Source: Patescibacteria group bacterium | GTDB lineage: Bacteria; Patescibacteriota; Patescibacteriia; Patescibacteriales; UBA12465 | Direction of reading: 5' to 3' | NCBI GenBank assembly: GCA_049318005.1 | Contig: JBMOHE010000001.1 | Location: forward strand, 117,995-181,994 | DNA: 64,000 nucleotides | Part shown: positions 1-64,000 of the stretch, piece after piece | How the letters are laid out: each line of letters starts with the position of its first letter | How positions within the stretch are numbered: position 1 is the first letter of the stretch | Program-made: the position numbers and the translations under genes | The notes under the pieces: model-generated | Database searches by the model: none | Told to the model about the DNA's origin: nothing | What the model saw: the letters and a program-made list of their open reading frames with translations, nothing else

Positions 1-1227
1 GACCGGTTAAAGCTGAGTGAACAGCGATATCAGCGGTTTCGTTATCTCGAATCTCGCCAATCATTATAATATCTGGATTTTGACGAAGCAAGGCTCTTAA
101 ACCATTAGCGAAAGTGACTCCTGCTTTTGCGTTTACCTGGGTTTGATTGATACTCGCCACCTCATATTCAATTGGATCCTCAATAGTAGTTATATTAACT
201 TTAGGGGTATTTAGAATATGTAAAATAGAATAAAGGGTTGTTGTTTTACCGTGACCAGTCGGCCCAGTAACCAGAATCATACCGTGAGGTTTTTTTATTT
301 CCTCATTAATAATTAATTCCAACTCTTCGTTAATTCCTAAATCAAATAAGGATAAAGGCTTAGCTGAACTTTTTAATAAGCGCATTTCCGCTTTTTCTCC
401 GTTTAAAACTGGCATTACATTTACACGAATATCAACGCGTGTTCCCGCCTCTAAATTAAAATGAAAACGCCCGTCCTGAGGAATGCGATGCTCATCGATT
501 TGCATGCCGGCCAAAATTTTAACTCGAGCCACTAATATCTGACTAATATCACTAGGGAGAGATAAAATTTCTTGCATTACGCCGTCAACACGATACCTAA
601 CCATTAATTTTTTTGGCAATGGTTCAAAATGGATATCAGAAGCGTTCATCATGATAGCGTTTTCGAGAATACTATCTAAAATACTGACAATCGGCACTGC
701 CTCAGCAATTCTTGCCAAATCCGTTTCTCCACTTAAAGACACCGACTGCTTAATACTCTCTTCAATGATTTGATTAAAATTGGTCCCAATAGTTTTTCGG
801 TATTGTTTAAAAACAAAGTTTAAGCTCGTTGATGAGGTTAAATAAACATCAAGCCACAAATCATATTTAGCTCTAATAAAATTAATTATTTCTAAATCGA
901 GCGGATTGAGCATGGCTATCTTAGCAGTTTTAGCCGCTTGATTATATTCAAAAATAACCGCGCTATTACTCTTAACAAAAGCTTCTGGAAGTAGGCCTAG
1001 CGCTTCAGCGGGAATAATAACTTTCTTTAAGTTAATAATTGGTACGTTAAAATAAGGCGCTAAAAGTTCTAGCAAGAAATCCTCAGATATTTCTTCTCTC
1101 CCCACTAAAACATCGGCTATTTTTTGACCAGAGCGAAAAGCCTCAGCCTTAGCGTCCTCAAAGACTTTTTCAGTTATTAAATCTGAATTTAATAAAAGCT
1201 CCTTTAATTTTTCTTCTTTAATATACA
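1..1227 (-). CDS. pilB: Type IV pilus assembly / T2SS-family ATPase PilB/GspE; the C-terminus runs off the window edge at position 1.
   Basis: My own translation of the minus strand from the ATG at 1227 gives MYIKEEKLKELLLNSDLITEKVF... (GspE N-terminal domain) and ...KPHGMILVTGPTGHGKTTTLYSILHILNTPKVNITTIEDPIEYEV...NPDIIMIGEIRDNETADIAV..., i.e. Walker A and Asp/His boxes of a secretion ATPase. It is absent from the ORF track because the stop codon lies outside the window. Confidence 0.85.
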
Positions 1228-1299
1228 TGTAAAAAAATAAAATTTATAAGTATTTTATAAAAATATTATAACATATTTTAGGTCAAAAATACATAAAAA

Positions 1300-1917
1300 T
1301 TAAATCCATAAAACGTTTAAATTAAAAACTTGAAGCAAATAACTAGCCCCCAATAAACTTAGAATAAGAGCCAATAATATTAAGCTAATCCAGTTAATCC
1401 CCGGCCTCTTTAAAATAATATTATTAAACAATACATATATGATACCAAGGCCTAAAAATAGACCAACGAAAATGATAATTTTTGGCCAAGAAATCAATAA
1501 ACTGGCTAAAAATAATAAAAATAATTCGTTATTATTAATGAATCCTGGTCTATATTTTTGATAAATTTTAAAAACAAAAAAGATAAGTGAACTAATAAAC
1601 AGAGTGATAATATTAGCCAAGAAAAAATGGAAAAAACAATAAGAAATGAAATATGACCAAGGCTGATAAGGAGGCAGAAAAAAAACACTGAAACCATTGC
1701 CACTCCAAACGAAGTACTGAATGAGCACTAAGGAAAAATCAAAAACGGCGCTTGTTCCTAGTACAAAATAAACTAATTTTTTAAAGGATAATTTTCTAAA
1801 AATATTAAAATATTTTTGCCTAGCCGATAAAGAATGAAATATAGCTAAAATTAAAATTAAAAAAATAAAAATACTAGGGGCCCAAGCAAGAAATTGACTA
1901 AGAAAAATATTTGTCAT
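1300..1917 (-). CDS. Polytopic integral membrane protein of unknown function.
   Basis: 205-aa ORF, extremely hydrophobic with about six predicted TM helices. It has no prepilin-peptidase GDVKL or Asp motifs, so I do not call it PilD. Confidence 0.5.
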   Translation of the reverse strand: MTNIFLSQFLAWAPSIFIFLILILAIFHSLSARQKYFNIFRKLSFKKLVYFVLGTSAVFDFSLVLIQYFVWSGNGFSVFFLPPYQPWSYFISYCFFHFFLANIITLFISSLIFFVFKIYQKYRPGFINNNELFLLFLASLLISWPKIIIFVGLFLGLGIIYVLFNNIILKRPGINWISLILLALILSLLGASYLLQVFNLNVLWI

Positions 1918-1973
1918 ATATAATGCGTAAAAAAAATATAGAGTTAAAACATATTCCTATTAACAATTATAAC

Positions 1974-2010
1974 AAAAAAATAGCCCCTTAAAAAGGGGCT
2001 ATTTAAAAAT
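1974..2010. terminator. Rho-independent terminator (bidirectional hairpin) downstream of the pilin gene.
   Basis: TAGCCCC-ttaaaaa-GGGGCTA is a perfect 7-bp stem, flanked by an A-run on one side and a T-run on the other. Confidence 0.6.
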
Positions 2011-2024
2011 ATAAATTTTTTAAT

Positions 2025-2723
2025 TTAGAAATCTGTACCAGTACCAAGAATAGTTAAATCAGTACCAACTTCATAATAATTTGCATTATTACCACCGTCC
2101 TTAGACATCTTATTGTCATCTGAGGTATAAGCAGTACTTTCTAAACGTGCATCGATTTCATATTTACCAGTTGATTCCATGCAAGCATAGCGATAAACAA
2201 GGTCAGTATTAACAACTCCGCCGACTGTCATAGTATTAACTGGATCGATAGGTAAATTAGAGATTGGAGAGCCACCAGGTAAACCGCTTAGGTTAACTGG
2301 CAACCAGCCGCTAGCATTAGTTAAAGCTAAGTTAGCATTAGTTGCTTGTTTGCCTCCAAAAGTAGATGTAAAGGTGGTTGCGTCTAAAACTTTATCAGTA
2401 ATAGCTGCACCTGGAGCATCGCTTGGGTAGCTATAATAAATTTGATCTTCGCCAGTCTGCCAAGTAGCAAGAGAAGCTGTTCCCTTACAGGCGACATTAG
2501 AAGCGCCAGCCATCAAAGGAGTCGTGGTGCTAGTTGAGTAAAGGCCTAACGCAGTTTTAATAGTTGCTAAATCCGACATTCTTTGTGAGTCACGTGACTT
2601 CTTTAAAGTTTCAGATGGATCTAGTACTAAGATTAAAATAACCGATAAAACAGCGATAATCGCTATTACAATTAAAAGTTCCAATAATGTAAAACCTTGA
2701 TTTTTTGTTGTTTTTTTATTCAT
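2025..2723 (-). CDS. Type IV pilin / pseudopilin with a class III (prepilin) signal peptide.
   Basis: N-terminus MNKKTTKNQGFTLLELLIVIAIIAVLSVILIL carries the canonical G^FTLxE prepilin cleavage/methylation motif followed by a hydrophobic helix. The ORF-track start at 2753 adds 10 residues; the MNKK start at 2723 is more likely. Confidence 0.8.
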   Translation of the reverse strand: MNKKTTKNQGFTLLELLIVIAIIAVLSVILILVLDPSETLKKSRDSQRMSDLATIKTALGLYSTSTTTPLMAGASNVACKGTASLATWQTGEDQIYYSYPSDAPGAAITDKVLDATTFTSTFGGKQATNANLALTNASGWLPVNLSGLPGGSPISNLPIDPVNTMTVGGVVNTDLVYRYACMESTGKYEIDARLESTAYTSDDNKMSKDGGNNANYYEVGTDLTILGTGTDF

Positions 2724-2897
2724 AAATTTTATAAAGTGAATCAATAAATACACTTTATTTTAACGTTAAACCCTTATTATCTTACACTAATAATTTTAGC
2801 AAATTAAATAAAAACGTGCAATAATAAAACTGAAAAATATGAATATATAGGCAATTTTAGAAATATATGTTAAAATACCCCTATAATTACAAGCTAT

Positions 2898-3263
2898 ATG
2901 GGGAAAAATAATGTAAAAAAAATACTTCTTGTCGAAGATGATAAGGCGATAGCAAAGGCCCTAGGAATAAAACTCTCTCATTTTGAGGTTGACTTAGCTC
3001 ATGACGGCGAAGAAGCAATCGAGGCAATTGCTAAAAAGAATTATGATTTAATTCTTTTAGACATTATGATGCCAAAATTAGACGGCTTTGGCGTTATGGA
3101 GGCAATGAAAAAGAAAAAAAATACAACCCCAATCTTTATTCTTACTAATTTGAATCAGGATGACGATGTAAAACGAGCCAAGGATTTAGGGGCAAAAGAC
3201 TTTTTAGTAAAATCAAATATTAGTCTCCTGGAAATAGTCAATAAAATAAACAACTTTTTTTAA
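2898..3263 (+). CDS. Single-domain response regulator (CheY-like REC only).
   Basis: ILLVEDD...LILLDIMMPKLDGF...TNLNQDDDVKRAKDLGAKDFLVKS contains the acidic pocket, phospho-acceptor Asp, conserved Thr and Lys. It is a paralog of 26323..26703 at roughly 55% identity. Confidence 0.85.
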   Translation: MGKNNVKKILLVEDDKAIAKALGIKLSHFEVDLAHDGEEAIEAIAKKNYDLILLDIMMPKLDGFGVMEAMKKKKNTTPIFILTNLNQDDDVKRAKDLGAKDFLVKSNISLLEIVNKINNFF

Positions 3264-3294
3264 AAAAATCCGGAATTTACTCCGGATTTTTTTA
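3262..3294. terminator. Bidirectional rho-independent terminator between convergent genes.
   Basis: ATCCGGA-atttac-TCCGGAT is a 7-bp stem flanked by an A-run (3262-3268) and a T-run (3287-3293). Confidence 0.7.
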
Positions 3295-3318
3295 TAATTA
3301 AAAAGAAAAATTTGAGAA

Positions 3319-4008
3319 TTATTGTCCAAATAGATGACCAATATAATAACCCGCTAAAGCAGCTCCCATTCCGATCAAGACCATCTGAATCCCTGTTTTC
3401 CAAGGACTGCCAACTGTTGCCTTAGCTTTATAAATTCCCACAAACAGTAAAACAATTGCAGAAACTATCAAAGAACAGATAATCGCTGATCCAATTGGTA
3501 AAAGAAAAAATGGGGTTAAGGGAACAAAAGATCCAACTAACGCCGCAAAGCCAACCACAAAACTTCCCTGATAAATATCTTTATTCTTTATTTCAGTTAA
3601 CTCTAGCTCTTCCTTCATCATTATCTTCAACCACTGTTCATCGTTACTCGTGATTTTAGCCACGATTTCTTCTAGTAAAGCTCCGTCAAATCCCTTATCT
3701 CGATAGATTTCTCTTATTTCCTCTCTCTCTAATTCTGGCAATTCCTTAATTTCTCTTTTCTCTCTTTCTAGCTCTGAAAAATAGTGATCTCGTTCAGCCA
3801 TTTTAGAAGTTAGGGCTACCGCCGCCATCGAGATACTTTCGGCAAAAGTCGCCGCCATGCCAGCCGCAATAATTACCTTATAGCTACTAGTAGCCGCAGC
3901 GACACCTAAGATAACCCCGAGAACATTAACTAGACCATCTTGACCGCCGAGTATGATGTCAGATAGAGTTGAATTCTTCCCGACTTTAGATAATTCTTGT
4001 TTATGCAT
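3319..4008 (-). CDS. VIT1/CCC1-family (DUF125) iron/manganese transporter-like membrane protein.
   Basis: The N-terminal LGGQDGLVNVLGVILGVAAA region, a central Glu/Arg-rich cytoplasmic helix (EREKREIKELPELEREEIREIY) and C-terminal TM helices are typical of the VIT family. Confidence 0.7.
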   Translation of the reverse strand: MHKQELSKVGKNSTLSDIILGGQDGLVNVLGVILGVAAATSSYKVIIAAGMAATFAESISMAAVALTSKMAERDHYFSELEREKREIKELPELEREEIREIYRDKGFDGALLEEIVAKITSNDEQWLKIMMKEELELTEIKNKDIYQGSFVVGFAALVGSFVPLTPFFLLPIGSAIICSLIVSAIVLLFVGIYKAKATVGSPWKTGIQMVLIGMGAALAGYYIGHLFGQ

Positions 4009-4112
4009 ATATTTTATTTATTATTTTAATAATATCATAATATTTAATTTTAATGTAGTTCAAATATTGACCTCCCTCTTATTTAAATGATATACTAATT
4101 TTACAATTGAAT

Positions 4113-4222
4113 AATGTTTATTAAGAGTGCAGCGAGGAATCTAGTCCTATGACCTGCCGGCAACCCCGAAATAATCCCTTCGGTAGGTGCTTCTAGCCCA
4201 ATTCGGGAAAGATAAAGGTCAA
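4113..4222 (+). promoter_or_regulatory. SAM-I (S-box) riboswitch in the metK leader.
   Basis: UUAUUAAGAG...GAGGAAUCUAGUCCUAUGACCUGCCGGCAACC...CCGAAAUAAUCCCUUCGG...GGUGC...AAAGAUAAAGG matches the S-box P1, the kink-turn GAUGA-like UAUGACC, the GGCAACC junction, P3 and the GGUGC element. It sits immediately upstream of metK. Confidence 0.7.
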
Positions 4223-4235
4223 TTATTATTGCATC

Positions 4236-4270
4236 GGCTCTTTCCTGAACGGGATAAGAGTTTTTTATTT
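4236..4270 (+). terminator. Riboswitch expression-platform terminator.
   Basis: CUCUUUCC-ugaacg-GGAUAAGAG hairpin with one bulge, followed by UUUUUUAUUUU. Confidence 0.6.
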
Positions 4271-4298
4271 TAAAAATTAATTATCTAAATCTAAATTT

Positions 4299-5288
4299 AT
4301 GTTAAAAACAGCCGAAAGCGTTTCTCCGAGTCATCCTGATAAATTATGTGATCGAATTAGCGATGCTATTTTAGATTATTGTCTAAATAATGATAAAGAT
4401 AGCCGCGTAGCAATTGAAACAATGGGTGGACACGGACTTATAACTATAACTGGCGAGCTAACTACTAATGGTCAAATTGATTTAGGAGAAATTATTAAAA
4501 TCGCTAAACGTATTGGCGGAGAAAATAATGAAATTAAAATTAATATAATAGCACAGAGCCCAGAAATTTCACGCGGCGTTGATACGGGCGGCGCTGGAGA
4601 TCAAGGTATTATGGTTGGTTATGCTTGTAACGATAACGACTCATTAATTCCACAAGAAACATATTTAACACGTAGCCTTTGTAACTACATATACGAACGT
4701 CATCCTTATGACGGCAAAACCCAGGTTACTTTAAACAATGGTAAAATAAAAACAATCGTTGTTAGTTTTTGCAAATTGCCAAAAGAAGATATTTTAAAAT
4801 TTACTAAAGAGTGGTGGCAAAAATTATCAAATAAAGAAATTGATTTTGAAATACTGGCTAATCCAGCCGGTGACTGGAGTCAAGGCGGATTCGAAGCTGA
4901 TACTGGTCTAACAGGACGAAAATTAGCGATCGACAATTACGGTCCACAAATTCCAATCGGTGGCGGCGCCTTTAGTGGAAAAGATTCAAGCAAGGTTGAT
5001 AGATCGGGTGCCTATATGGCGAGAAGGATTGCGGTTGATTTATTAAAAGAAAATGATTTTAAAGAAGTTATAGTAAAAATAGCTTATGCAATTGGAAAAA
5101 AGGAACCAGTCATGACTAGCTTTGAGGCGACTAATAATAAAGATGAAAAAATCTCCGGCGAAATAGATAGCCAAAAATACGACTTAACCCCCTTGGGAAT
5201 TATTAATTTTCTAGAGTTAAAAAATCCTCAATTTGAAAAGACGGCTGAATGGGGATCATTCGGACATGGCTTTACTTGGGATAAATAA
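4299..5288 (+). CDS. metK: S-adenosylmethionine synthetase (compact, 329 aa).
   Basis: AESVSPSHPDKLCDRISDAILD (the GHPDK motif), GAGDQGIMVGYA, and GGGAFSGKDSSKVDRSGAYMAR (the P-loop-like GGGAFSGKD signature). Confidence 0.9.
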   Translation: MLKTAESVSPSHPDKLCDRISDAILDYCLNNDKDSRVAIETMGGHGLITITGELTTNGQIDLGEIIKIAKRIGGENNEIKINIIAQSPEISRGVDTGGAGDQGIMVGYACNDNDSLIPQETYLTRSLCNYIYERHPYDGKTQVTLNNGKIKTIVVSFCKLPKEDILKFTKEWWQKLSNKEIDFEILANPAGDWSQGGFEADTGLTGRKLAIDNYGPQIPIGGGAFSGKDSSKVDRSGAYMARRIAVDLLKENDFKEVIVKIAYAIGKKEPVMTSFEATNNKDEKISGEIDSQKYDLTPLGIINFLELKNPQFEKTAEWGSFGHGFTWDK

Positions 5289-5364
5289 ATATATTTCCTC
5301 CGAGCTAAAAGTAAACTTAAATAAATCTTCAGAAAATTCTCTATTTTTGCTATACTAAATATCT

Positions 5365-6162
5365 ATGAAAAATACTAAGAAAATTGGCCTAGCTTTAAGT
5401 AGTGGCGGAATTCGCGGTTTTGCTTTAATTGGCGTTCTCAAAGCCCTTGAAGAAAATAATATATCAATTGATATAATTAGCGGCGCTTCAAGTGGTTCTA
5501 TCGTAGCCGCACATTACGCGCTTTATAAAAACTCCGACTTACTAAAAGAGGCAATTATAAAAAATTCTATAAAACTTCCCTCTATTTGGGATCTTGGTTT
5601 TAGGGGCGGATTAGTTAAGGGAAACAAACTTAAAAAACTAACCACAGAAATGTTTGGAAAAAATAAATTTTCAAATACAAAGATACCCCTTGAAATAGTC
5701 GCGACTAATTTACGAGATGGCGGAGAATATATTTTTTCTAAAGGTGAAATTGCTTTTAGTGTTCAGGCTAGTTGCGCTGTTCCAGTATTATTTGAACCAG
5801 TAAAAACCAAAAATCAATCTTTCGTTGATGGCGGATTAAGCGATCCTGTTCCCGTCAAAGCTCTAAAAAATATGGGAGCCGATATAACTATTGCGGTCAA
5901 CCTTTATCATAAAAATGAATTTATCAATAGAAAGTTTACGGTTATTAAAGTTGCTTTACGGAGCTCAAGAATTGCAATATATAATCTCGCCCAACATTCT
6001 ATTAGAGAGGCTAATATCGTTATCGCACCAGATTTATCTGAGTTCACACTTGATAATAAATTAAAAAAACATACGAGCACACTTGGAATTGAAAAAATTA
6101 TAAAAGTTGGCTACGAGGAAACCTTAAAGCATATTAAAGATATTAAAAAATTAATAAAATAA
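5365..6162 (+). CDS. Patatin-like phospholipase.
   Basis: The oxyanion GGIRG, the nucleophile elbow GASSGS (GxSxG) and the catalytic DGG in SFVDGGLSD. Confidence 0.85.
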   Translation: MKNTKKIGLALSSGGIRGFALIGVLKALEENNISIDIISGASSGSIVAAHYALYKNSDLLKEAIIKNSIKLPSIWDLGFRGGLVKGNKLKKLTTEMFGKNKFSNTKIPLEIVATNLRDGGEYIFSKGEIAFSVQASCAVPVLFEPVKTKNQSFVDGGLSDPVPVKALKNMGADITIAVNLYHKNEFINRKFTVIKVALRSSRIAIYNLAQHSIREANIVIAPDLSEFTLDNKLKKHTSTLGIEKIIKVGYEETLKHIKDIKKLIK

Positions 6163-6174
6163 AAACTCCTTAAT

Positions 6175-6210
6175 TAAAAAAAGAGAACTTATTTAAAGTT
6201 CTCTTTTTTA
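6175..6210. terminator. Bidirectional rho-independent terminator.
   Basis: AAGAGAACTT-attta-AAGTTCTCTT is a perfect 10-bp stem (6181-6205) with flanking A and T runs, between convergent genes. Confidence 0.75.
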
Positions 6211-6224
6211 TTTATAAATTTTGT

Positions 6225-8339
6225 TTATCTATTAATGCCCTCTGGCGAAGCAGTATTAACTCCCGTTTTCGTGCCAGGGCCACTATATGCATTCCCTAAA
6301 CAAAAAGTCAGAGTATAAGCAGTTGAAGTCGCCCCCTTACTATCTGTTTTATATGTATAACGATTAGAACCATTTTTATCAAGACATTTTCCGTCAACTG
6401 GTAGCGGGGCGATCGGAATAGTTGCCATATAAACGGACGAGGTAGTTTTAATAGATTTTGAATTAAATTCTTTAACCGATGGATAATAATTCATCTCATT
6501 ATAATACATTTCCAGAGCAGTCTGGATTGTTTTTATATCAGATATGCGACGAGCGTCCCTCGCTTTAATTCTAGCTGACTCAAGGGCATCGATAATGCTT
6601 GTAGAACTAGCTGAACTAGAGCCGGAATTAGAAACCGTACCAGGAGGAGTTAATGAGTCGTTACTATTTATAGTATTTATATCCTTTGGACCATAATCTT
6701 TCTTATCCGCCTCACTAAGTGGCATTAATTTTCCATCTCCTAATGGATTATACCCACCCTTAACTTCTTGTCCATCAACAAAACTATCATCATCAGTATC
6801 TGAATTATTAGGGTCTGTTCCGTAATCTAATTCATCACTATCTGACAAACCATCACCATCAGTATCTGAGTTAAGCGGATTTATTTTAAACTTTAATTCC
6901 CAAGAGTCGCTTACGCCGTCATAATCAGAATCAATATAATCAGAAGTAATTTCTGAGCCGCTTGCTAATAAAGAAGAATCATCAAGCATTTCACTATCAG
7001 AGCCAAAGCTCATTCCGCCCATTAAGCCGCTTATTACTTCCATGAATGGCTTAGCGTCTTGAGGGGCTTCGACTTTAGCTGGAACATTAAAGTTTTTAAA
7101 TAATAAAGTTAAATTACTCTGATTAGCTACAGGCTCCTCGGCAGTAGCTTTCATTTTTATGTTTAAACTAACTTTATATGGGCGATAATCTTTTTTACCG
7201 ATAGAAATTTCACCATCTATAGTTTCCAGCTTATCAATTTGCTCACTACTACTAGCTATTTCTTGAGCAGTATATGGTTTCCCAGTCATTAAAGGATTGG
7301 CCTCAGAAATAAATTTTTTAAGTGCTTCTTTATCAACTACATATTTATAATGATAGGTATCCCGTCCTTCAATTACTTCGCTCTTTAAAGTTTCAGTAAT
7401 TTTAATTACTTTAGATTGCTTAAACAAATCATTCAATTTACTAACTTTATCAGCTGATACTTTATCTTCTACTGGCGTACTTGAGCTTGTGCCTAATTTA
7501 TCATTTAGAGTTTCATTGTTTTTAATTCCCTCATCAATAACTGACTGCTCAAATTTCATCCATTTATTAGCTAAGGGGTCTAAACTAATAAAACCGATAT
7601 TGGGTAAAGCGGTAAATTTAAAATACAAAAATTTAGCAAGCGATCTCATTTCTAGACCAATTGAAGTTTCGTCCTTCCCAAGTAAATCACTTTTTAAATT
7701 TAATATTAATGAATTTTTAGAATCATCTTTTACTAAATTATCGGTTAAGCCGCTGAAGCTAAGCAAAAAATTACTTACTTTTTTTTCAGTCATTGGAGTC
7801 GCGGGGATATTGGCAACTACTTTTAATTCTCCAGAATACTCAATCGCCTTAATATCCTTCAGGCCAATCATCATTTTTTGAATATTTTTTTCAGGAGAAT
7901 AAAAATATGCATTATAAGCCAAAACGCCACCGCCAATCAAAGCTAGGCCAGCTAAAACTATACCGAAAATTATTAAAATCTTCTTTATATTTTTTGGGGC
8001 TGAAAATAGCATTTTTTTTGGTTTAGCACTAGCCAAAACTGGTTCCTCAATAACCTGCTTTTCTTTTGGCGCCGACTCTATAGCGGGCTCACTTGCAACT
8101 ACTTCTTTTGTTTGAGACTCTTTTATGGCCACCTCTTTTATAAGTGCTGATTTTTCTATTTGCTTAATCGTCTCTTTATCAAGCGGTTCTTTTACAACTG
8201 GTTTGGTTAAAGAATTAAAAGCATCAGCAATATCAGGTACTTGCCAGCCGATAGCCAAAAGATCACTCTCAATTTTTTCCCGCTTATCTCCGAGTTTTAT
8301 TTCTTGATTAATATAATCAATTAATTGTTGGCTAGCCAT
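6225..8339 (-). CDS. Membrane-anchored 704-aa protein with Asp-rich thrombospondin-type-3-like Ca-binding repeats and a C-terminal pilin-head-like domain.
   Basis: One TM segment (ILIIFGIVLAGLALIGGGVLAY); DSDYDGVSDSWE...NSDTDGDGLSDSDELDYGTDPNNSDTDDD (DxDxDG repeats); the C-terminus ARDARRISDIKTIQTALEMYYNEMNYYP...CLDKNG...FCLG resembles the post-helix globular part of type IV pilins, including the Cys pair. Confidence 0.6.
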   Translation of the reverse strand: MASQQLIDYINQEIKLGDKREKIESDLLAIGWQVPDIADAFNSLTKPVVKEPLDKETIKQIEKSALIKEVAIKESQTKEVVASEPAIESAPKEKQVIEEPVLASAKPKKMLFSAPKNIKKILIIFGIVLAGLALIGGGVLAYNAYFYSPEKNIQKMMIGLKDIKAIEYSGELKVVANIPATPMTEKKVSNFLLSFSGLTDNLVKDDSKNSLILNLKSDLLGKDETSIGLEMRSLAKFLYFKFTALPNIGFISLDPLANKWMKFEQSVIDEGIKNNETLNDKLGTSSSTPVEDKVSADKVSKLNDLFKQSKVIKITETLKSEVIEGRDTYHYKYVVDKEALKKFISEANPLMTGKPYTAQEIASSSEQIDKLETIDGEISIGKKDYRPYKVSLNIKMKATAEEPVANQSNLTLLFKNFNVPAKVEAPQDAKPFMEVISGLMGGMSFGSDSEMLDDSSLLASGSEITSDYIDSDYDGVSDSWELKFKINPLNSDTDGDGLSDSDELDYGTDPNNSDTDDDSFVDGQEVKGGYNPLGDGKLMPLSEADKKDYGPKDINTINSNDSLTPPGTVSNSGSSSASSTSIIDALESARIKARDARRISDIKTIQTALEMYYNEMNYYPSVKEFNSKSIKTTSSVYMATIPIAPLPVDGKCLDKNGSNRYTYKTDSKGATSTAYTLTFCLGNAYSGPGTKTGVNTASPEGINR

Positions 8340-8357
8340 AATAATATAATGAGTTAA

Positions 8358-8822
8358 TTAAATTTTTTCTCTAATTCTTAAATCGTAAAAATGTAAATTA
8401 ATTCTAAAAAGAATTTCATTAAAGGCCTGTTTAGATTTATCTGGCATTCCAGAGGATTCTATTTCGCTATTTGCAAGTTCAAGATTAATTATATTTTTGT
8501 CTATCATTTCTGAAATATTCTCTAAACCAGAACCTAATTCGGAAGAAATTAAAAACAAACAAGATGTAAATAATTTATCATTACTTGAAATAACGCCGCT
8601 AGATTCTAAATAAGCCAATATATCTAATAATTCTTTTTTATTCTCATTTAATTCTTTATAAATATCATTTAAAACCTCTCTATTTAAAAGCTCCTCCCTG
8701 CTTAATTCCTCGATATTTTTATGCTTACATTTAGAAAAATCGTCTAAAGTTTCAAAGGCATTTTTATTTAAAACAGGAATAGCATCAACTCTATACTTAG
8801 GAATAAATTTTATTTCTTTCAT
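8358..8822 (-). CDS. Hypothetical protein (154 aa, acidic, no TM).
   Basis: Clean ORF in the same orientation as its neighbours; no recognisable motif. Confidence 0.45.
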   Translation of the reverse strand: MKEIKFIPKYRVDAIPVLNKNAFETLDDFSKCKHKNIEELSREELLNREVLNDIYKELNENKKELLDILAYLESSGVISSNDKLFTSCLFLISSELGSGLENISEMIDKNIINLELANSEIESSGMPDKSKQAFNEILFRINLHFYDLRIREKI

Positions 8823-8832
8823 ATTATTATAA

Positions 8833-11800
8833 TTAAGCCGCCATTACTTCGTCGGAACTATTAACTGACGAAGTCTTTTTTAAAGTTTTCTGCATTTCTT
8901 CGACAAAATTTAAAAGTAACTCTTGAGCCTGATTAATTAAAAACTTATCGCTGGCTCCCTGTATATAATATTTACCCTTTCTTGTCTTACCATCAAGATC
9001 AAAAATTGACTGTTCAGAATCATGAATGCCATTAGAATCCGGAAAGCCATTTTCCATGGTTGTGTTAAGCATGTTTTTAATATTTACTTGATCACCCTTG
9101 AGATAAAGATTATTTAGACGTGTTAATTTATTAGCTATATCAACACTAATCTCGCCAAAGAAATCTTCAACCTTATTTATTTTTAATTTTTTTTCATAAT
9201 ATGTTTCTAGGTAATCTCCAGGAGAAGATGCGTCAATTATTTCTTGAAAGGCTGTTTTATTATCACGACCACGTGAGGATTCAATAGCGTCAACCCAAAC
9301 TCCTTGCTCATCCAAATAGCCATAAGTTTCATTATCGATAAAATTTTCATTATGATCTTTAATCGCCTGCGTCATTTTTATTTGTACTTTTAGCCAATGA
9401 TAAATTATTTCTTTAATTTTTTCATCTTTTATATCTTCTTGAAGTATGTCATTCTCTTTTAAAAAGATATAAAAATTATTACTATTATCAAGAGAACTCT
9501 GAGAAATATTTTCAAATTTTTCTAAATTATTTATTCTTGTATATTTATCGACTGCTTGAATCGCAATTGCCGCATTATAATTAATTAAAGAAGCTCTTTC
9601 AAATTGTTCCCATTTATCTACTGATATCGCTCTTAGTTCAACCGCACTTGTTAAATTATCAAAAACCTTAATAGTATTTGTTGACGTGCCTCTATTACGA
9701 ATACTGCAGCCGCATCTGGCCTTACCAATTTGACTGACTTCCGTCCCGGAATATACTCCGCCTAAATTAGCTGCTAAAATCATGTTTTGCAAAAAATTAG
9801 TTTGACGATTCAAACCTAATCCATATTCGCCGCCAATCGTTAAATGATAAGTTGAACTAGCTCTATCATAACCGCCCTCTTTATCTCCAGACTTAAAATT
9901 AAAATCAATAAAATCAAGATCTTGGAGTAACTTCATTTCGAGAAGCATTAGATATGGATTATCGGTTGGCTTAGTGGCGAATTCATGAACAGCGTCATTA
10001 CCCTTGCCAATATTAGCATTAGCACTCAATTTATTAGCGTCACCGGAGTATGAGTTGCCGGTCTTTTCTTTATACGAGCCAGCAATCGAGCTGGTCACCT
10101 CATATTCCATTCCAATCGAAGCCTGCAAGCCAGCTGGTATTTCTTTAGGGTCGTGCAGAGACAATATTCTATCATATCTTTCTAGGGCACTCTCAATATT
10201 TATCAAAACTAAATCAATCGTCGTTTTATCATCTTTCTCAAAAGCTTTTTTATATTCATTAGCGGCAACTAAATTTAAAATAGTCTCCCCCTTGCCGCTA
10301 ATATTATATTTTTTTCTAAACTCAATAAACTTTTCTGACAATTTCTCTCCTGATACCTCATCAATAACCTCAATGTTTTTATTTTTAATTATTGAACTAA
10401 AAATTGATGAGAAATCAAGAATACTTTTTCTAGAATTATCATTTGAAGCTAAAATTTCATCAAGATCTTTAAAATGCTCTGCTTTATAAAGGCCAAGTTT
10501 ATTTAATGTGCTGTAAAATGATATTAGAGAGCCATTATCCCTCTTATCACTATCCATCAACTTAACTTCATTTTTTAATTTTTGGATAATTAAATCTTGC
10601 TTTCTTTCAACAATGCCAATAATAGAAGCCGATCCGCTCTCAATAATCTGCAAAAGCGGACGCGTATTCTCTTTTAAGATTATTTCCTGAATAAATTTTT
10701 CTTCAAAAATTTCAGGATAGGCCGCATAGATTTCTTCCGCTCTAGAACTATCACTAAAATTTCCGTCGCTAATATATACAGACATCAACGTATCTATCTG
10801 ACTATCTGATAAAGTAAAAATGTCTATATTATTTTTACCAGCAATTTTTTCTCTATTTTCATTTAATTCAAGATATTCAACTAAAAATTTTCCGCTTGCA
10901 TTTCTTTCTTTGCTAATTTTATCGACAATCAAATTAATTTGATCATTATTTAGAATATTTACCAATTCTTCGCTTTTATGATTAATATTCCTAAATGAAT
11001 CAACATACATCGTAAAAAACTCTGGGGCCATTTCTCCATGTTTAGAAACAAAATCATCAACAATTATCTCCATCTTTTCTTTGCCTATCTTAAAATATGG
11101 CGCATAAATATTGTCTTCAATGGCGGCAATGAACTGATCTTGATTATTATTACTTAAATTTTCCAGAATCGATTCAATTTTTTCCTCGCTCAAATTAAAT
11201 TCCTTATTAATTTTTAATAAATTAAATAAACTTCTACTTCTTAGGCTGGCCCGGCTAATCAAAATATCTGCTAACTTATCTTTTTCATTATCATTTAGAC
11301 TTAATCTGTCTCTATCATAAAAATAAATGTTAAATAAAGCATCAAGCGCTTCCGGATCACCGGAATCAAAAATTTTATTTTTAACAATCAAACTTTTTTC
11401 GGGAGACAATTTTTCTAAATTTCTATCAGTTTTACTTGGATAACCATATTTTAACAAGGTAACTAATTCAAGCGGCGAGCCTTTATCTATCATTACCTCA
11501 ACTAATTCGTCTATTTTTTCGAGGCCCACTGAACTAGAATAATTCCCATTTATGTAACGAATATAATTAGGGAAAGATTTTAAGAGTTCTAAGCGGGAGT
11601 TACTATCGCCGAAGCTTATAATTTTATCAACTACAATCTTTAAATTTTTTTCACTAATATTTCTTTCCAAAAAATCGCTTAAAACAGAGATATTATTAAC
11701 TTCCAAAAAAAGACTAACTAAGTTATTGCTCTCATCGAGTTTAAAATGTTTTATAAATGGACCTTTATAAGTCGAACTATAAAGTAAATTTAAATTTTTT

Positions 11801-13911
11801 AAATCAACTATTTTTAAAAAATTATAGCAGAATTTTAGCTCATCTTGATCGACAAGAACTAATTCTTTATTATTAATTAATTCAAGTATTTTTTTTAAAT
11901 CCTCTATATCATTTGATTCAATAAACTTACTGAAAATATCTGCTTTCATTTCCGGCTTGTTCTCTGCTATTTTTGATCCAAGGATCTTGGTTATTGACCA
12001 AGAAGCGCAGGTTTCATTAATTATTTCATCATAACGCTCCAAACTTATTTTTCCTGAATTAAGCGAAACGTTTAAATAATCACCAAAAGCCTTATAATCA
12101 TCAATTTTACCCACCAATTCTCCAAAATATTTAATCGGTAAGCCTGGTGTTCCATCCTGACAGTTAATAAACAGATCGAAAAAATCACTACAATAAATAT
12201 TTTTAACCAGTTTAATCGCGGCCTCTAAATTATCAGAGGAAAATTCATTAAGAACCTTGGCGTCTCTCAAACTTAGATTATTAATATAAGATATTTTCTC
12301 AACGACGATTTTTTCAATCTGGCCTCTATCTTTAGGACTTAGATACTGGTGATTATAATTTAAAAAATCTAAAGCTACAGACGGCCAGGGGTCAGTAAAA
12401 CAGGTTTTAATAAATTCTTCTTTTTGATTATCACTAATTTTAATATCATTATAAAATATTTTGCTCAGCGTCTCTGAATTATTATTCTTCTCTAAAAAAT
12501 TACTAAAACTTTTATTAATAACTTCTAATCCTAGACCGGGATATTTTTCTGGATAAGCTAATAATTGAGCATATTCGAAGACCTTTGAGCTACCGCAATT
12601 TTCTAAGTTCTCTAGTATTTCTTTTTGTGCCGCTTCATCTAAGCCAAAATTGTCAGCGTTTGTTAAAAGTGGAAGAGAATCATTATTTCCTTTTACATTA
12701 AGAATTAAATTATCCAAACTACTTTTATCGTCGTTACTATAGCCAATAGAACCAAGGGCGTAGTTAAACTCATCTTGGTTTAATTTAATACACGAACTAT
12801 ATCTTAATAATTCAGATGAATATTTAACATTATTATCAAAATATTTTTTTCTCTCGCCTCCCTCCAATTTATCTATCTCTTCTTGAAATACAGCTGCATT
12901 ATTATTAATCAATCCTGGATTATTTTTTAAATATTCTTTAAAGACAACTTCCTTAATCTCGGGAGTCAAATCTTTTCTAAAAATATCATCACTTAAATTA
13001 ATTTGACTTAAAGAATAATGCTTGTCCGGGTCAGAGATTACTTTCTTTAGTGGTTCTAAAAATTCATTATCTTTTCTATTATCAGTTTTTTCATAACAGC
13101 CCCCTTCGCCAAGAACCAAAAGAATAATTTCTGGGTAAGCTTCCAAGCGTTTTTTAATAATCTCCGCCTCCTTTTTATGGTCAGCGCTATCATATGAAGA
13201 TTTTATACCCGCTTCATCTAAAATATATTTCCTTATTTTTTTTCCAAGAGACGGGGCCGCATCGCGATTAATAATTTTATTTGGGCAATCACTCCAAATC
13301 TCAAGCGCTTCCTCTATTTTACCATTATCTATTTTATGGGAAATCAAAGTATCAAATTGCGATTCTAGTTTAAGATCAAGTGATTCGGCGTTACGACCAT
13401 GAAGATACTTTTTATCTATCTCGTGATATTTATTCAAATAGTTTAGTAAACGTTTCTCAAAATTAAGATAATAATCATTTAATTTCTTAGCATTACCGCC
13501 ATCTCTCTCTTTTTTATATTTATCAATTTTTTCTCCATAAAGCTCGTGACCCATGTCAGCCAAATCACTATATAGTTTTTTATAAGATCTATTATTTTTA
13601 ATTTCATTCCATTTATAATCCGCTTTGTCGATTATGCTATCAAATAGCTTCATCAATTTACTTTCACTTTTTTCCTCAATCGCCTTAATTTCAACTTCTG
13701 CCTGATCACAAATTTTAACAATATCTTCATCATCATTTTTTTCTAAAATTTCTTTATTTTCTTTAAGCGACTCATCTAAAGCACTGTCTAAATCAGAAAA
13801 AGACTCCCCGGCTATATCAGAGATCTTCCCTTCATTCTCCGGATTATTTTCAAAATTAGAAAAAGACTCCTTTTTTGATATTTTTTTAGATACCTCAACT
13901 TTATTTTTCAT
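8833..13911 (-). CDS. Giant hypothetical cytoplasmic protein (1692 aa) with no recognisable domains.
   Basis: Uninterrupted 5.1-kb ORF, Lys/Glu/Asp/Asn-rich, with no TM or signal peptide. Only a weak CGCSIRNRG-containing region near the C-terminus and no catalytic motifs I can identify. Confidence 0.7.
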   Translation of the reverse strand: MKNKVEVSKKISKKESFSNFENNPENEGKISDIAGESFSDLDSALDESLKENKEILEKNDDEDIVKICDQAEVEIKAIEEKSESKLMKLFDSIIDKADYKWNEIKNNRSYKKLYSDLADMGHELYGEKIDKYKKERDGGNAKKLNDYYLNFEKRLLNYLNKYHEIDKKYLHGRNAESLDLKLESQFDTLISHKIDNGKIEEALEIWSDCPNKIINRDAAPSLGKKIRKYILDEAGIKSSYDSADHKKEAEIIKKRLEAYPEIILLVLGEGGCYEKTDNRKDNEFLEPLKKVISDPDKHYSLSQINLSDDIFRKDLTPEIKEVVFKEYLKNNPGLINNNAAVFQEEIDKLEGGERKKYFDNNVKYSSELLRYSSCIKLNQDEFNYALGSIGYSNDDKSSLDNLILNVKGNNDSLPLLTNADNFGLDEAAQKEILENLENCGSSKVFEYAQLLAYPEKYPGLGLEVINKSFSNFLEKNNNSETLSKIFYNDIKISDNQKEEFIKTCFTDPWPSVALDFLNYNHQYLSPKDRGQIEKIVVEKISYINNLSLRDAKVLNEFSSDNLEAAIKLVKNIYCSDFFDLFINCQDGTPGLPIKYFGELVGKIDDYKAFGDYLNVSLNSGKISLERYDEIINETCASWSITKILGSKIAENKPEMKADIFSKFIESNDIEDLKKILELINNKELVLVDQDELKFCYNFLKIVDLKNLNLLYSSTYKGPFIKHFKLDESNNLVSLFLEVNNISVLSDFLERNISEKNLKIVVDKIISFGDSNSRLELLKSFPNYIRYINGNYSSSVGLEKIDELVEVMIDKGSPLELVTLLKYGYPSKTDRNLEKLSPEKSLIVKNKIFDSGDPEALDALFNIYFYDRDRLSLNDNEKDKLADILISRASLRSRSLFNLLKINKEFNLSEEKIESILENLSNNNQDQFIAAIEDNIYAPYFKIGKEKMEIIVDDFVSKHGEMAPEFFTMYVDSFRNINHKSEELVNILNNDQINLIVDKISKERNASGKFLVEYLELNENREKIAGKNNIDIFTLSDSQIDTLMSVYISDGNFSDSSRAEEIYAAYPEIFEEKFIQEIILKENTRPLLQIIESGSASIIGIVERKQDLIIQKLKNEVKLMDSDKRDNGSLISFYSTLNKLGLYKAEHFKDLDEILASNDNSRKSILDFSSIFSSIIKNKNIEVIDEVSGEKLSEKFIEFRKKYNISGKGETILNLVAANEYKKAFEKDDKTTIDLVLINIESALERYDRILSLHDPKEIPAGLQASIGMEYEVTSSIAGSYKEKTGNSYSGDANKLSANANIGKGNDAVHEFATKPTDNPYLMLLEMKLLQDLDFIDFNFKSGDKEGGYDRASSTYHLTIGGEYGLGLNRQTNFLQNMILAANLGGVYSGTEVSQIGKARCGCSIRNRGTSTNTIKVFDNLTSAVELRAISVDKWEQFERASLINYNAAIAIQAVDKYTRINNLEKFENISQSSLDNSNNFYIFLKENDILQEDIKDEKIKEIIYHWLKVQIKMTQAIKDHNENFIDNETYGYLDEQGVWVDAIESSRGRDNKTAFQEIIDASSPGDYLETYYEKKLKINKVEDFFGEISVDIANKLTRLNNLYLKGDQVNIKNMLNTTMENGFPDSNGIHDSEQSIFDLDGKTRKGKYYIQGASDKFLINQAQELLLNFVEEMQKTLKKTSSVNSSDEVMAA

Positions 13912-13915
13912 ATAT

Positions 13916-14096
13916 TTAAATACTTTTTCTGGCTTTAGCTAAACTTTCTTTATCTTTTTTTTCTAAAAGAGATTTGATCTTTAAATCTCTCTTTCCTTCG
14001 ATATTCTTTAATTCTAATAAAAAACTAGCCTGAATTTCTTCAATTTGAGAAAGAATGTTTTTAATATTTTTTTCACCTAGTTTATTCTTTAACATT
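13916..14096 (-). CDS. Possible small protein (59 aa) translationally coupled to the giant gene.
   Basis: My translation gives MLKNKLGEKNIKNILSQIEEIQASFLLELKNIEGKRDLKIKSLLEKKDKESLAKARKSI. Its stop lies 4 nt before the start of the 1692-aa ORF. It is below the length threshold of the ORF track. Confidence 0.25.
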
Positions 14097-14149
14097 ATAA
14101 AATATAAATTTATTCAAATCTTACTTATATTATATCAGTATTTTTGGCT

Positions 14150-14195
14150 AAAAAAAAGACCCTAGCCCTTAATTAAGGACTAGGGTCAATTTTAT
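14150..14195. terminator. Rho-independent terminator downstream of the ABC-F gene.
   Basis: GACCCTAGCCC-ttaattaa-GGACTAGGGTC hairpin with flanking A8 and T runs. Confidence 0.7.
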
Positions 14196-14208
14196 ATTTT
14201 ACCTAATA

Positions 14209-15663
14209 TTACTTAATCTTACCTAGATCTAACTCCTCAGTAATCTTAATAGTCGAAACAAACTCAGGCATATGGCTAACCATTATAATTCCACCCTCAA
14301 AGTTATTAATCGCTTCGGCGATAACAGGAATATGACGGAAATTAATATGATTAGTTGGCTCATCTAAAATAAGTAGTCCCGGCTCCATCAAAACTAAACG
14401 AGCGAAAGATAATAATCCCTTCTGCCCTTCAGATAGATCGCCAATTTTATGACCCATTAAATCACCTGTGATTAAAAAACCAGCCGCAACCGAACGAAGG
14501 CTCTGCTCATCGTGACCATCGGCCATAACATTTTTCAACGAATCAAAAACTTTTTCTTCAAAATCTAAAGTTGAGAAATCCTGACTATAATAACCAACTT
14601 TAACGCCCTTGAGTATTGTTTGGCCTTCTTGTTTTCCAGAAACCAAAGAGCGAAGCAAGGTACTCTTCCCAATTCCGTTAGGACCAACCACGAGTAATCT
14701 ATCTTTCTTTCTTAAAGTTTTATTAATATCTTTTAAAATCGGCTCATGGTTAATTACTACCTTAACCTTTTTCAAATTAACTAATTCCCCAGTGATATCT
14801 TGGACCGGAATATCAAAATCACGAATAGTTCTATCTTCCTGACGAACATCAACCTTATTAGCCTCTAAGTCTTCTGTTTCATCTTTTAATTTCTTAGCAA
14901 GCTTACGCATCTTACCGCCCTTATGAGCAAAAAAATTAACTTTTTCTTTACGGTCTAAAATCTGTTTCTCAAGTTGAGCATTTTCACGTCTTTCTCTTTC
15001 AACTCTTTTTTCAATTTCCTCAACTACGGAATAATAATCGCCCACATACATTTCTGTTTTATGGGTAAAATTGTTTAAATATACGACGCCCTCAGTAAAG
15101 CAGTTTAAAAAGTCAGCGTCATGAGAAATAACTAAAACTGTTTTATCATACATGACTAAAAAAGTAATTAAATGATCAATCCCGTCTTTATCTAAATTAT
15201 TAGTCGGCTCATCAAGGAGCAAAATATCTGGATTCTGAATCAAAGAAAAGGCTAACAAAAGACGCGCCTGTTGACCACCAGATAAATCACCAACGATTCT
15301 ATCAAGTGGAATATTAAAATTAACCGCCTCAAGCGCCTTACTAATACGACTTTTAATATTACCAGGCACTTCATGAAAAGCACTTGAAAAATACTCCTCG
15401 ACGGTCATTGGCGCATATTCTCTAGCCATAGTCTGACTAGCCGTTCCAATCGTAGCGCCACTGGCAATCGAAATTAGACCAGTTTTAGGAGTTAACTCCT
15501 TTTTAATAAGACCAAAAATTGTACTTTTCCCAGCCCCATTCTGGCCCATAAGCGTTATTTTCGCTCCTCGGCGCACACTAAAGCAGGCCTCGTCGAGTAT
15601 TGGTCTTTTATTAATATATTCAAATTTGACCTCGTCAAATCTTAAAACTACTTCTTCTGCCAT
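14209..15663 (-). CDS. ABC-F family ATPase (two tandem ABC domains, no TMD).
   Basis: Two Walker A motifs (GQNGAGKST, GPNGIGKST), two signature/Walker B pairs (LSGGQQARLLLA...LLLDEPTNNLD; LSEGQKGLLSFA...LILDEPTNHIN) and a charged inter-domain linker. Confidence 0.85.
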   Translation of the reverse strand: MAEEVVLRFDEVKFEYINKRPILDEACFSVRRGAKITLMGQNGAGKSTIFGLIKKELTPKTGLISIASGATIGTASQTMAREYAPMTVEEYFSSAFHEVPGNIKSRISKALEAVNFNIPLDRIVGDLSGGQQARLLLAFSLIQNPDILLLDEPTNNLDKDGIDHLITFLVMYDKTVLVISHDADFLNCFTEGVVYLNNFTHKTEMYVGDYYSVVEEIEKRVERERRENAQLEKQILDRKEKVNFFAHKGGKMRKLAKKLKDETEDLEANKVDVRQEDRTIRDFDIPVQDITGELVNLKKVKVVINHEPILKDINKTLRKKDRLLVVGPNGIGKSTLLRSLVSGKQEGQTILKGVKVGYYSQDFSTLDFEEKVFDSLKNVMADGHDEQSLRSVAAGFLITGDLMGHKIGDLSEGQKGLLSFARLVLMEPGLLILDEPTNHINFRHIPVIAEAINNFEGGIIMVSHMPEFVSTIKITEELDLGKIK

Positions 15664-15752
15664 ATTTATGATTTTAATTACTAATAACCCAAATAGAATA
15701 ACAAATTTATTAAAAAAAAGCTAGATTAAGCTGAAATATGTCTAAAGTAAAT

Positions 15753-15790
15753 AAAAACTCGGGATGATAATATCTCGAGTTTTTAATAAT
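15753..15790. terminator. Hairpin plus U-tract terminator candidate downstream of the REC gene.
   Basis: ACTCGGGA-tgataata-TCTCGAGT has 7 of 8 bp, with a G•U when read on the plus strand, followed by TTTTT. The minus-strand reading is also followed by a U-run. Confidence 0.45.
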
Positions 15791-15804
15791 TTTAATTTTA
15801 TGTT

Positions 15805-16218
15805 TTATTTCTTTTCTGAACCTAAACTAGCATGAATATCATTAATAATTTGATCAAGTCTATAGTTTGATTTGGTATAATAATTATTAACGCCGAGGGC
15901 TAAATAACTTTTTACTTTATCATCGCTAGCTGTGTTAGAAACGACAAAGATTGGGATATTCTTAAAGCGTTCATCATTTTTTATTTTTACAACCAAATCA
16001 AGGCCATTCTCTTTCCCTAATAAATAGTGATCAAGCCAGATAACTTTGATTGTTTCTAGGTCCTCAAGTAAGCCAACTGCCTGTTCAACAGTCCTAGCAG
16101 TCACAACCGAAAAGCCACCTTTTTCTAATTTTATTTTAATGGCTTCAAGTAGTGGTTTTTCATCTTCGACCACTAAAATGTTTACATCTTCTACTTTTAA
16201 ATTTTTTACGTCTGTCAT
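15805..16218 (-). CDS. Single-domain response regulator (REC only).
   Basis: VNILVVEDEKPLLEAI...VIWLDHYL...IFVVSNTASDDKVKSYLALGVNNYYTK is a REC fold with no output domain. Confidence 0.8.
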   Translation of the reverse strand: MTDVKNLKVEDVNILVVEDEKPLLEAIKIKLEKGGFSVVTARTVEQAVGLLEDLETIKVIWLDHYLLGKENGLDLVVKIKNDERFKNIPIFVVSNTASDDKVKSYLALGVNNYYTKSNYRLDQIINDIHASLGSEKK

Positions 16219-16233
16219 ATTTTTATTATTTAA

Positions 16234-18603
16234 TTATTCAAGACCGCGATTACCAACCTTCTTTTTCATGCCCGTCAAAGGTAATGATAAATAAAAGGTA
16301 GTGCCTTTATCTTCTTCTGACTCAAACCTTATTGTCCCGCCAAAATGATCAACAATCGATTTAATAATATATAAACCAAGCCCAGTCCCTTCGGTATCCT
16401 TAGCCCTAACATTATCGGCTCTAAATAATTTTGAGAAAATCTTGTCATGCTGACTTTTAGGAATACCATAGCCATTATCGGCAACAGTTACAAGAAGATT
16501 CTTTTTATCTTGGTTCAATATTAATTTTACAGTTCCCTTTTCCGGAGTATACTTAACAGAATTTGATAAAAGATTTTGGAAAACAATACGAAGCAACTTA
16601 GGGTCGGCAGAGATTATCGGGATTGTCTTGTCGTAATCAAAACTTAATTTTAATTTTTTTTCTGCTATACCTGGTTTTAATTCCGATAAAACTTCTTGCG
16701 CGGTTTTAATTACATCAGTTGGTTGAGGTCCAACCGCAAAAGTCCCAAGCTCTAAACGCGAAACATTCAATAATGAATTTACAAGCTCAACCATTCTTTG
16801 ATTACCAGTATATATTTCTTTAACAAATCCAGACTGCTCTTCATTAAGCTTACCACCATCACCAGCCAAAAGCATCTCCGCATACCAATTAATACTTGAT
16901 AGTGGCGTTCTTAGTTGGTGTGAGGCCAGTGACACGAATTCAGTTTTAGTCCTATCGACGTTTTTTTCATGAGTTACATCACGCTCAATGCCAACAAAAA
17001 ACTCAACCTCATTTTTACTGCTTACAACAGGAGAGATACTAATATGAGCATCGTATTCTTCCCCGTTTTTTCTTCTATTTCTAATATCGCCTTCAAAATA
17101 TTTTTTATCAGTCTTAATGGTTTTCCAAAGATTTTTATAAAAGTTTTTTTGCATTGGCAGACTCCAAAGACTGCCAACTTTTTTACCAATAACTTCCTTA
17201 AGATCATAACCAGTAATTCTTTCCAGGCCCTTATTACCATACAAAGTAATTCCCTCTGAATCGGTTATTACAATATGGTCAGACGCATTATCAAGAGCTA
17301 ATTTAAATTTTTCTAAATCGTCAGCTAATTTTATAGTTTTATCCTTTTCCTCTTGAACATCTTCTAAAATATTGATAGTTGCCTTTTTAGCATCTTCCAG
17401 GAATTTGTTTTTTATTTCTAGCTCTGACGTTCTGTCTTTAACTCTTGTCTCCAAATCTCCATAAGAATTTTCTAACTGTTTCGACATTTTCGTAAATACT
17501 GCACCGAGCTCCTCAAGATCATCACCGCTATTAATCGGGTTTATTTTAACATATTTACCTCTACCTAAATTTTCCGACATTTCTCTTAAGACCAAGAGTG
17601 GCTTAAGATTTTTAGACGCCATGACCGAAATCCAAAAAATCGCAATGATTGTAGAAAGCAAAACTAAAAGCCCAAGCAAAATCGCTAAATTGATTGCATC
17701 TGTAATTAAAGTATCAAATTCGGTTTCTATGACTAGAAAAAATTTTGTGTCCCCAATAGGCGCAACCGTTAAAAGCTCCTCCTCTTTTTCAACTTTATCT
17801 GACACTATTTTAACAACAACGTCCTCAACTCCATTATTTATAATGGCAGAAATTTCATCATACTGTAATGCTTTAATTTCAATATTGCTAAATTTTTTTT
17901 GTTCTTTAATCTTAGCTAAAGTTTTTTCGTCCAGATGACCCAAGCTTTGATAAATCCTTTCGGGCAGATTTGAATAAAGTATAATACCGTCCTCATCGCT
18001 AAACATTAACTTACTATCGACATTCAAACTCATCTCACTGAGAATTTTATTTAAAGAATCGGGTTCCATTTTCAAAACTGCCGCCCCGATAATAAGACCA
18101 TCTTTATTTTTAATTGGGCTAGAGAAATAATAACCCGGTTTTCCGGTACTTGCGCCGATTGCCATCTCTAGTCCTTGCTTTCCATTAATTGCACTTAAAT
18201 AGTAACTACGAAAACTATAATTTTTTCCATCTAATAAATGATCAGTCGAAACAAGCGTGGTTCCACTGGCGCTAAGTAAATAAAGAGCTGAATAACTATT
18301 ATTTATATTAAATTGGTCTAAAAGATTAAGAATACTCTGTCTAGCTTCTTCATTAGGACTTTCAACCCAAGAAGTTATTTCTTCAAGCTCAGCTATATAT
18401 TGAGAAAGATTACGTGATTCTTTCAAAAAAACATCAATTTTACTTGCCTGCTCGTGAACAACCGAAGAAAGACTTGCTTGTTTATCTTTTATGTTTCTAT
18501 CATAAGAAAGATAGGCCACTAGCGACAAAGAAATCAAACCTGACAAAGAAACAATCACCAGGGTAATATAGACTATTTTTCCTTTAATAGTTTTAATGGT
18601 CAT
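16234..18603 (-). CDS. Sensor histidine kinase: TM, double-Cache-like extracytoplasmic domain, TM, PAS, HisKA, HATPase_c.
   Basis: H-box SLASHQLRTPLSSI, a PAS domain (LDNASDHIVITDSEGITLYGN...), the N-box NLLSNSVKYTPEKG, and G-boxes DNGYGIP / GTGLGLYIIK. Confidence 0.85.
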   Translation of the reverse strand: MTIKTIKGKIVYITLVIVSLSGLISLSLVAYLSYDRNIKDKQASLSSVVHEQASKIDVFLKESRNLSQYIAELEEITSWVESPNEEARQSILNLLDQFNINNSYSALYLLSASGTTLVSTDHLLDGKNYSFRSYYLSAINGKQGLEMAIGASTGKPGYYFSSPIKNKDGLIIGAAVLKMEPDSLNKILSEMSLNVDSKLMFSDEDGIILYSNLPERIYQSLGHLDEKTLAKIKEQKKFSNIEIKALQYDEISAIINNGVEDVVVKIVSDKVEKEEELLTVAPIGDTKFFLVIETEFDTLITDAINLAILLGLLVLLSTIIAIFWISVMASKNLKPLLVLREMSENLGRGKYVKINPINSGDDLEELGAVFTKMSKQLENSYGDLETRVKDRTSELEIKNKFLEDAKKATINILEDVQEEKDKTIKLADDLEKFKLALDNASDHIVITDSEGITLYGNKGLERITGYDLKEVIGKKVGSLWSLPMQKNFYKNLWKTIKTDKKYFEGDIRNRRKNGEEYDAHISISPVVSSKNEVEFFVGIERDVTHEKNVDRTKTEFVSLASHQLRTPLSSINWYAEMLLAGDGGKLNEEQSGFVKEIYTGNQRMVELVNSLLNVSRLELGTFAVGPQPTDVIKTAQEVLSELKPGIAEKKLKLSFDYDKTIPIISADPKLLRIVFQNLLSNSVKYTPEKGTVKLILNQDKKNLLVTVADNGYGIPKSQHDKIFSKLFRADNVRAKDTEGTGLGLYIIKSIVDHFGGTIRFESEEDKGTTFYLSLPLTGMKKKVGNRGLE

Positions 18604-18609
18604 AAATTT

Positions 18610-20145
18610 TTATTTTGAAGCAATATCAACTCTCTTAATAACTTTCTTAAGCTCGGTCATTTTTAGCTCTCTACCTACCATTAATTCGTTTAATTTTTCA
18701 AGCCCACTATTTCTTTCCATAAGAGTAGATTCAATCTTTTTTATTTCCGTAATATCAGTTATAACCCCTACTAAACCAATAACCTTACCGTTAATATCTT
18801 TATAGGCCGCTTTGTGAAAAATAACATCATGAAGAGTGTTGTCTGAAGCGGGAAATTTCCCCTCATAAGAGCGCGTCCCATAACTTTCTAAGGCATTAAT
18901 ATCATCTTGATGATATTTCTCGGCCAGACTTTTATCTCGATAAATATCATGAATATAACGACCAACCACTTCATTCTTTTTTTTGCCGATTAAATTAAGA
19001 TAAGCCGAATTACAGCCCAAATAAACACCTTTGGAATTCTTATAAAATAATGGGCTAGGGATAGATTCAATCAGGGTCTCCATAAAATATAAGTTATTTT
19101 CATGACGACGTGAAACAGAAAGAGAAAAAAATAGAGAAGCAATAATTAGTAAGATCAGTATTAATCCTATAATAATCGGCCAAAAATATTGAGAGACTAA
19201 TTCACCTAAATCCATTTCTCCATAATTTTCATAGGGGTTGAGTTTAAGGGCCATTAAAAGGTCGTGAACTGACTGATAGTTTAAGGGTGTTGTAAAGCCA
19301 GCAATCTTAGCGCTATTCGCCGGAGCTGAGTTTTGTTCAATTTTAAATAAGGCACCCGCGATCTTACGTGACAAATTATCATCGACGTTACTTAATTTAG
19401 ATAAGGCCCACTCTGGATACAGTTTTGTGCTCCTAAAAAAATTAAAATACTCAGGATCATTAATAATCTTTTTTGAATAATCATTAATAATATAAAAATC
19501 TGTATTTTTAATTTTCTTATCAGCAATTAATTGTTCCAGGACTCCCGTTCTAGCTACTCCCGCATCATATTTTCCAGCTAAAACTTCCTCAACAACTTTA
19601 TTTTGCGCACCTAAAAATTTTAATTCTTTAAAGTCAGCAAAAGGATCAATGCCATAATCAATAAATTCTTTATAGGCTGCCTGCCAACCGCCAAAAGAAG
19701 TTGTTTCAACAGCAGCCACTGTTTTACCCCTTAGGTCTTTTAATTCCTTAATATCTTTTCTATCACTACGAGTCACAATAACACTACCGAATTGGGATGA
19801 TTCAACTCCGGCATTTAAAGCTCGTAAAGTTGCGATTCGGCTAGCGCCAAGTAAAAGTTCAAGCTGAACATAAATAGATGAGTTTGTTAAAACAAAACTC
19901 ACACCCTGACTACGAGAAACTGGTAGAACGTCCTGGAACGTAAGCGGAACAATTTGAAAAGTATAATCCTTAATTTCAGAATTTAAATAATCAGCCGTCG
20001 CCTGCCACATTTCTGCTGTTTTTTTCAAATCATTTTGGTTATCAAGAACGCCAATTTTTACAACTGGCAAGGCCTCTCCACGAGCAATCACTGGAAATAA
20101 TACTAACAGTGAGAAAAATAAAAATAATATTTTATTTTTAAACAT
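18610..20145 (-). CDS. Sensor protein made of a signal peptide, a PhnD/SsuA-like periplasmic solute-binding domain, a TM helix and a cytoplasmic PAS domain, with no output domain.
   Basis: The N-terminus MFKNKILFLFFSLLVLFPVIARG is followed by an SBP-like region (KIGVLDNQ...SFGGWQAAYKEF...), one TM helix (YFWPIIIGLILILLIIASLFF) and a PAS-like C-terminus. It ends 6 nt before the histidine kinase start. Confidence 0.7.
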   Translation of the reverse strand: MFKNKILFLFFSLLVLFPVIARGEALPVVKIGVLDNQNDLKKTAEMWQATADYLNSEIKDYTFQIVPLTFQDVLPVSRSQGVSFVLTNSSIYVQLELLLGASRIATLRALNAGVESSQFGSVIVTRSDRKDIKELKDLRGKTVAAVETTSFGGWQAAYKEFIDYGIDPFADFKELKFLGAQNKVVEEVLAGKYDAGVARTGVLEQLIADKKIKNTDFYIINDYSKKIINDPEYFNFFRSTKLYPEWALSKLSNVDDNLSRKIAGALFKIEQNSAPANSAKIAGFTTPLNYQSVHDLLMALKLNPYENYGEMDLGELVSQYFWPIIIGLILILLIIASLFFSLSVSRRHENNLYFMETLIESIPSPLFYKNSKGVYLGCNSAYLNLIGKKKNEVVGRYIHDIYRDKSLAEKYHQDDINALESYGTRSYEGKFPASDNTLHDVIFHKAAYKDINGKVIGLVGVITDITEIKKIESTLMERNSGLEKLNELMVGRELKMTELKKVIKRVDIASK

Positions 20146-20160
20146 ATTTTTCTTAAATAA

Positions 20161-20203
20161 ATCGGCTCCTCAAAATTAAAAGAGGGGCCGATTTAAAAGG
20201 AAT
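20161..20203 (-). terminator. Terminator after the pilin gene.
   Basis: ATCGGCTCCTC-aaaattaaaa-GAGGGGCCGAT hairpin; the minus strand is followed by a U-rich run. Confidence 0.55.
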
Positions 20204-20215
20204 TATAAACAAAAA

Positions 20216-20656
20216 TTAACGTGTTGCGGTAATCGTTGCGCCCTGCTCGGCGTTAGGAGCGGAAACAGTAACTCGACCGTTAACAGATTTAGAAATAGTA
20301 TATCTAATACCATTAGTCGAAGCGCCAATTGGATCAATAGGCATAGAGATCAAGTATTTTTCACTGGCAGTTAAAACGCCAAGGTCAATTAATCCAGTAC
20401 AAGTTCCACCCGTTTTACAAATTTCTGTAGTAGTAGAGGTAATAGAAGCGGGAATAGTTCCGGTATTATTAACTGAATATTGATAAACAGCATTTAAAAT
20501 AGTATTAACATCAACGCGTCTTTGAGCGTTTTTTGTATCGCCTAATTGCTTGCCCGGGTTAATGGCAAGAATAACAATGCTAGCTAAAATGGCGATAGCG
20601 GCAACTACTAAGAGGATTTCTAATAAGGTAAAACCTTTAAAATTAGTTTTTTTCAT
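20216..20656 (-). CDS. Type IV pilin (candidate major pilin, 146 aa).
   Basis: MKKTNFKGFTLLEILLVVAAIAILASIVILAI is a prepilin leader with G^FTLLE; the size is typical of PilA/ComGC-like pilins, and the gene has its own terminator. Confidence 0.85.
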   Translation of the reverse strand: MKKTNFKGFTLLEILLVVAAIAILASIVILAINPGKQLGDTKNAQRRVDVNTILNAVYQYSVNNTGTIPASITSTTTEICKTGGTCTGLIDLGVLTASEKYLISMPIDPIGASTNGIRYTISKSVNGRVTVSAPNAEQGATITATR

Positions 20657-20755
20657 AATGTCTTAAGTTAAATTTTTATATGAGAAGTATTTAATTATTA
20701 ATATTATATCATGTTTTTCTTACAGCGCCAAGCTTTAAGGCTAAGAAATTTTGTC

Positions 20756-21178
20756 CTAATCGGCCACGTCTGACCAAGAAGAAATGATGATTTTCGGGCT
20801 TATTGCACTAATAAAAATTCTTACTTTTTTTGTATCGCTTAAAATAGTACTGGTCGCGTCAATTGTTCGCGTTGACGCGCCTGTATTAGTAACCGAATAG
20901 AAACAAGTTCCCCCACTAAGAGTAATCGTGTTTGACCCAGTGAAACTAGTATTATCACGAACTTGCTGGAGCGCCTCCTCGGCGCAAGCGTCAGCTAAAA
21001 ATTTAGCTCTAAATGAGTTTGTGTAAATCAAACTGCTTTTAGTGGCGTCTATCCCACTGGTTAACATAAAGAGAACAATACTAAAAATAACAGCGCCAAT
21101 AATAATAACGCTAATTAAAGTTATATAGCCCTTTTCCTCCCTACTTTTAAATAGTAATTTTATTGTGTTTCTTATCAT
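20756..21178 (-). CDS. PilX-like minor pilus assembly protein.
   Basis: The N-terminal TM GYITLISVIIIGAVIF is followed by AKFLADACAEEALQQV, resembling the PilX_N AEAGLE region. A paralog lies at 63267..63671. Confidence 0.55.
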   Translation of the reverse strand: MIRNTIKLLFKSREEKGYITLISVIIIGAVIFSIVLFMLTSGIDATKSSLIYTNSFRAKFLADACAEEALQQVRDNTSFTGSNTITLSGGTCFYSVTNTGASTRTIDATSTILSDTKKVRIFISAISPKIIISSWSDVAD

Positions 21179-21180
21179 AC

Positions 21181-21702
21181 TTAGTAACGATGACTAACGC
21201 TCATGTTAAAATTTTTAGTATATGAATATTCTGAACGCCCAAAAGAATCCACTGCACTTAAAGTAAAACGACAATTAATACTATCAGGGGCTCCGGTTTT
21301 CCCATAATTAGCACAAAGAAAATTTGTAACTGTTACTTTAGAATTTGTTAAAGCTATGTCTGAGCCGCCTGCTAAATTTATCATTAAACCACTACCGACA
21401 AGTTTAAAAACGGTTGGATTACGACTAGCGTCAGAGAAACTTAGAGTTAAACTTGAACCACTCACTCCCGGTAAGGGCGCAGTAATATTCGCAGCCGCTT
21501 TGATATTTTGATTAAGTAATTGAGTTATATTTATCCCCTGTTGTTCTATTTCAGAAATTATTTGATTTTTCTCTTTGGCCTGAGAAACGGCATTCATAAA
21601 AGATGAAATCGTTAAAACTAATGTTCCCATAATCGAAACATATAAAAGCAGCTCTACTAAAGTAAATCCCTGTTTATTTTTTTGTTTTTTCAAAATTATC
21701 AT
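21181..21702 (-). CDS. Minor pilin / pseudopilin (prepilin-type N-terminus).
   Basis: NKQGFTLVELLLYVSIMGTLVLTI carries the G^FTLVE motif. Confidence 0.75.
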   Translation of the reverse strand: MIILKKQKNKQGFTLVELLLYVSIMGTLVLTISSFMNAVSQAKEKNQIISEIEQQGINITQLLNQNIKAAANITAPLPGVSGSSLTLSFSDASRNPTVFKLVGSGLMINLAGGSDIALTNSKVTVTNFLCANYGKTGAPDSINCRFTLSAVDSFGRSEYSYTKNFNMSVSHRY

Positions 21703-21704
21703 TA

Positions 21705-23183
21705 TTATTGCGGTTTAGTAATAACTAGCTGCCTATTGCTACTACCGACAAAACGAGCGCCAGCTAAATAAAGTCTATCGTAAGTAGGACTATAATCTAT
21801 TCCGTTTGTATTAAAATTAGAAGTCGTGCCAGAAATATCCATTACGCTTAACTGGGTAGGGGTTGTCGGGTTAGTCACGTCAAATATTCTCAACTCCCCG
21901 CTAGTAAGAGTATTGGCAAGGGCCAAGTAGGTATCATTATTAAATAAAACCATGCCCTGAGCTGAGCCGCCAGTTGACCAACCATTAGCTGCTAAAAGTA
22001 CTGGCACGGTTTTACTGGTAATATTAATAGGATAAACAATAGCATCCATACGACTAAGAAAAGCGACTGTACTAGCTGAATTAACCATAATCGCGCGACC
22101 ATTAGTCGCGGTCGCGGCACCAATAATATTAATAACCGCTGTCCTAACCGGCAGAGCTGGATTAGTTATATCAATTATTTGAAATTCACGGATATCATCT
22201 TGAGAAGCTATATAAGCATAATTTCCAACTACACGTATGTCTTGAGCAGTTGCTTCGAGATTTAAAACGCCGGCCGACGTTGGTAAAGCGGGGTTGCTAA
22301 CGTTTACTACCTCAAATTCATTTTGACCATTAGTAGCACTAAGCGCACGAACAAAATAAACATAATTTCCCGATATAGCTGAACCATAAGCATCGCTATT
22401 ACCAGCCGCATTAAAAGTCCCAACTAAAGCCGGGGCGGCCTTATTAGTAATATTAACAATCTGAAGCTCGTTCGCATTCCCCGTTCCAGTTACATAAGCA
22501 TAATTACCCGATACGATAACGTTACTCAAATTGGCTACCAAAGTTGCGCTACCAGTTAAGACTGGGTTAGTAGTTGATGAAATGTTTACTACTAAAAAAT
22601 TAGGGGTACCTGATACTAAAACAACATAGGCATAATCGCCGAAAACAGTTACATCAACTCCGGAGGTAGTCGGCACGGCGGCATAACCAGTTTCTATAGA
22701 CGGTAATGACCAATTTCCAATTCCCGATTTTGCCCAATTTGTTAAATAGGTTACTAAACTAAAACTACCACTGCGCTGAGCATTCTGATTCCAGGTAACG
22801 GTTGAAGTTGCAACTAATCTATCTGTTCCATTTGAACCAATTAAAATTTGTCTAATAAATTCTCCATCTGTATTACTGGTTCCAGAGATAGACCAACTTC
22901 CAGTTGAAGTTGAAACTCCGTATGGTCCTCCAATACTTAAATTAGTAAAAGCAGCATCGCTAATATTTCTTAAAGCCTCAAGACCTTCTTCGGCATATAA
23001 AGCCGCTCTCTGCCTTTCGCCACTAAGCACTGCTGCTTCTTCGCCATAAAGAAAAGCCTGCACAGCGAATGAAGTGATAATTAAAAAAAGAGCCGCCGAA
23101 AGCATTACTTCAAGTAAAGCAAAGCCACTTTTTTTAGTAACTAATTGTTCCTTGAGAGTTAATAGAAACATTTTTAGATTCAT
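21705..23183 (-). CDS. Large pilin-like protein with a prepilin-type N-terminal helix fused to LVIVD-repeat (β-propeller) modules.
   Basis: KKSGFALLEVMLSAALFLIITSF (G^FALLE), then repeated GNYAYV...N(I/V)(S/T)NPxxP units (PF08309-like LVIVD repeats). It overlaps the upstream ORF by about 40-50 nt. Confidence 0.7.
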   Translation of the reverse strand: MNLKMFLLTLKEQLVTKKSGFALLEVMLSAALFLIITSFAVQAFLYGEEAAVLSGERQRAALYAEEGLEALRNISDAAFTNLSIGGPYGVSTSTGSWSISGTSNTDGEFIRQILIGSNGTDRLVATSTVTWNQNAQRSGSFSLVTYLTNWAKSGIGNWSLPSIETGYAAVPTTSGVDVTVFGDYAYVVLVSGTPNFLVVNISSTTNPVLTGSATLVANLSNVIVSGNYAYVTGTGNANELQIVNITNKAAPALVGTFNAAGNSDAYGSAISGNYVYFVRALSATNGQNEFEVVNVSNPALPTSAGVLNLEATAQDIRVVGNYAYIASQDDIREFQIIDITNPALPVRTAVINIIGAATATNGRAIMVNSASTVAFLSRMDAIVYPINITSKTVPVLLAANGWSTGGSAQGMVLFNNDTYLALANTLTSGELRIFDVTNPTTPTQLSVMDISGTTSNFNTNGIDYSPTYDRLYLAGARFVGSSNRQLVITKPQ

Positions 23184-23577
23184 TATTAATTGAATTTAAA
23201 ATAATTGTACCGTTTGTAATTGGCGTCCCCGTAGCTTTATAAAAAACTACTTCCGTTAAACCACTAACAGAGCCTAAACTATTTAAATTTTCGCTTTCAT
23301 CATAAGCGCTATCGCGAGAGATATATGAAGATCCTTTAAACGTTACTGAGCTCGTGCTTGTTATATAAACTCCCCAATTAGAATCAGCTTCTGCTCCGCG
23401 CGCCAAGCTTTGAGCTCGACGCCAATCAGAAACTACTTGCTTAACAGCTAAATCAAGGTTATTGCGATTATAAAAAAAACCGGAGACCGGAATAATAATT
23501 GCCGCTAGGACTCCAATCGTAGTAAGCACTAAAAGTATTTCAATTAAAGTAAAGCCCGAAGACTTTTTTTTGAGCAT
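23134..23577 (-). CDS. Minor pilin / pseudopilin.
   Basis: MLKKKSSGFTLIEILLVLTTIGVLAAIIIP (G^FTLIE). Confidence 0.75.
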   Translation of the reverse strand: MLKKKSSGFTLIEILLVLTTIGVLAAIIIPVSGFFYNRNNLDLAVKQVVSDWRRAQSLARGAEADSNWGVYITSTSSVTFKGSSYISRDSAYDESENLNSLGSVSGLTEVVFYKATGTPITNGTIILNSINNESKNVSINSQGTISY

Positions 23578-23591
23578 ACGTTAAATGAACC

Positions 23592-24674
23592 TTAATTAAG
23601 AGAATTATAGCCGCCAATCAAACTATAAATAGGTAAAATAATAGATAAGGCAACGCCGACAACGCCCAACCAAACAACAATTAGTAAAATCGGCTCTAGA
23701 ATAACTACTAGATTCTTAGTCGTCATTTCAGTTTTATCATTATAGCTTTCGCCAATTTTGACAAGAATATCAGCTAAATTACCCGACTGTTCCCCGGCAA
23801 TAATCATTTGCTGAATTGAGTATGGCATTATTTTGTTTACCTTTTTATAAGAAGCAAAACTTTTTTGAAAAGAATTCCCTTCTTCAACATAATCTTTTAA
23901 AAAAGTATAAAATTTTTGATAGCGAAAAAATGTACTTGAACTTTTTATTGACTCTAGCGCCTGCTCGACTGGCAAACCAGCTCCAAGCAAAGTTCCTAGT
24001 AAGTAACCAAAGCGCGCTAATTCAACTTCTTGAACTAATTTACTTATTCCCGGAGTTGCTAAAACGATAGACTGACCAATAAATTTTGTTTTCGAGAAAA
24101 TAAAAATAAAATAAATTAAAGCCGAGAGAAATAATAAGAAAGATGGAACTACTATATATCCATAGGCCCCTAAAAATTTTCCAAAATCAATCATTAATCT
24201 TGTAATAAGTGGCAACTTTACATTCATTTGCGAAAAAACAGTCGCTAAATTAGGCAAGATAAACCAAGAAATACCAATTGAGATTACGAGAGCTAAAAAA
24301 ATAACAAAAACCGGATACATCATGGCCGACTTAAGTTTAGATTTAAACTCTTTATTTTTTTCAGTTTGACTGGCAACAATTTTTAAATTTTCTGATAATC
24401 GTCCTGTTTCTTCTCCAATTTTAATTAAAGAAATTGTTGATTCCGGGAAAAGATTAGAGGAGGCGGCGGCCCGCCAAAAAGAAGAACCATTTTCTACCTC
24501 TTGGCTCATGTGGTTTAATATCTCACTCAAATACTTTGATTTGATCTCTTTTTGAACAGCCAAAAGAGCCATAGAAACATTTAAACCAGAGGATAATAAA
24601 AGGGTTAAATTTTCAATTAAAATTCCCCTTTCAGCACCCGTCCCCAAAGATGAAAAAAAATTATTTTTTTGCAT
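23592..24674 (-). CDS. pilC: Type IV pilus / T2SS inner-membrane platform protein PilC/GspF.
   Basis: Duplicated GspF domains; IKIGEETGRLSENL and a second IAGEQSGNLADIL motif; three TM helices. Confidence 0.85.
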   Translation of the reverse strand: MQKNNFFSSLGTGAERGILIENLTLLLSSGLNVSMALLAVQKEIKSKYLSEILNHMSQEVENGSSFWRAAASSNLFPESTISLIKIGEETGRLSENLKIVASQTEKNKEFKSKLKSAMMYPVFVIFLALVISIGISWFILPNLATVFSQMNVKLPLITRLMIDFGKFLGAYGYIVVPSFLLFLSALIYFIFIFSKTKFIGQSIVLATPGISKLVQEVELARFGYLLGTLLGAGLPVEQALESIKSSSTFFRYQKFYTFLKDYVEEGNSFQKSFASYKKVNKIMPYSIQQMIIAGEQSGNLADILVKIGESYNDKTEMTTKNLVVILEPILLIVVWLGVVGVALSIILPIYSLIGGYNSLN

Positions 24675-26316
24675 ACGGCGGGTTGGCTACGCGAAGTAAT
24701 TCGTCTAAAGTTGTTAAGCCATTCTTTACTTTCTCAAGCCCATCTTCAAATAAAGATATGGCTCCATTTCTTTTAGCGACTTCCCAAATTTGCTGACTAG
24801 AAGGATTTTTTAAAATTAATTCTTGCAGTTCGGGGTTTATACTTATGAATTCAAAAATTCCAATTCTTCCCTTATACCCAGTTCCAGAACAATTGGGACA
24901 ACCCTTACCTTTGTACAAAGTAACATTCTCTTTGCCAAAATATTTTTTTGCTTGCGGCAATGTTTTTTCTAAACTTGATGTTTTAACATTAATAGAATAG
25001 CGGCAAGACTCGCAAATACGACGCGCTAAACGCTGGGCAACAATTAATTCAAGCGTTGAGGATAAAAGAAAAGGCTCTATGCCCATATCTATTAAACGCG
25101 GAATAGAGGTTGAAGCGTCGTTAGCATGAAAAGTTGAAAGCAAAAGATGGCCAGTCAAAGCAGCGTTAACAGCAATTTCCGCCGTTTCCTGATCGCGAAT
25201 TTCGCCAACTAAAATAATATCCGGATCCTGCCTAACAATAGAACGCAATCCCTTAGCAAAAGTTAAATTAGTTTGTTGATTAACTTGAATCTGATTAATG
25301 CCGGAAATTTTAAACTCAACTGGATCTTCGATAGTTGTAATATTTACTTCGGGATCATTAAGTGTTCTAAGGACAGCATATAAAGTCGTCGTTTTTCCGC
25401 TACCAGTTGGGCCGGTAACTAAAATCATGCCAAAAGGTTTTTTTGCCGATATTTCTAATAATTTCTGACTATCACCAAGCAAGCCCAAGTCACTCAAAGC
25501 AAAGCTACGCATATAATCAGCGAGCAGACGAAGAACAATTTTCTCACCATCTAAAGTCGGGATTAAAGAAAAACGAGCATCAATTAAACGACCGTCACGA
25601 ACAAAGCGAATCGCACCGTCCTGAGCGGCATAATGTTCATCGATTCTTAAACGAGCTTGAACCTTCAAGCGGTTAACAATATTCTCATAATATTCTTTAG
25701 GAATTCTTCCAGCCTCATGCAAAACGCCATCAACACGAAATCTAACAACCACTTCTTTTTCTTGAGGCTCAAAATGGATATCAGAAGTTCTAAAACTAAC
25801 CGCATCAGTTAAAATTTCTTCGATGATTTCCGGGGCGACGCTTTTCTGGTCTTTAATAATCTGACTAAATCTAGTTGCTAAGGTTTTTCTATATTTACCC
25901 AGAGCGGCTTCAATATCTTCTTCAAGCGAGTAAGCTAAAGAAACCTTTTTCTTAGGAAATAAAATTTTTATCTTATCAATTAAATGAATATTATCCGGAG
26001 TATCGGTCGCAATCACTACTTCTTTAGCCCCTTCTTCAAATAATATCAAACGAAATTTTTGAGCTATTTCTTCAGGTATTTTAGCAATTTGCTCCTTACT
26101 CGGCTGATTTGAATTTAAATCTGCATAAGCTAATTTATAAAATTCAGCAATCGCCTGCCCTAATAAATCAGAGGTTAATATTTCTTCGGCAATTAAATAA
26201 TCAGCTAAACTTGTATGTCTAGCTTCACTATTCTTTAATGCTAAGACTAAATCTTTTTCTTCAACATAATTACCGCTAAGTAAAACTTGCTGTAATTGCT
26301 TGTCTGATAATTTTAT
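24661..26316 (-). CDS. pilB: PilB/GspE-family pilus assembly ATPase, second copy. There is no canonical start codon: the GspE N-domain coding sequence begins immediately after the stop of the upstream response regulator gene.
   Basis: GPTGSGKTTTLY (Walker A), DPDIILVGEIRD, LTGHLLLSTFHAND (His box) and a tetracysteine motif C..C...C..C. My translation upstream of the ORF-track TTG start continues without a stop as FPIKLSDKQLQQVLLSGNYVEEKDL...LGQAIAEFYKLAYADLNS...IPEEIAQKFRLILFEE (GspE_N domain). The codon aligned with Met1 of the first pilB is ATA. Confidence 0.8.
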   Translation of the reverse strand: MKLSDKQLQQVLLSGNYVEEKDLVLALKNSEARHTSLADYLIAEEILTSDLLGQAIAEFYKLAYADLNSNQPSKEQIAKIPEEIAQKFRLILFEEGAKEVVIATDTPDNIHLIDKIKILFPKKKVSLAYSLEEDIEAALGKYRKTLATRFSQIIKDQKSVAPEIIEEILTDAVSFRTSDIHFEPQEKEVVVRFRVDGVLHEAGRIPKEYYENIVNRLKVQARLRIDEHYAAQDGAIRFVRDGRLIDARFSLIPTLDGEKIVLRLLADYMRSFALSDLGLLGDSQKLLEISAKKPFGMILVTGPTGSGKTTTLYAVLRTLNDPEVNITTIEDPVEFKISGINQIQVNQQTNLTFAKGLRSIVRQDPDIILVGEIRDQETAEIAVNAALTGHLLLSTFHANDASTSIPRLIDMGIEPFLLSSTLELIVAQRLARRICESCRYSINVKTSSLEKTLPQAKKYFGKENVTLYKGKGCPNCSGTGYKGRIGIFEFISINPELQELILKNPSSQQIWEVAKRNGAISLFEDGLEKVKNGLTTLDELLRVANPPYAKK

Positions 26317-26322
26317 GGGAAA

Positions 26323-26703
26323 TTATTTAACTTTTAGAATTTTTTTGATGTTTTCGATAATATCGAGAAGCGGAGTATTTGATTTAATAAAAAAAGCCAC
26401 GGCGCCAAGGTCCTTAGCTTTTTTAGCGTCATCTTCCTGGCTCAAATTAGACAAAACGACAATCGGCGTTTTAATTTTTTTAGCATTCATTTCTATCATA
26501 ATACTAAAACCATCTCGTTTTGGCATCATTATATCAAGGAGAATAATATCAAATTTCTCTTTAAGAATAAGGTCCATTGCCTCTTCGCCGTTACTCGCTA
26601 TGGTCGGCAAAAAACCTGAATGACTCAGTTTTAGTTGAAGCGCATTGGCCATTAGTCTTTCATCCTCGGCTATCAACACTTTTTTCAATTTAATTTCAGG
26701 CAT
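26323..26703 (-). CDS. Single-domain response regulator (REC only), in the same reading frame as the downstream pilB.
   Basis: KVLIAEDERL...DIILLDIMMPKRDGF...LSNLSQEDDAKKAKDLGAVAFFIKS; paralog of 2898..3263. Its stop TAA (26323-26325) is followed in-frame by the GspE_N coding sequence. Confidence 0.85.
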   Translation of the reverse strand: MPEIKLKKVLIAEDERLMANALQLKLSHSGFLPTIASNGEEAMDLILKEKFDIILLDIMMPKRDGFSIMIEMNAKKIKTPIVVLSNLSQEDDAKKAKDLGAVAFFIKSNTPLLDIIENIKKILKVK

Positions 26704-26777
26704 AAATTACAAAAAGACAATATTTATCGATATTTAAATAATATCATAATTAGACTAATTCGACAATATTTTAAATA

Positions 26778-26806
26778 AAAAGCTATCTCGAGAGATAGCT
26801 TTGGGA
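26778..26806 (-). terminator. Palindromic hairpin / terminator candidate.
   Basis: AGCTATCTC-ga-GAGATAGCT palindrome flanked by A/T runs, downstream of 26836..27204. Confidence 0.45.
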
Positions 26807-26835
26807 AGGGCTTAATTTTTAAATTTGATGATTTT

Positions 26836-27204
26836 TTAAGTTGGAATAACCACTGGGGAATGTCCAAATAATTCTTTGTCTAAAACTGGTAAGGCAAGTT
26901 TACCGGGAACCTCGCCATCGTTAACTAAAACAAGAAGATAGATTATCATTTCTTTGGCGGCATAGGTTGGGCGGCCACCGGCTTTTTTGTATTCCTCGTT
27001 ATCGAGAAAAACTGACTCTTCTTCGAAAGACAAAATAAAATTGATTTCCTTGACGCCCGATATGCCGAGCTCAATTTGATCATCTTTATAGTAAAACTTG
27101 GTTAATGAAAAATCTAAATCATCTTTCTTTAATTGACAAATTTTCTCACTAACCGCAATGAAAAAATTACTTTTAATCATTTTTTTTGCTTCTCCGGTTT
27201 CCAT
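26836..27204 (-). CDS. Hypothetical protein (122 aa).
   Basis: Clean ORF; no motif recognised. Confidence 0.45.
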   Translation of the reverse strand: METGEAKKMIKSNFFIAVSEKICQLKKDDLDFSLTKFYYKDDQIELGISGVKEINFILSFEEESVFLDNEEYKKAGGRPTYAAKEMIIYLLVLVNDGEVPGKLALPVLDKELFGHSPVVIPT

Positions 27205-27289
27205 CCTTTTTGGTTTTTAAAATGTACGTAATTCAAAATTTAACACTATATAAACATATATCTTCTGATACTATATTTTCAAAAAAAAC

Positions 27290-27892
27290 CTATCTTCCCG
27301 AACTAAAGTCATCTGTTTTCAAATCTAATTTTCTTAGGAAACCATTCGCTGCTGCGATATCCCCATCAGACGCGGCTGTATAGGCATTAACATAGTCCGC
27401 AAAATTCTCAGCATTAACCGAAGCCATTGTGCTTGCTCCAACAAGACTCCTCCATGCCTTATAGTCGTTAGACTGTATAGCATTTTTTATTGTTTGGCTT
27501 TTAGAAGATGATTGAAAAAAACTTTTCTTTAGACCTAAAGATATTTTTATTGGATTTGCATCTTCAACATTACCCTGCTTAAGAAGCCTATAGGCGTTAG
27601 TAAAACTCGAAAAATTTTGTTCCGTCACCTTACTTTTTATATTTTCATCACTCACTAAGACACTCCAGGTTTCATAATCATTGTTCATGATAGCCGAATC
27701 TATTTGCGCATTTTTAGCTTGAGTAAGAGCGATGCTAATTCTTACTCCGGCAAAAGCGGCTACTGGAAGCAAAAAAACCGCTAACAAAAATATTCCAACT
27801 ACCAAAGACTTCTTGTATTTTTTTGTAAAGTTTTTAACATTAGCAAAAAAATCATTTTTTACATTTTTTTGATCCTTAATTTCATTCTTCAT
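27290..27892 (-). CDS. Membrane-anchored protein with two tandem ~45-aa repeats.
   Basis: N-terminal TM (LVVGIFLLAVFLLPVAAFA); internal repeat NDYETWSVLVSDEN...FSSFTNAYRLL versus NDYKAWRSLVGAST...FADYVNAYTAA. Confidence 0.55.
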   Translation of the reverse strand: MKNEIKDQKNVKNDFFANVKNFTKKYKKSLVVGIFLLAVFLLPVAAFAGVRISIALTQAKNAQIDSAIMNNDYETWSVLVSDENIKSKVTEQNFSSFTNAYRLLKQGNVEDANPIKISLGLKKSFFQSSSKSQTIKNAIQSNDYKAWRSLVGASTMASVNAENFADYVNAYTAASDGDIAAANGFLRKLDLKTDDFSSGR

Positions 27893-27959
27893 ATTTTTTA
27901 AAATATACTTATAAATATATACTTACATTTATTATATCATTAATCTAAATAATATTCAA

Positions 27960-29195
27960 TTATACGCCCTGATTAAAGACCAGAGTGCTATTTTTATAGT
28001 TATAATCAAAAGCTGATTTAAATTTCTCTATTATCATGACATCATCAGTTAAAATAGCTGATTCATCATTGTAATAAGAGCCCGCCTTACTCCAGTTATT
28101 CGTTCCAAACAATATTTTACTATCGTCAACCATTAACATGTGGTAATGAAGAAATGGGTCAACTACGTTAATTATGTTGTTCGGCTGATTATTATTTATG
28201 CTGAGTGGGGTGCTAGAAGCATCCATTAAAATTTCTAGATTATCTAATTTTAATCTCTTCTTTTCATCGTTTAAATAAGAAAAAGCTGAACTTTTATTTA
28301 TAATATTAAATGAATCGCCAATAACAATGACTCTAACGCCAGCACTAGCTCGATTTATCAATTCAGCTGCTAAATTTCTATCTGTTAAGTCCCAAATCAT
28401 AATTTTTATGCTGTTTTTAGCCTCCTTAATCAACTTATAAAGACTATCGTTTATTCCCTCGTTATGACGGCCTGGACCAAATAAAACTGTATATTTAAAT
28501 TTTCCAGCTATAAGCTCTAGGTCCTTGGGATTATATGATTTATTATCCAGCTTCTTTATACCTGATTCTCCAAAGCTTAATCGATCAAATTCATGGCCAA
28601 AACTATTAACTAGCCAATGACTACCAGTTAAAAAAAGAAAACTCTGATCATACTCGTCCTGAATTTCGGTCCAATTATTAGAACCAAATATTAAGCGTTC
28701 ATTATTTTCTCCTCTATCTATCAGGGCAAATTTATGATGCATTAAAACAGAATAAGTAGTACTGGAGCTTCCCAGATCTAAGCGTTTTATGGCTAGAGGT
28801 AAATCAAGCCACAGAACATCATTGATCTCTTTTTTATGTAAATCGAAAATTAAAGTTACCTTTACTCCACGATCTACCGCCCTATACACAGCCTCTTTTA
28901 TGCTTTGCGATTTAAAAGAATAAACAGCGATTTCTAAACTCTTACTAGCCTTATCAATTTCCTTAATTATTAAAGGCGAGAATGAATTAGTGCTGGAGGC
29001 GTAATTAAAATATATGTTGCTTTCTACTGGCTCACTAGTTTTTACAATTTCCCCTAAATCATGACTCATAAATATACTACCCAATAGGTTATATGACTCC
29101 TTGGCCAGCCAAGCTAATAACAAGATACTAAAAACGATTACTATTAATATAATAGCTTTATTATGAACTATTTTTTTTAATTTTCTAAATTTCAT
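27960..29195 (-). CDS. PLD-superfamily protein (two HKD-type motifs, the second degenerate) with an N-terminal signal-anchor.
   Basis: Motif 1 HHKFALID...GSNNWT (HxKxxxxD...GSxN); motif 2 HYHMLMVDD...GTNNWS (K replaced by H); N-terminal TM IILIVIVFSILLLAWLA. Overlaps the upstream gene by 11 nt. Confidence 0.75.
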   Translation of the reverse strand: MKFRKLKKIVHNKAIILIVIVFSILLLAWLAKESYNLLGSIFMSHDLGEIVKTSEPVESNIYFNYASSTNSFSPLIIKEIDKASKSLEIAVYSFKSQSIKEAVYRAVDRGVKVTLIFDLHKKEINDVLWLDLPLAIKRLDLGSSSTTYSVLMHHKFALIDRGENNERLIFGSNNWTEIQDEYDQSFLFLTGSHWLVNSFGHEFDRLSFGESGIKKLDNKSYNPKDLELIAGKFKYTVLFGPGRHNEGINDSLYKLIKEAKNSIKIMIWDLTDRNLAAELINRASAGVRVIVIGDSFNIINKSSAFSYLNDEKKRLKLDNLEILMDASSTPLSINNNQPNNIINVVDPFLHYHMLMVDDSKILFGTNNWSKAGSYYNDESAILTDDVMIIEKFKSAFDYNYKNSTLVFNQGV

Positions 29196-30894
29196 AATAA
29201 TTATTATAATTTAGCAGATCGCGGCGCCCCTTAGAAAAAAAAACGAGTGAACTATCTTTGAGCTCCTTCTCCAAAAGAAGAAGCAAGGCGTCGATTGCGG
29301 GATCATTTAAATCGAGCCAATAATTATCAATAGTTATAAACTTCGGTTTTGTCTGAAGACAATGAGCAACTTGTAATAGTAAGCAACTTTTTGAATTAGT
29401 AATAAACTTATCAGCCCTTAAGCGCCAATCAGCTCTTTCAAAAAATATATCTTTCAATTCTTTATGGCTGTTAACTAAGTTTGAAATGCTTAGCAAGTCA
29501 TCGGTCTTAACTCTATCCTTTTCTTTCCCGGCCACTATTTCCAAAATACTGCGTCCACTTTTAAAGGCCGGGTCTATATAATATGAACCAGAATACGCTC
29601 TAAAAAAATCATTATAGTAAAAACGTTGCTTATCCGCTTTAATTATCCAAGCATGACGATTAAAATCACTTCGCCCGGCAAATAATTTTGCCAGTTTCGT
29701 CTTTCCGCTTAATCTATCGCCACTTATTAAATATCGAAATCCAACAATAAACTCAAATGATAAATTCTTATAATATTTAGACTTTTTATAAAGTTTTGTT
29801 TTTGAGCTTTGAAAAATTAAACTTTTAAACTTATGTTTTATTAACTTATTAAGGGGCCGTATGCCTTTAGGCGGTATGGACAAAATTAATCCGAATAGCA
29901 GCGGGACCGAATAGAGTCCAACTCGTAAACTTTCAAACAGTAAACGTGAGCAATAGATTATTAAAATTATCAATAAAAAGTTATTATCGGGACTAACGGA
30001 AAGAATTGCGCTTATCTCCTGTCTATAATAACTAATTAGCCAGCTAAAGAAAATAAATATAATAAACAAGATGCTTGATCCAAACTTCAACCATAGGTCA
30101 CGGCGAACTCTAAAATAAGAATCCAATTTTACCAAATTATTAAAATCGGACAGAGCCTGATTCTCTCGACGAAAAAATTTTGTAAACTGCCAATCTGATA
30201 ATGAAAAATCTACTAATTTAATAACTTGGGAATAAAAAGTAGTTTCTTTAATAACATATTTTTTTGCAATAAAAAAAGCGCTAATCATTACTAGAGCGCT
30301 CAATATTAAAGATAATATTAACCACCAAAGAAGCTTCGGTCCAAAAATAAAACACAGAATAATAAATATAAAAACTAGAAGAAGCCAACGGACGGAGCCG
30401 AGCAGGCAGTTTGTTAAGCCAGAAGAAAGCATCGGCAAATGGTATGATATTTTAGCAAGCAGTCTCCCCTTTTTTTCTAAATTATATTCGTCATTGGTTT
30501 GAGATAATAATGATTTAAACCAATTTTCGCGTAAATTATTAATTAAGCGAATAACGGCCGTTTTTTCTAACTTAATTGCCAGATAAGACACAACTAAATA
30601 TAAACTTGCCGCCCCTGCAATAACCAACAAGGTTACAATCAGACTTACTTTAGTAGTCGATATTGCTCCTGATTTAATATACTGATGGCTGATCAATATT
30701 AAAATTATTTCTAAAATTCCCTGCCCAAAAATAAGAGCTAAAGTAAAAAGAATTATTTTTTTTTCTTTTTTAAAAAATTTCAAAAGATAATTAATATGCT
30801 CCCGTAAAGGACGCAGGGATTGACGACTCCAGCGCTCGTCTCTCAATTCACGTAAAAATTTAATTTGTTCATCGGCCATATCCATAAATAACAT
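29185..30894 (-). CDS. ABC exporter-like fused TMD-NBD protein with a degenerate nucleotide-binding domain.
   Basis: Six TM helices with long cytoplasmic loops (type I exporter fold); Walker A ISGDRLSGKTKL is present, but the ABC signature is replaced by ITNSKSCLL and Walker B by FITIDNYW (no catalytic Glu). Overlaps the RT gene by 26 nt. Confidence 0.7.
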   Translation of the reverse strand: MLFMDMADEQIKFLRELRDERWSRQSLRPLREHINYLLKFFKKEKKIILFTLALIFGQGILEIILILISHQYIKSGAISTTKVSLIVTLLVIAGAASLYLVVSYLAIKLEKTAVIRLINNLRENWFKSLLSQTNDEYNLEKKGRLLAKISYHLPMLSSGLTNCLLGSVRWLLLVFIFIILCFIFGPKLLWWLILSLILSALVMISAFFIAKKYVIKETTFYSQVIKLVDFSLSDWQFTKFFRRENQALSDFNNLVKLDSYFRVRRDLWLKFGSSILFIIFIFFSWLISYYRQEISAILSVSPDNNFLLIILIIYCSRLLFESLRVGLYSVPLLFGLILSIPPKGIRPLNKLIKHKFKSLIFQSSKTKLYKKSKYYKNLSFEFIVGFRYLISGDRLSGKTKLAKLFAGRSDFNRHAWIIKADKQRFYYNDFFRAYSGSYYIDPAFKSGRSILEIVAGKEKDRVKTDDLLSISNLVNSHKELKDIFFERADWRLRADKFITNSKSCLLLQVAHCLQTKPKFITIDNYWLDLNDPAIDALLLLLEKELKDSSLVFFSKGRRDLLNYNNYYEI

Positions 30895-32080
30895 TTAAAA
30901 AATATTTATAAACTGAAGAGAGATGCATGTTTTTAAGCTCTGTTTCTAAAAGTCTTCTATTTTTAGGCGTATAGGTTTTAAAAAAATATCGTGTTAATAT
31001 ATGAAAAAAATTTTCCGACAAAGCTCTTATTTGCTCCCCGTCATTTACTAATTTTTTTTGTTTAGCTATTTCACGAAAATCGACTAATAGATTATTATTA
31101 CTTTGAGATAATACTGACCGCAAATAGTTCTTTTTTCTCGCTAAACTTTTAAAATTATAATAATTAAACTGAGAACTCCAACGAAGTAAAGTGTGTTTTA
31201 AAAATCCCTTGTTTAAACTTACTAGCCCCGAGTCGAAACTATAACCGAGGTAATCAAATTTTTCTGCAGCGGTAATGTATTTCGTTTTACTAGAACTAAC
31301 CATGAGCCCTAATTTTTTTGTTTCAGAAATCAAGTAGTCATAAAGAATTTTTAAACGATCCTTATTCTTATCCATAATAATTAAATCATCACCAACGCGA
31401 CGATAAAAATCAGAATTTTTTCCACAATATTTATCAAATTCGTCTAAATAAAGATTGTTAAATAAGCCGATTAGGGGGGTGCCAGTAATTAGACCAAACT
31501 TCGGATTAATAATTTCTCCATCGCGAATAGCCTTTGGAGAAACGAATAATGACAAAAGCTTTACCATGGGCTCGCTAAAACCCATGTTTTTAATTTTATT
31601 TATTAATATATCAAACTGAATATAGGAGCTATAGTCGGCCATGTCAGAGACAATTAAAGAATCTCTTTTATAATATCTTTGATAATGGCGAACCGTACTT
31701 CGACCGGCAAAATAGCTCGGGTGAGATTTTCTATAAGAAAAAAGCCAAGGCGAAAAATAATTATCAAAATATGGTTCAACTATTTGATAAACTGCTTGCG
31801 CCTTGACTCTGTCTTTAAGATTATAAATATAAATTTCCCGCATCTTCCCGGGCTTATTCTTTTTGGGAATTCTAACTAAAATAGCCGGAGAAAGCGAAGT
31901 AAAATTTATAATTTCGCTCTGAACTTCTTTTATTAATTTAGCTGAACTGATCTCTAAATCACTAAATTTTAAATTATCCCAACCAGCATATCTTCCCAGG
32001 CGATTATCGCTTTCCATCTGCTCAATCAGATTTAAATAAGCTTTCTCTATATTTTTTTTATCAATTATTTCATTAAACAT
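30869..32080 (-). CDS. Reverse transcriptase (prokaryotic retron / group-II-like / unknown-group clade), 403 aa with all seven RT motifs and a thumb-like C-terminus.
   Basis: Motif 1 ILVRIPKKNKPGKMREI; motif 2 LKDRVKAQAVYQI; A LIVSDMADYSSYIQFD; B GLITGTPLIGLFNNLYL; C YRRVGDDLIIM (YxDD-type GDD); D LKILYDYLISETKKLGL; E FDYLGYSF. Confidence 0.85.
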   Translation of the reverse strand: MFNEIIDKKNIEKAYLNLIEQMESDNRLGRYAGWDNLKFSDLEISSAKLIKEVQSEIINFTSLSPAILVRIPKKNKPGKMREIYIYNLKDRVKAQAVYQIVEPYFDNYFSPWLFSYRKSHPSYFAGRSTVRHYQRYYKRDSLIVSDMADYSSYIQFDILINKIKNMGFSEPMVKLLSLFVSPKAIRDGEIINPKFGLITGTPLIGLFNNLYLDEFDKYCGKNSDFYRRVGDDLIIMDKNKDRLKILYDYLISETKKLGLMVSSSKTKYITAAEKFDYLGYSFDSGLVSLNKGFLKHTLLRWSSQFNYYNFKSLARKKNYLRSVLSQSNNNLLVDFREIAKQKKLVNDGEQIRALSENFFHILTRYFFKTYTPKNRRLLETELKNMHLSSVYKYFLNVIYGYGR

Positions 32081-32091
32081 AAATCGAGTTC

Positions 32092-32352
32092 CCTAGCTGC
32101 TACTTCTAGTCTGGCCGGACCTTAGCGGACGACCATTATTTATACAAAGAGTACGATTTAATCGCATGGCTCCGTAGAAATACGGAGCTGTGCAGCGCAT
32201 GGCTCTGTAGAAATACGGAGCTGTGCAGTAGAATTGTACATAATCAACCCATCAATTACTACCGACATTAGCGGCTTTTTTAGTAACAACCAATTGATTT
32301 TTAATGTCTCAAGGAGAATTAACTCTTTTGATTTTTAGAAGTAGCAACTAGG
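32092..32352 (-). ncRNA. Candidate structured non-coding RNA associated with the RT (retron msr/msd-like). A domain of about 225 nt is closed by 18-nt inverted repeats, and the proximal repeat ends 12 nt upstream of the RT start codon.
   Basis: Inverted repeats CCTAGCTGCTACTTCTAG (32092-32109) and rc of TTAGAAGTAGCAACTAGG (32335-32352) match 16 of 18 positions, with tandem palindromic 33-nt units inside. The strand is uncertain: a G•U wobble in one hairpin favours the plus strand, but the repeat's position next to the RT start favours the minus strand. Confidence 0.35.
32163..32228. repeat. Tandem direct repeat, 2 × 33 nt, each unit an imperfect palindrome (hairpin).
   Basis: CGCATGGCTCCGTAGAAATACGGAGCTGTGCAG (32163-32195) and CGCATGGCTCTGTAGAAATACGGAGCTGTGCAG (32196-32228) differ at one position. 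Each folds as GCa..GCTCCGTA-gaaa-TACGGAGC..TGC. Confidence 0.85.
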
Positions 32353-32560
32353 AAATTAGAAGTCTTACTTAACAAAATTACCCCATAAATACATTATATA
32401 TGTTTATTAGTAATTAGTAAACCAAGCTATTTCGTCAAGAAAGAAGTGAAAAATTAAGAATATAATAATTAGACGACAAAGGCAAAGTGTGCTGGAATAA
32501 AAAAAGTATACTGAAATAAATAATGCCACAGTCCGCCGGCGATGAGACTACTGCGAGACG

Positions 32561-32596
32561 AAAAAAAATCTTACTTTTTAGTAAGATTATAAATTA
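32561..32596 (-). terminator. Rho-independent terminator of the NUDIX / tRNA-Ser transcription unit.
   Basis: AATCTTAC-ttttta-GTAAGATT is a perfect 8-bp stem; read on the minus strand it is followed by U8. Confidence 0.75.
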
Positions 32597-32598
32597 AA

Positions 32599-33057
32599 TT
32601 ATAGCGGTTTATAATTAAACTCTTTGACAGTCAAACCATCGGCGCTAAGTTTAATTTCAGCTTCAATTTTTTCTCCTGCGAGTATAAGCGGCATCCACAT
32701 AGCATCATCTATCCACATTTCGTCAAATGGAAGATTGGCTATGGAGCGCCATTGAGGGCTCATCTCTTCGGTTTCAATAGGGTTCCCCTTCCAAACATAA
32801 AGTAAAAACACATAACAATCAAAAACATGATTTTCATCAAAGTAAAAATGAATTAAAGCAACTTGTTTAAGATTGTCTTCGCTAGTAATAAGGCCGGACT
32901 CCTCTTTAAGTTCACGGATAGTAGCCATCAAAGGGCTTTCATTCTCTTCGATTTTTCCCCCGTAACCATTTAATTTATCACAGCCGAAGCCACGCTTCTT
33001 TAATCCTAAAAGAATTTGTTCCTCGTTAATACAATAACAAAGAGTTGATTTTTCCAT
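32599..33057 (-). CDS. NUDIX hydrolase.
   Basis: Nudix box [24 protein letters not shown] (GX5EX7REUXEEXGU). I place the start at MEKS (33057), because the ORF-track extension to 33135 would overlap the tRNA. Confidence 0.8.
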
Positions 33058-33089
33058 ACTATTGCCTTTTATAATGTACAAAACAAGTG

Positions 33090-33174
33090 CGGAGAGACAG
33101 GGATTCGAACCCTGGGTACCTTTCGGTACACACACTTTCCAGGCGTGCGCACTAGACCGCTATGCGACCTCTCC
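33090..33174 (-). tRNA. tRNA-Ser (anticodon GGA), class II with a long variable arm; CCA not encoded.
   Basis: The reverse complement is GGAGAGG-TC-GCA-TAGCGGTCTAG-TGC-G-CACGC-CU[GGA]AA-GUGUG-UGUACCGAAAGGUACC-CAGGG-UUCGAAU-CCCUG-UCUCUCC-G. It has a 7-bp acceptor stem, U33, A37, a 16-nt variable arm, a T-loop TTCGAAT and discriminator G. Confidence 0.85.
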
Positions 33175-33200
33175 AAAAGCGATTTATGGTCGCTTTGTTT

Positions 33201-33932
33201 TTATTTTTTTAATAACTCGGTAACAATAGTTTTCAAGCCCAAAATTTTGTCACCATTTGAATCTGTATAATCCTCATATGGACGAGCGCCCAAAATCATT
33301 TCTTTACCAATAAATATAGTTGGCGCACCAAGCACGCTATAAGTTTCTGCTTCAGAACTGAGCCCCTCTATTTTTGCGGATTTTTCATTATTAGTCAAGC
33401 AAGCATTAAGACTACTTTGGTCTAAATTAATCTGAGAAGCATATGAATTTAACTCCTCCAAATTTAAACCTTCATTCTTTGTTTTAGCAAGTAACAGTGC
33501 ACGCATTTCAATCCATTTGTTTTGATCACCGGCACATTCGATTGCTAAAGCAGCTTCTCTGCTAGCCGTTTCGTTTTTAGAAATATAGGGCCTGATAATA
33601 ACCGAAACGTCATTTTTATTTTCTGAATATATCCTATCTATGGTTTCGGCTAATTCGGCGCTATATAAGTTAGCGGCGTCTTCGTAAACAAATATTTTTA
33701 GTTTTGCATCTTTATCGCCAAATATTTTATCCCCCTCTTTAAAACTTGGGTATTTAACCGATGAATAAACCTGCGCCATCGCGCTTCCAATAGTAATTTT
33801 TTGAAACTTATTATTTTCTTCAATGTCAGAATTATTACTTCTGACTTTAAAAATAACCAATGCCAAAAATATCATCGATAGGACAAATACGATGATAATT
33901 AGAATGCTTTTTAAATTTTTAATGCTTTTCAT
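33201..33932 (-). CDS. Membrane-anchored DsbA-like thioredoxin-fold protein lacking the CxxC active site.
   Basis: N-terminal TM; the fold resembles BdbD/DsbA (cis-Pro loop region GAPTIFIG), but the position of the CxxC reads EDAANLYS. Confidence 0.45.
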
Positions 33933-33961
33933 AATCTTTTGATTATTTTATAAATAATTTA

Positions 33962-35425
33962 TTATTTCTCTAAAACCCCGGCGACTTTAAATATTGTTCC
34001 CTCTTCTAAGCGCGGGGCTATTAACTGTGCGCCAACTGGCATATCATTTCCTTCTCTTGTTTTAACTAGACCAATGGGAACAGACAGCGCCGGTAAACCA
34101 GCTAAAGATGCACCAGTCACGAAAATATCCTCCATGTACATAGCTAGCGGATCATTAATCTGCTCACCTATTTTAAAAGCTGAGTGAGGCGAGGTAGGAG
34201 TTAGTAATATATCAACTTTCTCAAATACTTTATTAAAATCATTAACAATTAAAGTTCTAACTGATTGAGCCTTTTTATAATAGGCGTCATAATAACCAGC
34301 ACTAAGAGCATAAGTTCCTAACATTATACGGCGCTTAACTTCTTGACCAAAACCAAGTCCACGATTTGTTTTATAAAAATCCTGAAGATCCTTCGCTTCA
34401 TTTTTTGCTAAGCCCCAACCTATACCATCAAAACGCGCTAAGTTAGAACTAATTTCAGAGGGCGTAATTATATAATAAACCGGTACTCCGTATTCAGTAT
34501 TAGGCAAAGATACTTTAACCATTTCGGCACCAAAATATTCTAATTTTTTAATAGTTTCTTCTAGGCGTAAGGATATTTCTTTATTCATTTCTTTCAAGAA
34601 ATATTCTTTTGGCAAGCCAACTTTAATCCCTTTTAAAGGATGCGGTCCGGCTACTTTTAGATTAACTGAGTTAATCTTTTCTTCATAAACTTCAACCGCT
34701 TCCGGCGAACTAGTCGCATCTAAATCATCACGACCAGCGATTACTTTTAAAACTAGGGCCGAATCATAAGCGTTTTTAGTTAAAGAGCCGATTACGTCGG
34801 TTGAGGAGGTCATAGAAAGTAAACCGAAACGCGACACGCGTCCATAGCCTGGTTTGAGGCCATAGATACCACAGAAGCTAGCTGGTTGGCGAATTGAACC
34901 ACCCGTATCAGAACCAATCGCAAAAATACACATATTAGAAACTAGCGCCGCGGCTGAACCGCCCGAAGACCCACCAGGAACTCGAGTTAAATCAAGCGGA
35001 TTCTTAGTCGCGCCATAGGCAGAATTTTCAGTTGAAGCACCATGGGCGAATTCATCCATATTAGTCTTGCCTAGTAATACTGCTCCCGCTTCTTTTAATT
35101 TTTTTATAATAGTCGCGTCATATGGTGCAATATAGTTTTCTAAAATTTTTGAAGCGGCCGTTGTTTTTATTCCTTTCGTCATTATATTGTCTTTGCAAAG
35201 ATAAGGAATACCAAGCAGGTCGCCGGTCTCTCCTGACTTGATTCTTTTATCCGCCTCTTTAGCATCAGAAACGGCCGAATCTTCACAAGCAGTTAGCACG
35301 GCGTTAATTTCTGGATTTAATTTTTTTATTTGCAAAAGACAGGCCTTAGCCAATTCTAAAGATGAGATTTCACCACTATCTAATTTTATACGCGCTTCTT
35401 TAATTGTAAGTTCATTTAAATTCAT
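33962..35425 (-). CDS. gatA: Glutamyl/aspartyl-tRNA amidotransferase subunit A.
   Basis: Amidase signature GGSSGGSAAALV and the catalytic Ser-cisSer-Lys context (KDNIMTKGIKTTAAS). Confidence 0.9.
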   Translation of the reverse strand: MNLNELTIKEARIKLDSGEISSLELAKACLLQIKKLNPEINAVLTACEDSAVSDAKEADKRIKSGETGDLLGIPYLCKDNIMTKGIKTTAASKILENYIAPYDATIIKKLKEAGAVLLGKTNMDEFAHGASTENSAYGATKNPLDLTRVPGGSSGGSAAALVSNMCIFAIGSDTGGSIRQPASFCGIYGLKPGYGRVSRFGLLSMTSSTDVIGSLTKNAYDSALVLKVIAGRDDLDATSSPEAVEVYEEKINSVNLKVAGPHPLKGIKVGLPKEYFLKEMNKEISLRLEETIKKLEYFGAEMVKVSLPNTEYGVPVYYIITPSEISSNLARFDGIGWGLAKNEAKDLQDFYKTNRGLGFGQEVKRRIMLGTYALSAGYYDAYYKKAQSVRTLIVNDFNKVFEKVDILLTPTSPHSAFKIGEQINDPLAMYMEDIFVTGASLAGLPALSVPIGLVKTREGNDMPVGAQLIAPRLEEGTIFKVAGVLEK

Positions 35426-35510
35426 ATTCTATGGTCCCCTAATTTCATTAAATATTTATTTTTTATTTAAATTATTTTTATTGCTCTTAAGTTATAATAT
35501 TTTTTGCGTG

Positions 35511-35578
35511 GGCCCAGGAGCGGTCTCCAGACCAAAATTAGCACTTGGTTCCCGGGGTTCAACTCCCCGTGGGTCCAC
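35511..35578 (+). ncRNA. tRNA-like structured RNA element E1: a miniature cloverleaf with a tRNA-Ala-type acceptor (G3•U70, A73) and a canonical T-arm.
   Basis: GGGCCCA pairs with TGGGTCC (7 bp, with G•U at pair 3-70), followed by discriminator A; T-arm CGGGG-UUCAACU-CCCCG; mini D-like hairpin GGAG-CGGU-CUCC; central hairpin CCAA-AAUUAGCAC-UUGG. It lies in the gatC-gatA spacer on the strand opposite those genes. Confidence 0.4.
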
Positions 35579-35695
35579 TAGCTTTTAAATCTTGACGATA
35601 AAAAAATATTTGTTATAATTAATGTACAAGTGCTAATTTTGGATCAGAGCCGTAACGGAACCAGAAGAATCTCCCTAATGGGGAGATTTTTTGTT

Positions 35696-35980
35696 TTACA
35701 AAACTCGCTTAACTTTTATCTGACCATTTTCAATGTCACTCTGACCTAAGGCCGCTTCAATTTCTTCTCTATTCCAATTAATAACTTCATCACTTCTTAG
35801 AACATCCGATAGCCCGCTAACTGAAGCTGTGATTTCAATATTCTTAGTATTAACTTCTTTGAGTTTTTCTACATAAGCTAAAATAGACCCAAGCTGATCG
35901 CCGAATTTTACTTCTTCTTGGGAACTTAAATCTAAACGGGCTAGTTCAGCAATATGTTTTATATCTTCTTGGCTTATCAT
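35696..35980 (-). CDS. gatC: Glutamyl/aspartyl-tRNA amidotransferase subunit C.
   Basis: 94 aa; MISQEDIKHIAELARLDLSSQEEVKFGDQLGSILAYVEKL is typical of GatC. Confidence 0.85.
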   Translation of the reverse strand: MISQEDIKHIAELARLDLSSQEEVKFGDQLGSILAYVEKLKEVNTKNIEITASVSGLSDVLRSDEVINWNREEIEAALGQSDIENGQIKVKRVL

Positions 35981-36058
35981 ACTTTTCTAATATTTATGCG
36001 GGGTTTATTTTTTATTTAAATTTTCTTTATTAGCGACCTGTTATAATAACTTTACTGT

Positions 36059-36146
36059 GGGCCCGGCTAGGTAGCGGAATCGGACTTAACAATCGATTCT
36101 CCGGAGTTCAACTCCCTGCCTGCCGGCAGGCAGGTCCGCGGGTCCA
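36059..36146 (+). ncRNA. tRNA-like structured RNA element E2, a paralog of E1 with an extra GC-rich hairpin.
   Basis: GGGCCCG pairs with CGGGTCC (G•U at pair 3-70; the A-U to G-C change at pair 7-66 is a compensatory change relative to E1), discriminator A; GGAG-UUCAACU-CUCC T-arm-like hairpin; central hairpin GAATCG-(11 nt)-CGATTC; inserted palindrome CTGCCTGCCGGCAGGCAG. Confidence 0.35.
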
Positions 36147-36257
36147 CAGGGGCTAGTTTATAATTAATATATGCTTCAATTGACTCAGGGAAAATATTTT
36201 GCTATAATTATTTTATTGTTAAGTTCGATCTCAACGCTGTCTGGTGTAGAAAATAAA

Positions 36258-36290
36258 TTCCTCCGCAAAAACGGGGGTTTTTATTTTACT
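36258..36290. terminator. Bidirectional rho-independent terminator downstream of ligA.
   Basis: CCTCCG-caaaaa-CGGGGG hairpin followed by TTTTTATTTT, with an AAAATAAATT run on the other side. Confidence 0.55.
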
Positions 36291-38433
36291 GTTTTACTAT
36301 TTTCAAAAACTCCTCTTCATCTAATATTTCAATACCCAATTTCTTAGCCTTTTCATACTTAGAACCAGGTGCTTCACCGACAACCAAGTAATCTAGATCC
36401 TTAACAACGCTATCTTTCATTTTTCCACCCAATAACTTAATTCTATCTTTAGCTTCATCGCGTGTCAAACTACTTAAACTACCGGTTAAAACAAAGGTTT
36501 TACCGGCTAATTTTAAATTTTTAGCCTCGCTAGAATTAACTTTTTTATAAGTTAAGCTTACGCCGCTTTCTATAAACTTATTTAAAAATTCAAGATTGTG
36601 CTCACTATTCCAAAATTCATAAATACTTTTTGAAACGACCGGGCCAATATCTTCTAGTTTCTCAAGTTCCTCTAAATCTAATTTTTTAAAAACAGTTATT
36701 AAATCACTAATTGAAATTGACTTAGATTTTTTTAGTAATTCAGGGCTTATTTTTTCTGCCAATAATTCAGCACTCTCTTCGCCGACATGTCTTATGCCTA
36801 ATCCATAAATAAATCTGGCTAGATCTAAAACCTTGCGCGAAGCTATCATCGCAATAACATTATCCGCTTTTTTTTCGGCAAATCTTTCTAAACTTAATAA
36901 ATCTTCTTTTTTTATTTTATATAAATCAGCTGCGTCTTTTATTAAACCCTCAGTTAAAAACTGCTCAATTAACTTAGGTCCCAAGCCTTCTAAATCAGCG
37001 GCTCCTTTAGAAACGAAATGGATTATCTGGCGTAGATTTACGGCATAACATTTTTTATTTCGGCAACGATAAGCGACTTCGTCACCGCTACGTTCAACTT
37101 TTCCGCTGCACATAGGACATTCACTAGGAGGAGAGATCTTTTTTTCTTTTCCGTTTCTTAAATTTTTTAAAACCGAAATTACTTTAGGAATAACGTCGCC
37201 TGATCTTTCAATAATTACTGTATCGCCAAGACGTAAATCAAGGCGTTCTATCTCGTCAAAGTTATGAAGAGTTGAACGACCAATAATCGCCCCGCCAACT
37301 TTTATCGGTTCTAAAATGGCAGTTGGTGTTAAGGCGCCAGTTCGCCCTACTTGCCAAACAATATCGTTAATTTTCGTTGTTGCCTGTTCCGCCGAAAACT
37401 TATACGCCATCATGTATCTCGGCGCTTTGCCAACAATCCCTAAAACATTCCACATTCTTAAATCATTTATTTTTACAACCGTCCCATCAATATCAAATGG
37501 CAAAGATTCACGTTTTTTTTCAATTTCACCATAAAAAGAAAATACTTCATCTAAATTTTTACAAATTTTATTATGGTGTAAAGTTTTTAGACCAAGTAAG
37601 CCAGCAAGTTTATCGGCTTGATCTCGTCTTGCTATAATTTCTCCGCGTTCATAAGGTTTATTTTCAACGGAATCAAATAATAATAGATCATAGGCATAAA
37701 AATCTAGCTTTCTCTCGGCAGTAATTTTTGCGTCTAGCTGACGAATAGAACCGGCAACGCCATTACGAGTATTAGCGAGTTCCGACTTTCCCAAGGATAA
37801 ATATTTTTTATTGAGCTCCGTAAAAACTTTTTTAGTCATTATTGCTTCGCCACGGATTTCAATTATTCCCTTCTTAATTAAACTAAGAATAGTTTTTATT
37901 TCAGACGCTGAAAATCCGACCGAACTTAATTCTTTTTCACTTGGAATCCTTAACTTCAAAGGAATACTATTTATCGTTCTAATATTACCAGTCACATTTT
38001 CACCAGTTTTTCCATCACCACGCGTTGCCCCCTCAACAAGTAAGCCGTCCTCATATTTTAAATTAATTGCGAGACCATCAAGTTTTAATTCGCAATAATA
38101 TTCTTCTCTTAATTTTCGCTTTAAATAATTATTATTTTTTTCTTCCCAATCAAGCATGTCGCGCTCGATAAAAGCATCGAACAAGGAAATCATCGGCTGA
38201 GAATGAATTGTTTTTTTAAATTTAGATAAAGGTTCGCCCGAGACGCGCTGAGTCGGAGAGTCTGGAGTTATTAATTCCGGAAACTCATTTTCAATTCTAA
38301 ACAATTCCATTTTTAAACTATCGAGCGCTGCGGGCGACATTGACTCCTTATCAAGTACGCTAAAATTATAGCGGTGAATATCAATTTCCGCCTTTAATTT
38401 ATCTAAACGAATTTTAGCTTCAGCTTTTTCCAT
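36286..38433 (-). CDS. ligA: NAD-dependent DNA ligase.
   Basis: Adenylation motif ELKLDG (KxDG), OB fold, Zn finger CPMCSGKVERSGDEVAYRCRNKKC, HhH and a C-terminal BRCT domain. The start is probably MEKAEAK (38433) rather than 38451. Confidence 0.9.
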   Translation of the reverse strand: MEKAEAKIRLDKLKAEIDIHRYNFSVLDKESMSPAALDSLKMELFRIENEFPELITPDSPTQRVSGEPLSKFKKTIHSQPMISLFDAFIERDMLDWEEKNNNYLKRKLREEYYCELKLDGLAINLKYEDGLLVEGATRGDGKTGENVTGNIRTINSIPLKLRIPSEKELSSVGFSASEIKTILSLIKKGIIEIRGEAIMTKKVFTELNKKYLSLGKSELANTRNGVAGSIRQLDAKITAERKLDFYAYDLLLFDSVENKPYERGEIIARRDQADKLAGLLGLKTLHHNKICKNLDEVFSFYGEIEKKRESLPFDIDGTVVKINDLRMWNVLGIVGKAPRYMMAYKFSAEQATTKINDIVWQVGRTGALTPTAILEPIKVGGAIIGRSTLHNFDEIERLDLRLGDTVIIERSGDVIPKVISVLKNLRNGKEKKISPPSECPMCSGKVERSGDEVAYRCRNKKCYAVNLRQIIHFVSKGAADLEGLGPKLIEQFLTEGLIKDAADLYKIKKEDLLSLERFAEKKADNVIAMIASRKVLDLARFIYGLGIRHVGEESAELLAEKISPELLKKSKSISISDLITVFKKLDLEELEKLEDIGPVVSKSIYEFWNSEHNLEFLNKFIESGVSLTYKKVNSSEAKNLKLAGKTFVLTGSLSSLTRDEAKDRIKLLGGKMKDSVVKDLDYLVVGEAPGSKYEKAKKLGIEILDEEEFLKIVKQ

Positions 38434-38493
38434 AAGCATATTATAACACAAAAGCCCTGCTTTTGGCAGGGCTTTTTACGTATTTTTTAAATT

Positions 38494-38730
38494 TTATTGA
38501 GCAGGAGTGGCCTCAGCGCCATTAGTAGCACCAGTTTTATTAGCACCAGTAGCCTGGTTTATAAAAGCGACAATTTCGTTAACTGCTTTTGTGTTTTGAG
38601 CAGTTGCCTGTTGAAGTTGAACTAAGGCGGCGCTAGCGTTATTTAAACGTGCGCTAAACTGCCAAAAAATCATTATTAAAACGCCAGCAACAATACCAGC
38701 AATTAAAGGAAGCATTATTTCTCTTTTCAT
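38494..38730 (-). CDS. Small single-TM protein (about 78 aa).
   Basis: MKREIMLPLIAGIVAGVLIMIFW...LVQLQQATAQNTKAVNEIVAFINQATGAN; paralog of the next gene. Confidence 0.5.
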   Translation of the reverse strand: MKREIMLPLIAGIVAGVLIMIFWQFSARLNNASAALVQLQQATAQNTKAVNEIVAFINQATGANKTGATNGAEATPAQ

Positions 38731-38755
38731 AGATTTTTGATTATTTATTATTTTA

Positions 38756-38956
38756 TTATTTAGTCTGGGCATTTGAGGCGGAATTAATGAAATTAACGAT
38801 TGAGCTAATTTTAGCTGCGTCATCAACAGTTGTTTGTTGAACGGCAATTATTCCTTTATCCATACGGTTTAAAGAAATAAAAACATAAACGAACATAGCC
38901 GCTACTAGAAGAACAGCGATGCCGCCGATGATTGGACCGACAAGTGATTTTTTCAT
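38756..38956 (-). CDS. Small single-TM protein (about 66 aa), tandem paralog.
   Basis: MKKSLVGPIIGGIAVLLVAAMFVYVF...IAVQQTTVDDAAKISSIVNFINSASNAQ. Confidence 0.5.
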   Translation of the reverse strand: MKKSLVGPIIGGIAVLLVAAMFVYVFISLNRMDKGIIAVQQTTVDDAAKISSIVNFINSASNAQTK

Positions 38957-39051
38957 AATAGATATGGTTATTTTATTAATTAATTTTATTATAGCAATTT
39001 TAAAAAAGAGGGTCAAATTTGAGATATTTAAACCGCTCTTCTTCAATTTTA

Positions 39052-42000
39052 TTATTTTCTACGTTCTAAAATTTTAATTCTGGCTTCAAGATTATTTATT
39101 TCTTTCTGCTGAGCCTTAACTGCCTCAACTAAAGGAGCAACTAAGTTTCCGTATTGAACAGATTTTATCCCATTAGCCTCAGTTACTAATTCAGGGAAAA
39201 CAGTTTCAACTTCTTGAGCGATTAAACCAACGCTCGCCTTATTATCCGCTTTCCAGTTAAAGGTAACGCCACGTAAATTTAAAATTTTATTAAGCGGATT
39301 TTTAATTGTTTCAATATTTTTCTTTAAGCTACGATCAGAAGTATAAGTAAACGCAGTTGCGCCAACCTCTCCAGCGACCGTTAATTTATATCCTGGAGTA
39401 GTGGTTCCGATTCCGACGTCACCGCCATTAGGATTAATTAATGTATTCTTCCACGCTATTCCATCGTCAATTGATTGAATCATTCCGGCATCAGCCGTAG
39501 TCAAATACCCCAGAGAGATTGATTTAGTATTATCGGCCGAATCGGCGACCGATAAGATCTTTGACATTGCTGGCGTCTCAACATTATTAGAACCAACAAC
39601 TGTCAATGGTTTATCGGGGTTCGTTGTCCCAATTCCAATTCTACCAGAGGAGTTAATTCTCAAACGTTCAAGACCATTCGTATATAAAGCGGTTATACCA
39701 TGAGTAAATGTCCCGGCATTTTTATTTATTTGTCCGATAGCAAGGACGCCAGCAGCGGCACCGGCCATCCCTGGCGTGTAGCCAATCGCAACCTGTTTAT
39801 CCCAGTCATAAGAAGTTCCTAAAAATATCTGACTAGTCCCTGTTGGATTAAATAACCATAAACCAGCCGTTCCACTATCTGAATATATTTTTGAGGCATT
39901 AGCGCCAGCAAATTTCAATCCACCACTACTGTTAACTGGAGTTATATTAACGTCGCCATTAATATCTAACTTCGATGTTGGGTTAGTAACACCAACTCCT
40001 AAATTCTTATTTATGATTACTTTACCGCTGTTTAAATCCGAATAAAAATATCCTCCGCCATAATAAGCTCTATTATTTTGACGGTCCATAACGGCTATAG
40101 TGTAGCCATTATTATCATCATAAATACCAACCTCATCATCACTGTAATTGTTATTATTACCAATAAATAATCCAGCGCCCGTTGAATTAGTATTAGCTCC
40201 GATTACTGAACTACCATATATATAGGTATTTCCCCAGGCGTCAATTCTCATTCTATTTGTTATAGTTCCGCCAGTGCTTGTCGTCCTAAAGTTAAGAGAT
40301 GCATTATTATCAGCTCCTGAATCAAAATATACTTGACCCTGATAATCAGTCGCTGAATTGTTATACAGTTGAAAACCAGCTCCGGAAGGAGTGCCTGTTA
40401 GGGCGGCCGTAGAAGCATAAATTCTTATTGCCTTAGCATTAACGCTACCTAAATTAATATCAACTGGTTGAGCAGCTCCTGTGCCACTTGTATCTAGTTT
40501 AATCCCATCATATGTACCTGCATTATTTTTAATATGTAAAGGTGCTAAAGGATTCGTCGTTCCAATGCCGACTTTACCAGCAGCCGATATTCTCATTTTT
40601 TCCGTACTGCCATCAGCAACTCCGTATCCATAAGAATTTCTTGTCCAAAATGATAAATCGCCATCAGGATACCCAGTGCTAGGATTCCAGGTTGACGATC
40701 TAGAGGAGACTATTTTTCCTGCTGTTGAGTTTGCTGTGTCAATAAAGTTTATTTGACCTATTGTATTATTACTTAAAGCTGTATGAGCGGTGTTGGTGTC
40801 CTGCATTTTAAATACAGGGGAAGCCCCCGATGAAGATCCGCTTACATGTAGTGCTGAACCAGGATTAGTCGTCCCAATGCCGACATTGCCCGTGAATCTA
40901 TCGGCATAAAACATTGGATCACCTCCAACTGATGCATATGGCAACATCTGAATTTTATTTTCATCAACTGTGAAAAATTCCATCGGATTATTATCAAAGA
41001 CACTCAAGCTTCCGGAGCCATCACCTCCACCCAGAGTGAGCATAGAGCTCGGTTCATTTCCAGCTCCTAATCCAAGCCCGAGGTATCCTAACGATGAAAT
41101 TTTAACCTTTTCTTGATTATTAATATTCCAAGAGTAATGAGCGCCACTAGGAATCATGAAATCAAATTGAGTAGGCGAGACTCCTAGGCCATAAACATCA
41201 ACACCAGATTCATATAATTTTAACTTAGCATTTCCGCTAGCTACATTACTATAAGTTCCACCTAATGACATATTTTTAGGGGTTGTGGTTGCGCTAGATG
41301 TTAAAGTTCCTATCTGTAAGTTTGACAAAGGATTAGTCGTTCCAATTCCAACGTTTCCTCCGCCAGAAGTTCCATTCCAAATATTTCCATTTGGAGTTCC
41401 TCCCCAAAGAGAATTACTAGCTACGGTGCTTGTTGAAGTATAATTATTTTTTAGATAAGCAAGTGAGACTGCTTGATCATCATTAACTTGAGTATAATCA
41501 AGTCCACCAATTTGACCGCCACCAACATTAATCGCGTCGCCAGAAGATGGCTTAGAAACACTTAATTTAATACTAGGATTTGTTATCCCGATTCCGACAT
41601 TTCCATCACCTTTAACAATAAAAGCGCTTCCACTGTTAGAATTTTGAACGTTTAAAATATTTGACGAAGGAGTTACTGCTCCGCCTTTTATTAACATGCC
41701 CCATGCTTGAGCGCCGGAATAACTTTGGTTGTCAAACGTAAAAGCATATTGATTGCTAGGATTAGAGACGTTTTGAGCTAATACAACGTGCAATTTTCCA
41801 ACGGGCGCGACTGTTCCAATTCCAACGGATCCCGATGATTGCAAAATCATATTATCCGAACTGGACTTATAAATATAGTTAGTACTATTATCTCCTAAAT
41901 CAATCGCTCCACCTAAAGCCAAAACCTTGGTTATACCAGAAATTGGAGTATTTAGAGTACTACCGATAAATACCAGCCCATTGCCATTTCCAGCGAATCC

Positions 42001-42744
42001 AACATAGCCACTACTACCTCTGAATATCCCAGTACCCGTTTCCCCAGAAAATGTATAAGATGGAGCTGCCGCAGAACCAACAGGAACAGCGACTTGCCCA
42101 CTTCCTAATACTAATTTACTGCCTGGATTAGTTGTACCAATTCCGATGTTACCACCTCTTAAAATAGTTAACCAATCGCCAGCACCCCAAAAGCGAAGAC
42201 TATTGTCAGCGCTGTTATTATACATGCCCCAGTGATTGTTAGTTCCAGCAACACCTTGAATATCCAATTCAGCATTACCACTAGTTTTATATAAGTGTAG
42301 TAATGAGTTTGGATTAGTTATCCCGACGCCGACGTTACCACCACTAATAATTCTCATCCATTCCGTCGTGCCATTATTACTGCTGAAAATAGTTGCGTCG
42401 CCCGTTCCACTCTGAAGGACTAATTGGTTAGAAGCGTTTAATAGTATTTCTCCATCTTCAACTAAATTATTAGAATTTCTCCAAGTTAAGCTACTGCTAT
42501 TACTTAGACCAATACTTCCACCTAACACTTGAAATTTAGTTGAAGGCGTCGTTGTTCCAATTCCAACTGGATTATTATAATAAATTGAGCTGCCGTTGGT
42601 CGTCCATTGACTCCACTGGCTGTTCTCCCCTGTTGGCGAAGTAATATAAGCCGCCTTCGTAAAAGGGACCTTACTTGTCGCCGCAAAGACAAAGAGAAGA
42701 AGTAGAAATATAATTCCCCTCAAATTTATTATTTTTGATTTCAT
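39052..42744 (-). CDS. Secreted giant fibre-like protein (about 1230 aa) with tail-fibre-type 'GNVGIGTTNP' repeats and a C-terminal peptidase-S74 intramolecular chaperone (auto-cleaving) domain.
   Basis: Signal peptide MKSKIINLRGIIFLLLLFVFAA; more than 10 repeats of ..GN(V/I)GIGTTNP..KL.V; C-terminus TSDRSLKKNIETIKNPLNKILNLRGVTFNWKADNKASVGLIAQEVETVFPELV...VQYGNLVAPLVEAVKAQQKEINNLEARIKILE matches the endosialidase/tail-fibre chaperone domain, including the S-D-x-R-x-K cleavage motif. Confidence 0.8.
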   Translation of the reverse strand: MKSKIINLRGIIFLLLLFVFAATSKVPFTKAAYITSPTGENSQWSQWTTNGSSIYYNNPVGIGTTTPSTKFQVLGGSIGLSNSSSLTWRNSNNLVEDGEILLNASNQLVLQSGTGDATIFSSNNGTTEWMRIISGGNVGVGITNPNSLLHLYKTSGNAELDIQGVAGTNNHWGMYNNSADNSLRFWGAGDWLTILRGGNIGIGTTNPGSKLVLGSGQVAVPVGSAAAPSYTFSGETGTGIFRGSSGYVGFAGNGNGLVFIGSTLNTPISGITKVLALGGAIDLGDNSTNYIYKSSSDNMILQSSGSVGIGTVAPVGKLHVVLAQNVSNPSNQYAFTFDNQSYSGAQAWGMLIKGGAVTPSSNILNVQNSNSGSAFIVKGDGNVGIGITNPSIKLSVSKPSSGDAINVGGGQIGGLDYTQVNDDQAVSLAYLKNNYTSTSTVASNSLWGGTPNGNIWNGTSGGGNVGIGTTNPLSNLQIGTLTSSATTTPKNMSLGGTYSNVASGNAKLKLYESGVDVYGLGVSPTQFDFMIPSGAHYSWNINNQEKVKISSLGYLGLGLGAGNEPSSMLTLGGGDGSGSLSVFDNNPMEFFTVDENKIQMLPYASVGGDPMFYADRFTGNVGIGTTNPGSALHVSGSSSGASPVFKMQDTNTAHTALSNNTIGQINFIDTANSTAGKIVSSRSSTWNPSTGYPDGDLSFWTRNSYGYGVADGSTEKMRISAAGKVGIGTTNPLAPLHIKNNAGTYDGIKLDTSGTGAAQPVDINLGSVNAKAIRIYASTAALTGTPSGAGFQLYNNSATDYQGQVYFDSGADNNASLNFRTTSTGGTITNRMRIDAWGNTYIYGSSVIGANTNSTGAGLFIGNNNNYSDDEVGIYDDNNGYTIAVMDRQNNRAYYGGGYFYSDLNSGKVIINKNLGVGVTNPTSKLDINGDVNITPVNSSGGLKFAGANASKIYSDSGTAGLWLFNPTGTSQIFLGTSYDWDKQVAIGYTPGMAGAAAGVLAIGQINKNAGTFTHGITALYTNGLERLRINSSGRIGIGTTNPDKPLTVVGSNNVETPAMSKILSVADSADNTKSISLGYLTTADAGMIQSIDDGIAWKNTLINPNGGDVGIGTTTPGYKLTVAGEVGATAFTYTSDRSLKKNIETIKNPLNKILNLRGVTFNWKADNKASVGLIAQEVETVFPELVTEANGIKSVQYGNLVAPLVEAVKAQQKEINNLEARIKILERRK

Positions 42745-42807
42745 AATATTAACTCTACGAATTATTTCGCAAAAATTACCCAAGCACTAAACTAAATTTA
42801 TCAAAAT

Positions 42808-43542
42808 TTATTTAACAATCATTTTGCCAACTGCGCCTTGAGCTCGGTGATCAAACATTGAAGAATAGAAAGCATATTCACCAGCCTTAGCAGGGGCATT
42901 GAAAGTAATTGACTTTGTTTCACCCTTAGCTAGACCAATAACTACACCACCTAAAGATGGGTCATCGAAACGAAATATTTCTGAAAAAGTAGTTTCATTA
43001 ACATTAGTAACTACTAAAGAAACAACTTGACCACGATTAACTGTAAATGAGTTAGGAGCAAAGCTGCTGCTAGTAACATTTAATTTGATAGCTGATGCTG
43101 GAGCTTCTTTAATATCCATTGGGAAAGATTCTGAAGGAGCTTGTGGGCTTGATGGTTTAGCTGAGTTATTAGCTGTTTGACCGAGCTCAGTTAAAACTTT
43201 ACCACTAGTCATATCGACTGGACTTGTTCCAGGGTTAATAGTCATAACTTTAACTTCTCTAACAGTAGTTGTAGTTGCTCCGTTTGTTGGAGGAACCATA
43301 ACACTAATAGTTTTAGTTGTACTTGTTCCCTTGTCACCAATTACTTCATTAAGTAATTTTTCAGTTTCCTTAGCAGCTTCTGGAGTTTGGTTAGCTAACA
43401 TGTCTTCAGTAACTTTAGCTTTTTCACCAGGAGTTACGCCAACTAAATTACTTGATTTTGGTTTAGTGATTAAAAAGATTAACGCGCCAACGACAACTAC
43501 TGCCAAAACAATAGCGCCGATGATTTTAGAATTTTTGTTCAT
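42808..43542 (-). CDS. Membrane-anchored protein with a C-terminal cupredoxin-like domain lacking the Cys ligand.
   Basis: N-terminal TM; C-terminus FTVNRGQVVSLVVTNVNETTFSEIFRFDD...GEYAFYSSMFDHRAQGAVGKMIVK resembles the plastocyanin/amicyanin (Y-x-C-x-x-H...M) region with C replaced by S. Confidence 0.5.
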   Translation of the reverse strand: MNKNSKIIGAIVLAVVVVGALIFLITKPKSSNLVGVTPGEKAKVTEDMLANQTPEAAKETEKLLNEVIGDKGTSTTKTISVMVPPTNGATTTTVREVKVMTINPGTSPVDMTSGKVLTELGQTANNSAKPSSPQAPSESFPMDIKEAPASAIKLNVTSSSFAPNSFTVNRGQVVSLVVTNVNETTFSEIFRFDDPSLGGVVIGLAKGETKSITFNAPAKAGEYAFYSSMFDHRAQGAVGKMIVK

Positions 43543-43609
43543 ATTTTTTTAATTATTTAATAAAGTTTTATCTTTAACTTTATTTTTAATTTATTATTAT
43601 CTATTAAAA

Positions 43610-46600
43610 TTATAACACGAACCAAGAAACTACTCCAGCCTCTGTTCTATTACAGAATATATAAACTGAGTTATGCGCACTCTTAAGTTCAAATGTAGCT
43701 ACTCCAAGTATTTTTGAATCGCCCACTGGATCAATAATTATTTTATTAATTGATGAAGCACTACCACTTTCATCAACAACGATGTAGAACTTCCCCGCAG
43801 CAGTACAATTAGGAATATTCAAAGTATTAGCACCGCTTAGAGAGGTATAACCAATAATTGAGTCCGTCGAAGAAGCAGTAATCGTCCCGCCAGCACCAAC
43901 TACAGAACGATGACTTAAAGTTAACTCTGAATATTTTGGATTAAAATTACTATCAAGATAGCTCTTTGAAACTGCTTCATCGTTTGTTATTGGAGTTAAA
44001 TTAAGTCCAGTTAATCTCCCGCCATTAACTCTCAAAATTTCACCTGTCCAACCGCCGCTAATAGCATCCCAAGCTCCACCAGAAAGACTAAGTCTAACTC
44101 CTGGAGTAGTTGTTCCAATTCCGACGTAACCAGAGCTATCAATAAGTAACTTACTAGTCCCATTAGTAGAAAAATCTAAACTTGAATTATATTCAAAAGC
44201 TCTATCGCTGATTTCAAAACCACCAACTTGCATTACGCCGGCCGCATTAAAATTAACAATAATTAATGGTTTAATATAACGCGTTCCGACTGGAAATTGA
44301 TTTGAATTAGTACCCTCACCTTTTATTTTATTATAATACCAAGCTCCAGTTGAAGCCGGGTTAGCGGCACTAGCAATAAAATAACCTCTAGTTCCACCAT
44401 TACCAGCGATAGCAACCCCATCTTTATCATAGGCAGTATATCCAGCATAAAAAACACCCGTGCCCGAAACTTTCGCTGCCCAAATTTTTCCGTAATAAGT
44501 TACATTTGGGTCAATAGGAATAAGTTGATCAATCACATATCCGCCCCCACTAGTTGTATCGAATTGATGAACTTTACCGGTTGGAACAACTGCTCCAGCT
44601 GGAGCGTCAACTATAGTTATGCTTGCCGTCGTAGACCAAACTTCTGGAAGCCAAAAATTTGTTCTTGTTTTCCAGGCGTCAGCTGAGATGGCAATTAAAT
44701 TTGAGCCTGAAGATCCACCAACGCTAGTTCTTAAATAACCGCCAACTAATCTAAAATCTCCATTCGAATCTATTCTAACTTTTTCGATGCCATTAATATT
44801 CCAAGAATATCCGGCATTAGCTGGCGCCATAAAATCAAACTGATTAGCCGACACGCCCATGCCATAAAAATTTACTCCATTATCAAATAATTTTAATTTT
44901 GGGTTAGCGCCGGCGACACTACTATAAGTTCCACCTAAAGATAAAGCTAATGGAGTTATGGTCGCCGCTGTTGTAGTAGCGCCAATTTGTAATTTTGAGA
45001 GAGGGTTCGTTACCCCAATACCGATATTGCCTGAATTAGCGCTCCACATGTCGCCAGTAAGAGAGCCTGCCCAAAATTTTGTCGTAGTTGAGTTGTAGTT
45101 ATTTTTTAAATAATAGAGAGAAACAGCTTGATCATCATTAATTTGAGTTAGAGAGAGCCCGCCAATCTGACCGCCACCAACGTTTATCGTGTCGCCAGAA
45201 GAAGCTTGAGAAATGCTCAGCTTAGTATTTGGGGTAGTCGAGCCAATGCCGACATAGCCATTATCCTGAATAGTAAATAAATCTGCTATGACTCCTGCCG
45301 TATCCTTAGCTATTCTGTATTGCCAACCAGTCCCATCGGTCCCAAATGTTTGACGCACACTAACCGGACTCAAGGATACACTTCCGAGTAACTGTCCGGA
45401 ATGAATAGAACCCACAGTTAAAGCTCCGAAAGTTATATCACCACTTGTGTGTAATTTTGTTTTTGGATCAGTTACTCCAATTCCGACACTACCTTCAACA
45501 ATTAGTCCAGAAGTCGGAGCCGCTATTGCTCCATAAGTCGCACCTATAGAAGCGTTACCTAAAACACCTAATTGAGATAGTGGTTTAATAGCACCTATCC
45601 CAACCTTACCACCCAAGAAAACAGCGTTTCCTTCAGCTGACAAAGAAAAAGGACCCTTGCCAGATCTCTGACCGTTAAAAATTTGAACGTTAGCTAATTT
45701 AGCAGTTGTTTCTCCTGATTGCGGGGCTGTAGCAGTTATTCTAACCCACTTCCCTGAACCACTGATGACACTACTCTTATAATATAAAGCCGAGGTATAG
45801 CCAGTAACATCATCAACAGTTGTCCAAGTAACGCCATCCGAACTGGCCTCAACTAAAAAACTGGCTGGTAACTTCGCTCCTCCTCCATCCGGATAATTAT
45901 GAACATTGGCCGCCGTAAATGACATGCCAGCATAAGTCCACCAACCGCGAGTATTAAAAGTAATGGTTGCAGGAAAGCTAGGAATATTCCAATAGCCTGA
46001 TCCATTTTTAGCAGTTGGACCACCATTTACTAAAGTTCCAGCAGTAATAGTTATGTCAGCCGCTTGAGCAACTTCACTTAAACCAGCAATTTCAATAATA
46101 TTACCAGCCACGATACTAGCATTAACGCCGTCATTAGTCCCAACCTCTAATTTTACTCTCGGGTTCGTTGTCCCAATTCCAACATTACCAGCAAGCGGAT
46201 TTAGAAGAAGGTTTGTTCCATTGCCTACTAAATAACTATAGTTAGTTCCCTCGCCCAATCTTATTCCGCCAGTCGCCGCTACTCCATTAGAGCCAAATGC
46301 GCTTAAGGCATTAGGAGAAAGTAAAACGCGAGAGCTAGCTTGATATAAAATATTTAGAACATCATTATTGGCTCCACTTTTTATAATAGTATTATTAGAT
46401 GTGCTTGTGCCGATTATAACGCTGCCAGTGTTAGCGTTCCACATATCACCAGCAAGTGAGCCTTTCCAGAAACTAGTTGTTGTGGCATTATAATTATCCT
46501 GAAGATAGGCAAGAGAAACTGCTTGATCGCGAGAAACCTGAACACTATTAAGTCCGCCCACTTGACCACCAGCCACATTAATAACTTGGTTAGAAGTTGT

Positions 46601-47350
46601 GGCAAATTTAAATTTAAAATCAGGGTTAGTTATTCCGATACCAATATAATTATCAGAATTTATAGTAAATGCGGAAACACTTTGGCTACTTTGTTTAACA
46701 GAAGAACCCGCCGCTACGCCTGAATCATAATCTAATTTAAGAATAGAAGCTGACCCGACGCAGCTATTAGAACAAGCATCAAAATAAGTACCACTTACAG
46801 GACACGACTTAACTGAGACACAAGCCGCTTCAGAGACAGTACTGGTGTTTCTTGATGAACAAATTAAATAACCTAAGCCATTAGCGCCACCAGTAGTAGC
46901 ACAGGAAGAACAGGTGTCGTAAGTGCCGCAAGCTGCAACATAATTAGAACAGTTAGGGATAGCCGTTCCGGGATGAGTTGCTTGGCAAGTTACATTTACT
47001 GGCGAGCTTGAATAACCACTGTCACATTTAACGTAAGTGCCCGCCGTACAAGACGTACAAGTTCCACAATTATCCCAAGCCGAACAACCAGGTAAGGCTT
47101 GCAACTGAGGGGCAGTTTGACCCTCCGAAGTACAGCGATTACTTATAGCAGCTTGAGTATTACAATGCTCAGACAAAGAACCAGTATCTCCAGTACAATA
47201 ATAACTTCCTGAGTCACAAGAATATCCAGATCCATTTCCAGAGCTACAAACTAAAGCCAAGGCTGATATCGGATTATATGCAAAAACAAAAAAACCAAAT
47301 AAAAAAATGGAAAAAGATATTCTTATGTAATTTCGAAACATGTCTTTCAT
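43610..47350 (-). CDS. Secreted giant fibre-like protein (1246 aa): Cys-rich N-terminal region plus GIGTTNP-type repeats, with a unique C-terminus.
   Basis: Signal peptide; a roughly 200-aa N-terminal region with more than 30 Cys; repeated ..GNVGIGTTNP/..GIGVTNP..KL.. modules; the shared junction motif SGDTINVGGGQIGGL..TQINDDQAVSL.YL. Confidence 0.75.
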   Translation of the reverse strand: MKDMFRNYIRISFSIFLFGFFVFAYNPISALALVCSSGNGSGYSCDSGSYYCTGDTGSLSEHCNTQAAISNRCTSEGQTAPQLQALPGCSAWDNCGTCTSCTAGTYVKCDSGYSSSPVNVTCQATHPGTAIPNCSNYVAACGTYDTCSSCATTGGANGLGYLICSSRNTSTVSEAACVSVKSCPVSGTYFDACSNSCVGSASILKLDYDSGVAAGSSVKQSSQSVSAFTINSDNYIGIGITNPDFKFKFATTSNQVINVAGGQVGGLNSVQVSRDQAVSLAYLQDNYNATTTSFWKGSLAGDMWNANTGSVIIGTSTSNNTIIKSGANNDVLNILYQASSRVLLSPNALSAFGSNGVAATGGIRLGEGTNYSYLVGNGTNLLLNPLAGNVGIGTTNPRVKLEVGTNDGVNASIVAGNIIEIAGLSEVAQAADITITAGTLVNGGPTAKNGSGYWNIPSFPATITFNTRGWWTYAGMSFTAANVHNYPDGGGAKLPASFLVEASSDGVTWTTVDDVTGYTSALYYKSSVISGSGKWVRITATAPQSGETTAKLANVQIFNGQRSGKGPFSLSAEGNAVFLGGKVGIGAIKPLSQLGVLGNASIGATYGAIAAPTSGLIVEGSVGIGVTDPKTKLHTSGDITFGALTVGSIHSGQLLGSVSLSPVSVRQTFGTDGTGWQYRIAKDTAGVIADLFTIQDNGYVGIGSTTPNTKLSISQASSGDTINVGGGQIGGLSLTQINDDQAVSLYYLKNNYNSTTTKFWAGSLTGDMWSANSGNIGIGVTNPLSKLQIGATTTAATITPLALSLGGTYSSVAGANPKLKLFDNGVNFYGMGVSANQFDFMAPANAGYSWNINGIEKVRIDSNGDFRLVGGYLRTSVGGSSGSNLIAISADAWKTRTNFWLPEVWSTTASITIVDAPAGAVVPTGKVHQFDTTSGGGYVIDQLIPIDPNVTYYGKIWAAKVSGTGVFYAGYTAYDKDGVAIAGNGGTRGYFIASAANPASTGAWYYNKIKGEGTNSNQFPVGTRYIKPLIIVNFNAAGVMQVGGFEISDRAFEYNSSLDFSTNGTSKLLIDSSGYVGIGTTTPGVRLSLSGGAWDAISGGWTGEILRVNGGRLTGLNLTPITNDEAVSKSYLDSNFNPKYSELTLSHRSVVGAGGTITASSTDSIIGYTSLSGANTLNIPNCTAAGKFYIVVDESGSASSINKIIIDPVGDSKILGVATFELKSAHNSVYIFCNRTEAGVVSWFVL

Positions 47351-47385
47351 GTCTTTATTATATAATAAAAAATAAAAAAATAATA

Positions 47386-50300
47386 TTACTTACAGCAGGC
47401 AAAAGCACGATTAATATCGCAACTTCCTAGCTGACCACTTCCCTTGTTCAAATCCTTCTTCCAAAAAGTTCCAAGCTTCTCAGACCCAGTTGATCCGGCA
47501 ATCCTAATCGTTCTCGCCTCGCAATCATTTGCACTCGCTAAATATCCTGGAGGGCCATTGAATATCCAAACATCCGCATCTGGCATGGTGACGCTTTTGG
47601 CAATTGAATTAAGCATTTCATAAGAGAAACAAACATGTGAGCCAGAGAATTTTGTTGAACAAATAGTATTAGCCTCAACATATCCAGGTGTTCCATCGGC
47701 TGCGCCAAGACCATTCATACCGTTATAAGTTGAGGTGCTCTTACCGACATAAACAGCACTACTTGATAAAGCATAGTTGGCTTGCAAATAACCGAGTGGG
47801 ACCGCTTGATCATTATTTACTGGTGTTAAATCAAGCCCGCCAATTTTACCACCACCAACATTTATAACCTCGCTACTACTTGAACTAATACTTAATCTTA
47901 CCGAAGGACTTGAAGAAGAAATGCCAACGAAACCATTTTGATTTATTCTTAAAAAGTCTAAAGTATCACTATTATTTCTGATTATAAATGGGGAGTAATC
48001 AATACTACTAATAATTCTTAGACCCTCGGTGCTTACAGGGGGATTAATTTGAAGTTTAGCGGCTGGGCTAGTTGTGCCGATGCCGACGTTACCAGTACTT
48101 AAAATACGTAGTCGCTCGGTATTACTCGTTCCTAAAATTAAATCACCGGCATTAAAAGTTCCTATTGCTAATTTTTTTGACGCATCTGCAACACCTTGAC
48201 CGAATATGGCGTGCGTATTTGTTCTACTTATTCCAAATATAGTTCCAGGAGCCGTTGAACCGAAAGAGTTAACAACAAGATAATCATCTTGATTATTTCT
48301 TGCCATTAATCTAACTTGTCCGGAAGCATTAAAATTTTTGAAATCCATTCCTGATATTTTATCAGTATTTGCGGCCACCCCTAAAGCTATGTCCCAAGTT
48401 GCCGCATCACCAGGCTGAGCATAAGCCTGATCTGACTGCTGTAATGTAAATTTAACCGCTGGATTGGTCGTTCCAATTCCGACGTTGCCGCCATCATTTT
48501 TAATTGCAAGAGAACTGCCATATAGTAGCAAGGAGTTAGCCTCATCATAAACTGCTAAACGGGCGTCATTTAAAGCATAGTATAAACCGAATTCTTCGGC
48601 CGAAGATGTTTGCCCATTTCCTAAATAAGCAGAATAATCCCCATCATTAACACTACTCTTAAAGAAAGCTACTGTTCCGGCGCTACTTTCAACTTGAAGC
48701 TTCGTGTTTGGATTAGTTGTCCCAATCCCAACGTTTCCAGTATTTGCACTATAAATATTTCCAGATAAGCTGCCAGCCCAAAGTTTTGTTGAAGTTGCAT
48801 TATAGTTAGCTTGAAGATAGCCGAGTGGAACGGCGTGATCAGGATTAATAGGCGTCAAATCAAGCCCCCCAATTCTACCGCCACTAACGGTAATTGTGTC
48901 TCCGGAAAGTGCCTGCGCGACCGTTAATTTAATCAAGGGGCTAGTCGAGCCAATACCAACGTTACCAGCTGAAGTAATTCTCATTCTCTCAAAAGTATAT
49001 GGATCAACTGAATTATTAGACGTTTCAAAGGCCAAGAAACCAGCATTATTATTGCTCGTTGCTACTTCTTTTTTACCATGAATAGTTGCAAATGGAATTA
49101 AATTTGCAGCGCCAGTAATATACCGGCCACCTAAAACAATAGAACCGCCAACATTAATATTAGGCTCGTCTGTCGTTGAAATAAATAAGTTCCCTCTTTG
49201 ACTAACTCCAACTCCGATCAACTTATTAGTTCCTCTAATATCTAAATTAGTAGATGGACTTAATATACCAATACCAACGTTACCAGCCACATATAAATTT
49301 CTTCCCAAATCTAAATCTTGTGAAAAACTAACACCGCGAAGTCCAGTATTATTTAAATCAACTAATTGATAATAAGTTGAGGTCGCAGCGTTATACGTAG
49401 GAGTTGCGGCTAACTGAGCACCGTTAGTTCCATAAACCGTAATCGGAGTTGGGGTTGTGGCAGTATTAACATAAACATCTACATAGGCATTATAATTTCC
49501 AGGCGTGCTATCAGCGGTAATTCTGATTTTAGTAATTGGACCAGTATTATAACTAAAAGATCTAAGAACATTAATAGATCCAACGCTATCATTTGAGCCA
49601 ATATAAGAACGTATATTATAGTTAAATTCTAATTTCTGCTGAGTATTATCCATTCCAGCGCCAATATATATAGTTCCTCCGTTTGATCCAGTTGGGCCAA
49701 CAATTCTATACCAACCGACCCCAGAAGTCGGGTTAATAGTGGTTTTGCTAGAATAAGCCTGACCATTTAATTTTATATTTCCATTAACTTCTAATTTTTC
49801 TTGCGGATCAGTTGTTCCAATTCCTAAATTTCCACTACCGCCCTTAATAGTTAAGAAATCTAACCCAGCGGTAACATCACGTATATTTAAATAACCATTA
49901 TTCGCATAAAAATTCCAAGTTCTATTGCCAGCTTCAGCAAAACTCAAAAAATTATTAACTCCAGCCGAACCATAAATTTGAAGTTTCGCGCCCGGAGTAG
50001 TTGTTCCTATCCCAATATTTCCAGTATTCATGCTATACATATGACTCGCGAGCGAACCTGCCCAGAATTTTGTTGAAGTTGCGTTATAGTTAGCTTGAAG
50101 ATATCCAAGCGGAACAGCTTGATCAGGATTAAAAGGAGTAGAGGCAAGACCACCGATTTGGCCACCGCCAACATTAATCGTGTCTCCAGAGACAGCTTGA
50201 GAAATGCTTAATTTATAGCTCGGAGTAGTTGAGCCAATTCCAACAAAACCAGCCGCTGATATTCTCATTTTTTCATCACTCGCAGAAACAACGCTCGTAT

Positions 50301-52263
50301 CAAAAACATTACGATTTAAAAATACTATATCACCAACACCGCTACCAGCAGTCCTAACACTACCGATAAATTGTTTAGGATAAAGTCCGCCGTCACCGGT
50401 CGCATAAGTTGAAAGTCTTATACCAGCAAAAATACCAGCTAACCCAGCGCCATTAGTAATAGTTAGGCCGTTGGTTGTCGTCCCCGTACTAGCGTCCGCA
50501 TAATACATATCAAGCGCGGAAGCTGGACTAGTAACCGACAAGCCAACAGTGCCGCCAACATATAGTTTTGCACTTCCCGGGTCAGCGCCGATACCAAAAT
50601 TACCAGAATCTCTCTGAATTGTAACTTTGGTGCTTAAAGCGCCACCATTTTTTGATTGGATTAAAAAATTATTTGTCGCCGCTCCATCATAAAATAAACT
50701 AAAACCATATGGAACACCTGTAACATTTTCATACATTTGGAAACCGGAGGCCTGATTAATATCTGATTCCAACCTAACAAAGGCATTTGTCGCTGAATAT
50801 ACATGAAGTTTTTCGAGTGGATTAGTCGTTCCAATTCCCACATTACCAATATTATCGATACGCATTTTCTCAGCCAAAGTTCCAGTACTTATTGTATTAA
50901 ATAAAATAGCACCATTTTCACTGCCACTAGTTATCCCAGTTGTTTGACCAATAATTGAAGCATAAGTTTTTGCTCCAGAAACACTATTTAATGCATTAAA
51001 TCTGAACCCAATAGTATTGGCTGTATTAGCGGTGGCGTTATTAAAAAACTCCACTATTGGGTTACCGGCACTTGGTAAAAACACCAACCCGCCAACCCAA
51101 TTTGAATAAATTTTAGCTTGATAATCAATACCACTATTTCTACCTTTGAGAATGATGCCGCTATTTGAGCTAGTTGCTAGTGATCTGATTGTTAAATATT
51201 CATCGCCAGTGTTTCCAACGATGTCTAGTTTTGTACTAGGATTAGCAGTTCCAATACCAATATTCCCTCCCTTAAGAATTCTCATTCTCTCGGTATTATT
51301 TGTTTTAAACAAAACATCATAATTATTAGTTGAACCCATCCAGGAAGTATCGTTAGACAAATCATTTCCCGACAATAGCCAACCTAAAGATGTGCTTGCA
51401 CCTTTATATAAGAAGTTACTATCAACATAATATTTTGATACCGCCTGATCGTTATTTAAAGGTGTTAAAGATAAGCCGCCGATTTTGCCAGTTCCAACAT
51501 TTAAAACTTCATCCGAACTAGAACTAAGATGTAATTTATAAGCAGGCTCAGAAGTTCCAATACCTATATATCCAGATAGAGGAATGTATAAGGAAGGTGT
51601 GCCGCTCTGTAGAACAGCAGTTCCAACGGCAGCTTTATTTACCGAGCTGTTTCCAAGTTGAAGCATAGGCAAGGAGCCATCGCAAGCACAAGTATTTTCG
51701 TTCCAGGTTTGATATGAAGTACAAGTATTAGCCGAGCAGACGCCCGTTCCAATACATAAATTACCGCTTGAACAACTTGAACATTTATTCGTAGCGCAGT
51801 TCATAGTTGCGCAATTAGCGGTTTTAGCTAATGTACAATTAAAATTAGGAGATGTTCCGCAAATCTGATGACCAGCATCGCAAGTAGCGCAGCTAATAGC
51901 CGGGCACGTCGTACAGGTTGCACAATTTGCGCCAGGTGTGCAAGTATTGCTCAAACAAGCTCCGCTACAATTAGCATATCCCGAATTACAATTAAGAGTC
52001 CAGGTATTACTAGAACAAGATAAAGTATAATAAGAAGAAGTCGTCGTGGCTGGTTTGTCAGTCCTTTCTGTGGCGCAACGAGCGCCTTCTATAGCCGCGC
52101 TTGTATTACAAAAACTTTCCGGAAAATTACATCTAATACCATCTATCATTGTATTGGTTTGGCAATTATTAATAGTAGTATCAGCCAAAACAGGCAATGC
52201 GAAAAATAAAGAATAAATTCCTATGATGAGCAGTATCGAAAATAATGATCTATATTTTTTCAT
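47386..52263 (-). CDS. Secreted giant fibre-like protein (1625 aa) with a Cys-rich N-terminus, tail-fibre-type repeats and the family C-terminal Cys domain.
   Basis: Signal peptide; N-terminal region with more than 35 Cys; about 12 GN(I/V)GIGT modules; C-terminus ANTICSTKFSGSHVCFSYEMLNSI...WIFNGPPGY..ANDCEARTI...CDINRAFACCK. Confidence 0.75.
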   Translation of the reverse strand: MKKYRSLFSILLIIGIYSLFFALPVLADTTINNCQTNTMIDGIRCNFPESFCNTSAAIEGARCATERTDKPATTTSSYYTLSCSSNTWTLNCNSGYANCSGACLSNTCTPGANCATCTTCPAISCATCDAGHQICGTSPNFNCTLAKTANCATMNCATNKCSSCSSGNLCIGTGVCSANTCTSYQTWNENTCACDGSLPMLQLGNSSVNKAAVGTAVLQSGTPSLYIPLSGYIGIGTSEPAYKLHLSSSSDEVLNVGTGKIGGLSLTPLNNDQAVSKYYVDSNFLYKGASTSLGWLLSGNDLSNDTSWMGSTNNYDVLFKTNNTERMRILKGGNIGIGTANPSTKLDIVGNTGDEYLTIRSLATSSNSGIILKGRNSGIDYQAKIYSNWVGGLVFLPSAGNPIVEFFNNATANTANTIGFRFNALNSVSGAKTYASIIGQTTGITSGSENGAILFNTISTGTLAEKMRIDNIGNVGIGTTNPLEKLHVYSATNAFVRLESDINQASGFQMYENVTGVPYGFSLFYDGAATNNFLIQSKNGGALSTKVTIQRDSGNFGIGADPGSAKLYVGGTVGLSVTSPASALDMYYADASTGTTTNGLTITNGAGLAGIFAGIRLSTYATGDGGLYPKQFIGSVRTAGSGVGDIVFLNRNVFDTSVVSASDEKMRISAAGFVGIGSTTPSYKLSISQAVSGDTINVGGGQIGGLASTPFNPDQAVPLGYLQANYNATSTKFWAGSLASHMYSMNTGNIGIGTTTPGAKLQIYGSAGVNNFLSFAEAGNRTWNFYANNGYLNIRDVTAGLDFLTIKGGSGNLGIGTTDPQEKLEVNGNIKLNGQAYSSKTTINPTSGVGWYRIVGPTGSNGGTIYIGAGMDNTQQKLEFNYNIRSYIGSNDSVGSINVLRSFSYNTGPITKIRITADSTPGNYNAYVDVYVNTATTPTPITVYGTNGAQLAATPTYNAATSTYYQLVDLNNTGLRGVSFSQDLDLGRNLYVAGNVGIGILSPSTNLDIRGTNKLIGVGVSQRGNLFISTTDEPNINVGGSIVLGGRYITGAANLIPFATIHGKKEVATSNNNAGFLAFETSNNSVDPYTFERMRITSAGNVGIGSTSPLIKLTVAQALSGDTITVSGGRIGGLDLTPINPDHAVPLGYLQANYNATSTKLWAGSLSGNIYSANTGNVGIGTTNPNTKLQVESSAGTVAFFKSSVNDGDYSAYLGNGQTSSAEEFGLYYALNDARLAVYDEANSLLLYGSSLAIKNDGGNVGIGTTNPAVKFTLQQSDQAYAQPGDAATWDIALGVAANTDKISGMDFKNFNASGQVRLMARNNQDDYLVVNSFGSTAPGTIFGISRTNTHAIFGQGVADASKKLAIGTFNAGDLILGTSNTERLRILSTGNVGIGTTSPAAKLQINPPVSTEGLRIISSIDYSPFIIRNNSDTLDFLRINQNGFVGISSSSPSVRLSISSSSSEVINVGGGKIGGLDLTPVNNDQAVPLGYLQANYALSSSAVYVGKSTSTYNGMNGLGAADGTPGYVEANTICSTKFSGSHVCFSYEMLNSIAKSVTMPDADVWIFNGPPGYLASANDCEARTIRIAGSTGSEKLGTFWKKDLNKGSGQLGSCDINRAFACCK
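47795..48095. repeat. Near-identical ~300-nt block shared with 59115-59415 (about 88% nucleotide identity) inside two different fibre genes.
   Basis: The segment encoding ...NPAAKLQINPPLSTEGLRI(I/V)SSIDYSPF(I/V)IRNNSDTLDF(L/F)RINQNGFVGISSSSPSVRLSISSSS... is almost identical in the 47386 and 58703 genes, while the flanking sequence diverges. Confidence 0.75.
51255..51535. repeat. Block of about 270 nt shared among three fibre genes (copies near 57480-57760 and 59725-59990).
   Basis: Encodes ...LTP(L/T)NND(Q/H)A(A/V)SKYYVD(N/S)NFL(S/Y)K(E/G)AS(S/T)SLGWLLSGN.L(T/S).D..W(L/M)GS(I/T)N.(Y/W)D..F(K/R)TNN(I/T)ERMRILKGGNIGIG in all three genes. Confidence 0.7.
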
Positions 52264-52292
52264 ATTAAAACTTTATCTTTATTTTATTATTT

Positions 52293-55200
52293 TTATTTAC
52301 AACAAGCAATATTTCTAGAATTATAACAACCAGTTAAAGACCCATAGCCTTGACCGTTAGTTGCATCTTTATGCCAGATAGCTCCGTAATCACTAGCGCC
52401 AGTACTAGTCCAGCCCATACAATCATTACTATTAGAAGTAAACCCTGGAGGTCCGTTACTAATCCACATGCTGCTAGTTGCAATAGTTAAAGTATCTGAA
52501 TTGATTGTGTTTAAAATTTCATAAGAAGTACAAACGTGGCTACTAGAAGCAACTGTATTGCTACAAATAGTATTGGCCGCTAAATATCCTCCCATGTTAC
52601 CTGTATATAGTTGAGTGGTTACACCTCTAAATTTAGGGACACTACTTATAGTACTAGTCGCCTCTGAAACATAAGATTCAAGGAATGATCTAGATACGGC
52701 CTCGTCAGGATATATAGTCGTTAAATTTAAGCCTCTTATTCTTCCTCCGTTAACTGTTAAAATATCGCCAGTCGTTCCGTCGAAACCAGTTATGCTAAGT
52801 CTGCGATCAGGAGTCGTTGTGCCTATTCCAATATAACCATTATAATCAATAGTCATGGCGGTATTGGTAATACCTGATGCCCAAGAATTGCTAGTTCCAA
52901 ACTGCAAAAGAGACCCGACCGGAGTTAACTTCATGGCAACTCTTGCAGCTGGATTTCTAAAACTAGTCTGAGCATAAGAAGTTTGGAAATCTATTGCTGA
53001 ATAATGATTAATAGTATTTTCTGTATATTCTAAATTTTGAAGACCTTTTGTAGTTCCAGTAAACGAAGCTAAACCAACACCCGAAACTTGAAGTTGCGAC
53101 AAAGGATTAGTTGTTCCAATTCCAACATTAGTTCCATTAACAGTTAAGACATCTGTCCAGCTAGGCAAATTTGGCGAAGCCTGTGAATCAGTTTGAATAG
53201 AGAAATAATTTCCATTACCAATTTGTAAATTAACTAAACCGGCTACTGCGCCACCGTAACTACGACGCCAAGTTGCCCCATCATTATAAGCTCCCCAAGT
53301 AATATAATTCATACCGCTTGAAGATTGTGATAATTTAGAATAATTTCCCCAAGCCATCTGATATCCGGAGCCATAAGTTCCACCGCCCAATAAACTAAGA
53401 GCCGGGGTTGAAGTTGATAATAAATTTCTAACATCTAATTTAGCGGCGATGTCGGTTGTTCCGATTCCAACGTTGCCGCTTGACAATATTCTCATCGCTT
53501 CAGTTCCTTGATTAACAAAGAATCCTAATCCTCCATTTGGGCCAGATTGGAACTCCATTAAATTAGAAGACATACCAATACCATATCGGCTACCAGAAGA
53601 TGCGCTAGTAAATAAATCCCACTTTAAATTATTAACGCTACCAGGCGTGCTATTGCCGTATGTCGAACCGAACGAAACATTTACGGGAGTTGCCAAGGCA
53701 GTAGAAGCACCAACACTTCCAAATGTAGCAATTCTACCTGTCGTGCCATAAACTTGAAATTTAACATCAGGCGTCGTTGTCCCAATACCGACGTTATTCG
53801 CTCCATTATTACTATAAATATTTCCACTCTGGCTTCCTCCCCAAAGAGAAGTAGTTACCGCCGTGCTAGTCGAAGTATAGTTAGCCTCTAAATAACCAAG
53901 CGGAACGGCCATATCTTTTCTAGTCGGAGTTGAAGCTAGTCCGCCAATTTGACCACCACCAACGTTTATAACTTCAATAGTAGTAGTCGCAAAACTTAAT
54001 TTTATCGAAGGCGTGCTTGAACCGATACCAACACTTCCGTTATCAGAAACAGATAAAACTGGCGTTAAATATGTTGATGGATTAGCGGTATAGCCCAAAT
54101 TAATAATACTGTTTATATTACCAGCCGCACTACCGCCGCTTATACCCATGTAACTAGGCCCTGAATTATTAAAGACAAATCTATTTACATTAGAAGATCC
54201 TGTGCCATATAAATAGCTAGCCATACTTACCTGGCCCGCACTACTAACGGTAAATTGGTTATTATTTCCAACTGTTAATAACTGCGATGGTGTTGTTGTT
54301 CCAATTCCTACATTACCATTCATTAAGGCTGACAAAACATCTAAATTACTGGATTCATGTCTAAGGCGGAATGTTGTGTCATTAACAGAAGGAATTCCAA
54401 CAGCGAATCCCCACTTCCCGTTCGTAGTGTAAGAATCATCTATAATTAATTTTGTGCCAGTCGTTGGAACCGCGATATGAAGTCTTGCCCCAGGTGTAGT
54501 CGTGCCAATTCCAACATTAGAAGTATTTGCACTATAAATATTTCCGGACAAATTACCTGCCCAGAAACTAGTTGAGGTGGGATTATAGTTAGCCTGAAGA
54601 TAACCAAGAGAAACAGCTTGATCACTGTTTAAAGGAACAGACGCAAGGCCGCCAATCTGACCACCGCCAACATTTATCACTTCAATAGTAGTGGTCGCAA
54701 AACTTAATTTATAATTCGGAGTACTTGAACCGATGCCAAAACGACCATCATTTTTAAATACAAAGTTAGTTGGAACGGCATTGCCGCCAGTGCCAACATA
54801 AAAGCTACCAGGCGTAATCAAAGACATGTCGTTTGAATTACCAGGAGTAGTCACCCAGTAGCCAGCGCCAATTTTACCAGCATATGTGCCATTATTATAG
54901 TATTCAGAATAATAATTAGAAATTCTCATAATGCCATTAACATCAAGCAGCCTGCTTGGCGTTGTAGTTCCAATTCCGACGTTGCCCTGGCCATTAGGCA
55001 TTAATACTAAATTTGACCAAGTACTGGGATTTTTTGTAGCGGAAATCCAGCCATATCCCGGCGTAGTAGCAGTACTATAACCAATTTGCACTTTGGATGT
55101 TCCAGCACCAATAAAGGCTACCCCCGAGTATGAATCGGATAATGGCTCATCGTCGCCCGATACATGAAATTTAGCCTGAGGAGTTGTCGTCCCTATCCCG

Positions 55201-58200
55201 ACGTTGCCATTAGCTAAAATTCGTAACGCCTCAGTTGTCCCCGGAGATAAAATAAGATTAGTGCTTGAATATAAAGTCGTTCCGCTAGAATCAACATTTA
55301 AAGCACCCGCTCTTGTGCCATCTCCGAAGGCCAAGCCATTACTAACGCTATAACCAGTTGAACCTACTGAACCAATTTGTAATCTACTTGCTGGAGTAGT
55401 CGTCCCAATTCCAACATTCAAAGTGTTTGCACTATAAATATTTCCGCCCAAAGACCCGCCCCAAAAGCTAGACGACGTTGCATTATAATTAGCCTGAAGA
55501 TAACCAAGAGGAACAGCCATATCGCTTCTAGTTGGAGTTGAAGCAAGGCCTCCAATCTGACCGCCGCCAACATTTATTACTTCCACAGTACTTGTACCAA
55601 AACTTAATTTAACCGAAGGAGTAGTCGAGCCAATACCTATATTTGTACCATTATCATATAGAACGCTATTAGCCAAAGATGACCCGTTCCATTTCACAAC
55701 CGAACTAGTCGATAAATTATTAGTTAAATTTCCTGAATGCCACAATTTAAAAGTTGTTCCCCAAGAACCATCTGGGCCAGTTCTAAAATATAATTCTGGT
55801 CGGCTCCAAGGAGTATTGTTACCAATAATTTGCCAACTATAATATGAAGAATTCCAACCTCTAATAGTGATCGCTCCTGATTCTGCTCCAAATTCTGGCA
55901 AAACTATAATTCCCGCTGTCAACTTTGCGAAAGGAGAACTACTCGGAGCAGAGCCGACAGAACCAAATCCCAAATAATTAGCAGTTAAATTAGTAACCGT
56001 TGTAGAAGAAATAACTGAAAATGGGGCGGTGCCAGCTGCAACAGTAGAAATCAACTGGTTACTAGTTCTAATTGAGCCAGTTACATCCAATTTAACACCT
56101 GGGTTAGTTGTTCCGATTCCGACGTTGCCATCATTTTTTATAAATAATCTTGTATTTATAGCCCCGAGTAATGGTGCTTTTTGTTGAATAGCAAATGAAT
56201 TATCTGACTTAGATGATACCAATCGATAACCTTCCGCATAATACCAGCTAGCATCATCAAAGTAATAGCCTGGCGCATTACTTAAATCTAATGATGCGGT
56301 TGTACTTGCAATACCAATATTTGATTTTTGAACTTCTAACCCGTATTTTGGATTAGTCGTCCCAACTCCAACATTGGAAGTATTAGCACTATAAATATTT
56401 CCGCCTAAAGATCCTCCCCAAAAACTAGACGACGTTGCGCTATAATTATCTTTAAGATATCCAAGTGGAACGGCCATATCGTTTCTAGTCGGAGTTGAAG
56501 CCAGTCCGCCAATCTGACCACCGCCAAGATTCATAACTTCGCTAGTAGTAGTTGCAAAACTTAATTTATAATTCGGAGTACTTGAACCGATACCAACATA
56601 ACCAGTGCTTTGAACGCTAAATAAATTAGTATTATTATAATCTATTTGGAAAAAGTTAGTTGGAGGGGTTATGCTGCCAGAGTTATTTGTTACTTGAAAT
56701 TTATTTGTAATAAAAGCCAAACGATTAAAAGTAGATCCCGAATAAGCAGAAAAGGCCGTATTACCGCCACTTCTACCTACCTGGAAATAAGACGCGACCA
56801 CAGAATCTGACCAAGTTTGATTCCAATTATCTAAACCTCTAAAAATATTTTGGCCGTTGGCTTGTAAATTAATTTCAGTTGAGTTTGGAGCAGAAATAGA
56901 TGGGCCGCTAGGATCAAATAAAAGTTTGGCAGTGCTACTAGCGACTTCGAACTTTGCGCCTGGCGCCGTTGTTCCAATTCCTAATCTTCCGGTCTCAGTT
57001 AATCTCATTCTCTCGCCAGAACTAACTCCGGAATCATTAGTATTAAAGGTCATGTAATTACTATTTGCATTGTTTCCGCCTTGCCAAAATTGAATATTAG
57101 CTCCACCGCCAGTCCAGTTCGTATTATTGTAAGGAATTCCAATTGCTCTATAATTACCGCTGCCAAGAGTGCCTGATCCAGCGGCAAGCATAATATTCCC
57201 TTCTACCTGAAGTTTTGCCAAAGGATTGGTTGTGCCTATTCCAACATTACCAGTAACTGGATTTAAAAGAAGGTTTGTTCCGTTGCCAACTAAGTAACTA
57301 AAATTAGTTCCATCACCTAATCTAATACCAGCAGACCCATTAGAACCATAAGCCGTTCCAAAGGCGCTATAAGCATTAGGAGAAAGCAAAACACGAGAAC
57401 TAGATTGGTATAAAATATTTAAAACATCATTATCGTTCCCACTTTTTATAATTGTATTATTAGAAGTACTCGTTCCAATTCCGATGTTCCCTCCCTTAAG
57501 AATTCTCATTCTCTCGATATTATTTGTTCTAAACGACACATCCCAATCATTAATTGACCCTAACCAATTATTATCGCTAGTTAAAGTATTGCCCGATAAT
57601 AACCAACCTAGAGATGAGCTTGCTTCTTTCGATAAGAAGTTATTATCAACATAGTATTTAGAAGCAGCTTGATCATTATTTAAAGGTGTTAAATCAAGTC
57701 CACCAATTTTACCGCCACCAATATTTATAACTTCGTCTGAACTTGAACTAATATGTAATTTAAAATTTGGATTAGTAATTCCAACGCCAATATAACCAGA
57801 TGAAGGAATAGTTAAGGATGGTAGAGCTAAACTAGAATTAAATAAAAAGTTATCTGTGCGTAAAGAATCATAACCAATCTTTAATGAGTTAGCTGTTCCC
57901 GTACAATAGTTAGAAGCTGGGGCGCAAGGATCAAAAGTTTGACCGCTTGGACAGGTTTTATTGGCGATACAAATATTTGAGCTAGAGCATTTTGTATAAT
58001 TTGAGTTCTTACAAGTTGAACAAAGATTAGTTGAACATGATCCGCCGCTAGAGAGTAAAATTGCGCAATTATTAACATCCGTTTTACAAGAATCATTTTC
58101 TGCACAAAGAGCGTTTCCGGCCGTACAGCTTGTACAAGGTTGATTAGCTGCGCACTGATTATAGCTTGCACAATTTGTAACTGCACCTGCGGCGCGATTA

Positions 58201-58664
58201 GCAAGACAACTGGCTCCACTATTACAAAGAGTAAAATTACTATTCGTACAAGTCTGACAAGTATTTGTAGTTGAACAATCAGCTACGTAGGTTAAACAAT
58301 TAGCGATCGGAGATGTTCCGCTATAGGCCGGGACACAACTTGGCGGAGTACTATAGGTTCCGCAAAGTGTGTCCGCGCCATCACTCCTAGTTATACAAGA
58401 CGAGCAAACGCCGCAAGTATCAACCGACGCGCAACCATTTATATTAATTGTTGCTGGAACTAATCCAGTACAAAGACTAGTCGCTAAACATTTAGCAGCA
58501 CCAGATCCAGGAGCGTTGGTACAATACCAATCGTTTCCGCAACCGATACCAGTTCCACTATCATGCTTACATGTATACTCCAAAGCAGCCGCCTGATTAG
58601 AAGCAGCTAAAAAAATACCGAATATCAGCGAGAAAAGAAATAGAGTTGTGCGCTTTGATAACAT
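52293..58664 (-). CDS. Secreted giant fibre-like protein (2123 aa), the largest member; Cys-rich N-terminus, more than 15 repeat modules, and the family C-terminal Cys domain.
   Basis: Signal peptide MLSKRTTLFLFSLIFGIFLAASNQAAA; repeats of INVGGGQIGGLASTPTR(S/K)DMAVPLGYL(Q/E)ANY; C-terminus ANTICSNTVASSSHVCTSYEILNTI...WISNGPPGF..NDCMGWT...CYNSRNIACCK. Confidence 0.75.
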   Translation of the reverse strand: MLSKRTTLFLFSLIFGIFLAASNQAAALEYTCKHDSGTGIGCGNDWYCTNAPGSGAAKCLATSLCTGLVPATININGCASVDTCGVCSSCITRSDGADTLCGTYSTPPSCVPAYSGTSPIANCLTYVADCSTTNTCQTCTNSNFTLCNSGASCLANRAAGAVTNCASYNQCAANQPCTSCTAGNALCAENDSCKTDVNNCAILLSSGGSCSTNLCSTCKNSNYTKCSSSNICIANKTCPSGQTFDPCAPASNYCTGTANSLKIGYDSLRTDNFLFNSSLALPSLTIPSSGYIGVGITNPNFKLHISSSSDEVINIGGGKIGGLDLTPLNNDQAASKYYVDNNFLSKEASSSLGWLLSGNTLTSDNNWLGSINDWDVSFRTNNIERMRILKGGNIGIGTSTSNNTIIKSGNDNDVLNILYQSSSRVLLSPNAYSAFGTAYGSNGSAGIRLGDGTNFSYLVGNGTNLLLNPVTGNVGIGTTNPLAKLQVEGNIMLAAGSGTLGSGNYRAIGIPYNNTNWTGGGANIQFWQGGNNANSNYMTFNTNDSGVSSGERMRLTETGRLGIGTTAPGAKFEVASSTAKLLFDPSGPSISAPNSTEINLQANGQNIFRGLDNWNQTWSDSVVASYFQVGRSGGNTAFSAYSGSTFNRLAFITNKFQVTNNSGSITPPTNFFQIDYNNTNLFSVQSTGYVGIGSSTPNYKLSFATTTSEVMNLGGGQIGGLASTPTRNDMAVPLGYLKDNYSATSSSFWGGSLGGNIYSANTSNVGVGTTNPKYGLEVQKSNIGIASTTASLDLSNAPGYYFDDASWYYAEGYRLVSSKSDNSFAIQQKAPLLGAINTRLFIKNDGNVGIGTTNPGVKLDVTGSIRTSNQLISTVAAGTAPFSVISSTTVTNLTANYLGFGSVGSAPSSSPFAKLTAGIIVLPEFGAESGAITIRGWNSSYYSWQIIGNNTPWSRPELYFRTGPDGSWGTTFKLWHSGNLTNNLSTSSVVKWNGSSLANSVLYDNGTNIGIGSTTPSVKLSFGTSTVEVINVGGGQIGGLASTPTRSDMAVPLGYLQANYNATSSSFWGGSLGGNIYSANTLNVGIGTTTPASRLQIGSVGSTGYSVSNGLAFGDGTRAGALNVDSSGTTLYSSTNLILSPGTTEALRILANGNVGIGTTTPQAKFHVSGDDEPLSDSYSGVAFIGAGTSKVQIGYSTATTPGYGWISATKNPSTWSNLVLMPNGQGNVGIGTTTPSRLLDVNGIMRISNYYSEYYNNGTYAGKIGAGYWVTTPGNSNDMSLITPGSFYVGTGGNAVPTNFVFKNDGRFGIGSSTPNYKLSFATTTIEVINVGGGQIGGLASVPLNSDQAVSLGYLQANYNPTSTSFWAGNLSGNIYSANTSNVGIGTTTPGARLHIAVPTTGTKLIIDDSYTTNGKWGFAVGIPSVNDTTFRLRHESSNLDVLSALMNGNVGIGTTTPSQLLTVGNNNQFTVSSAGQVSMASYLYGTGSSNVNRFVFNNSGPSYMGISGGSAAGNINSIINLGYTANPSTYLTPVLSVSDNGSVGIGSSTPSIKLSFATTTIEVINVGGGQIGGLASTPTRKDMAVPLGYLEANYTSTSTAVTTSLWGGSQSGNIYSNNGANNVGIGTTTPDVKFQVYGTTGRIATFGSVGASTALATPVNVSFGSTYGNSTPGSVNNLKWDLFTSASSGSRYGIGMSSNLMEFQSGPNGGLGFFVNQGTEAMRILSSGNVGIGTTDIAAKLDVRNLLSTSTPALSLLGGGTYGSGYQMAWGNYSKLSQSSSGMNYITWGAYNDGATWRRSYGGAVAGLVNLQIGNGNYFSIQTDSQASPNLPSWTDVLTVNGTNVGIGTTNPLSQLQVSGVGLASFTGTTKGLQNLEYTENTINHYSAIDFQTSYAQTSFRNPAARVAMKLTPVGSLLQFGTSNSWASGITNTAMTIDYNGYIGIGTTTPDRRLSITGFDGTTGDILTVNGGRIRGLNLTTIYPDEAVSRSFLESYVSEATSTISSVPKFRGVTTQLYTGNMGGYLAANTICSNTVASSSHVCTSYEILNTINSDTLTIATSSMWISNGPPGFTSNSNDCMGWTSTGASDYGAIWHKDATNGQGYGSLTGCYNSRNIACCK
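57480..57760. repeat. Copy 2 of the ~270-nt shared block.
   Basis: See 51255-51535. Confidence 0.7.
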
Positions 58665-58702
58665 GTATTTATTTTATAATAAAATATATAAAAACTAATA
58701 TA

Positions 58703-60673
58703 TTAATTACAACAAGCGAGCCCCATAAGCTTATCACAAGTTCGAAGTAGCCCTCTCCCCTTAGTGTATCCTAAATCCGTACCTTCCCAGTATGTTCCAT
58801 AATTAGGAAAGGCTTCAGTTGTTGTATCCAATGTTCTTGCGTCGCAATCATTAGCACTAGTTGTGTATCCCGGAGGACCATTAACTATCCAGGCATTTCC
58901 TTTTGGCATAGTTAATCCAGCCGCAATAGAATTTAACATTTCAAAAGACGTACAAACATGAGCCCCGCTACCATACTGAGTACTGCAAATTGTATTAGCT
59001 CCATCATACCCTCCCTGATTTCCATCATAAGCTAAGGTTGTCGTACCAACATATTTTGAGACACTTGAACTTGAAACGACTGCTTTAGTTGCAAAATTAG
59101 AATCAACGTAATATTTAGAGGTTGCCTGATCATTGTTTAAAGGAGTTAAACTTAGCCCGCCGATTGAGCCCCCTCCAACGTTTATTACTTCCGCGCTGCT
59201 TGAACTAATACTTAATCTAACCGAAGGGCTTGAAGAAGAAATACCAACAAAACCATTTTGATTTATTCTAAAGAAATCTAAAGTGTCGCTATTATTTCTA
59301 ATTACAAATGGGGAGTAATCAATACTACTTACAATTCTTAAACCCTCAGTACTTAATGGAGGGTTGATTTGAAGTTTAGCGGCTGGGGTTGTTGTACCGA
59401 TACCAACGTTGCCGCCGTTAAGATAGCTCCAACCATTGGCGTTTATATACACGTTTGTTAAATTTGAAGCATTTTGTAAAGCTAAAATATCGGCACTTAA
59501 AGCCGAATAATTAGTTCGACTATTAGAAAAATCATAAGTATAAAGATAATTTTTCACTCCACCACCAAACAAATAAGTTGAGCCACTAACTGGGGATATA
59601 CGTAGTTGCCCAGAGGCGTTAGAAATAAAATCTACCGAAGTAGAAGCATTGCCATCGTAAGTTAACCTAATTTTATTATCCGTGCCAGAAATTGTTAATT
59701 TAGCAGCTGGATTAGTCGCTCCAATCCCAATATTTCCGCCCTTAAGAATTCTCATTCTTTCTATGTTGTTTGTTTTAAATAAAAAATCATAATTATTAAT
59801 TGAACCTAACCAGGAAGTATCACTAGTTAAAGTATTCCCCGATAATAACCATCCCAAAGACGAGCTCGCTTCTTTTGATAAAAAGTTATTATCAACATAA
59901 TATTTTGAAGCCGCATGGTCGTTATTAGTCGGCGTTAAAGCTAGTCCTCCAATATAACCCCCTCGAACATCAATAAGCTGATTACTCGAAGAAGCAAATT
60001 GAAATTTATAAGACGGGCTAGTTGTGCCGATTCCAATATAATTATCTGGACTAATATTAAAAGTTGGGATAAAAAATAAACTTTGCTTAACGGTCGCGCC
60101 TGACGTTAATGAACCTGAATCATAATCTAATTTAAGACTTGGAGCCGAGCCTACACATTCACAAGTTGATTCGTTCCATGTTTGATAACTAGCGCAAGTA
60201 ACATTCTGACATTCATAAGCATTAGTATTTGATTTACATAACTTCAAGCTGCCACTACAAGTTTTACATTTTTGATCACCGCAATAATTATAATCCGTAC
60301 AATTAGCAACCGTAATCTGATGAGTAGCTTTTTCCGTACAAGCAGTAGCTGGAGTATTTGGATATGTCGCTGAGCAAAAAGCATAAGTGCTAATACAGGC
60401 AGTACAGGAACCGCAAGCATCAATCGTAGAACAAGGAGAAACAACGCTAATACTATTAGACGGACAAAAAGCTGAAGTCATCACCGCTCCAGTCCTACAA
60501 GTCCCACCGCAATAATATTGCTGAGACGGCTCACTCGCACAAGCAACCGCTGAAGGACTGGCCGTTGGACAATAAGTTAAAGCCTGCGCCGAAGAAGCGG
60601 AGATTACTCCGATGAAAATAAAGATTAAAGATAGGGGAAGTAAAAACTTCTTCATAATAATTATCGACAACAC
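58703..60673 (-). CDS. Secreted fibre-like protein (656 aa) of the same family, with the C-terminal Cys domain.
   Basis: Signal peptide; Cys-rich N-terminus; blocks almost identical to parts of the 47386 and 52293 genes; C-terminus ANTICSTQYGSGAHVCTSFEMLNSI...WIVNGPPGY..ANDCDARTL...CDKLMGLACCN. Confidence 0.75.
   Translation of the reverse strand: MLSIIIMKKFLLPLSLIFIFIGVISASSAQALTYCPTASPSAVACASEPSQQYYCGGTCRTGAVMTSAFCPSNSISVVSPCSTIDACGSCTACISTYAFCSATYPNTPATACTEKATHQITVANCTDYNYCGDQKCKTCSGSLKLCKSNTNAYECQNVTCASYQTWNESTCECVGSAPSLKLDYDSGSLTSGATVKQSLFFIPTFNISPDNYIGIGTTSPSYKFQFASSSNQLIDVRGGYIGGLALTPTNNDHAASKYYVDNNFLSKEASSSLGWLLSGNTLTSDTSWLGSINNYDFLFKTNNIERMRILKGGNIGIGATNPAAKLTISGTDNKIRLTYDGNASTSVDFISNASGQLRISPVSGSTYLFGGGVKNYLYTYDFSNSRTNYSALSADILALQNASNLTNVYINANGWSYLNGGNVGIGTTTPAAKLQINPPLSTEGLRIVSSIDYSPFVIRNNSDTLDFFRINQNGFVGISSSSPSVRLSISSSSAEVINVGGGSIGGLSLTPLNNDQATSKYYVDSNFATKAVVSSSSVSKYVGTTTLAYDGNQGGYDGANTICSTQYGSGAHVCTSFEMLNSIAAGLTMPKGNAWIVNGPPGYTTSANDCDARTLDTTTEAFPNYGTYWEGTDLGYTKGRGLLRTCDKLMGLACCN
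59115..59415. repeat. Second copy of the ~300-nt near-identical block (partner 47795-48095).
   Basis: See partner; the alignment runs without gaps (constant offset 11320). Confidence 0.75.
59725..59990. repeat. Copy 3 of the ~270-nt shared block.
   Basis: See 51255-51535. Confidence 0.7.
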
Positions 60674-63117
60674 GCTAACTTAGCGGCTTCATTACAATGT
60701 TTAACTAATCCACGTCCTTCTGGGTATTGGCCGGTAGGTCCCTGCCAAATAGCCCCATAGGTAATGGTTGATTCGTTACTCGTTCTACCATCACAATCAT
60801 TAGCAATTGCTAAATACCCCGGAGGGCCAGTAAATATCCAAACGTCACTAGTAGGAATAGTACTACTCGCAACTAAAACCGTATTTAACATTTCAACTGA
60901 CGAACAAACATGATAGCTTGAAGAAATTGCTTTGCAGAGACCATGAGCAACCGTGTAACCAGTTCCTGCGGCGCCATTGTTACCAGCATAAGACACGGCC
61001 GTTGAAGTTACATATTTTCCTATTCCCGCCCCACTCACACCGCTATTTAAATACGACTCAAGATAAGCTTTATTAACAACATCTTCATCGCTAATAATAG
61101 AGCTTGTCGCAACCCGCATTTTTATTAAACCAAGTACATCAAGTTTTGAAACCGGAGTAGTTGTTCCTATGCCGACATTACCAGCGCCAACCACACCGTT
61201 ATAAATATTTCCGTTAATGGTTCCGTTCCAAAGTGAGGAGCTAGCCAAAGTAACTGTGTTTGAATAATTGCTCTTAAGATAATAAAGTGAAACCGCCTGA
61301 TCATCGTTGACCTGAGTAAGAGAAAGTCCACCAATCTGACCGCCGCCAACGTTAATAACGTCTGCCGTAGTTGAAGAAAGACTTAATTTATAATTTGGGG
61401 TACTTGAGCCGATTCCGACGTTACCGCCACCGCCTAAAATTAACTTTTGGCTAGCTGGAGTTACACTAGTTACGCCATATATTAAAGCCGAGCTTCTCCC
61501 AAGAGCCTCAGTTGTTCTATCTAAACTGTCAATTATTAATGAGTTCGAACCAGTTTCATATCTTCCTGCAGTATGCCCAATAAAAATATTATTAGTTCCG
61601 GTTGTTAAACTTGCGCCAGTAAATGCACCTAATAAAGTATTATAGCCCCCAGTTAATCCGGCAACAGAATTGTAACCAGCTCTATAACCAATTGCTGTGT
61701 TATAAGCTGAATTTGTATTTATTAACTGCAAGGCGTTCGTGCCTAAAGCCGTATTATTCATAACGCCTGTTTTTGCGGATGAATTATAACCAGAAAGATA
61801 ACCAATAAAAATATTGCTACCGCCAGAACTATTTGTTGAGGCATGATAACCAATATTAACAGAAGCTACGCTGACGCCGGTAAATTGTCCGCCATATGTT
61901 CCAATAATTACATTTGCGCCACCGGTAGTCCCGTTGGCAGCTTGATAACCAATAACGGTATTATCATTCGCCACGGTAAAACTTTGACCAGCCGAGGAAC
62001 CGATTAGAGTGCTTCTTCCGCCTGTCGTTACCGCACCACCAGCGCCAATACCAAAATATGTAGCATTAGCATCTAAAGTCATCGCTTTAATACCCCCGAC
62101 CGTAATATTATTTGAGGTGGTATTCGGCTTAAAATATACAATGCCCGATGAACCGCTTAAAGATGAATCGGCAGCCGTATCAACATAAGTTGTATTGATA
62201 TTGTTGGCAATAGTCGTTAATAAATATTCCTCCCATCTTCCCCCGCCTGCTTTTACGCGATATATTTTTCGGCCCGTAACCCGAGAATCACTAGAAACGG
62301 GAATAGTTAAAGTAACAGTATTATTTCCAGCCGTGGTAGTAATTTGTGTCGCCGAATAAACTATGTGTGTCTCACCAAGAGCGGTTATAAAAGTAACTCC
62401 ATACCAATGAGCGCCAGTATCAACTGATCCGCCAGCACTTACTACGCCAGTCGGAGCAATTGGGTCAGGTACGGGATAAATATCAAAACCCATCCCAGAA
62501 CGTACTGCGCTAACAGTAGTAGTTCCTATAACATCTAATTTGTAGACTGGCGCTGTTGTTCCAATTCCAACATTCCCTAGCCCATTACTTCCATTCCAAA
62601 TATTTCCATTTAAAATTCCTCCCCAAAGAGTAGTCGAACTAGCACTATAGTTTGACTGAAGGTAGCCAAGTGAAACTGCTTGATCAATATCAACCGGAAC
62701 AGAAGCAAGCCCACCAAGCTGTCCGCCATTAAGATTAAGAACTTCGCCCGTTCCGCCGTCAATATTTAATCTTATTCCGCCGGTCGTGGTTGTTCCTATT
62801 CCGACATATCCAGAAAAGTTACCAATGAAGTTTGTCGCCCTAATTGTTCCATTAACATCAAGCCTAGTTCCGTCAACCGGAGCAGTCGTATTAATACCGA
62901 CCGGCCCAACTAAACTAACCGGCAACCAGGTATTAACAAAGTCAACGAGTAAGCCATTCCATTCGACCGCTTCTAAAGTTCCGCTATGAGGCTTATCATA
63001 AGTCGAAGTTGAGTTTACCGCTGAGGCATTTTTAGCAGTAAATATAAATAAAAAAGACGCGCAAATAACAAAAGCGCTTAAAATATTTTTTATTTTTTGT
63101 CCTCGTTTAAGGAACAT
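60661..63117 (-). CDS. Secreted fibre-like protein (818 aa) of the same family; first gene of the array.
   Basis: Signal peptide; GNVGIGTT modules; C-terminus HGLCKAISSSYHVCSSVEMLNTV...WIFTGPPGY..ANDCDGRTS...CNEAAKLACCR. Overlaps the next gene by 13 nt. Confidence 0.75.
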   Translation of the reverse strand: MFLKRGQKIKNILSAFVICASFLFIFTAKNASAVNSTSTYDKPHSGTLEAVEWNGLLVDFVNTWLPVSLVGPVGINTTAPVDGTRLDVNGTIRATNFIGNFSGYVGIGTTTTGGIRLNIDGGTGEVLNLNGGQLGGLASVPVDIDQAVSLGYLQSNYSASSTTLWGGILNGNIWNGSNGLGNVGIGTTAPVYKLDVIGTTTVSAVRSGMGFDIYPVPDPIAPTGVVSAGGSVDTGAHWYGVTFITALGETHIVYSATQITTTAGNNTVTLTIPVSSDSRVTGRKIYRVKAGGGRWEEYLLTTIANNINTTYVDTAADSSLSGSSGIVYFKPNTTSNNITVGGIKAMTLDANATYFGIGAGGAVTTGGRSTLIGSSAGQSFTVANDNTVIGYQAANGTTGGANVIIGTYGGQFTGVSVASVNIGYHASTNSSGGSNIFIGYLSGYNSSAKTGVMNNTALGTNALQLINTNSAYNTAIGYRAGYNSVAGLTGGYNTLLGAFTGASLTTGTNNIFIGHTAGRYETGSNSLIIDSLDRTTEALGRSSALIYGVTSVTPASQKLILGGGGNVGIGSSTPNYKLSLSSTTADVINVGGGQIGGLSLTQVNDDQAVSLYYLKSNYSNTVTLASSSLWNGTINGNIYNGVVGAGNVGIGTTTPVSKLDVLGLIKMRVATSSIISDEDVVNKAYLESYLNSGVSGAGIGKYVTSTAVSYAGNNGAAGTGYTVAHGLCKAISSSYHVCSSVEMLNTVLVASSTIPTSDVWIFTGPPGYLAIANDCDGRTSNESTITYGAIWQGPTGQYPEGRGLVKHCNEAAKLACCR

Positions 63118-63164
63118 TAAATTATATATTTTTCTCGAATTTTTGATTATATTCGGATAAATAA

Positions 63165-63193
63165 ATTATATCATTTTTTTGAATTTGTGCCAA
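63165..63193 (-). promoter_or_regulatory. Candidate sigma-70-type promoter for the fibre-gene array.
   Basis: On the minus strand, TTGGCA is followed by a 17-nt spacer and then TATAAT (-35 at 63188-63193, -10 at 63165-63170), about 45 nt upstream of the start at 63117. Confidence 0.45.
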
Positions 63194-63266
63194 GAAAAAA
63201 ACCGCCTTTTTTAGCGATTTTTTTACTTCCTATTTTAGGCTTATTTTAAGCTTATTATAAGCCTAT

Positions 63267-63671
63267 TTACATCGATAATTGAATGCTTCTTTTTGTCTTA
63301 TTATAAGCTCCGACCGAGTTAAAAAGTATCGGCTTTACTTTGTGCGTATAATATATTTTATAGCTCGCTCCAAAATTTAAAGTTTTATCAAATTCCGTGA
63401 TTGAATTTTCTAGAGAAACCGGCTGATCAGAGTAAGCCCAAGAGTTTTTTCGCATCTCCCAAAGAACTTTTTCCGCTCCTGATTCCGCTGCAAAATAAGC
63501 TCTAGTTGACTGAGACTGAACGCCTGCCGATTTAATTCCTAAAACAACGATATAAGAACCGCTGATAGCCACTATCATCATCCCAGCTAAAATAAACATC
63601 GTTAAAGCTAAGGCGCTTCCCCTTTTATTAACTTTTATTTTATTTAATAATTGTTTAATTATTTTAGTCAT
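63267..63671 (-). CDS. PilX-like minor pilus assembly protein.
   Basis: N-terminal TM RGSALALTMFILAGMMIVAISG followed by TRAYFAAESGAEKVLWEM (PilX_N-like AEAG motif); paralog of 20756..21178. Confidence 0.55.
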   Translation of the reverse strand: MTKIIKQLLNKIKVNKRGSALALTMFILAGMMIVAISGSYIVVLGIKSAGVQSQSTRAYFAAESGAEKVLWEMRKNSWAYSDQPVSLENSITEFDKTLNFGASYKIYYTHKVKPILFNSVGAYNKTKRSIQLSM

Positions 63672-63672
63672 T

Positions 63673-64000
63673 TTATTTATAATATCTCGACGTCACGCTA
63701 GTCTGCAAAGTCATATCTGACTCAAACTGAGTATTGCCAATAGAGCTAGCGTTCAAATTAATCGTTATCATTGGCTGAGTAGTCGAAGAATTACTACTAG
63801 GAATAAAATGGAGGTCATTAATTTTAATTTTTTCTGGGGAAATAAAGTCAACTCGCAGTGCGCTCGCTGGTGCTTGGCGAGAAATCTGAAAACGTTTAAT
63901 CCCATTATCATCGGCTAAATAATATTTAACACATTCCCCATAATAGTTTTTAAAAGATAGAATATCGCCCTCATCTTCTTCGGTAATAAAAAATATTGAA
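63673..64000 (-). CDS. Partial ORF (C-terminal ~109 aa in the window; N-terminus beyond the right edge), possibly another minor pilus component.
   Basis: My translation ends ...YYGECVKYYLADDNGIKRFQISRQAPASALRVDFISPEKIKINDLHFIPSSNSSTTQPMITINLNASSIGNTQFESDMTLQTSVTSRYYK* with the stop at 63673-63675, 2 nt before the pilX-like start. Confidence 0.35.
   Translation of the reverse strand, partial: SIFFITEEDEGDILSFKNYYGECVKYYLADDNGIKRFQISRQAPASALRVDFISPEKIKINDLHFIPSSNSSTTQPMITINLNASSIGNTQFESDMTLQTSVTSRYYK

Follow-up and report, generated by a model that had tools for sequence, protein, structure and literature searches.

Initiation at near-cognate codons (AUA, AUU, AUC and CUG) has been described in bacteria, infC with its AUU start being one example, and start-codon mutants have been measured in E. 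coli (Hecht et al., bioRxiv 10.1101/063800). Initiator tRNA is then engaged with a third-position mismatch, the expected output is a few percent of that from AUG or less, and such starts are permitted by Table 11 and by NCBI annotation. In E. coli reporters, AUA supported initiation at ~1-2% of the AUG level, with a range of 0.02-3% (bioRxiv 10.1101/063800). Non-canonical starts are also selected against by IF3 (PMC2268962). Translation of adjacent genes can also be joined by termination-reinitiation coupling (PMC10666635; PMC2268962), for which an intergenic distance of -8 to +10 nt is treated as predictive (PMC10666635). Both sets of numbers, on AUA and on coupling, were obtained in E. coli and Haloferax rather than in Patescibacteria.

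The locus described here was analyzed in a window of 64,000 nucleotides from a Patescibacteria group bacterium (GCA_049318005.1, contig JBMOHE010000001.1). It carries pilB2, a gene for a type IV pilus assembly ATPase, in which AUA is the only plausible start. The AUU of infC is a conserved regulatory feature, whereas the AUA of pilB2 is derived, occurs in one strain and has neither a Shine-Dalgarno (SD) motif nor a sign of selection for a weak start. The stop codon of the preceding gene lies 6 nt before the pilB2 start with an SD-less spacer, and pilB2 overlaps pilC2 by 14 nt, as in coupled genes; classic coupling cases have 4- or 1-nt overlaps with AUG or GUG, in contrast to the 6-nt gap and AUA here, where coupling is predicted. 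Domain architecture, motifs, the pilB-pilC-pilin operon, two paralogous systems and a small genome are shared with the Patescibacteria with two type IV pilus systems described in PMC9894109 and PMC11623550. The organisms of that work are Saccharibacteria, whereas the window genome is Paceibacteria/Parcubacteria-like and has an upstream REC partner that is conserved in its clade.

The REC-pilB2 junction

The source MAG is a Paceibacteria/Parcubacteria-like member of the Patescibacteria with an ordinary REC, pilB, pilC type IV pilus operon. Its features in the window are as follows.

26802-26779 (-), terminator-like hairpin of the gene upstream of REC (consensus scan only)
26766-26738 (-), promoter-like site ahead of REC, TTGTCG-17-TATTAT with TG (consensus scan only)
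26323..26703 (-), REC, single-domain response regulator (CheY-like), 126 aa (Pfam Response_reg, 2.2e-21)
26317..26322 (-), spacer TTTCCC, 6 nt from REC stop to pilB2 start, without a Shine-Dalgarno motif
26314..26316 (-), ATA at the pilB Met1 position, derived from an ancestral ATG by a G to A transition (orthologue comparison)
24661..26316 (-), pilB2, GspE-family type IV pilus assembly ATPase, 551 codons + TAA, MshEN + T2SSE
26047..26049 (-), TTG, first canonical start after the REC TAA, codon 92, inside MshEN
23592..24674 (-), pilC2, T2SSF platform protein, its ATG overlapping the pilB2 end by 14 nt (Pfam)
20216..23577 (-), further along the operon, pilin/pseudopilin genes with the N_methyl motif, plus a large LVIVD-like protein
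15805..20145 (-), sensor module closing the cluster distally: periplasmic-binding + PAS protein, dCache-PAS-HisKA-HATPase kinase, second REC protein
1228..1 (-), pilB1, the first PilB, cut by the window edge

The terminator-like hairpin and the promoter-like site upstream suggest that REC is the opening gene of the pilus operon and its transcription unit. The REC reading frame ends KKILKVK and is closed by TAA (26325-26323), with T as the next base. The same frame continues TTT CCC ATA (26316-26314) AAA TTA TCA... and is open to the TAA at 24663-24661. The original prediction of one frame from 26703 to 24661, broken only by the TAA at 26323-26325, was thus reproduced exactly in coordinates and reading, as was the alignment of ATA with Met1 and the lack of any ATG, GTG or TTG before codon 92, the first being the TTG at 26049. 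Neither property is unusual alone: the prior for REC and pilB2 sharing a frame is 1 in 3, and a run of 90 codons without ATG, GTG or TTG has a probability of ~0.07 at pilB2 codon usage. A structure promoting readthrough or coupling was sought at the REC stop, and only a weak A/U hairpin of 6-8 bp was seen, spanning the stop to codons 2-3 and not clearly better than in shuffled sequences.

PilB2 was placed in the GspE/PilB ATPase family on the basis of its domains, motifs and gene context, and would be expected to act as such. In the 553-aa stop-to-stop translation, Pfam located MshEN at residues 62-147 (49.9 bits, cutoff 23.1) and T2SSE at 159-544 (401.9 bits, gathering cutoff 24.9); the MshEN domain is placed upstream of the first canonical start. 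The Walker A motif GPTGSGKT (302), DPDI of the Walker B region/Asp box (364) and the His box GHL (389) are present, and the tetracysteine motif is intact (CESC at 435, CPNC at 473). No stop, frameshift or second lesion was found in the 551 codons (1.65 kb) beyond the start codon.

The PilB1 N-terminus MYIKEEKLKELLL aligns with IKLSDKQLQQVLL of PilB2; the two proteins are 39% identical and pilB1 lies in a different cluster. Both REC proteins near pilus genes had been described as paralogues of about 55% identity. The paralogy held, with an identity of 52%, and the second copy (2898-3263, +) is no direct neighbour of pilB1, from which it is separated by two genes and a change of strand. A nearby reverse transcriptase was considered as part of a DGR, and no template/variable repeat pair was found.

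Among the 39 ORFs of the window, only pilB2 has no canonical start close to the stop that precedes it. A genome-wide habit of non-canonical starts was rejected for the window, the other ORFs having no long open stretch before a canonical start. Recoding of ATA as Met was also rejected, 63 of the 88 orthologue residues aligned to the 11 internal ATA codons of pilB2 being Ile; four of these codons are invariant Ile, codon 493 aligns mainly with Met and codon 289 is variable. Shine-Dalgarno motifs were found for 2 of the 39 genes. The window genes are thus essentially SD-less, and initiation here is independent of SD pairing.

Orthologous loci and the origin of the ATA codon

Eight orthologous loci, all that were retrieved, were compared (L003-L008, L209 and L210; 74-93% protein identity). 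ATG-AAA-TTA-TC... stands at the homologous codon in 8/8, and all eight have a separate REC gene directly upstream of pilB. It is this ATG, set against ATA in the window at the Met1 codon, that makes the codon a non-random feature of the locus. In ~50 more distant PilB loci a canonical start is likewise close to the aligned Met1, at a distance of a few codons at most. A scan of genome contigs yielded no close relative, the best GTDB match having 63% identity, and provided the taxonomy and the base rate of canonical starts. A metagenome-wide scan with the pattern AAATAAN{4,14}ATRAAATTATCNGA returned 120 AT-rich chance matches, none of which encodes PilB by tblastn.

The REC-pilB spacer in the relatives ranges from 6 to 38 nt, being 6 nt in L006, L209 and L210 and 8, 11, 12, 16 and 38 nt in the others. 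Relative frames of REC and pilB are 0, 0, 0, 0, 2, 2, 2 and 1, and tandem stops follow REC in L003 (TAA TAG) and L004 (TAA TAA). The shared frame in the window is therefore a consequence of the 6-nt spacer that its subclade inherited.

The ATA was found in two further sequences, both from Logan assemblies, which are independent single-run assemblies of different runs. L001 (SRR30676220) matches the window at 100% identity over 7389 nt and L002 (SRR30676216) over 4516 nt, ATA included in both. Persistence of the ATA allele through divergence was not seen, ATA being found only in 100%-identical copies. Taken with the orthologues, these data make it very probable that the ATG-to-ATA substitution is real and that REC and pilB2 are separate genes and not a fusion. 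As an observation on sampling, the three ATA-bearing sequences, being 100% identical, represent one clone and possibly one study.

A sequencing or assembly artefact, with C as the true plus-strand base at 26314 and hence ATG on the coding strand, would fit the facts that the codon is one base away from a universally conserved ATG and that the sequences may all come from one project. Against this, the MAG and the two per-run Logan assemblies agree on the base, with no other discrepancy over 7.4 kb, and the changed base, in the context CCCATAAAA, is outside any homopolymer; an artefact is very unlikely. Of the error or point mutation of an ATG that had been proposed, the mutation is thus borne out by the orthologues and the error contradicted by the assemblies. 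Relatives with ATG, a separate REC and no fusion had been named as grounds for taking the locus as an ordinary coupled pair with a sequencing error: ATG, a separate REC and no fusion in the clade were all found, but the cause of the ATA is a real substitution and not such an error.

Constraint on pilB2 was estimated from substitution rates. dN/dS was 0.04-0.06 against the relatives, a sign of strong purifying selection, and between the window and L006 it was 0.043 overall and 0.078 in codons 2-91. The dN to outgroups was lower for the window (0.068-0.072) than for L006 (0.085). For the window, unique changes at otherwise invariant sites numbered 0 within codons 2-91 and 3 over codons 92-551; for L006 they numbered 1 and 7. 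By dN/dS and by dN to outgroups, no faster change or relaxed constraint was detected on the window branch of pilB2. Because dS to the closest relative with ATG is already ~1.1, the age of the ATG-to-ATA change is not datable, a recent loss of function would be invisible in dN/dS, and constraint on the branch is no proof of present function.

Clade-wide pseudogenisation of pilB was rejected. The gene is split in L006 (126+392 aa) by loss of 1 nt in an A8 run and in another contig (195+333 aa), while an intact 551-aa protein (P0121), in the same 90% cluster as L006, occurs on 11 contigs; the split in L006 is probably an assembly error or an individual variant.

Proposed production of PilB2

We consider it somewhat probable that a real ATG-to-ATA change has left two separate genes and that PilB2 is still made, weakly, from AUA with the help of termination-reinitiation. 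PilB2 would then be a 551-aa protein with fMet at AUA, made far more slowly than an AUG would allow, and its N-terminus would read (f)M-KLSDKQLQQVLLSGNYVEEK. Ribosomes terminating at the REC UAA 6 nt upstream would reinitiate locally and so aid the AUA start. The net effect would be a turned-down supply of the pilus assembly ATPase that depends on REC translation. Both the actual use of AUA and its help from coupling are inferred here. De novo initiation at an SD-less AUA would be very weak, which counts against its proposed use. The earlier suggestion of non-canonical ATA initiation stands as plausible, the gene being intact and constrained and the NCBI protein (MFZ4631714.1) being annotated as 551 aa starting MKLSD at the ATA codon.

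Rather unlikely, by comparison, is a recent knock-out or knock-down allele, in which the change to ATA effectively shuts off pilB2 in this clone, has happened too recently for secondary decay to accumulate and is tolerated through pilB1 or the lifestyle of the cell. The start codon is the sole otherwise-invariant position counted as changed, there is no SD to compensate for an AUA whose output in E. coli is no more than a few percent of that from AUG, and the allele is confined to 100%-identical sequences, all of which would suit silencing. However, a second lesion is absent from the 1.65 kb, and the pilC2 start, lying within the 14-nt overlap at the pilB2 end, probably needs pilB2 translation, so that silencing would have polar effects throughout the operon. 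The presence of the paralogous pilB1 would make loss easier to bear, but it shares only 39% identity and belongs to another cluster, and the two type IV pilus systems of Saccharibacteria play distinct roles (PMC11623550). Disrupted pilB genes in some clade assemblies also fit silencing, although these splits are at homopolymer runs, may be assembly errors and stand beside the intact P0121 on 11 contigs. A start at the internal TTG (26049) would give a 462-aa PilB without the N-terminal 89 residues. This is the first canonical start and the one chosen by automatic callers of the Prodigal type (Logan gene call P0003, in which part of MshEN is lost), but it cuts MshEN (62-147), and since it lies inside that domain it cannot be the native start of pilB2. 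Purifying selection acts on the 90 codons before it (dN/dS 0.078), neither an SD nor a favourable context accompanies the TTG, and the equivalent codon is TTG only in L005 and L210, which together make its use highly improbable.

Low-level readthrough of the REC TAA, giving a REC-PilB fusion of ~680 aa as a phospho-regulated ATPase in one chain, had been put forward from the single frame across one TAA, and single-ORF REC-MshEN-T2SSE proteins elsewhere indicate that the architecture is viable. The shared frame is not conserved (frames 0, 1 and 2, spacers of 6-38 nt), two relatives have tandem stops, every relative has its own ATG, and a REC domain is present in 0/120 of the closest PilB homologues. 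No promoting structure is evident at the stop, and the natural fusions are only ~38% identical and from unrelated lineages. UAA followed by U is the most efficient terminator among E. coli termination contexts, and the REC stop, UAA followed by U, is such a strong context. Readthrough is therefore extremely improbable and this part of the original prediction is not supported. It is also very doubtful that ATA is a selected setting, in which SD-less initiation and an AUA 6 nt past the REC stop tie the amount of the motor to its regulator, with rare UAA readthrough perhaps adding trace REC-PilB. PilB synthesis would in that case depend strictly on ribosomes that had just finished REC. A non-canonical start conserved among relatives was not found, the eight orthologues all having ATG.

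Returning to weak AUA initiation with separate genes, the finding leaves current understanding unchanged. The 551-aa protein from ATA is already in the NCBI annotation. Its value lies partly in annotation: callers limited to ATG, GTG and TTG shorten PilB2 to 462 aa, and homology-guided NCBI annotation restores 551 aa from ATA. The locus also offers a modest natural case of a start-codon transition in a Patescibacteria genome that is AT-rich and SD-less, and could be used for asking how such organisms treat near-cognate starts.

REC regulators and pilus ATPases

A search with a concatenated REC + PilB protein as query identified about seven clusters of single-ORF REC-MshEN-T2SSE fusions (P0212 and P0278-P0283; 688-697 aa) in which the REC Asp and Lys are invariant. 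They align colinearly with the hypothetical product of readthrough (query 7-672, fusion 5-689), and the module order is the same as that of REC followed by pilB2 here. The natural fusions are uninterrupted ORFs with a Pro-rich linker, ~38% identical and from other phyla, whereas the window genes are parted by a strong stop. One was found in an Armatimonadetes MAG (GCA_016183865.1) and none in the lineage of the window; one fusion locus that was inspected stands alone, outside any pilus operon. REC-GspE as an architecture, raised earlier, is thus real as rare true fusions in unrelated lineages and absent from this clade. The conserved adjacency of REC and pilB, together with these rare fusions, hints at a functional link between the two proteins, in which REC may act directly on the pilus assembly ATPase.

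PilG and PilH of the Pseudomonas Chp system are CheY-like single-domain regulators of type IV pili. As in that system, the REC of the window is a stand-alone regulator genetically linked to type IV pilus genes, and its cluster includes a sensor kinase. Unlike in the Pseudomonas Chp system, the cluster has no Chp/CheA-type kinase, its kinase being dCache-PAS-HisKA, and REC next to pilB is not the Pseudomonas layout. The same dCache-PAS-HisKA-HATPase kinase follows the pilins in L209.

The REC-pilB2 junction

The second pilB of the window (pilB2) lies directly downstream of a single-domain CheY-like response regulator gene (REC). The original prediction of one frame shared across a single TAA, with ATA at the position of Met1 and no canonical start for 91 codons, was accurate in each part. 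The genes concerned were as follows.

26703 to TAA 26325-26323, minus: REC, response-regulator receiver gene, 126 aa (Pfam Response_reg)
26316-24661, minus: pilB2
1228 to window edge, minus: pilB1, the first PilB, N-terminus MYIKEEKLKELLL, 39% identical to pilB2
2898-3263, plus: REC paralogue, not adjoining pilB1

After the REC TAA the same frame reads TTT CCC ATA (26316-26314) AAA TTA TCA GAC and stays open to TAA 24663-24661. Its first ATG, GTG or TTG in the mechanical ORF list is TTG 26049, codon 92 after the REC stop. In the translation taken from stop to stop, Pfam assigned residues 62-147 to MshEN and 159-544 to T2SSE. This TTG thus falls within a domain, and every canonical start comes after the conserved N-terminus. 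pilB2 was the sole ORF among the window's 39 with a long open stretch ahead of its first canonical start and, on the evidence of 64 kb, odd start codons are not in general use by this organism. The predicted REC paralogue near pilus genes was present, at 52% rather than about 55% identity to REC.

Origin of the ATA codon

Orthologous loci were compared from eight relatives (74-93% protein identity, each from a different sample). The homologous codon was ATG in all eight (ATG AAA TTA TC..., or in the two remotest loci ATG CAA and ATG GAC), and the ancestral pilB2 start was therefore ATG. Almost all of about 50 more distant PilB loci, taken from GTDB genomes where the N-terminus aligns, had a canonical start no more than a few codons away from the position aligned with Met1. 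Two Logan contigs, separately assembled from SRR30676220 and SRR30676216, match the window at 100% identity across 7389 and 4516 nt and also read TAA TTTCCC ATA AAA. Random assembly error is excluded by these copies, and systematic error is unlikely since the altered base is outside any homopolymer. The proposed sequencing error is not supported; a genuine point mutation from ATG is. The ATA-bearing copies represent one clone and say nothing on the age of the allele.

The NCBI entry MFZ4631714.1 ('MAG: GspE/PulE family protein [Patescibacteria group bacterium]'; 551 aa, on a 198-kb contig) begins with MKLSDKQ and matches pilB2 exactly apart from the initial residue. NCBI therefore already places the start at the ATA codon, and the gene is thus treated correctly in public annotation. 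In both Logan contigs pilB2 was called as 462 aa from TTG. What the ATA represents is variation at strain level in the start codon of a standard gene, useful in practice as a warning on truncated gene calls.

Constraint, readthrough and initiation

All 551 codons of pilB2 were open, with no second lesion found, and the motifs GPTGSGKT, DPDI, GHL, CESC and CPNC were intact. Against the closest relative, L006, dN/dS was 0.043 (dN 0.046, dS about 1.1; Nei-Gojobori), at the low end among all comparisons of similar depth. dN to the relatives L003, L209 and L210 was 0.068-0.072 from the window vs 0.085 from L006, so the window branch is not accelerated. Codons 2-91, left untranslated under a TTG 26049 start, gave dN/dS 0.078 with 0 window-specific changes at otherwise invariant sites. 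Reassignment of ATA was rejected because the 11 internal ATA codons of pilB2 mostly align with Ile (63 of 88 aligned orthologue residues).

In L006 itself (SRR32481713 contig, 3525-5179) pilB was split into 126 + 392 aa, one base having been lost from a CCGAAAAAAAAG run. A second contig from the 90% cluster of P0020 carried a 195 + 333 aa split, and the intact 551-aa form of that cluster (P0121) was present on 11 contigs. These splits reflect either homopolymer errors in assembly or variation of the slippage type affecting the pilus ATPase.

Readthrough of the REC TAA, giving a REC-PilB fusion, was judged very improbable. When 1.84 billion representatives were scanned in full by HMMER with concatenated REC+PilB, one colinear match spanned both modules (P0212, 694 aa, query 7-672 vs 5-689); by Pfam it is composed of REC, MshEN and T2SSE. 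A follow-up search extended this architecture to seven clusters (P0212, P0278-P0283; 688-697 aa, 42-83% identical to P0212), in which the REC phospho-acceptor Asp, Lys and Walker A motif were invariant. The one genomic locus inspected, in Armatimonadetes MAG GCA_016183865.1 (L211, 5001-7094), held the gene alone with no pilus operon. Other lineages thus encode REC-PilB as one genuine ORF, which lends Rosetta-stone support to a direct functional link between the CheY-like protein and PilB. A REC domain was absent from 120 of 120 closest homologues of the pilB2 protein, and in the clade of the window the eight orthologous loci exclude conserved recoding: each has a separate REC gene directly upstream and no fusion, with relative frames of 0, 0, 0, 0, 2, 2, 2 and 1, spacers of 6, 6, 6, 8, 11, 12, 16 and 38 nt, and tandem in-frame stops in L003 (TAA TAG) and L004 (TAA TAA). 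The 6-nt spacer of the window (TAA TTTCCC) is shared with its nearest relatives L006 (TAA TTACCT ATG), L209 and L210 (TAA TTTCTT ATG), and the common frame thus arises incidentally from inherited spacer length. The REC stop is also UAA followed by U, the tightest stop context in E. coli. The conserved REC-pilB pairing offers a modest clue to how REC may regulate PilB in Patescibacteria.

The simplest account of an AUA lying 6 nt after the REC UAA is that ribosomes terminating on REC would reinitiate at it, yielding normal 551-aa PilB at a lowered level. Efficient termination-reinitiation requires an overlap or a very short spacer, -8 to +10 nt being treated as predictive (PMC10666635). AUA initiation in E. 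coli reporters reaches about 1-2% (range 0.02-3%) of AUG (10.1101/063800), and IF3 works against both non-canonical starts and reinitiation that lacks an SD (PMC2268962). The chief competing explanation is that the ATA allele has recently knocked down or knocked out one of the two pilus systems; with the nearest relative at dS about 1, an inactivation of recent date could not be seen here. Against simple redundancy, two reports on Saccharibacteria describe two T4P systems with distinct roles (PMC11623550, PMC9894109). Of the originally proposed ATA initiation, residual use is probable, given an intact, constrained gene and the NCBI start. A 6-8 bp A/U helix (AUAAUUU ... AAAUUAU) could pair the REC stop region with pilB codons 2-3 (window 26290-26330, minus; L006 3510-3540; L209 2255-2285); the helix was weak energetically, with no clear advantage over shuffled controls at these three sites.

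Operon context and other features

The gene order was REC, pilB, pilC (overlapping pilB2 by 14 nt), then several N_methyl pseudopilins and a large LVIVD-like protein; relatives show the same order, and a dCache-PAS histidine kinase comes after the pilins in L209 too. The genes at the end of the cluster suggest that it carries its own two-component sensor. An SD-like motif at -18..-6 was present in 2 of 39 window ORFs of at least 100 aa, upstream regions being merely A/T-rich, which suggests SD-independent initiation in this genome; TAA was the stop in 34 of 39 genes. Flanking and unrelated features were:

ahead of REC, minus: terminator-like hairpin and promoter-like site
15805-20145, minus: cluster end, with periplasmic phosphonate-binding-like+PAS protein, dCache-PAS-HisKA-HATPase kinase and second REC protein
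30869-32080, 29185-30894 and 27960-29195, minus: RVT_1 / ABC_membrane-like / PLD-like module
4115-4218, plus: SAM riboswitch (RF00162, 52 bits), upstream of ORF 4299-5288
33090-33174, minus: tRNA gene, overlapping the 5' end of mechanical GTG ORF 32599-33135

The RVT_1 reverse-transcriptase gene overlaps the start of the 569-aa ABC_membrane-like protein, and the PLD-like nuclease-family protein comes next. No DGR-type template/variable repeat pair was found within 26.7-36.5 kb; a defence-type or retron-like RT system is one possible identity for the module. The NUDIX-like ORF 32599-33135 probably starts at an internal ATG (MEKSTLCY...). The right-hand 27 kb (36286-63117, minus) holds very large ORFs of 721, 1243, 1246, 1625, 2123, 656 and 818 aa.

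Follow-up and report, generated by a model that had tools for sequence, protein, structure and literature searches.

DRT10 is a tripartite system of a non-coding RNA (ncRNA), a reverse transcriptase (RT) and a membrane effector, a SLATT protein; in the model proposed by its authors, it is the cDNA that controls the membrane protein (PMC12632851). G2L4 is reported to be a domesticated G2L RT able to function with no RNA template of its own. Here we describe a locus from a 64,000-nucleotide stretch of Patescibacteria DNA (the window) that, like DRT10, pairs an ncRNA and an RT with a membrane protein, in this case within a predicted transmembrane effector pair, and that seems to share with retrons the logic of RT, ncRNA and effector. 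Nothing resembling this module is present in Rfam, PADLOC or the searchable literature, in agreement with an earlier note, made from the sequence alone, that it matches no known retron, Abi or DRT architecture.

The module comprises a structured RNA followed by genes for an RT, an ABC-exporter-like protein and a phospholipase D-family (PLD) protein (Table 1). The three minus-strand reading frames, their coordinates and both overlaps are as first described in the earlier note. Among 164 related loci, all three genes are present together in 132 of the 133 with enough contig; the conserved module that the note postulated is thus found well beyond a single genome. The trio is colinear in 122 loci, convergent in three and divergent in seven, the ABC-like and PLD genes remain one unit in that order in every arrangement, and the gene overlaps are conserved in relatives (for example L001 and L005). 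The flanking genes vary from locus to locus and the genomic contexts are unrelated. Gene content stays the same between 80% and 28% RT identity, and trio and RNA recur across approximately 100 RT clusters (clustered at 85% identity), a recurrence beyond chance. The four parts are inherited together. That the trio persists even where the RT lies on the opposite strand speaks for a functional rather than a merely transcriptional linkage, and we regard this architecture and the functional linkage of its parts as close to certain. The window's subfamily of the module is accompanied by a fourth gene, outside the coordinates of the earlier note, for which Pfam, PADLOC and PHROG searches gave no match; its homologues are present in 27 loci, mostly directly after the PLD gene, and in four (L001, L024, L095 and L137) directly before the RNA.

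Table 1. Positions of the module and its surroundings in the window
Feature	Position	Strand	Remarks
tRNA-Ser(GGA)	33089..33174		NUDIX gene lies between tRNA and leader
AT-rich hairpin with eight U	32561..32588	minus	After the NUDIX stop codon; read from the sequence
Promoter-like site (TTTACT, 17 nt, TATAAT)	32393..32421	minus	~35-40 nt upstream of P1 5' arm
Structured non-coding RNA	32089..32355	minus	~267 nt between outer P1 ends; stops 8 nt before RT start codon
P1 5' arm, TTTCCTAGTTGCTACTTCTA	32336..32355	minus	20 bp, paired with 32089..32108
P1 3' arm, TAGAAGTAGCAGCTAGGGAA, purine-rich	32089..32108	minus	Partner of 32336..32355
P2 hairpin	32309..32331	minus	Conserved position, paired in 94-97% of cells
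Pseudoknot 5' strand, GACAUUA	32302..32308	minus	Partner 32264..32270
P4/P5 long hairpin	32242..32299	minus	Apical loop 32264..32270 (UAAUGUC) is the pseudoknot 3' strand
Hypervariable cassette	32163..32228	minus	Two tandem 33-nt hairpins, one base apart
P6 3' hairpin, CCG...GG-type loop	32112..32135	minus	Directly before P1 3' arm; 7/7 pairs changed on both sides
RT	30869..32080	minus	403 aa
ABC-exporter-like protein	29185..30894	minus	569 aa; 26-nt overlap with RT
PLD protein	27960..29195	minus	411 aa; 11-nt overlap with ABC-like gene
Fourth linked gene	27290..27892	minus	200-aa TM-anchored protein, two internal ~60-aa repeats, no known domain

The RT matches the RVT_1 profile with 58.5 bits, and its active site is intact, with the catalytic residues D146, D231, D232 and K265 invariant in 34 family members; motif C is an unusual RRVGDD. 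When it was classified with profiles, as the earlier note had proposed, the best scores came from group II intron RTs (GsI-IIC, 134 bits), followed by Cas6-RT-Cas1 (113), DRT2 (55), G2L4 (51) and Ec86 (30). Given these two top scores, and by profile scores rather than phylogeny, we class it as a free-standing, domesticated group II intron-like (G2L-type) enzyme. The note's view that the RT belongs to no catalogued family therefore holds for the module as a whole, which fits none, but not for the RT itself, whose nearest relatives by score are genuine group II intron RTs. The three identities that the note had dismissed were also rejected here: a DGR, as the TR/VR pair is absent; a retron, with a retron profile score of 23.6 bits against a cut-off of 235; and a mobile group II intron, as Rfam detects no intron RNA.

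Could the module nevertheless be a retroelement of the selfish kind, either a degenerate group II intron or a new retrotransposon with cargo genes? The RT is nearest to mobile group II intron RTs, genomic locations differ among genomes, and a hairpin resembling a terminator directly precedes the module, which is the kind of site where class C introns preferentially insert. We consider this reading very improbable, however: intron RNA domains are absent by Rfam, neither terminal repeats nor target duplications were seen, and gene content is stable over the range of divergence given above. Some genomes carry two or three paralogues, but these are divergent (RT identity 39-64%), with no near-identical copies within one genome, and the lone 'viral' contig that bears the module looks chromosomal. 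The hairpin itself is likely to be a terminator that shields the module from upstream transcription. The earlier note had a terminator separating the module from the tRNA and NUDIX genes, and hairpin and U tract are visible, but the consensus terminator scan made no call, since the hairpin fell under its GC threshold. The promoter-like site further in agrees with the consensus at 10 of 12 positions and is a weak candidate, as the scan's sites are no more numerous than chance. The tRNA and NUDIX genes do lie upstream of the leader, as the note observed; its suggestion of a tRNA-associated island finds no support, given that no direct repeat of the tRNA 3' end exists within the window, that flanks vary, and that NUDIX is only an occasional neighbour (3 of 150 immediate neighbours).

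The leader (32081..32598) contains no reading frame of at least 60 aa, folds with z = -5.9 relative to shuffled sequences and includes a 20-25-bp long-range inverted repeat. It had been described as a 500-nt structured leader, and is indeed structured, with inverted and tandem hairpin repeats, but the functional RNA accounts for only about 267 nt of it. A long stem closes this RNA and encloses a hypervariable cassette and five more helices, one of them a pseudoknot; covariation supports the fold very strongly: 96.8% and 95.3% of cells are paired, compared with 30-46% in slid controls, and none of 500 shuffles scored as high as observed. All 11 modelled pairs of P1 are changed on both sides in relatives. 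The pseudoknot, which was left out of the structure model used for the covariation test, is 99.3% paired (alignment A4), with compensatory changes in six of six pairs. A covariance model (R1) gave a sole match in the window, at 32098..32346 (106 bits, E = 7e-22), and 103 matches in 1.65 Mb, all on the RT strand and upstream of an RT gene. Across relatives the RNA measures 170-320 nt. Where it occurs in tandem at other loci, the scaffolds are ~95-100% identical and the cassettes unrelated in sequence; searches for the window's own cassette in the rest of the window, in the fetched loci and in viral contigs matched nothing. Because cassettes can be as short as ~10-15 nt, the cassette could be a mere expansion segment.

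The position of this RNA suggests a simpler role, that of a cis-acting autoregulatory 5' UTR derived from the DIVa RT-binding site of a group II intron, which would mask the ribosome-binding site while the RT acted on a substrate elsewhere, for example in DNA repair as with G2L4, and the membrane pair was merely co-transcribed. Group II intron RTs are known to bind to a stem-loop at the start codon of their own gene, the RNA abuts the RT start codon, and its purine-rich P1 3' arm may include the ribosome-binding site, with a Shine-Dalgarno-like motif in the arm in 48 of 88 relatives. G2L4 also offers the precedent, as reported, of a domesticated G2L RT that has no RNA template of its own. In the other 40 relatives, however, the motif is missing from the arm, and an RNA of this size, with six helices, a pseudoknot and a cassette, goes far beyond a translational operator. 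Tandem duplicates with differing cassettes, retention of the RNA at ~2 kb from the RT in two loci (L042 and L130), and the survival of the trio through rearrangements likewise speak against a regulatory role alone, to which we assign a low probability.

The two membrane proteins form families that are each self-contained. For the ABC-like protein Pfam reports ABC_membrane alone, without ABC_tran, and its AlphaFold model (pLDDT 77) can be aligned from end to end with MsbA, TmrAB, PglK and HlyB at a probability of 1.0. In 115 homologues compared, Walker A keeps the consensus G-x4-GKT, Walker B reads I-x-I-D-N with Asn in place of the catalytic Glu, and neither an LSGGQ signature nor the H-loop His is present, which upholds the degenerate ATPase described earlier. 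We predict a type I exporter-like half-transporter with a hydrolysis-dead nucleotide-binding domain that probably binds ATP without hydrolysing it. The PLD protein has two PLDc_2 halves, as the term 'two-HKD' had implied, but while site 1 is canonical (HxKxxxxD...GSxN), site 2 is HxHxxxxD...GTNNWS. All 109 of the 109 homologues have an N-terminal anchor, and because the K/R count falls from 5.4 before it to 2.0 after it, the hydrolase domain is predicted to face outward. Its best sequence profiles are the nucleases NucT, Nuc and Zucchini, and it also matches the defence PLD profiles DrmC and MkoC. The fold search, which cannot tell a nuclease from a lipid enzyme, gave strong matches to phospholipase D 7e0m, Streptomyces PLD and PssA. 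Those matches, together with best ABC fold matches to lipid flippases such as MsbA and PglK, would suit a host-interaction or lipid-scavenging device, in which a phospholipase or transphosphatidylase acts on host or own lipids, an MsbA-like protein handles the lipid, and RT and RNA only regulate expression. Patescibacteria lack lipid synthesis, and surface proteins abound around the module (pilins, large tail-fibre-like proteins and TM proteins). Yet a hydrolysis-dead ATPase cannot drive flipping, the sequence profiles favour Nuc-type nucleases (cardiolipin synthase scores only 19 bits), a patchy, multi-copy distribution is odd for core nutrition, and the strict co-inheritance of a predicted active RT and an elaborate RNA is left unexplained; we find this account improbable.

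The module is nearly confined to the Patescibacteria, the ultra-small CPR bacteria, where it is patchily distributed (78 loci among 185,579 species-representative genomes). Type IV pilins are the most frequent of its neighbours (13 of 150) and occupy the immediate upstream position in 11 of 91 loci, compared with 9 of 240 for the remaining positions (p = 0.008, these positions being the only baseline). PilB/PilC adjoin the module both in the window and in L008, two pilin genes lie between RNA and RT in L042, and DprA and ComM lie downstream in L003. These observations point towards DNA uptake or the cell surface, and the module might be an accessory to type IV pilus or competence-type DNA uptake or to nucleotide salvage. 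The outward PLD would then be a nuclease processing extracellular or incoming DNA at the membrane, like NucT or like PLD3 and PLD4, type II membrane ssDNA exonucleases that it resembles in fold and topology; the ABC-like protein would anchor or gate it, and incoming single-stranded nucleic acid would be the substrate of RT and RNA (for example in priming or complementary-strand synthesis), unless these regulate the process. Patescibacteria lack nucleotide synthesis and rely on scavenging, which would fit. On the other hand, any pilus gene is near only ~20% of loci, pilin genes are abundant and frequently in variable regions of these genomes, and pili and competence genes occur almost throughout the group whereas the module is rare and patchy. 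We know of no uptake pathway that employs an RT or ncRNA, and divergent multi-copy paralogues better suit conflict systems. An uptake role thus seems unlikely, though it deserves more credence than a lipid-related one.

What, then, might the module do? We read it best as a conserved four-part retro-system of RNA, G2L-type RT, ABC-like protein and outward PLD, and give this explanation as a whole a probability of about 0.42. The RT would bind the RNA scaffold encoded immediately upstream of its gene and copy part of it, the region of the cassette hairpins being the likeliest template, to yield a small cDNA or RNA-DNA product; this template role is purely inferred. The target of the ribonucleoprotein or cDNA would be the nucleotide-binding domains on the cytoplasmic side of the ABC-like dimer. 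The dimer would serve as a transmembrane switch or conduit, not as a pump, and control or feed the PLD hydrolase on the outer face. Since retrons and DRT10 follow this logic (in DRT10, ncRNA, RT and a SLATT membrane protein), a role in conflict or defence is the most likely, as an abortive-infection-like or entry-blocking response, and we place it tentatively, at somewhat below even odds. The earlier note likewise weighed defence, and beside it an RT product that is exported or processed; either may hold. Against it, a hydrolase facing outward is unusual for a defence effector, and the neighbourhoods are not defence islands: restriction-modification, toxin-antitoxin and Cas genes are not enriched among the 150 immediate neighbours, and PADLOC matches are to generic helicase, ABC and MBL domains. 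MBL-fold proteins in four loci, however, match PADLOC's RT-associated MBL model, and these, the self-contained partner families and the DrmC and MkoC matches make an effector role of the partners plausible. The patchy distribution and divergent paralogues form an accessory, conflict-like population pattern, and the previously undescribed module looks like a new reverse-transcription-based system at the cell envelope.

We tentatively favour a role in conflict or defence, at a probability of some 40–45%, for a module in which a structured RNA, a reverse transcriptase (RT), an ABC-like membrane protein and a PLD protein are inherited together. To our knowledge every well-studied bacterial triad of RT, ncRNA and effector serves such an end (retrons, DRT2, DRT9 and DRT10), and the module is rare, patchily distributed and present as divergent paralogues. 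In the window the three genes lie on the minus strand exactly where the earlier note had placed them, with overlaps of 26 nt between the RT and ABC-like genes and 11 nt between the ABC-like and PLD genes, and records identical to the ABC-like and PLD proteins exist under the name 'Patescibacteria group bacterium'. That note had allowed that the adjacency might be seen in this genome only; it is in fact conserved. A first genome scan with the single RT protein as query gave no match, a query with the family alignment recovered the loci, and at 90% identity the RT family forms about 105 clusters. Arrangements were established by HMM scoring of all ORFs in 164 related loci: the order RT, ABC-like, PLD is colinear in 122, convergent in three and divergent in seven, 31 contigs are too short to judge, and one locus, L082, has enough contig and no detected PLD. 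Throughout, the ABC-like and PLD genes are kept as a unit and the RT gene is adjacent. L082 is the most divergent relative (RT identity 28%, 60% GC, labelled Peribacteria); it retains the RT and a weak ABC-like gene, and a DUF2975 membrane protein occupies the place of the PLD. Several genomes carry two or three copies of the module, the RTs of which are only 39–64% identical.

Wherever a source name is given for a member of the RT family, it is a Patescibacteria lineage. Labels of metagenome-assembled genomes are often unreliable, and many contigs tagged 'uncultured Gammaproteobacteria' look like Patescibacteria by gene content and near-identity to named ones. The restriction to this group is strong but not absolute, because a few GC-rich contigs bear other labels. 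One of them, L060 (CBDFMQ010000002.1), holds a complete module with a 27-bp closing stem on a 2.96-Mb contig of 61% GC labelled Longimicrobiales; either the module has been passed horizontally from Patescibacteria to another group, or the label or the assembly is at fault. The genes on either side vary by locus; those for ribosomal proteins, ribonucleotide reductase, RuvB, queuosine functions and Fic all occur among them. In the window, tRNA-Ser(GGA) is present with a NUDIX gene between it and the leader, and the earlier note had hinted at an island inserted at the tRNA; we rejected a tRNA-targeted island on the grounds that the tRNA 3' end is not repeated within the window and no tRNA adjacency is kept among relatives. 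The NUDIX ORF as mechanically called has a GTG start and overruns into the tRNA-Ser gene; its true start is probably an ATG near 33055 (MEKSTL...), giving about 152 aa. Of the terminator proposed past this gene, an AT-rich hairpin followed by eight U does stand beyond the NUDIX stop, but promoter and terminator scans returned no more sites than chance and are uninformative. Elsewhere in the window a motif of about 40 nt (…GGATTAGTCGTYCCAATKCCGAC…) occurs 4–5 times at spacings of 246–1467 nt; the copies are probably internal repeats of a large coding gene.

Coordinates of features in the window and in related loci (L numbers denote fetched loci that carry RT-family members)
Feature	Source	Position	Strand	Detail
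RT gene	window	30869..32080	-	403 aa
ABC-like gene	window	29185..30894	-	569 aa
PLD gene	window	27960..29195	-	411 aa
TM-anchored protein gene	window	27290..27892	-	200 aa
Covariance-model match of the RNA	window	32098..32346	-	106 bits
Tandem hairpin	window	32163..32228		2 x 33 nt
AT-rich hairpin and eight U	window	32561..32588
NUDIX ORF as called	window	32599..33135	-	178 aa
tRNA-Ser(GGA)	window	33089..33174
Repeated ~40-nt motif	window	39381..41598
PilB, PilC and three pilin-like genes	window	~20200..26050	-
Tandem RNA copies	L017	932..1502
Tandem RNA copies	L043	5527..5992
Tandem RNA copies	L046	5628..5991
Tandem RNA copies	L073	5401..5977
Tandem RNA copies	L003	6149..6938
ComM, DprA, Y1 transposases, NERD/UPF0102	L003	12167..14655
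Type IV pilus genes	L008	11189..15136
Type IV pilus genes next to the module	L042	1660..5992
MBL-fold protein gene	L059	4870..5736
Most divergent relative	L082	5941..9297
RNA	L130	158..371
Secreted-protein ORF	L130	436..1842	-
RT gene	L130	2174
Module on 'viral' contig	L165	41..5719

The leader itself is a 518-nt stretch without any ORF of at least 60 aa, and the repeats reported for it are real, comprising the tandem hairpin and a long-range inverted repeat of 20–25 bp; it folds at -105 kcal/mol (z = -5.9 against shuffled sequence). At most loci a perfect closing stem, P1, of 11–31 bp encloses 165–320 nt and stops 1–30 nt short of the RT start, with arm sequences that differ wholly from lineage to lineage. 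Folds and a 25-sequence alignment give an architecture of P1, the small hairpin P2, a pseudoknot, P4/P5, the variable cassette, an unpaired conserved stretch and the 3' hairpin P6, the pseudoknot joining bases just 3' of P2 to the apical loop of the P4/P5 hairpin. In this alignment 96.8% of cells are paired as against 30–46% with the partners slid, both sides have changed in 31 of 39 pairs, and the observed score was reached by none of 500 shuffles. P1 is a selected feature there because it was found by a stem search, and a covariance model was therefore built, the pseudoknot left out, and searched everywhere. The model represents the better-populated subfamilies and gave a match in about 60% of the loci to which it was applied. 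In about 1.65 Mb, both strands included, there were 56 + 47 = 103 matches, each of which precedes an RT gene on that gene's strand; the 64-kb window has a single one. On the alignment that the model made of the first 56 matches, the omitted pseudoknot is 99.3% paired with compensatory changes in all six of its pairs, and the whole structure is 95.3% paired as against 36–46% in slid controls. The leader thus has a covariation-supported fold that is conserved in relatives. The more divergent subfamilies retain a long stem that closes the region and, equally spaced, two 7-mers complementary to each other, and Rfam gave no match to the module's RNA. An SD-like motif falls inside the 3' arm of P1 in only 48 of 88 cases, so that masking of the RT ribosome-binding site by P1 is plausible but not general; that the RNA is purely an autoregulatory leader ranks among the lesser alternatives. 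In L042 and L130 some 2 kb with further genes separate the RNA from the RT, which suggests that it can act as a separate RNA. The intervening genes of L130 are two on the opposite strand; one would encode a secreted protein, whose C-terminus reads like a Fibrobacter-type (C-lectin-like) paralogous domain. The C-lectin-like fold is often targeted by DGRs.

The tandem hairpins of the window occupy the position of the cassette, which ranges from about 10–15 nt up to about 140 nt and usually consists of stable hairpins. Five distinct loci, two of them also duplicated in the metagenome set, carry two complete tandem copies of the RNA upstream of one RT. In four of the five the scaffolds are about 95–100% identical and the central 60–140 nt unrelated in sequence; the copies of L046 are more diverged overall. 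The contrast between scaffold and cassette is too sharp for uniform drift. It points to one of three processes: replacement of cassettes, their targeted diversification, or gene conversion that is limited to the scaffold. Beyond the RNA copies themselves, no cassette match turned up elsewhere in the window or in 1.6 Mb of related loci, and an exact 23-mer search of IMG/VR returned nothing, a weak test because it covered one cassette and required an exact match; on these results we rejected the cassette as a spacer or antisense guide. A diversity-generating element (DGR) was discarded as well, as the earlier note had done: between 20000 and 42000 of the window there is no TR/VR-type repeat pair with A-specific differences, and the cassettes match nothing outside the RNA copies. 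Motif B of the RT, read by eye, is GTPL and not the SQ-containing DGR signature named in the earlier note, and the neighbouring ORFs gave no match in Pfam to a DGR accessory-type domain.

What kind of RT is it? The catalytic residues are intact: D146, D231, D232 and K265 are invariant and motif C reads RRVGDD among 34 family members, and the protein, which matches Pfam RVT_1 at 58.5 bits, also has an N-terminal RT0-like extension and a conserved thumb. When the family profile was scored against PDB reference RT sequences, group II intron RTs came first (GsI-IIC 134 bits, 7uim 127, 5hhl 124), with Cas6-RT-Cas1 at 113, LtrA at 90, DRT2 at 55, G2L4 at 51 and retron Ec86 at 30 (Ec86 and Ec78 together span 24–30). 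The NCBIfam group II RT/maturase profile TIGR04416 gave 107.4 bits, far below its cut-off of 300, and the retron St85 profile NF038233 gave 23.6, as against a cut-off of 235, in keeping with the earlier view that this is not a retron. In PADLOC, whose models come without curated cut-offs, the generic RT model scored 114 bits, UG26 95 in a partial match (profile positions 43–286 of 398) and UG17 a weak 67; both UG models fall short of what group II intron RTs reach. Because the latter top the ranking, we file the RT as a free-standing group-II-intron-like enzyme, G2L in the broad sense, and place it outside G2L4 and retrons and probably outside the named UG groups, in each case by score ranking rather than by a tree. 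Its suggested position outside retrons thereby stands, but it is not lineage-less.

A mobile group II intron was rejected, in agreement with the first reading of the locus. [quoted passage not shown] A superficial likeness of the cassette hairpin in the window (AGCUCCGUA...UACGGAGC) to the lower stem of domain V we treat as chance because the cassette is hypervariable between loci. Group II intron RTs (class C, for example GsI-IIC) and RT-Cas1 are the best profile matches over fingers, palm and the start of the thumb, but ribozyme, Cas1 and CRISPR array are all missing here. That the module is a selfish retroelement is one of the lesser alternatives to the conflict or defence role. As in G2L RTs, a group-II-like enzyme without intron RNA appears domesticated inside a host operon, and the two marks of that group in the broad sense, nearness to group II intron RTs by score ranking and absence of intron RNA, are both present. 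G2L4 differs: it is a stand-alone enzyme of double-strand-break repair with YIDD as its active site and is not known to have a dedicated ncRNA or membrane partners, whereas the module's RT scores only 51 bits to it, carries VGDD and has obligate partner genes. Among G2L gene associations, a review notes only queuosine-pathway genes (PMC8632793).

In layout the module is nearest to DRT10 and retrons, but its partner genes and RNA fold are not theirs, nor, by score ranking, is the clade of its RT. Like retrons, it has an ncRNA directly 5' of the RT, long closing inverted repeats that recall a1/a2, a variable hairpin region that recalls msd, and effector genes inherited along with it, which in retrons include some for membrane proteins. 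The likeness is one of layout only, as the RT lies outside the retron clade, lacks the NAxxH and VTG motifs on inspection of the sequence, as previously claimed, and is a 403-aa protein with an RT0-type N-terminal extension; no retron-style priming G is conserved after the 5' arm of P1, where the conserved bases are AAAAC. We know of no retron type with ABC-like or PLD effectors in the retron typing of Mestre 2020. DRT10 combines a UG17 RT (formerly G2L3) with an ncRNA and a SLATT membrane protein, the UG17 partner, and its authors propose that templated cDNA controls the membrane effector (PMC12632851); the UG26 partner is a Vsr-like endonuclease (PMC9226505). Partners of these types are absent from the module, which has the ABC-like protein and the PLD. 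The module shares with DRT10 a tripartite make-up of structured ncRNA beside the genes, RT and tightly co-evolving membrane protein. It differs in an RT that scores far higher to true group II intron RTs than to UG profiles, in an RNA with a long closing stem, pseudoknot and cassette instead of a central stem-loop and four small stem-loops, in an effector pair of ABC-like protein and predicted outward PLD instead of SLATT, and in its Patescibacteria hosts.

In Pfam the ABC-like protein matches ABC_membrane only (55 bits) and not ABC_tran, but its AlphaFold model (pLDDT 77) aligns in Foldseek over the full length (about 570 columns) with MsbA, TmrAB, PglK, HlyB and TAP at probability 1.0, and the model has the six-TM plus nucleotide-binding domain fold of a type I exporter. 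The degeneracy noticed earlier in its ATPase is family-wide: among 115 homologues the Walker A consensus G-x4-GKT is retained, Walker B reads I-x-I-D-N with Asn in place of the catalytic Glu, and the LSGGQ signature and H-loop His are missing. By established ABC enzymology, these losses predict a domain that binds nucleotide without turnover. The family is self-contained, with members at 235 bits or more and the next match, an ordinary ABC transporter, at 40 bits. The PLD protein consists of two PLDc_2 halves in Pfam and fits best the profiles of the nucleases NucT, Nuc and Zucchini and of the defence PLDs DrmC and MkoC. Of the two HKD sites attributed to it, the first is a canonical HxK (H153, K155 and D160 followed by GSxN; these three and N174 are invariant), but the second is HxH, in the form HxH(x)4D followed by GTNNWS, with H350 and D357 invariant and H352 in at least 90% of homologues. 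The signal anchor recognized before is kept as an N-terminal hydrophobic segment in 109 of 109 homologues; K/R counts of 5.4 before and 2.0 after it predict, by the positive-inside rule, that the PLD domain faces outward. Its model (pLDDT 89.9) matches compact two-lobed PLDs including PLD3, PLD4, lipid-acting PLDs and PssA, and the substrate is not settled by fold alone. The ssDNA exonucleases PLD3 and PLD4 are built alike, anchored in the membrane at the N-terminus with a two-lobed PLD domain on the non-cytosolic side (TM-score about 0.67), but sequence identity is only 12–14% and the second active-site motif differs in being HxH. NucT and Nuc are the best sequence-profile matches, and lipid-acting PLDs fit the fold about equally; lipid scavenging or host interaction is another of the lesser alternatives.

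A further component lies beyond the coordinates first assigned to the module. It is a 200-aa TM-anchored protein with two internal repeats of about 60 aa. Homologues occur in 27 loci of the window's subfamily, mostly directly after the PLD gene and, in L001, L024, L095 and L137, directly before the RNA. Pfam, PADLOC and PHROGs all gave no domain match for the protein, and we count it as a fourth, subfamily-specific component. For the 105 RT clusters formed at 85% identity we clustered 331 neighbour proteins; the commonest families comprise 20 type IV pilins, 19 members of this 200-aa family, 12 large secreted tail-fibre-like proteins, 10 generic ABC ATPases, eight cupredoxin-like TM proteins, seven ECF sigma factors, four PilB and four TM-anchored MBL-fold proteins. 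Of 91 loci, 11 have a pilin immediately upstream, whereas the three remaining positions together give 9 of 240 (p = 0.008, odds ratio 3.5), and N_methyl is the leading Pfam family, with 13 members among 150 immediate neighbours. The main rival to a conflict or defence role, which ties the module to pilus-mediated DNA uptake or nucleotide salvage, draws on this position of pilins as the commonest neighbour family, enriched directly upstream; the pilus link is suggestive only, the test comparing upstream with other neighbour positions rather than with a genome-wide background, and we regard this rival as unlikely. Type IV pilus genes adjoin the module in about 20% of related loci, for example L008. 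A PilB, a PilC and three pilin-like genes sit just downstream of it in the window, and L042 has two pilin genes between RNA and RT and two more just upstream. Immediately downstream of the module in L003 are ComM (Mg_chelatase family), DprA, Y1 transposases and a NERD/UPF0102 gene; ComM and DprA are natural-transformation genes.

As to the conflict or defence role itself, bulk PADLOC and Pfam searches of the 150 neighbours detected no enrichment of defence systems, and a defence-island context was rejected, the matches being to generic domains only. The TM-anchored MBL-fold proteins flank the module immediately upstream in four loci, L059 among them, and match the PADLOC 'RT-associated MBL' (DRT), LmuA and Avs1a MBL models at E values of 1e-21 to 1e-27. 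The sole 'viral' contig with the module is L165 (IMGVR_UViG_3300001866_000229), two large ORFs of which match tail-fibre PHROGs. The viral call is probably a misclassification, because similar large secreted proteins flank chromosomal copies; with this one match in a viral collection, a phage-borne element was rejected.

How might the parts work together? The RT would bind its RNA and copy part of it, and the product, or the ribonucleoprotein, would engage the cytoplasmic, non-hydrolysing nucleotide-binding domains of an ABC-like dimer, which would in turn control or feed the predicted outward PLD. A bolder reading couples the RT to the envelope: the cassette would be copied into ssDNA and passed to the ABC-like dimer, which would not pump but serve as a conduit gated by nucleotide, and a PLD3/4-like ssDNA exonuclease would trim or present it outside, in company with type IV pili. 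We consider this a long shot. If true, episymbiotic ultra-small bacteria would have a programmable machine of their own for DNA trafficking or surface signalling, possibly used in interaction with hosts, kin or incoming DNA. It would also be a new use of RTs, different from those in mobility, diversification, spacer capture, repair and intracellular immunity.

What are the implications of such a module? A search of Rfam families, PADLOC systems and the open-access and bioRxiv literature returned no description of it, in keeping with the earlier note, which knew of no retron, Abi or DRT architecture like it. We place the module among RT-ncRNA-effector systems, with a real chance that it is something more unusual. 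It appears to add a new lineage of domesticated prokaryotic RT, drawn from group II intron stock rather than from retrons or UG/Abi, together with a new, well-defined RNA family of its own, marked by a pseudoknot and a cassette that can be swapped. We know of no earlier RT system whose obligate partners span the membrane and put a predicted hydrolase outside the cell. Parts of this kind, here a compact RT of 400 aa that comes with its own RNA scaffold and an exchangeable cassette, have also proven useful for genome-writing tools. Patescibacteria genomes are tiny, so any 4.5-kb module that is kept needs explaining, and some genomes hold two or three divergent copies. A tie to pili or DNA uptake, if there is one, would connect reverse transcription with the trafficking of nucleic acids; if the module serves defence, as we favour, it would widen the known immune repertoire of a huge uncultured radiation.

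Follow-up and report, generated by a model that had tools for sequence, protein, structure and literature searches.

Modules in which a reverse transcriptase (RT) is paired with a non-coding RNA (ncRNA), such as retrons, DRT2, DRT9, and DRT10, have each revealed unexpected DNA synthesis and have become genome-engineering tools. The ncRNAs of DRT9 and DRT10 lie upstream of their operons and contain short conserved single-stranded templates, and the basal stem (SL1) of the DRT10 ncRNA is needed for its stability (PMC11974808; 10.64898/2026.04.29.721553). The locus analysed here, part of a 64-kb stretch of DNA referred to below as the window, also combines an RT with an upstream structured RNA. 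It differs from the known modules in its group-II-like RT lineage and its unusual catalytic motif and is spread across the CPR radiation. As far as sequence comparison can tell, the description that suits it best is that of a free-standing group-II-like RT of a new lineage, equipped with a dedicated ncRNA. The protein-coding genes of the module in the window are:

30869..32080, minus strand: RT, 403 aa, Pfam RVT_1
29185..30894, minus strand: ABC-exporter-like membrane protein with a degenerate nucleotide-binding domain; the ORF overlaps the RT stop
27960..29195, minus strand: tandem Nuc/Zucchini/NucT-like PLD-family protein with an N-terminal signal-anchor

A structured RNA upstream of the RT gene

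The RT gene (30869-32080) is on the minus strand, and the repeats that drew attention to the locus therefore sit upstream of it. The earlier note had described a long inverted repeat enclosing tandem 33-nt hairpin units, and a repeat search recovered both. The arms of the inverted repeat extend to 25 nt (32084-32108 and 32336-32360; 84% complementary, 227 nt spacing). The two tandem units (32163-32195 and 32196-32228) are 97% identical with one mismatch, and they directly abut without a spacer, which agrees with the earlier exclusion of a CRISPR array. Apart from the tandem itself, the window contains no match to the 20-nt hairpin core, 0 being expected by chance. Fold prediction on both strands, proposed earlier as a check, showed that the 520-nt intergenic stretch folds better than its shuffles on each (z = -4.5 on the minus strand, -6.3 on the plus strand).

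Read on the minus strand, the paired alignment cells of the whole family contain 157 G-U and 34 A-C combinations. This excess of G-U over A-C identifies the minus strand, in the sense of the RT, as the functional RNA strand. An RNA of the plus strand with GAAA loops is ruled out by this asymmetry and by the orientation relative to the RT at all loci. The loops of the tandem hairpins are therefore UUUC; the GAAA-capped hairpins of the first reading belong to the wrong strand, and the C/T difference between the copies, previously thought to be kept as a G-U pair, turns the upstream copy's pair into an A-C mismatch when the minus strand is read. A weaker outer inverted repeat (32107-32120 and 32530-32549), which had also been suggested, is absent from the repeat search output and is not conserved. 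Its distal arm (32530-32549) lies upstream of the promoter-like site listed below. In the related locus L077, a tRNA-like sequence that matches the 3' end of a tRNA in the window stands some tens of bases before the RNA and occupies the expected place of this arm. The outer repeat has no support beyond chance.

Together with the comparative data below, these results point to a discrete ncRNA gene on the minus strand, with a structured product of approximately 270 nt, and the inverted repeat is, by its covariation, the closing helix (P1) of this one RNA. The parts are, from 5' to 3':

32393..32421, minus strand: promoter-like site, -35 TTTACT, 17-nt spacer, -10 TATAAT; 10 of 12 matches, by consensus only
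32084..32360, minus strand: structured ncRNA in full, out to the ends of P1, RT-sense, from covariance model R1 and family alignments
32336..32360, minus strand: 5' arm of the closing helix P1; double changes at 18 of 18 core pairs, 94.9% of cells paired
32331..32335, minus strand: J1/2, conserved A-rich junction, consensus A(A/C)AAC, no conserved G
32308..32332, minus strand: P2 hairpin, extended in the window lineage, from family alignments
32302..32307, minus strand: pseudoknot 5' strand ACAUUA, pairs with UAAUGU at 32265-32270
32242..32299, minus strand: P3 domain (P3a-d); the loop of its terminal hairpin GCCG[CUAAUGU]CGGU holds the pseudoknot 3' strand (32265-32270)
32153..32241, minus strand: hypervariable GC-rich cassette, with the tandem units (32196-32228, 32163-32195) and a small P5-like hairpin (32153-32165)
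32135..32152, minus strand: conserved 3' single-stranded segment ACUCUUUGUAUAAAUAAU; family motif YUCRUUG..AUUUAAYU..AU
32112..32135, minus strand: P6 hairpin; 8 of 8 pairs with double changes
32084..32108, minus strand: P1 3' arm, contains SD-like UAGGGA (32090-32095) and ends a few nt before the RT ATG (32078-32080)

The length of P1 varies from 14 to 31 bp across the family. In the adjoining junction, alignment A5 shows no or almost no variation at A20, A21, and C22. RNAalifold predicted 55 pairs from 16 close loci, 48 of which show compensatory change. When the named structure was imposed on 32 family members, 90.5% of the cells were paired, compared with 34-46% in controls with slid partners, and 53 of 55 pairs of this structure change on both sides in the 32-sequence alignment. 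In the same alignment the 6-bp pseudoknot, whose 5' strand is of the GCAUUA type in the family, is paired in 100% of the cells, and each of its six pairs shows AU<->GC exchanges; RNAalifold recovered this helix independently from a second alignment. A covariation analysis across homologous loci, another check proposed at the outset, gave double changes at 18 of 18 pairs of P1. A scan for covariation indicative of extra tertiary helices returned isolated, clade-driven column pairs only. As judged from these alignments, the RNA fold is under strong purifying and compensatory selection across deep divergence.

Conservation and linkage to the RT

The RT has approximately 105 cluster-level homologues, and the source names given for them are Patescibacteria/CPR lineages. 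A scan of species-representative genomes yielded 74 RT loci, and the RTs of the aligned loci range down to ~34% identity to the RT of the window. In the 16 closest loci, the 230-310 nt upstream of the gene are alignable. Iterated nhmmer searches with the 5' domain gave 43 hits in 39 loci, and all 43 lie within 700 nt upstream of an RT and on its strand, with none elsewhere in the ~0.9 Mb searched. The covariance model R1 (185 positions), built from 19 other loci with the window left out, finds the copy in the window over its full model length (32099-32345, minus strand; 77.5 bits, E = 6.5e-14). Its 55 hits in 0.94 Mb are, by their coordinates, all upstream of an RT on the RT strand. Both searches combined place the RNA in at least 47 of the 74 loci, and in several further loci a P1-like stem occurs together with this junction. 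Comparison of the loci shows that a conserved pseudoknotted RNA gene, as predicted from the alignments, is specifically linked to this RT. The earlier note had named conservation at orthologous RT loci as decisive for its repeats, and here its two elements part company: the RNA that the inverted repeat closes is present in at least 47 of 74 loci, whereas the tandem unit is different or absent in all relatives. The helices, the pseudoknot, and the variable insertion site are defined well enough for direct tests to be designed, and the RNA is a candidate for submission as a new RNA family.

Homologous modules also occur in genomes with labels other than CPR, namely a member of the Longimicrobiales (L046, on a 2.96-Mb contig), two Omnitrophota (L023 and L026), and a MAG labelled as Flavobacteriaceae (L051). 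L046 carries the signature of P1 plus junction, too. These modules could reflect horizontal transfer or mis-binning. Some MAGs contain two or three divergent paralogous RT modules (L001 and L005 in JBAXPN01; L036, L043, and L052 in CAYOAT01; L015 and L040 in JBAZBP01).

The variable cassette and the tandem hairpins

Between P3 and the conserved 3' segment, the RNAs carry a cassette of 9-111 nt that is richer in GC than the core (0.51 vs 0.37). As a rule it forms between one and three strong hairpins, many of them perfect, and no two lineages have the same ones; in minimal RNAs of 177-185 nt only 9-20 nt remain, with no stable hairpin. Two contigs from the population of the window (L075 and L076) have an identical RNA. 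In L077, whose RT is 80% identical to that of the window, the core is nearly identical and the cassette is unrelated and shorter. Since the cassette is replaced outright in so close a relative, the tandem is private to the window lineage. Comparison of the loci shows the tandem hairpins to be a recent duplication at a variable insertion site. They do not characterise the family, and the cassette in which they sit is absent or different in all relatives. A duplicated cassette hairpin is found in L008 as well, and an inverted pair in L001. In the closely related L005 and the first copy of L059, the cassette hairpins are preserved through compensatory change, which marks them as selected structures, albeit outside the conserved core. 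A dispersed repeat of the REP or MITE type was also considered and rejected, because the tandem unit is absent elsewhere in the window and in the JGI metagenome contigs.

Many cassette hairpins, for instance those of L015 (~5886-5925), L001 (~5840-5890), L083, and L082, form GC-rich palindromes without a mismatch over 10-23 bp, with lineage-specific sequence. Such perfect palindromes suggest either frequent de novo generation or strong selection for a perfect duplex, for example as the site of a double-strand-specific RNase.

The reverse transcriptase

In comparisons with profiles of PDB entries, the RT of the window scores highest with the group II intron RT GsI-IIC (131 bits), followed by DRT9 (75), DRT2 (54), G2L4 (~50), and the retron RTs Ec86/Ec78 (26-30). 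Its predicted model (pLDDT 90) matches GsI-IIC best (TM 0.75-0.80), then DRT9 and G2L4, and the retron RTs reach a TMq of 0.43-0.49 in the fold search. The protein is below every curated family cutoff: among the NCBIfam models it obtains 107 bits with TIGR04416 (group II intron RT/maturase; cutoff 300), 36 with Drt2 (cutoff 390), and 23.6 with retron_St85_RT (cutoff 235). In PADLOC, the generic RT model (114 bits) exceeds UG26 (95), UG17 (67), and Drt9 (42). By sequence profile and predicted structure, this is a free-standing group-II-intron-like RT that is encoded outside an intron and is not of the retron type.

The catalytic motifs are unusual. Motif C (residues 226-232) reads R-V-G-D-D instead of YxDD, and motif A (residues 146-154) reads D-x-x-D-Y-[S/T], whereas group II intron RTs have YADD and D-x-x-x-F-F. 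A Ser or Thr is aligned with the steric-gate Phe of GsI-IIC in 28 of 34 RT members. DY[ST] and GDD resemble motifs A and C of RdRPs, and two homologues (P0071 and P0078) have precomputed Pfam RdRP_1 matches. Given VGDD and the Ser/Thr at the steric gate, the product of the RT may be other than ordinary DNA. The possibility of a DGR was rejected: a repeat search found no template/variable repeat pair near the RT, and motif 4 is GTPLIGLF instead of the SQ type found in DGR RTs.

Partner genes and genomic neighbourhood

In nearly all 74 loci, the genes for the RT, the ABC-like protein, and the PLD-like protein lie side by side, including loci in which their order is rearranged. The ABC-like protein has an MsbA-type fold, of which Pfam detects the membrane domain only. 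Its Walker A motif (GxxxxGK) is kept, and its Walker B motif has Asp-Asn instead of Asp-Glu. The family is co-distributed with the RT and well separated by score (at least 490 bits within the family vs 64 bits for ordinary ABC exporters). In the PLD protein the first HKD motif is intact (H153, K155, D160), and the second is invariantly H350-x-H352...D357, a His replacing the Lys. Its N-terminal signal-anchor suggests an extracytoplasmic location. By homology and gene order, RNA, RT, ABC-like protein, and PLD nuclease are a conserved four-part module in CPR/Patescibacteria. We know of no account that pairs an RT with an ABC-exporter-like protein and with a Nuc-like nuclease that is secreted or anchored, and to our knowledge very little has been learned about the molecular biology of CPR in general. 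A full-text search of literature mostly outside the subscription journals, which included the UG/Abi survey, found no description of an RT-RNA-ABC-PLD module.

The genes that flank the module are syntenic within clades. Considering this synteny and the seemingly extracytoplasmic PLD protein, a housekeeping or envelope role fits as well as defence. In the clade of the window, the neighbourhood looks envelope- or surface-related, as judged by the encoded proteins. A mobile island was considered and rejected, as adjacency of the module to tRNA genes is merely occasional and the RT was found on one contig only among viral contigs.

Next after the module, loci of the window clade encode a conserved ~200-aa membrane protein without a Pfam match (27290-27892, minus strand, in the window) and cupredoxin-like proteins. 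Giant proteins of ~1,880 aa flank the module. In L008, this neighbourhood is represented by 10166-12036 and 35-5677.

A candidate role as scaffold or template

The RNA may be the cognate scaffold or template ncRNA of a new RT system, analogous to the RNAs of retrons, DRT2, DRT9, and DRT10, an explanation in which we place about as much belief as doubt. Transcription would begin just upstream of P1. As the alignments show, the RNA folds such that P1 encloses the A-rich junction, P2, the 6-bp pseudoknot, P3, the conserved 3' single strand, and P6. By analogy with retrons and the three DRT systems, the RT would bind the conserved core and copy a conserved single-stranded segment into cDNA. Its best matches, GsI-IIC by sequence and fold and then DRT9, place the RT among the template-using polymerases. 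As the cassette is dispensable in many members, the conserved single strand is favoured over it as the template. P1, as the closing helix of this anatomy, would stabilise the RNA. It would also limit translation of the RT from read-through transcripts, because its 3' arm covers the SD-like motif near the ATG. The tandem hairpins, a lineage-specific duplication in the varying cassette, would be peripheral and outside the conserved mechanism.

Among the closest known systems are the class 2 UG/DRT systems (DRT2/UG2, DRT9/UG28, and DRT10/UG17), which share with the present module a structured upstream ncRNA closed by a basal stem, an RT without an extra enzymatic domain, and conserved single strands (the templates in DRT; J1/2 and the 3' segment here). 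Moreover, DRT10 also pairs its RT with a membrane effector (SLATT), and DRT9 is the second-best structural neighbour of the RT of the window. However, the RT scores far below the Drt2 cutoff, and the UG models rank below the generic RT model. The RNA fold is different, the partners are ABC-exporter-like and PLD/Nuc-like proteins, and the hosts are CPR with clade-level synteny. Inspection by eye of the conserved single strands for a template signature revealed no consistent ACU...ACU or ACA...ACA flanking repeats and no homopolymer or U-tract.

Gene or leader

Alternatively, the RNA might act purely in cis as a regulatory leader, with the RT operon controlled from its 5' UTR through termination/antitermination or through occlusion of the SD and ATG. 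In this case binding by the RT may serve autorepression, much as LtrA binds DIVa of the group II intron, and the RNA would have no role as template or scaffold. We consider this rather unlikely, albeit worth weighing. The RNA is always found in cis, upstream of and on the same strand as the RT, and terminators follow P1 at some loci. In addition, the SD-like motif is part of the P1 3' arm, which stops 5-14 nt short of the RT ATG or overlaps it, and masking of this motif fits a leader equally well. In L007-L011, however, an intrinsic terminator (GC-rich hairpin plus U-tract) stands between P1 with its SD-like motif and the RT ATG. The terminator-like hairpin and U-tract end 2-4 nt before the start codon in these loci. 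This leaves no room for an SD, and expression of the RT must need read-through or an alternative start.

Further evidence against a mere leader comes from five loci in which a second complete RNA copy, with a different cassette and a conserved core, stands in tandem upstream of a single RT (L005, ~921-1196 and ~1228-1515; L059, ~5390-5662 and ~5694-5990; L032, 5519-5703 and 5821-5999; L034, 5629-5802 and 5817-5990; L058, 5612-5770 and 5797-5988). The extra copies have no ORF behind them, and the first copy of L032 ends in its own intrinsic terminator. The terminators in L007-L011 and the extra copies without an RT directly behind them argue for a discrete gene rather than a mere leader. Likewise, a multi-helix fold of 170-290 nt with an invariantly paired pseudoknot far exceeds what occlusion would need. 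As for a promoter, the promoter-like site in the window lies ~35 nt upstream of P1, and other loci have a -10-like box, often TGnTATAAT, 1-20 nt before P1; in 11 of them an extended box of this kind stands 1-13 nt before P1. Because the DNA is AT-rich, these boxes at the other loci are suggestive at best.

Relation to retrons, telomerase RNA, and group II introns

The earlier note had compared the locus to a retron msr/msd. The layout on which the comparison was based, an a1/a2-like repeat abutting the RT, has proven to be a real, covarying helix; membership in the retrons is contradicted by the RT type and by the lack of a branching G. A retron-like mode of action nevertheless has to be weighed. 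P1 would then correspond to a1/a2, and P2, the pseudoknot, and P3 to an msr-like handle for the RT, an assignment that we regard as unlikely. It is likewise doubtful that the 3' half including the cassette would be converted to hairpin ssDNA, primed from a 2'-OH near P1. The order of parts (closing helix, conserved stem-loops, variable strong hairpins, and a 3' arm adjoining the RT start) does mirror msr-msd, as do the conserved 5' half, the variable hairpin in the 3' half, and the combination of an RT with accessory genes. Moreover, GC-rich and often perfect cassette hairpins that are kept by compensatory change (L005 and the first copy of L059) would be expected if the hairpin matters. By profile and fold scores, however, the RT is outside the retron RT clade, and it lacks the retron signature VTG in its sequence. 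The junction A(A/C)AAC provides no conserved branching G 3' of the 5' arm; a terminal G on the P1 5' arm is seen in 4 of 42 RNAs, and L015, from the subclade of the window, has CCUG-AAAC. Typical retron a1/a2 repeats are shorter than the 14-31 bp of P1. Finally, the RNA described here contains a pseudoknot, and its cassette is dispensable, with only 9-20 nt and no stable hairpin in many members.

The core of telomerase RNA has the topology of an enclosing helix, a single strand, a hairpin, and a pseudoknot. The present RNA, in which an enclosing helix leads to a short conserved single strand, a hairpin, and a pseudoknot, resembles it by analogy only: there is neither homology nor a sign of repeat addition, and what the RT has in common with TERT is no more than the general RT fold. 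The authors of the DRT9 work draw the same parallel to telomerase RNA. In a more far-reaching scenario, the module would represent a retro-system found throughout the CPR and distinct from both retrons and DRTs. A group-II-derived polymerase with RdRP-like residues in its active site (D-x-x-D-Y-[ST] and VGDD, lacking an aromatic steric gate) would rely on a telomerase-like RNA core to copy a short template over and over into a repeat polymer, possibly one containing ribonucleotides. The ABC-like partner and the extracytoplasmic Nuc-like partner would handle or export this polymer, in an envelope or host-interaction role rather than in phage defence. We regard this scenario as speculative and improbable.

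The RNA could also be what is left of a group II intron, with decayed intron domains around an intron-encoded RT, although this is very improbable. The closest relatives of the RT in sequence and fold are indeed group II intron RTs, and GsI-IIC matches it over fingers, palm, thumb, and C-terminal domain. However, in place of ribozyme domains the locus has a dedicated non-intron RNA, which is selected as its own fold among RTs down to ~34% identity. Rfam intron models gave no match at E <= 1-5 in the window or in two other loci (L010 and L033). The ABC-like ORF overlaps the RT stop, so there is no room for domains V/VI. The Rfam negatives and the gene layout effectively exclude an intron remnant. 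A search of the RNA against all of Rfam 15 gave sub-threshold chance matches only in the window, L010, and L033, even at permissive thresholds; the CRISPR-DR models matched below threshold, elsewhere in the RNA and not at the tandem. G2L4 is a distant match to the RT (~50 bits), and we know of no ncRNA for it. Chance or simple repeats, or a minimal CRISPR- or REP-type element unrelated to the RT, can hardly be credited: the tandem unit is private to the population of the window, as such an explanation would have it, but its copies abut without a spacer and are not dispersed in the window, and for the fold as a whole this is refuted by the conservation and covariation around them. By RT type, RNA fold, and gene content, the module fails membership of the retrons, the class 2 DRTs, and the group II introns.

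Further upstream in the window, an 85-nt tRNA with a long variable arm (33090-33174, minus strand) overlaps the N-terminus of a NUDIX ORF (32599-33135, minus strand). Owing to this overlap with the listed N-terminus, the true start of the NUDIX protein is probably an internal Met (MEKSTL...). At ~32563-32590 (minus strand), a hairpin plus U-tract that the consensus scan did not call resembles a terminator of the NUDIX gene.
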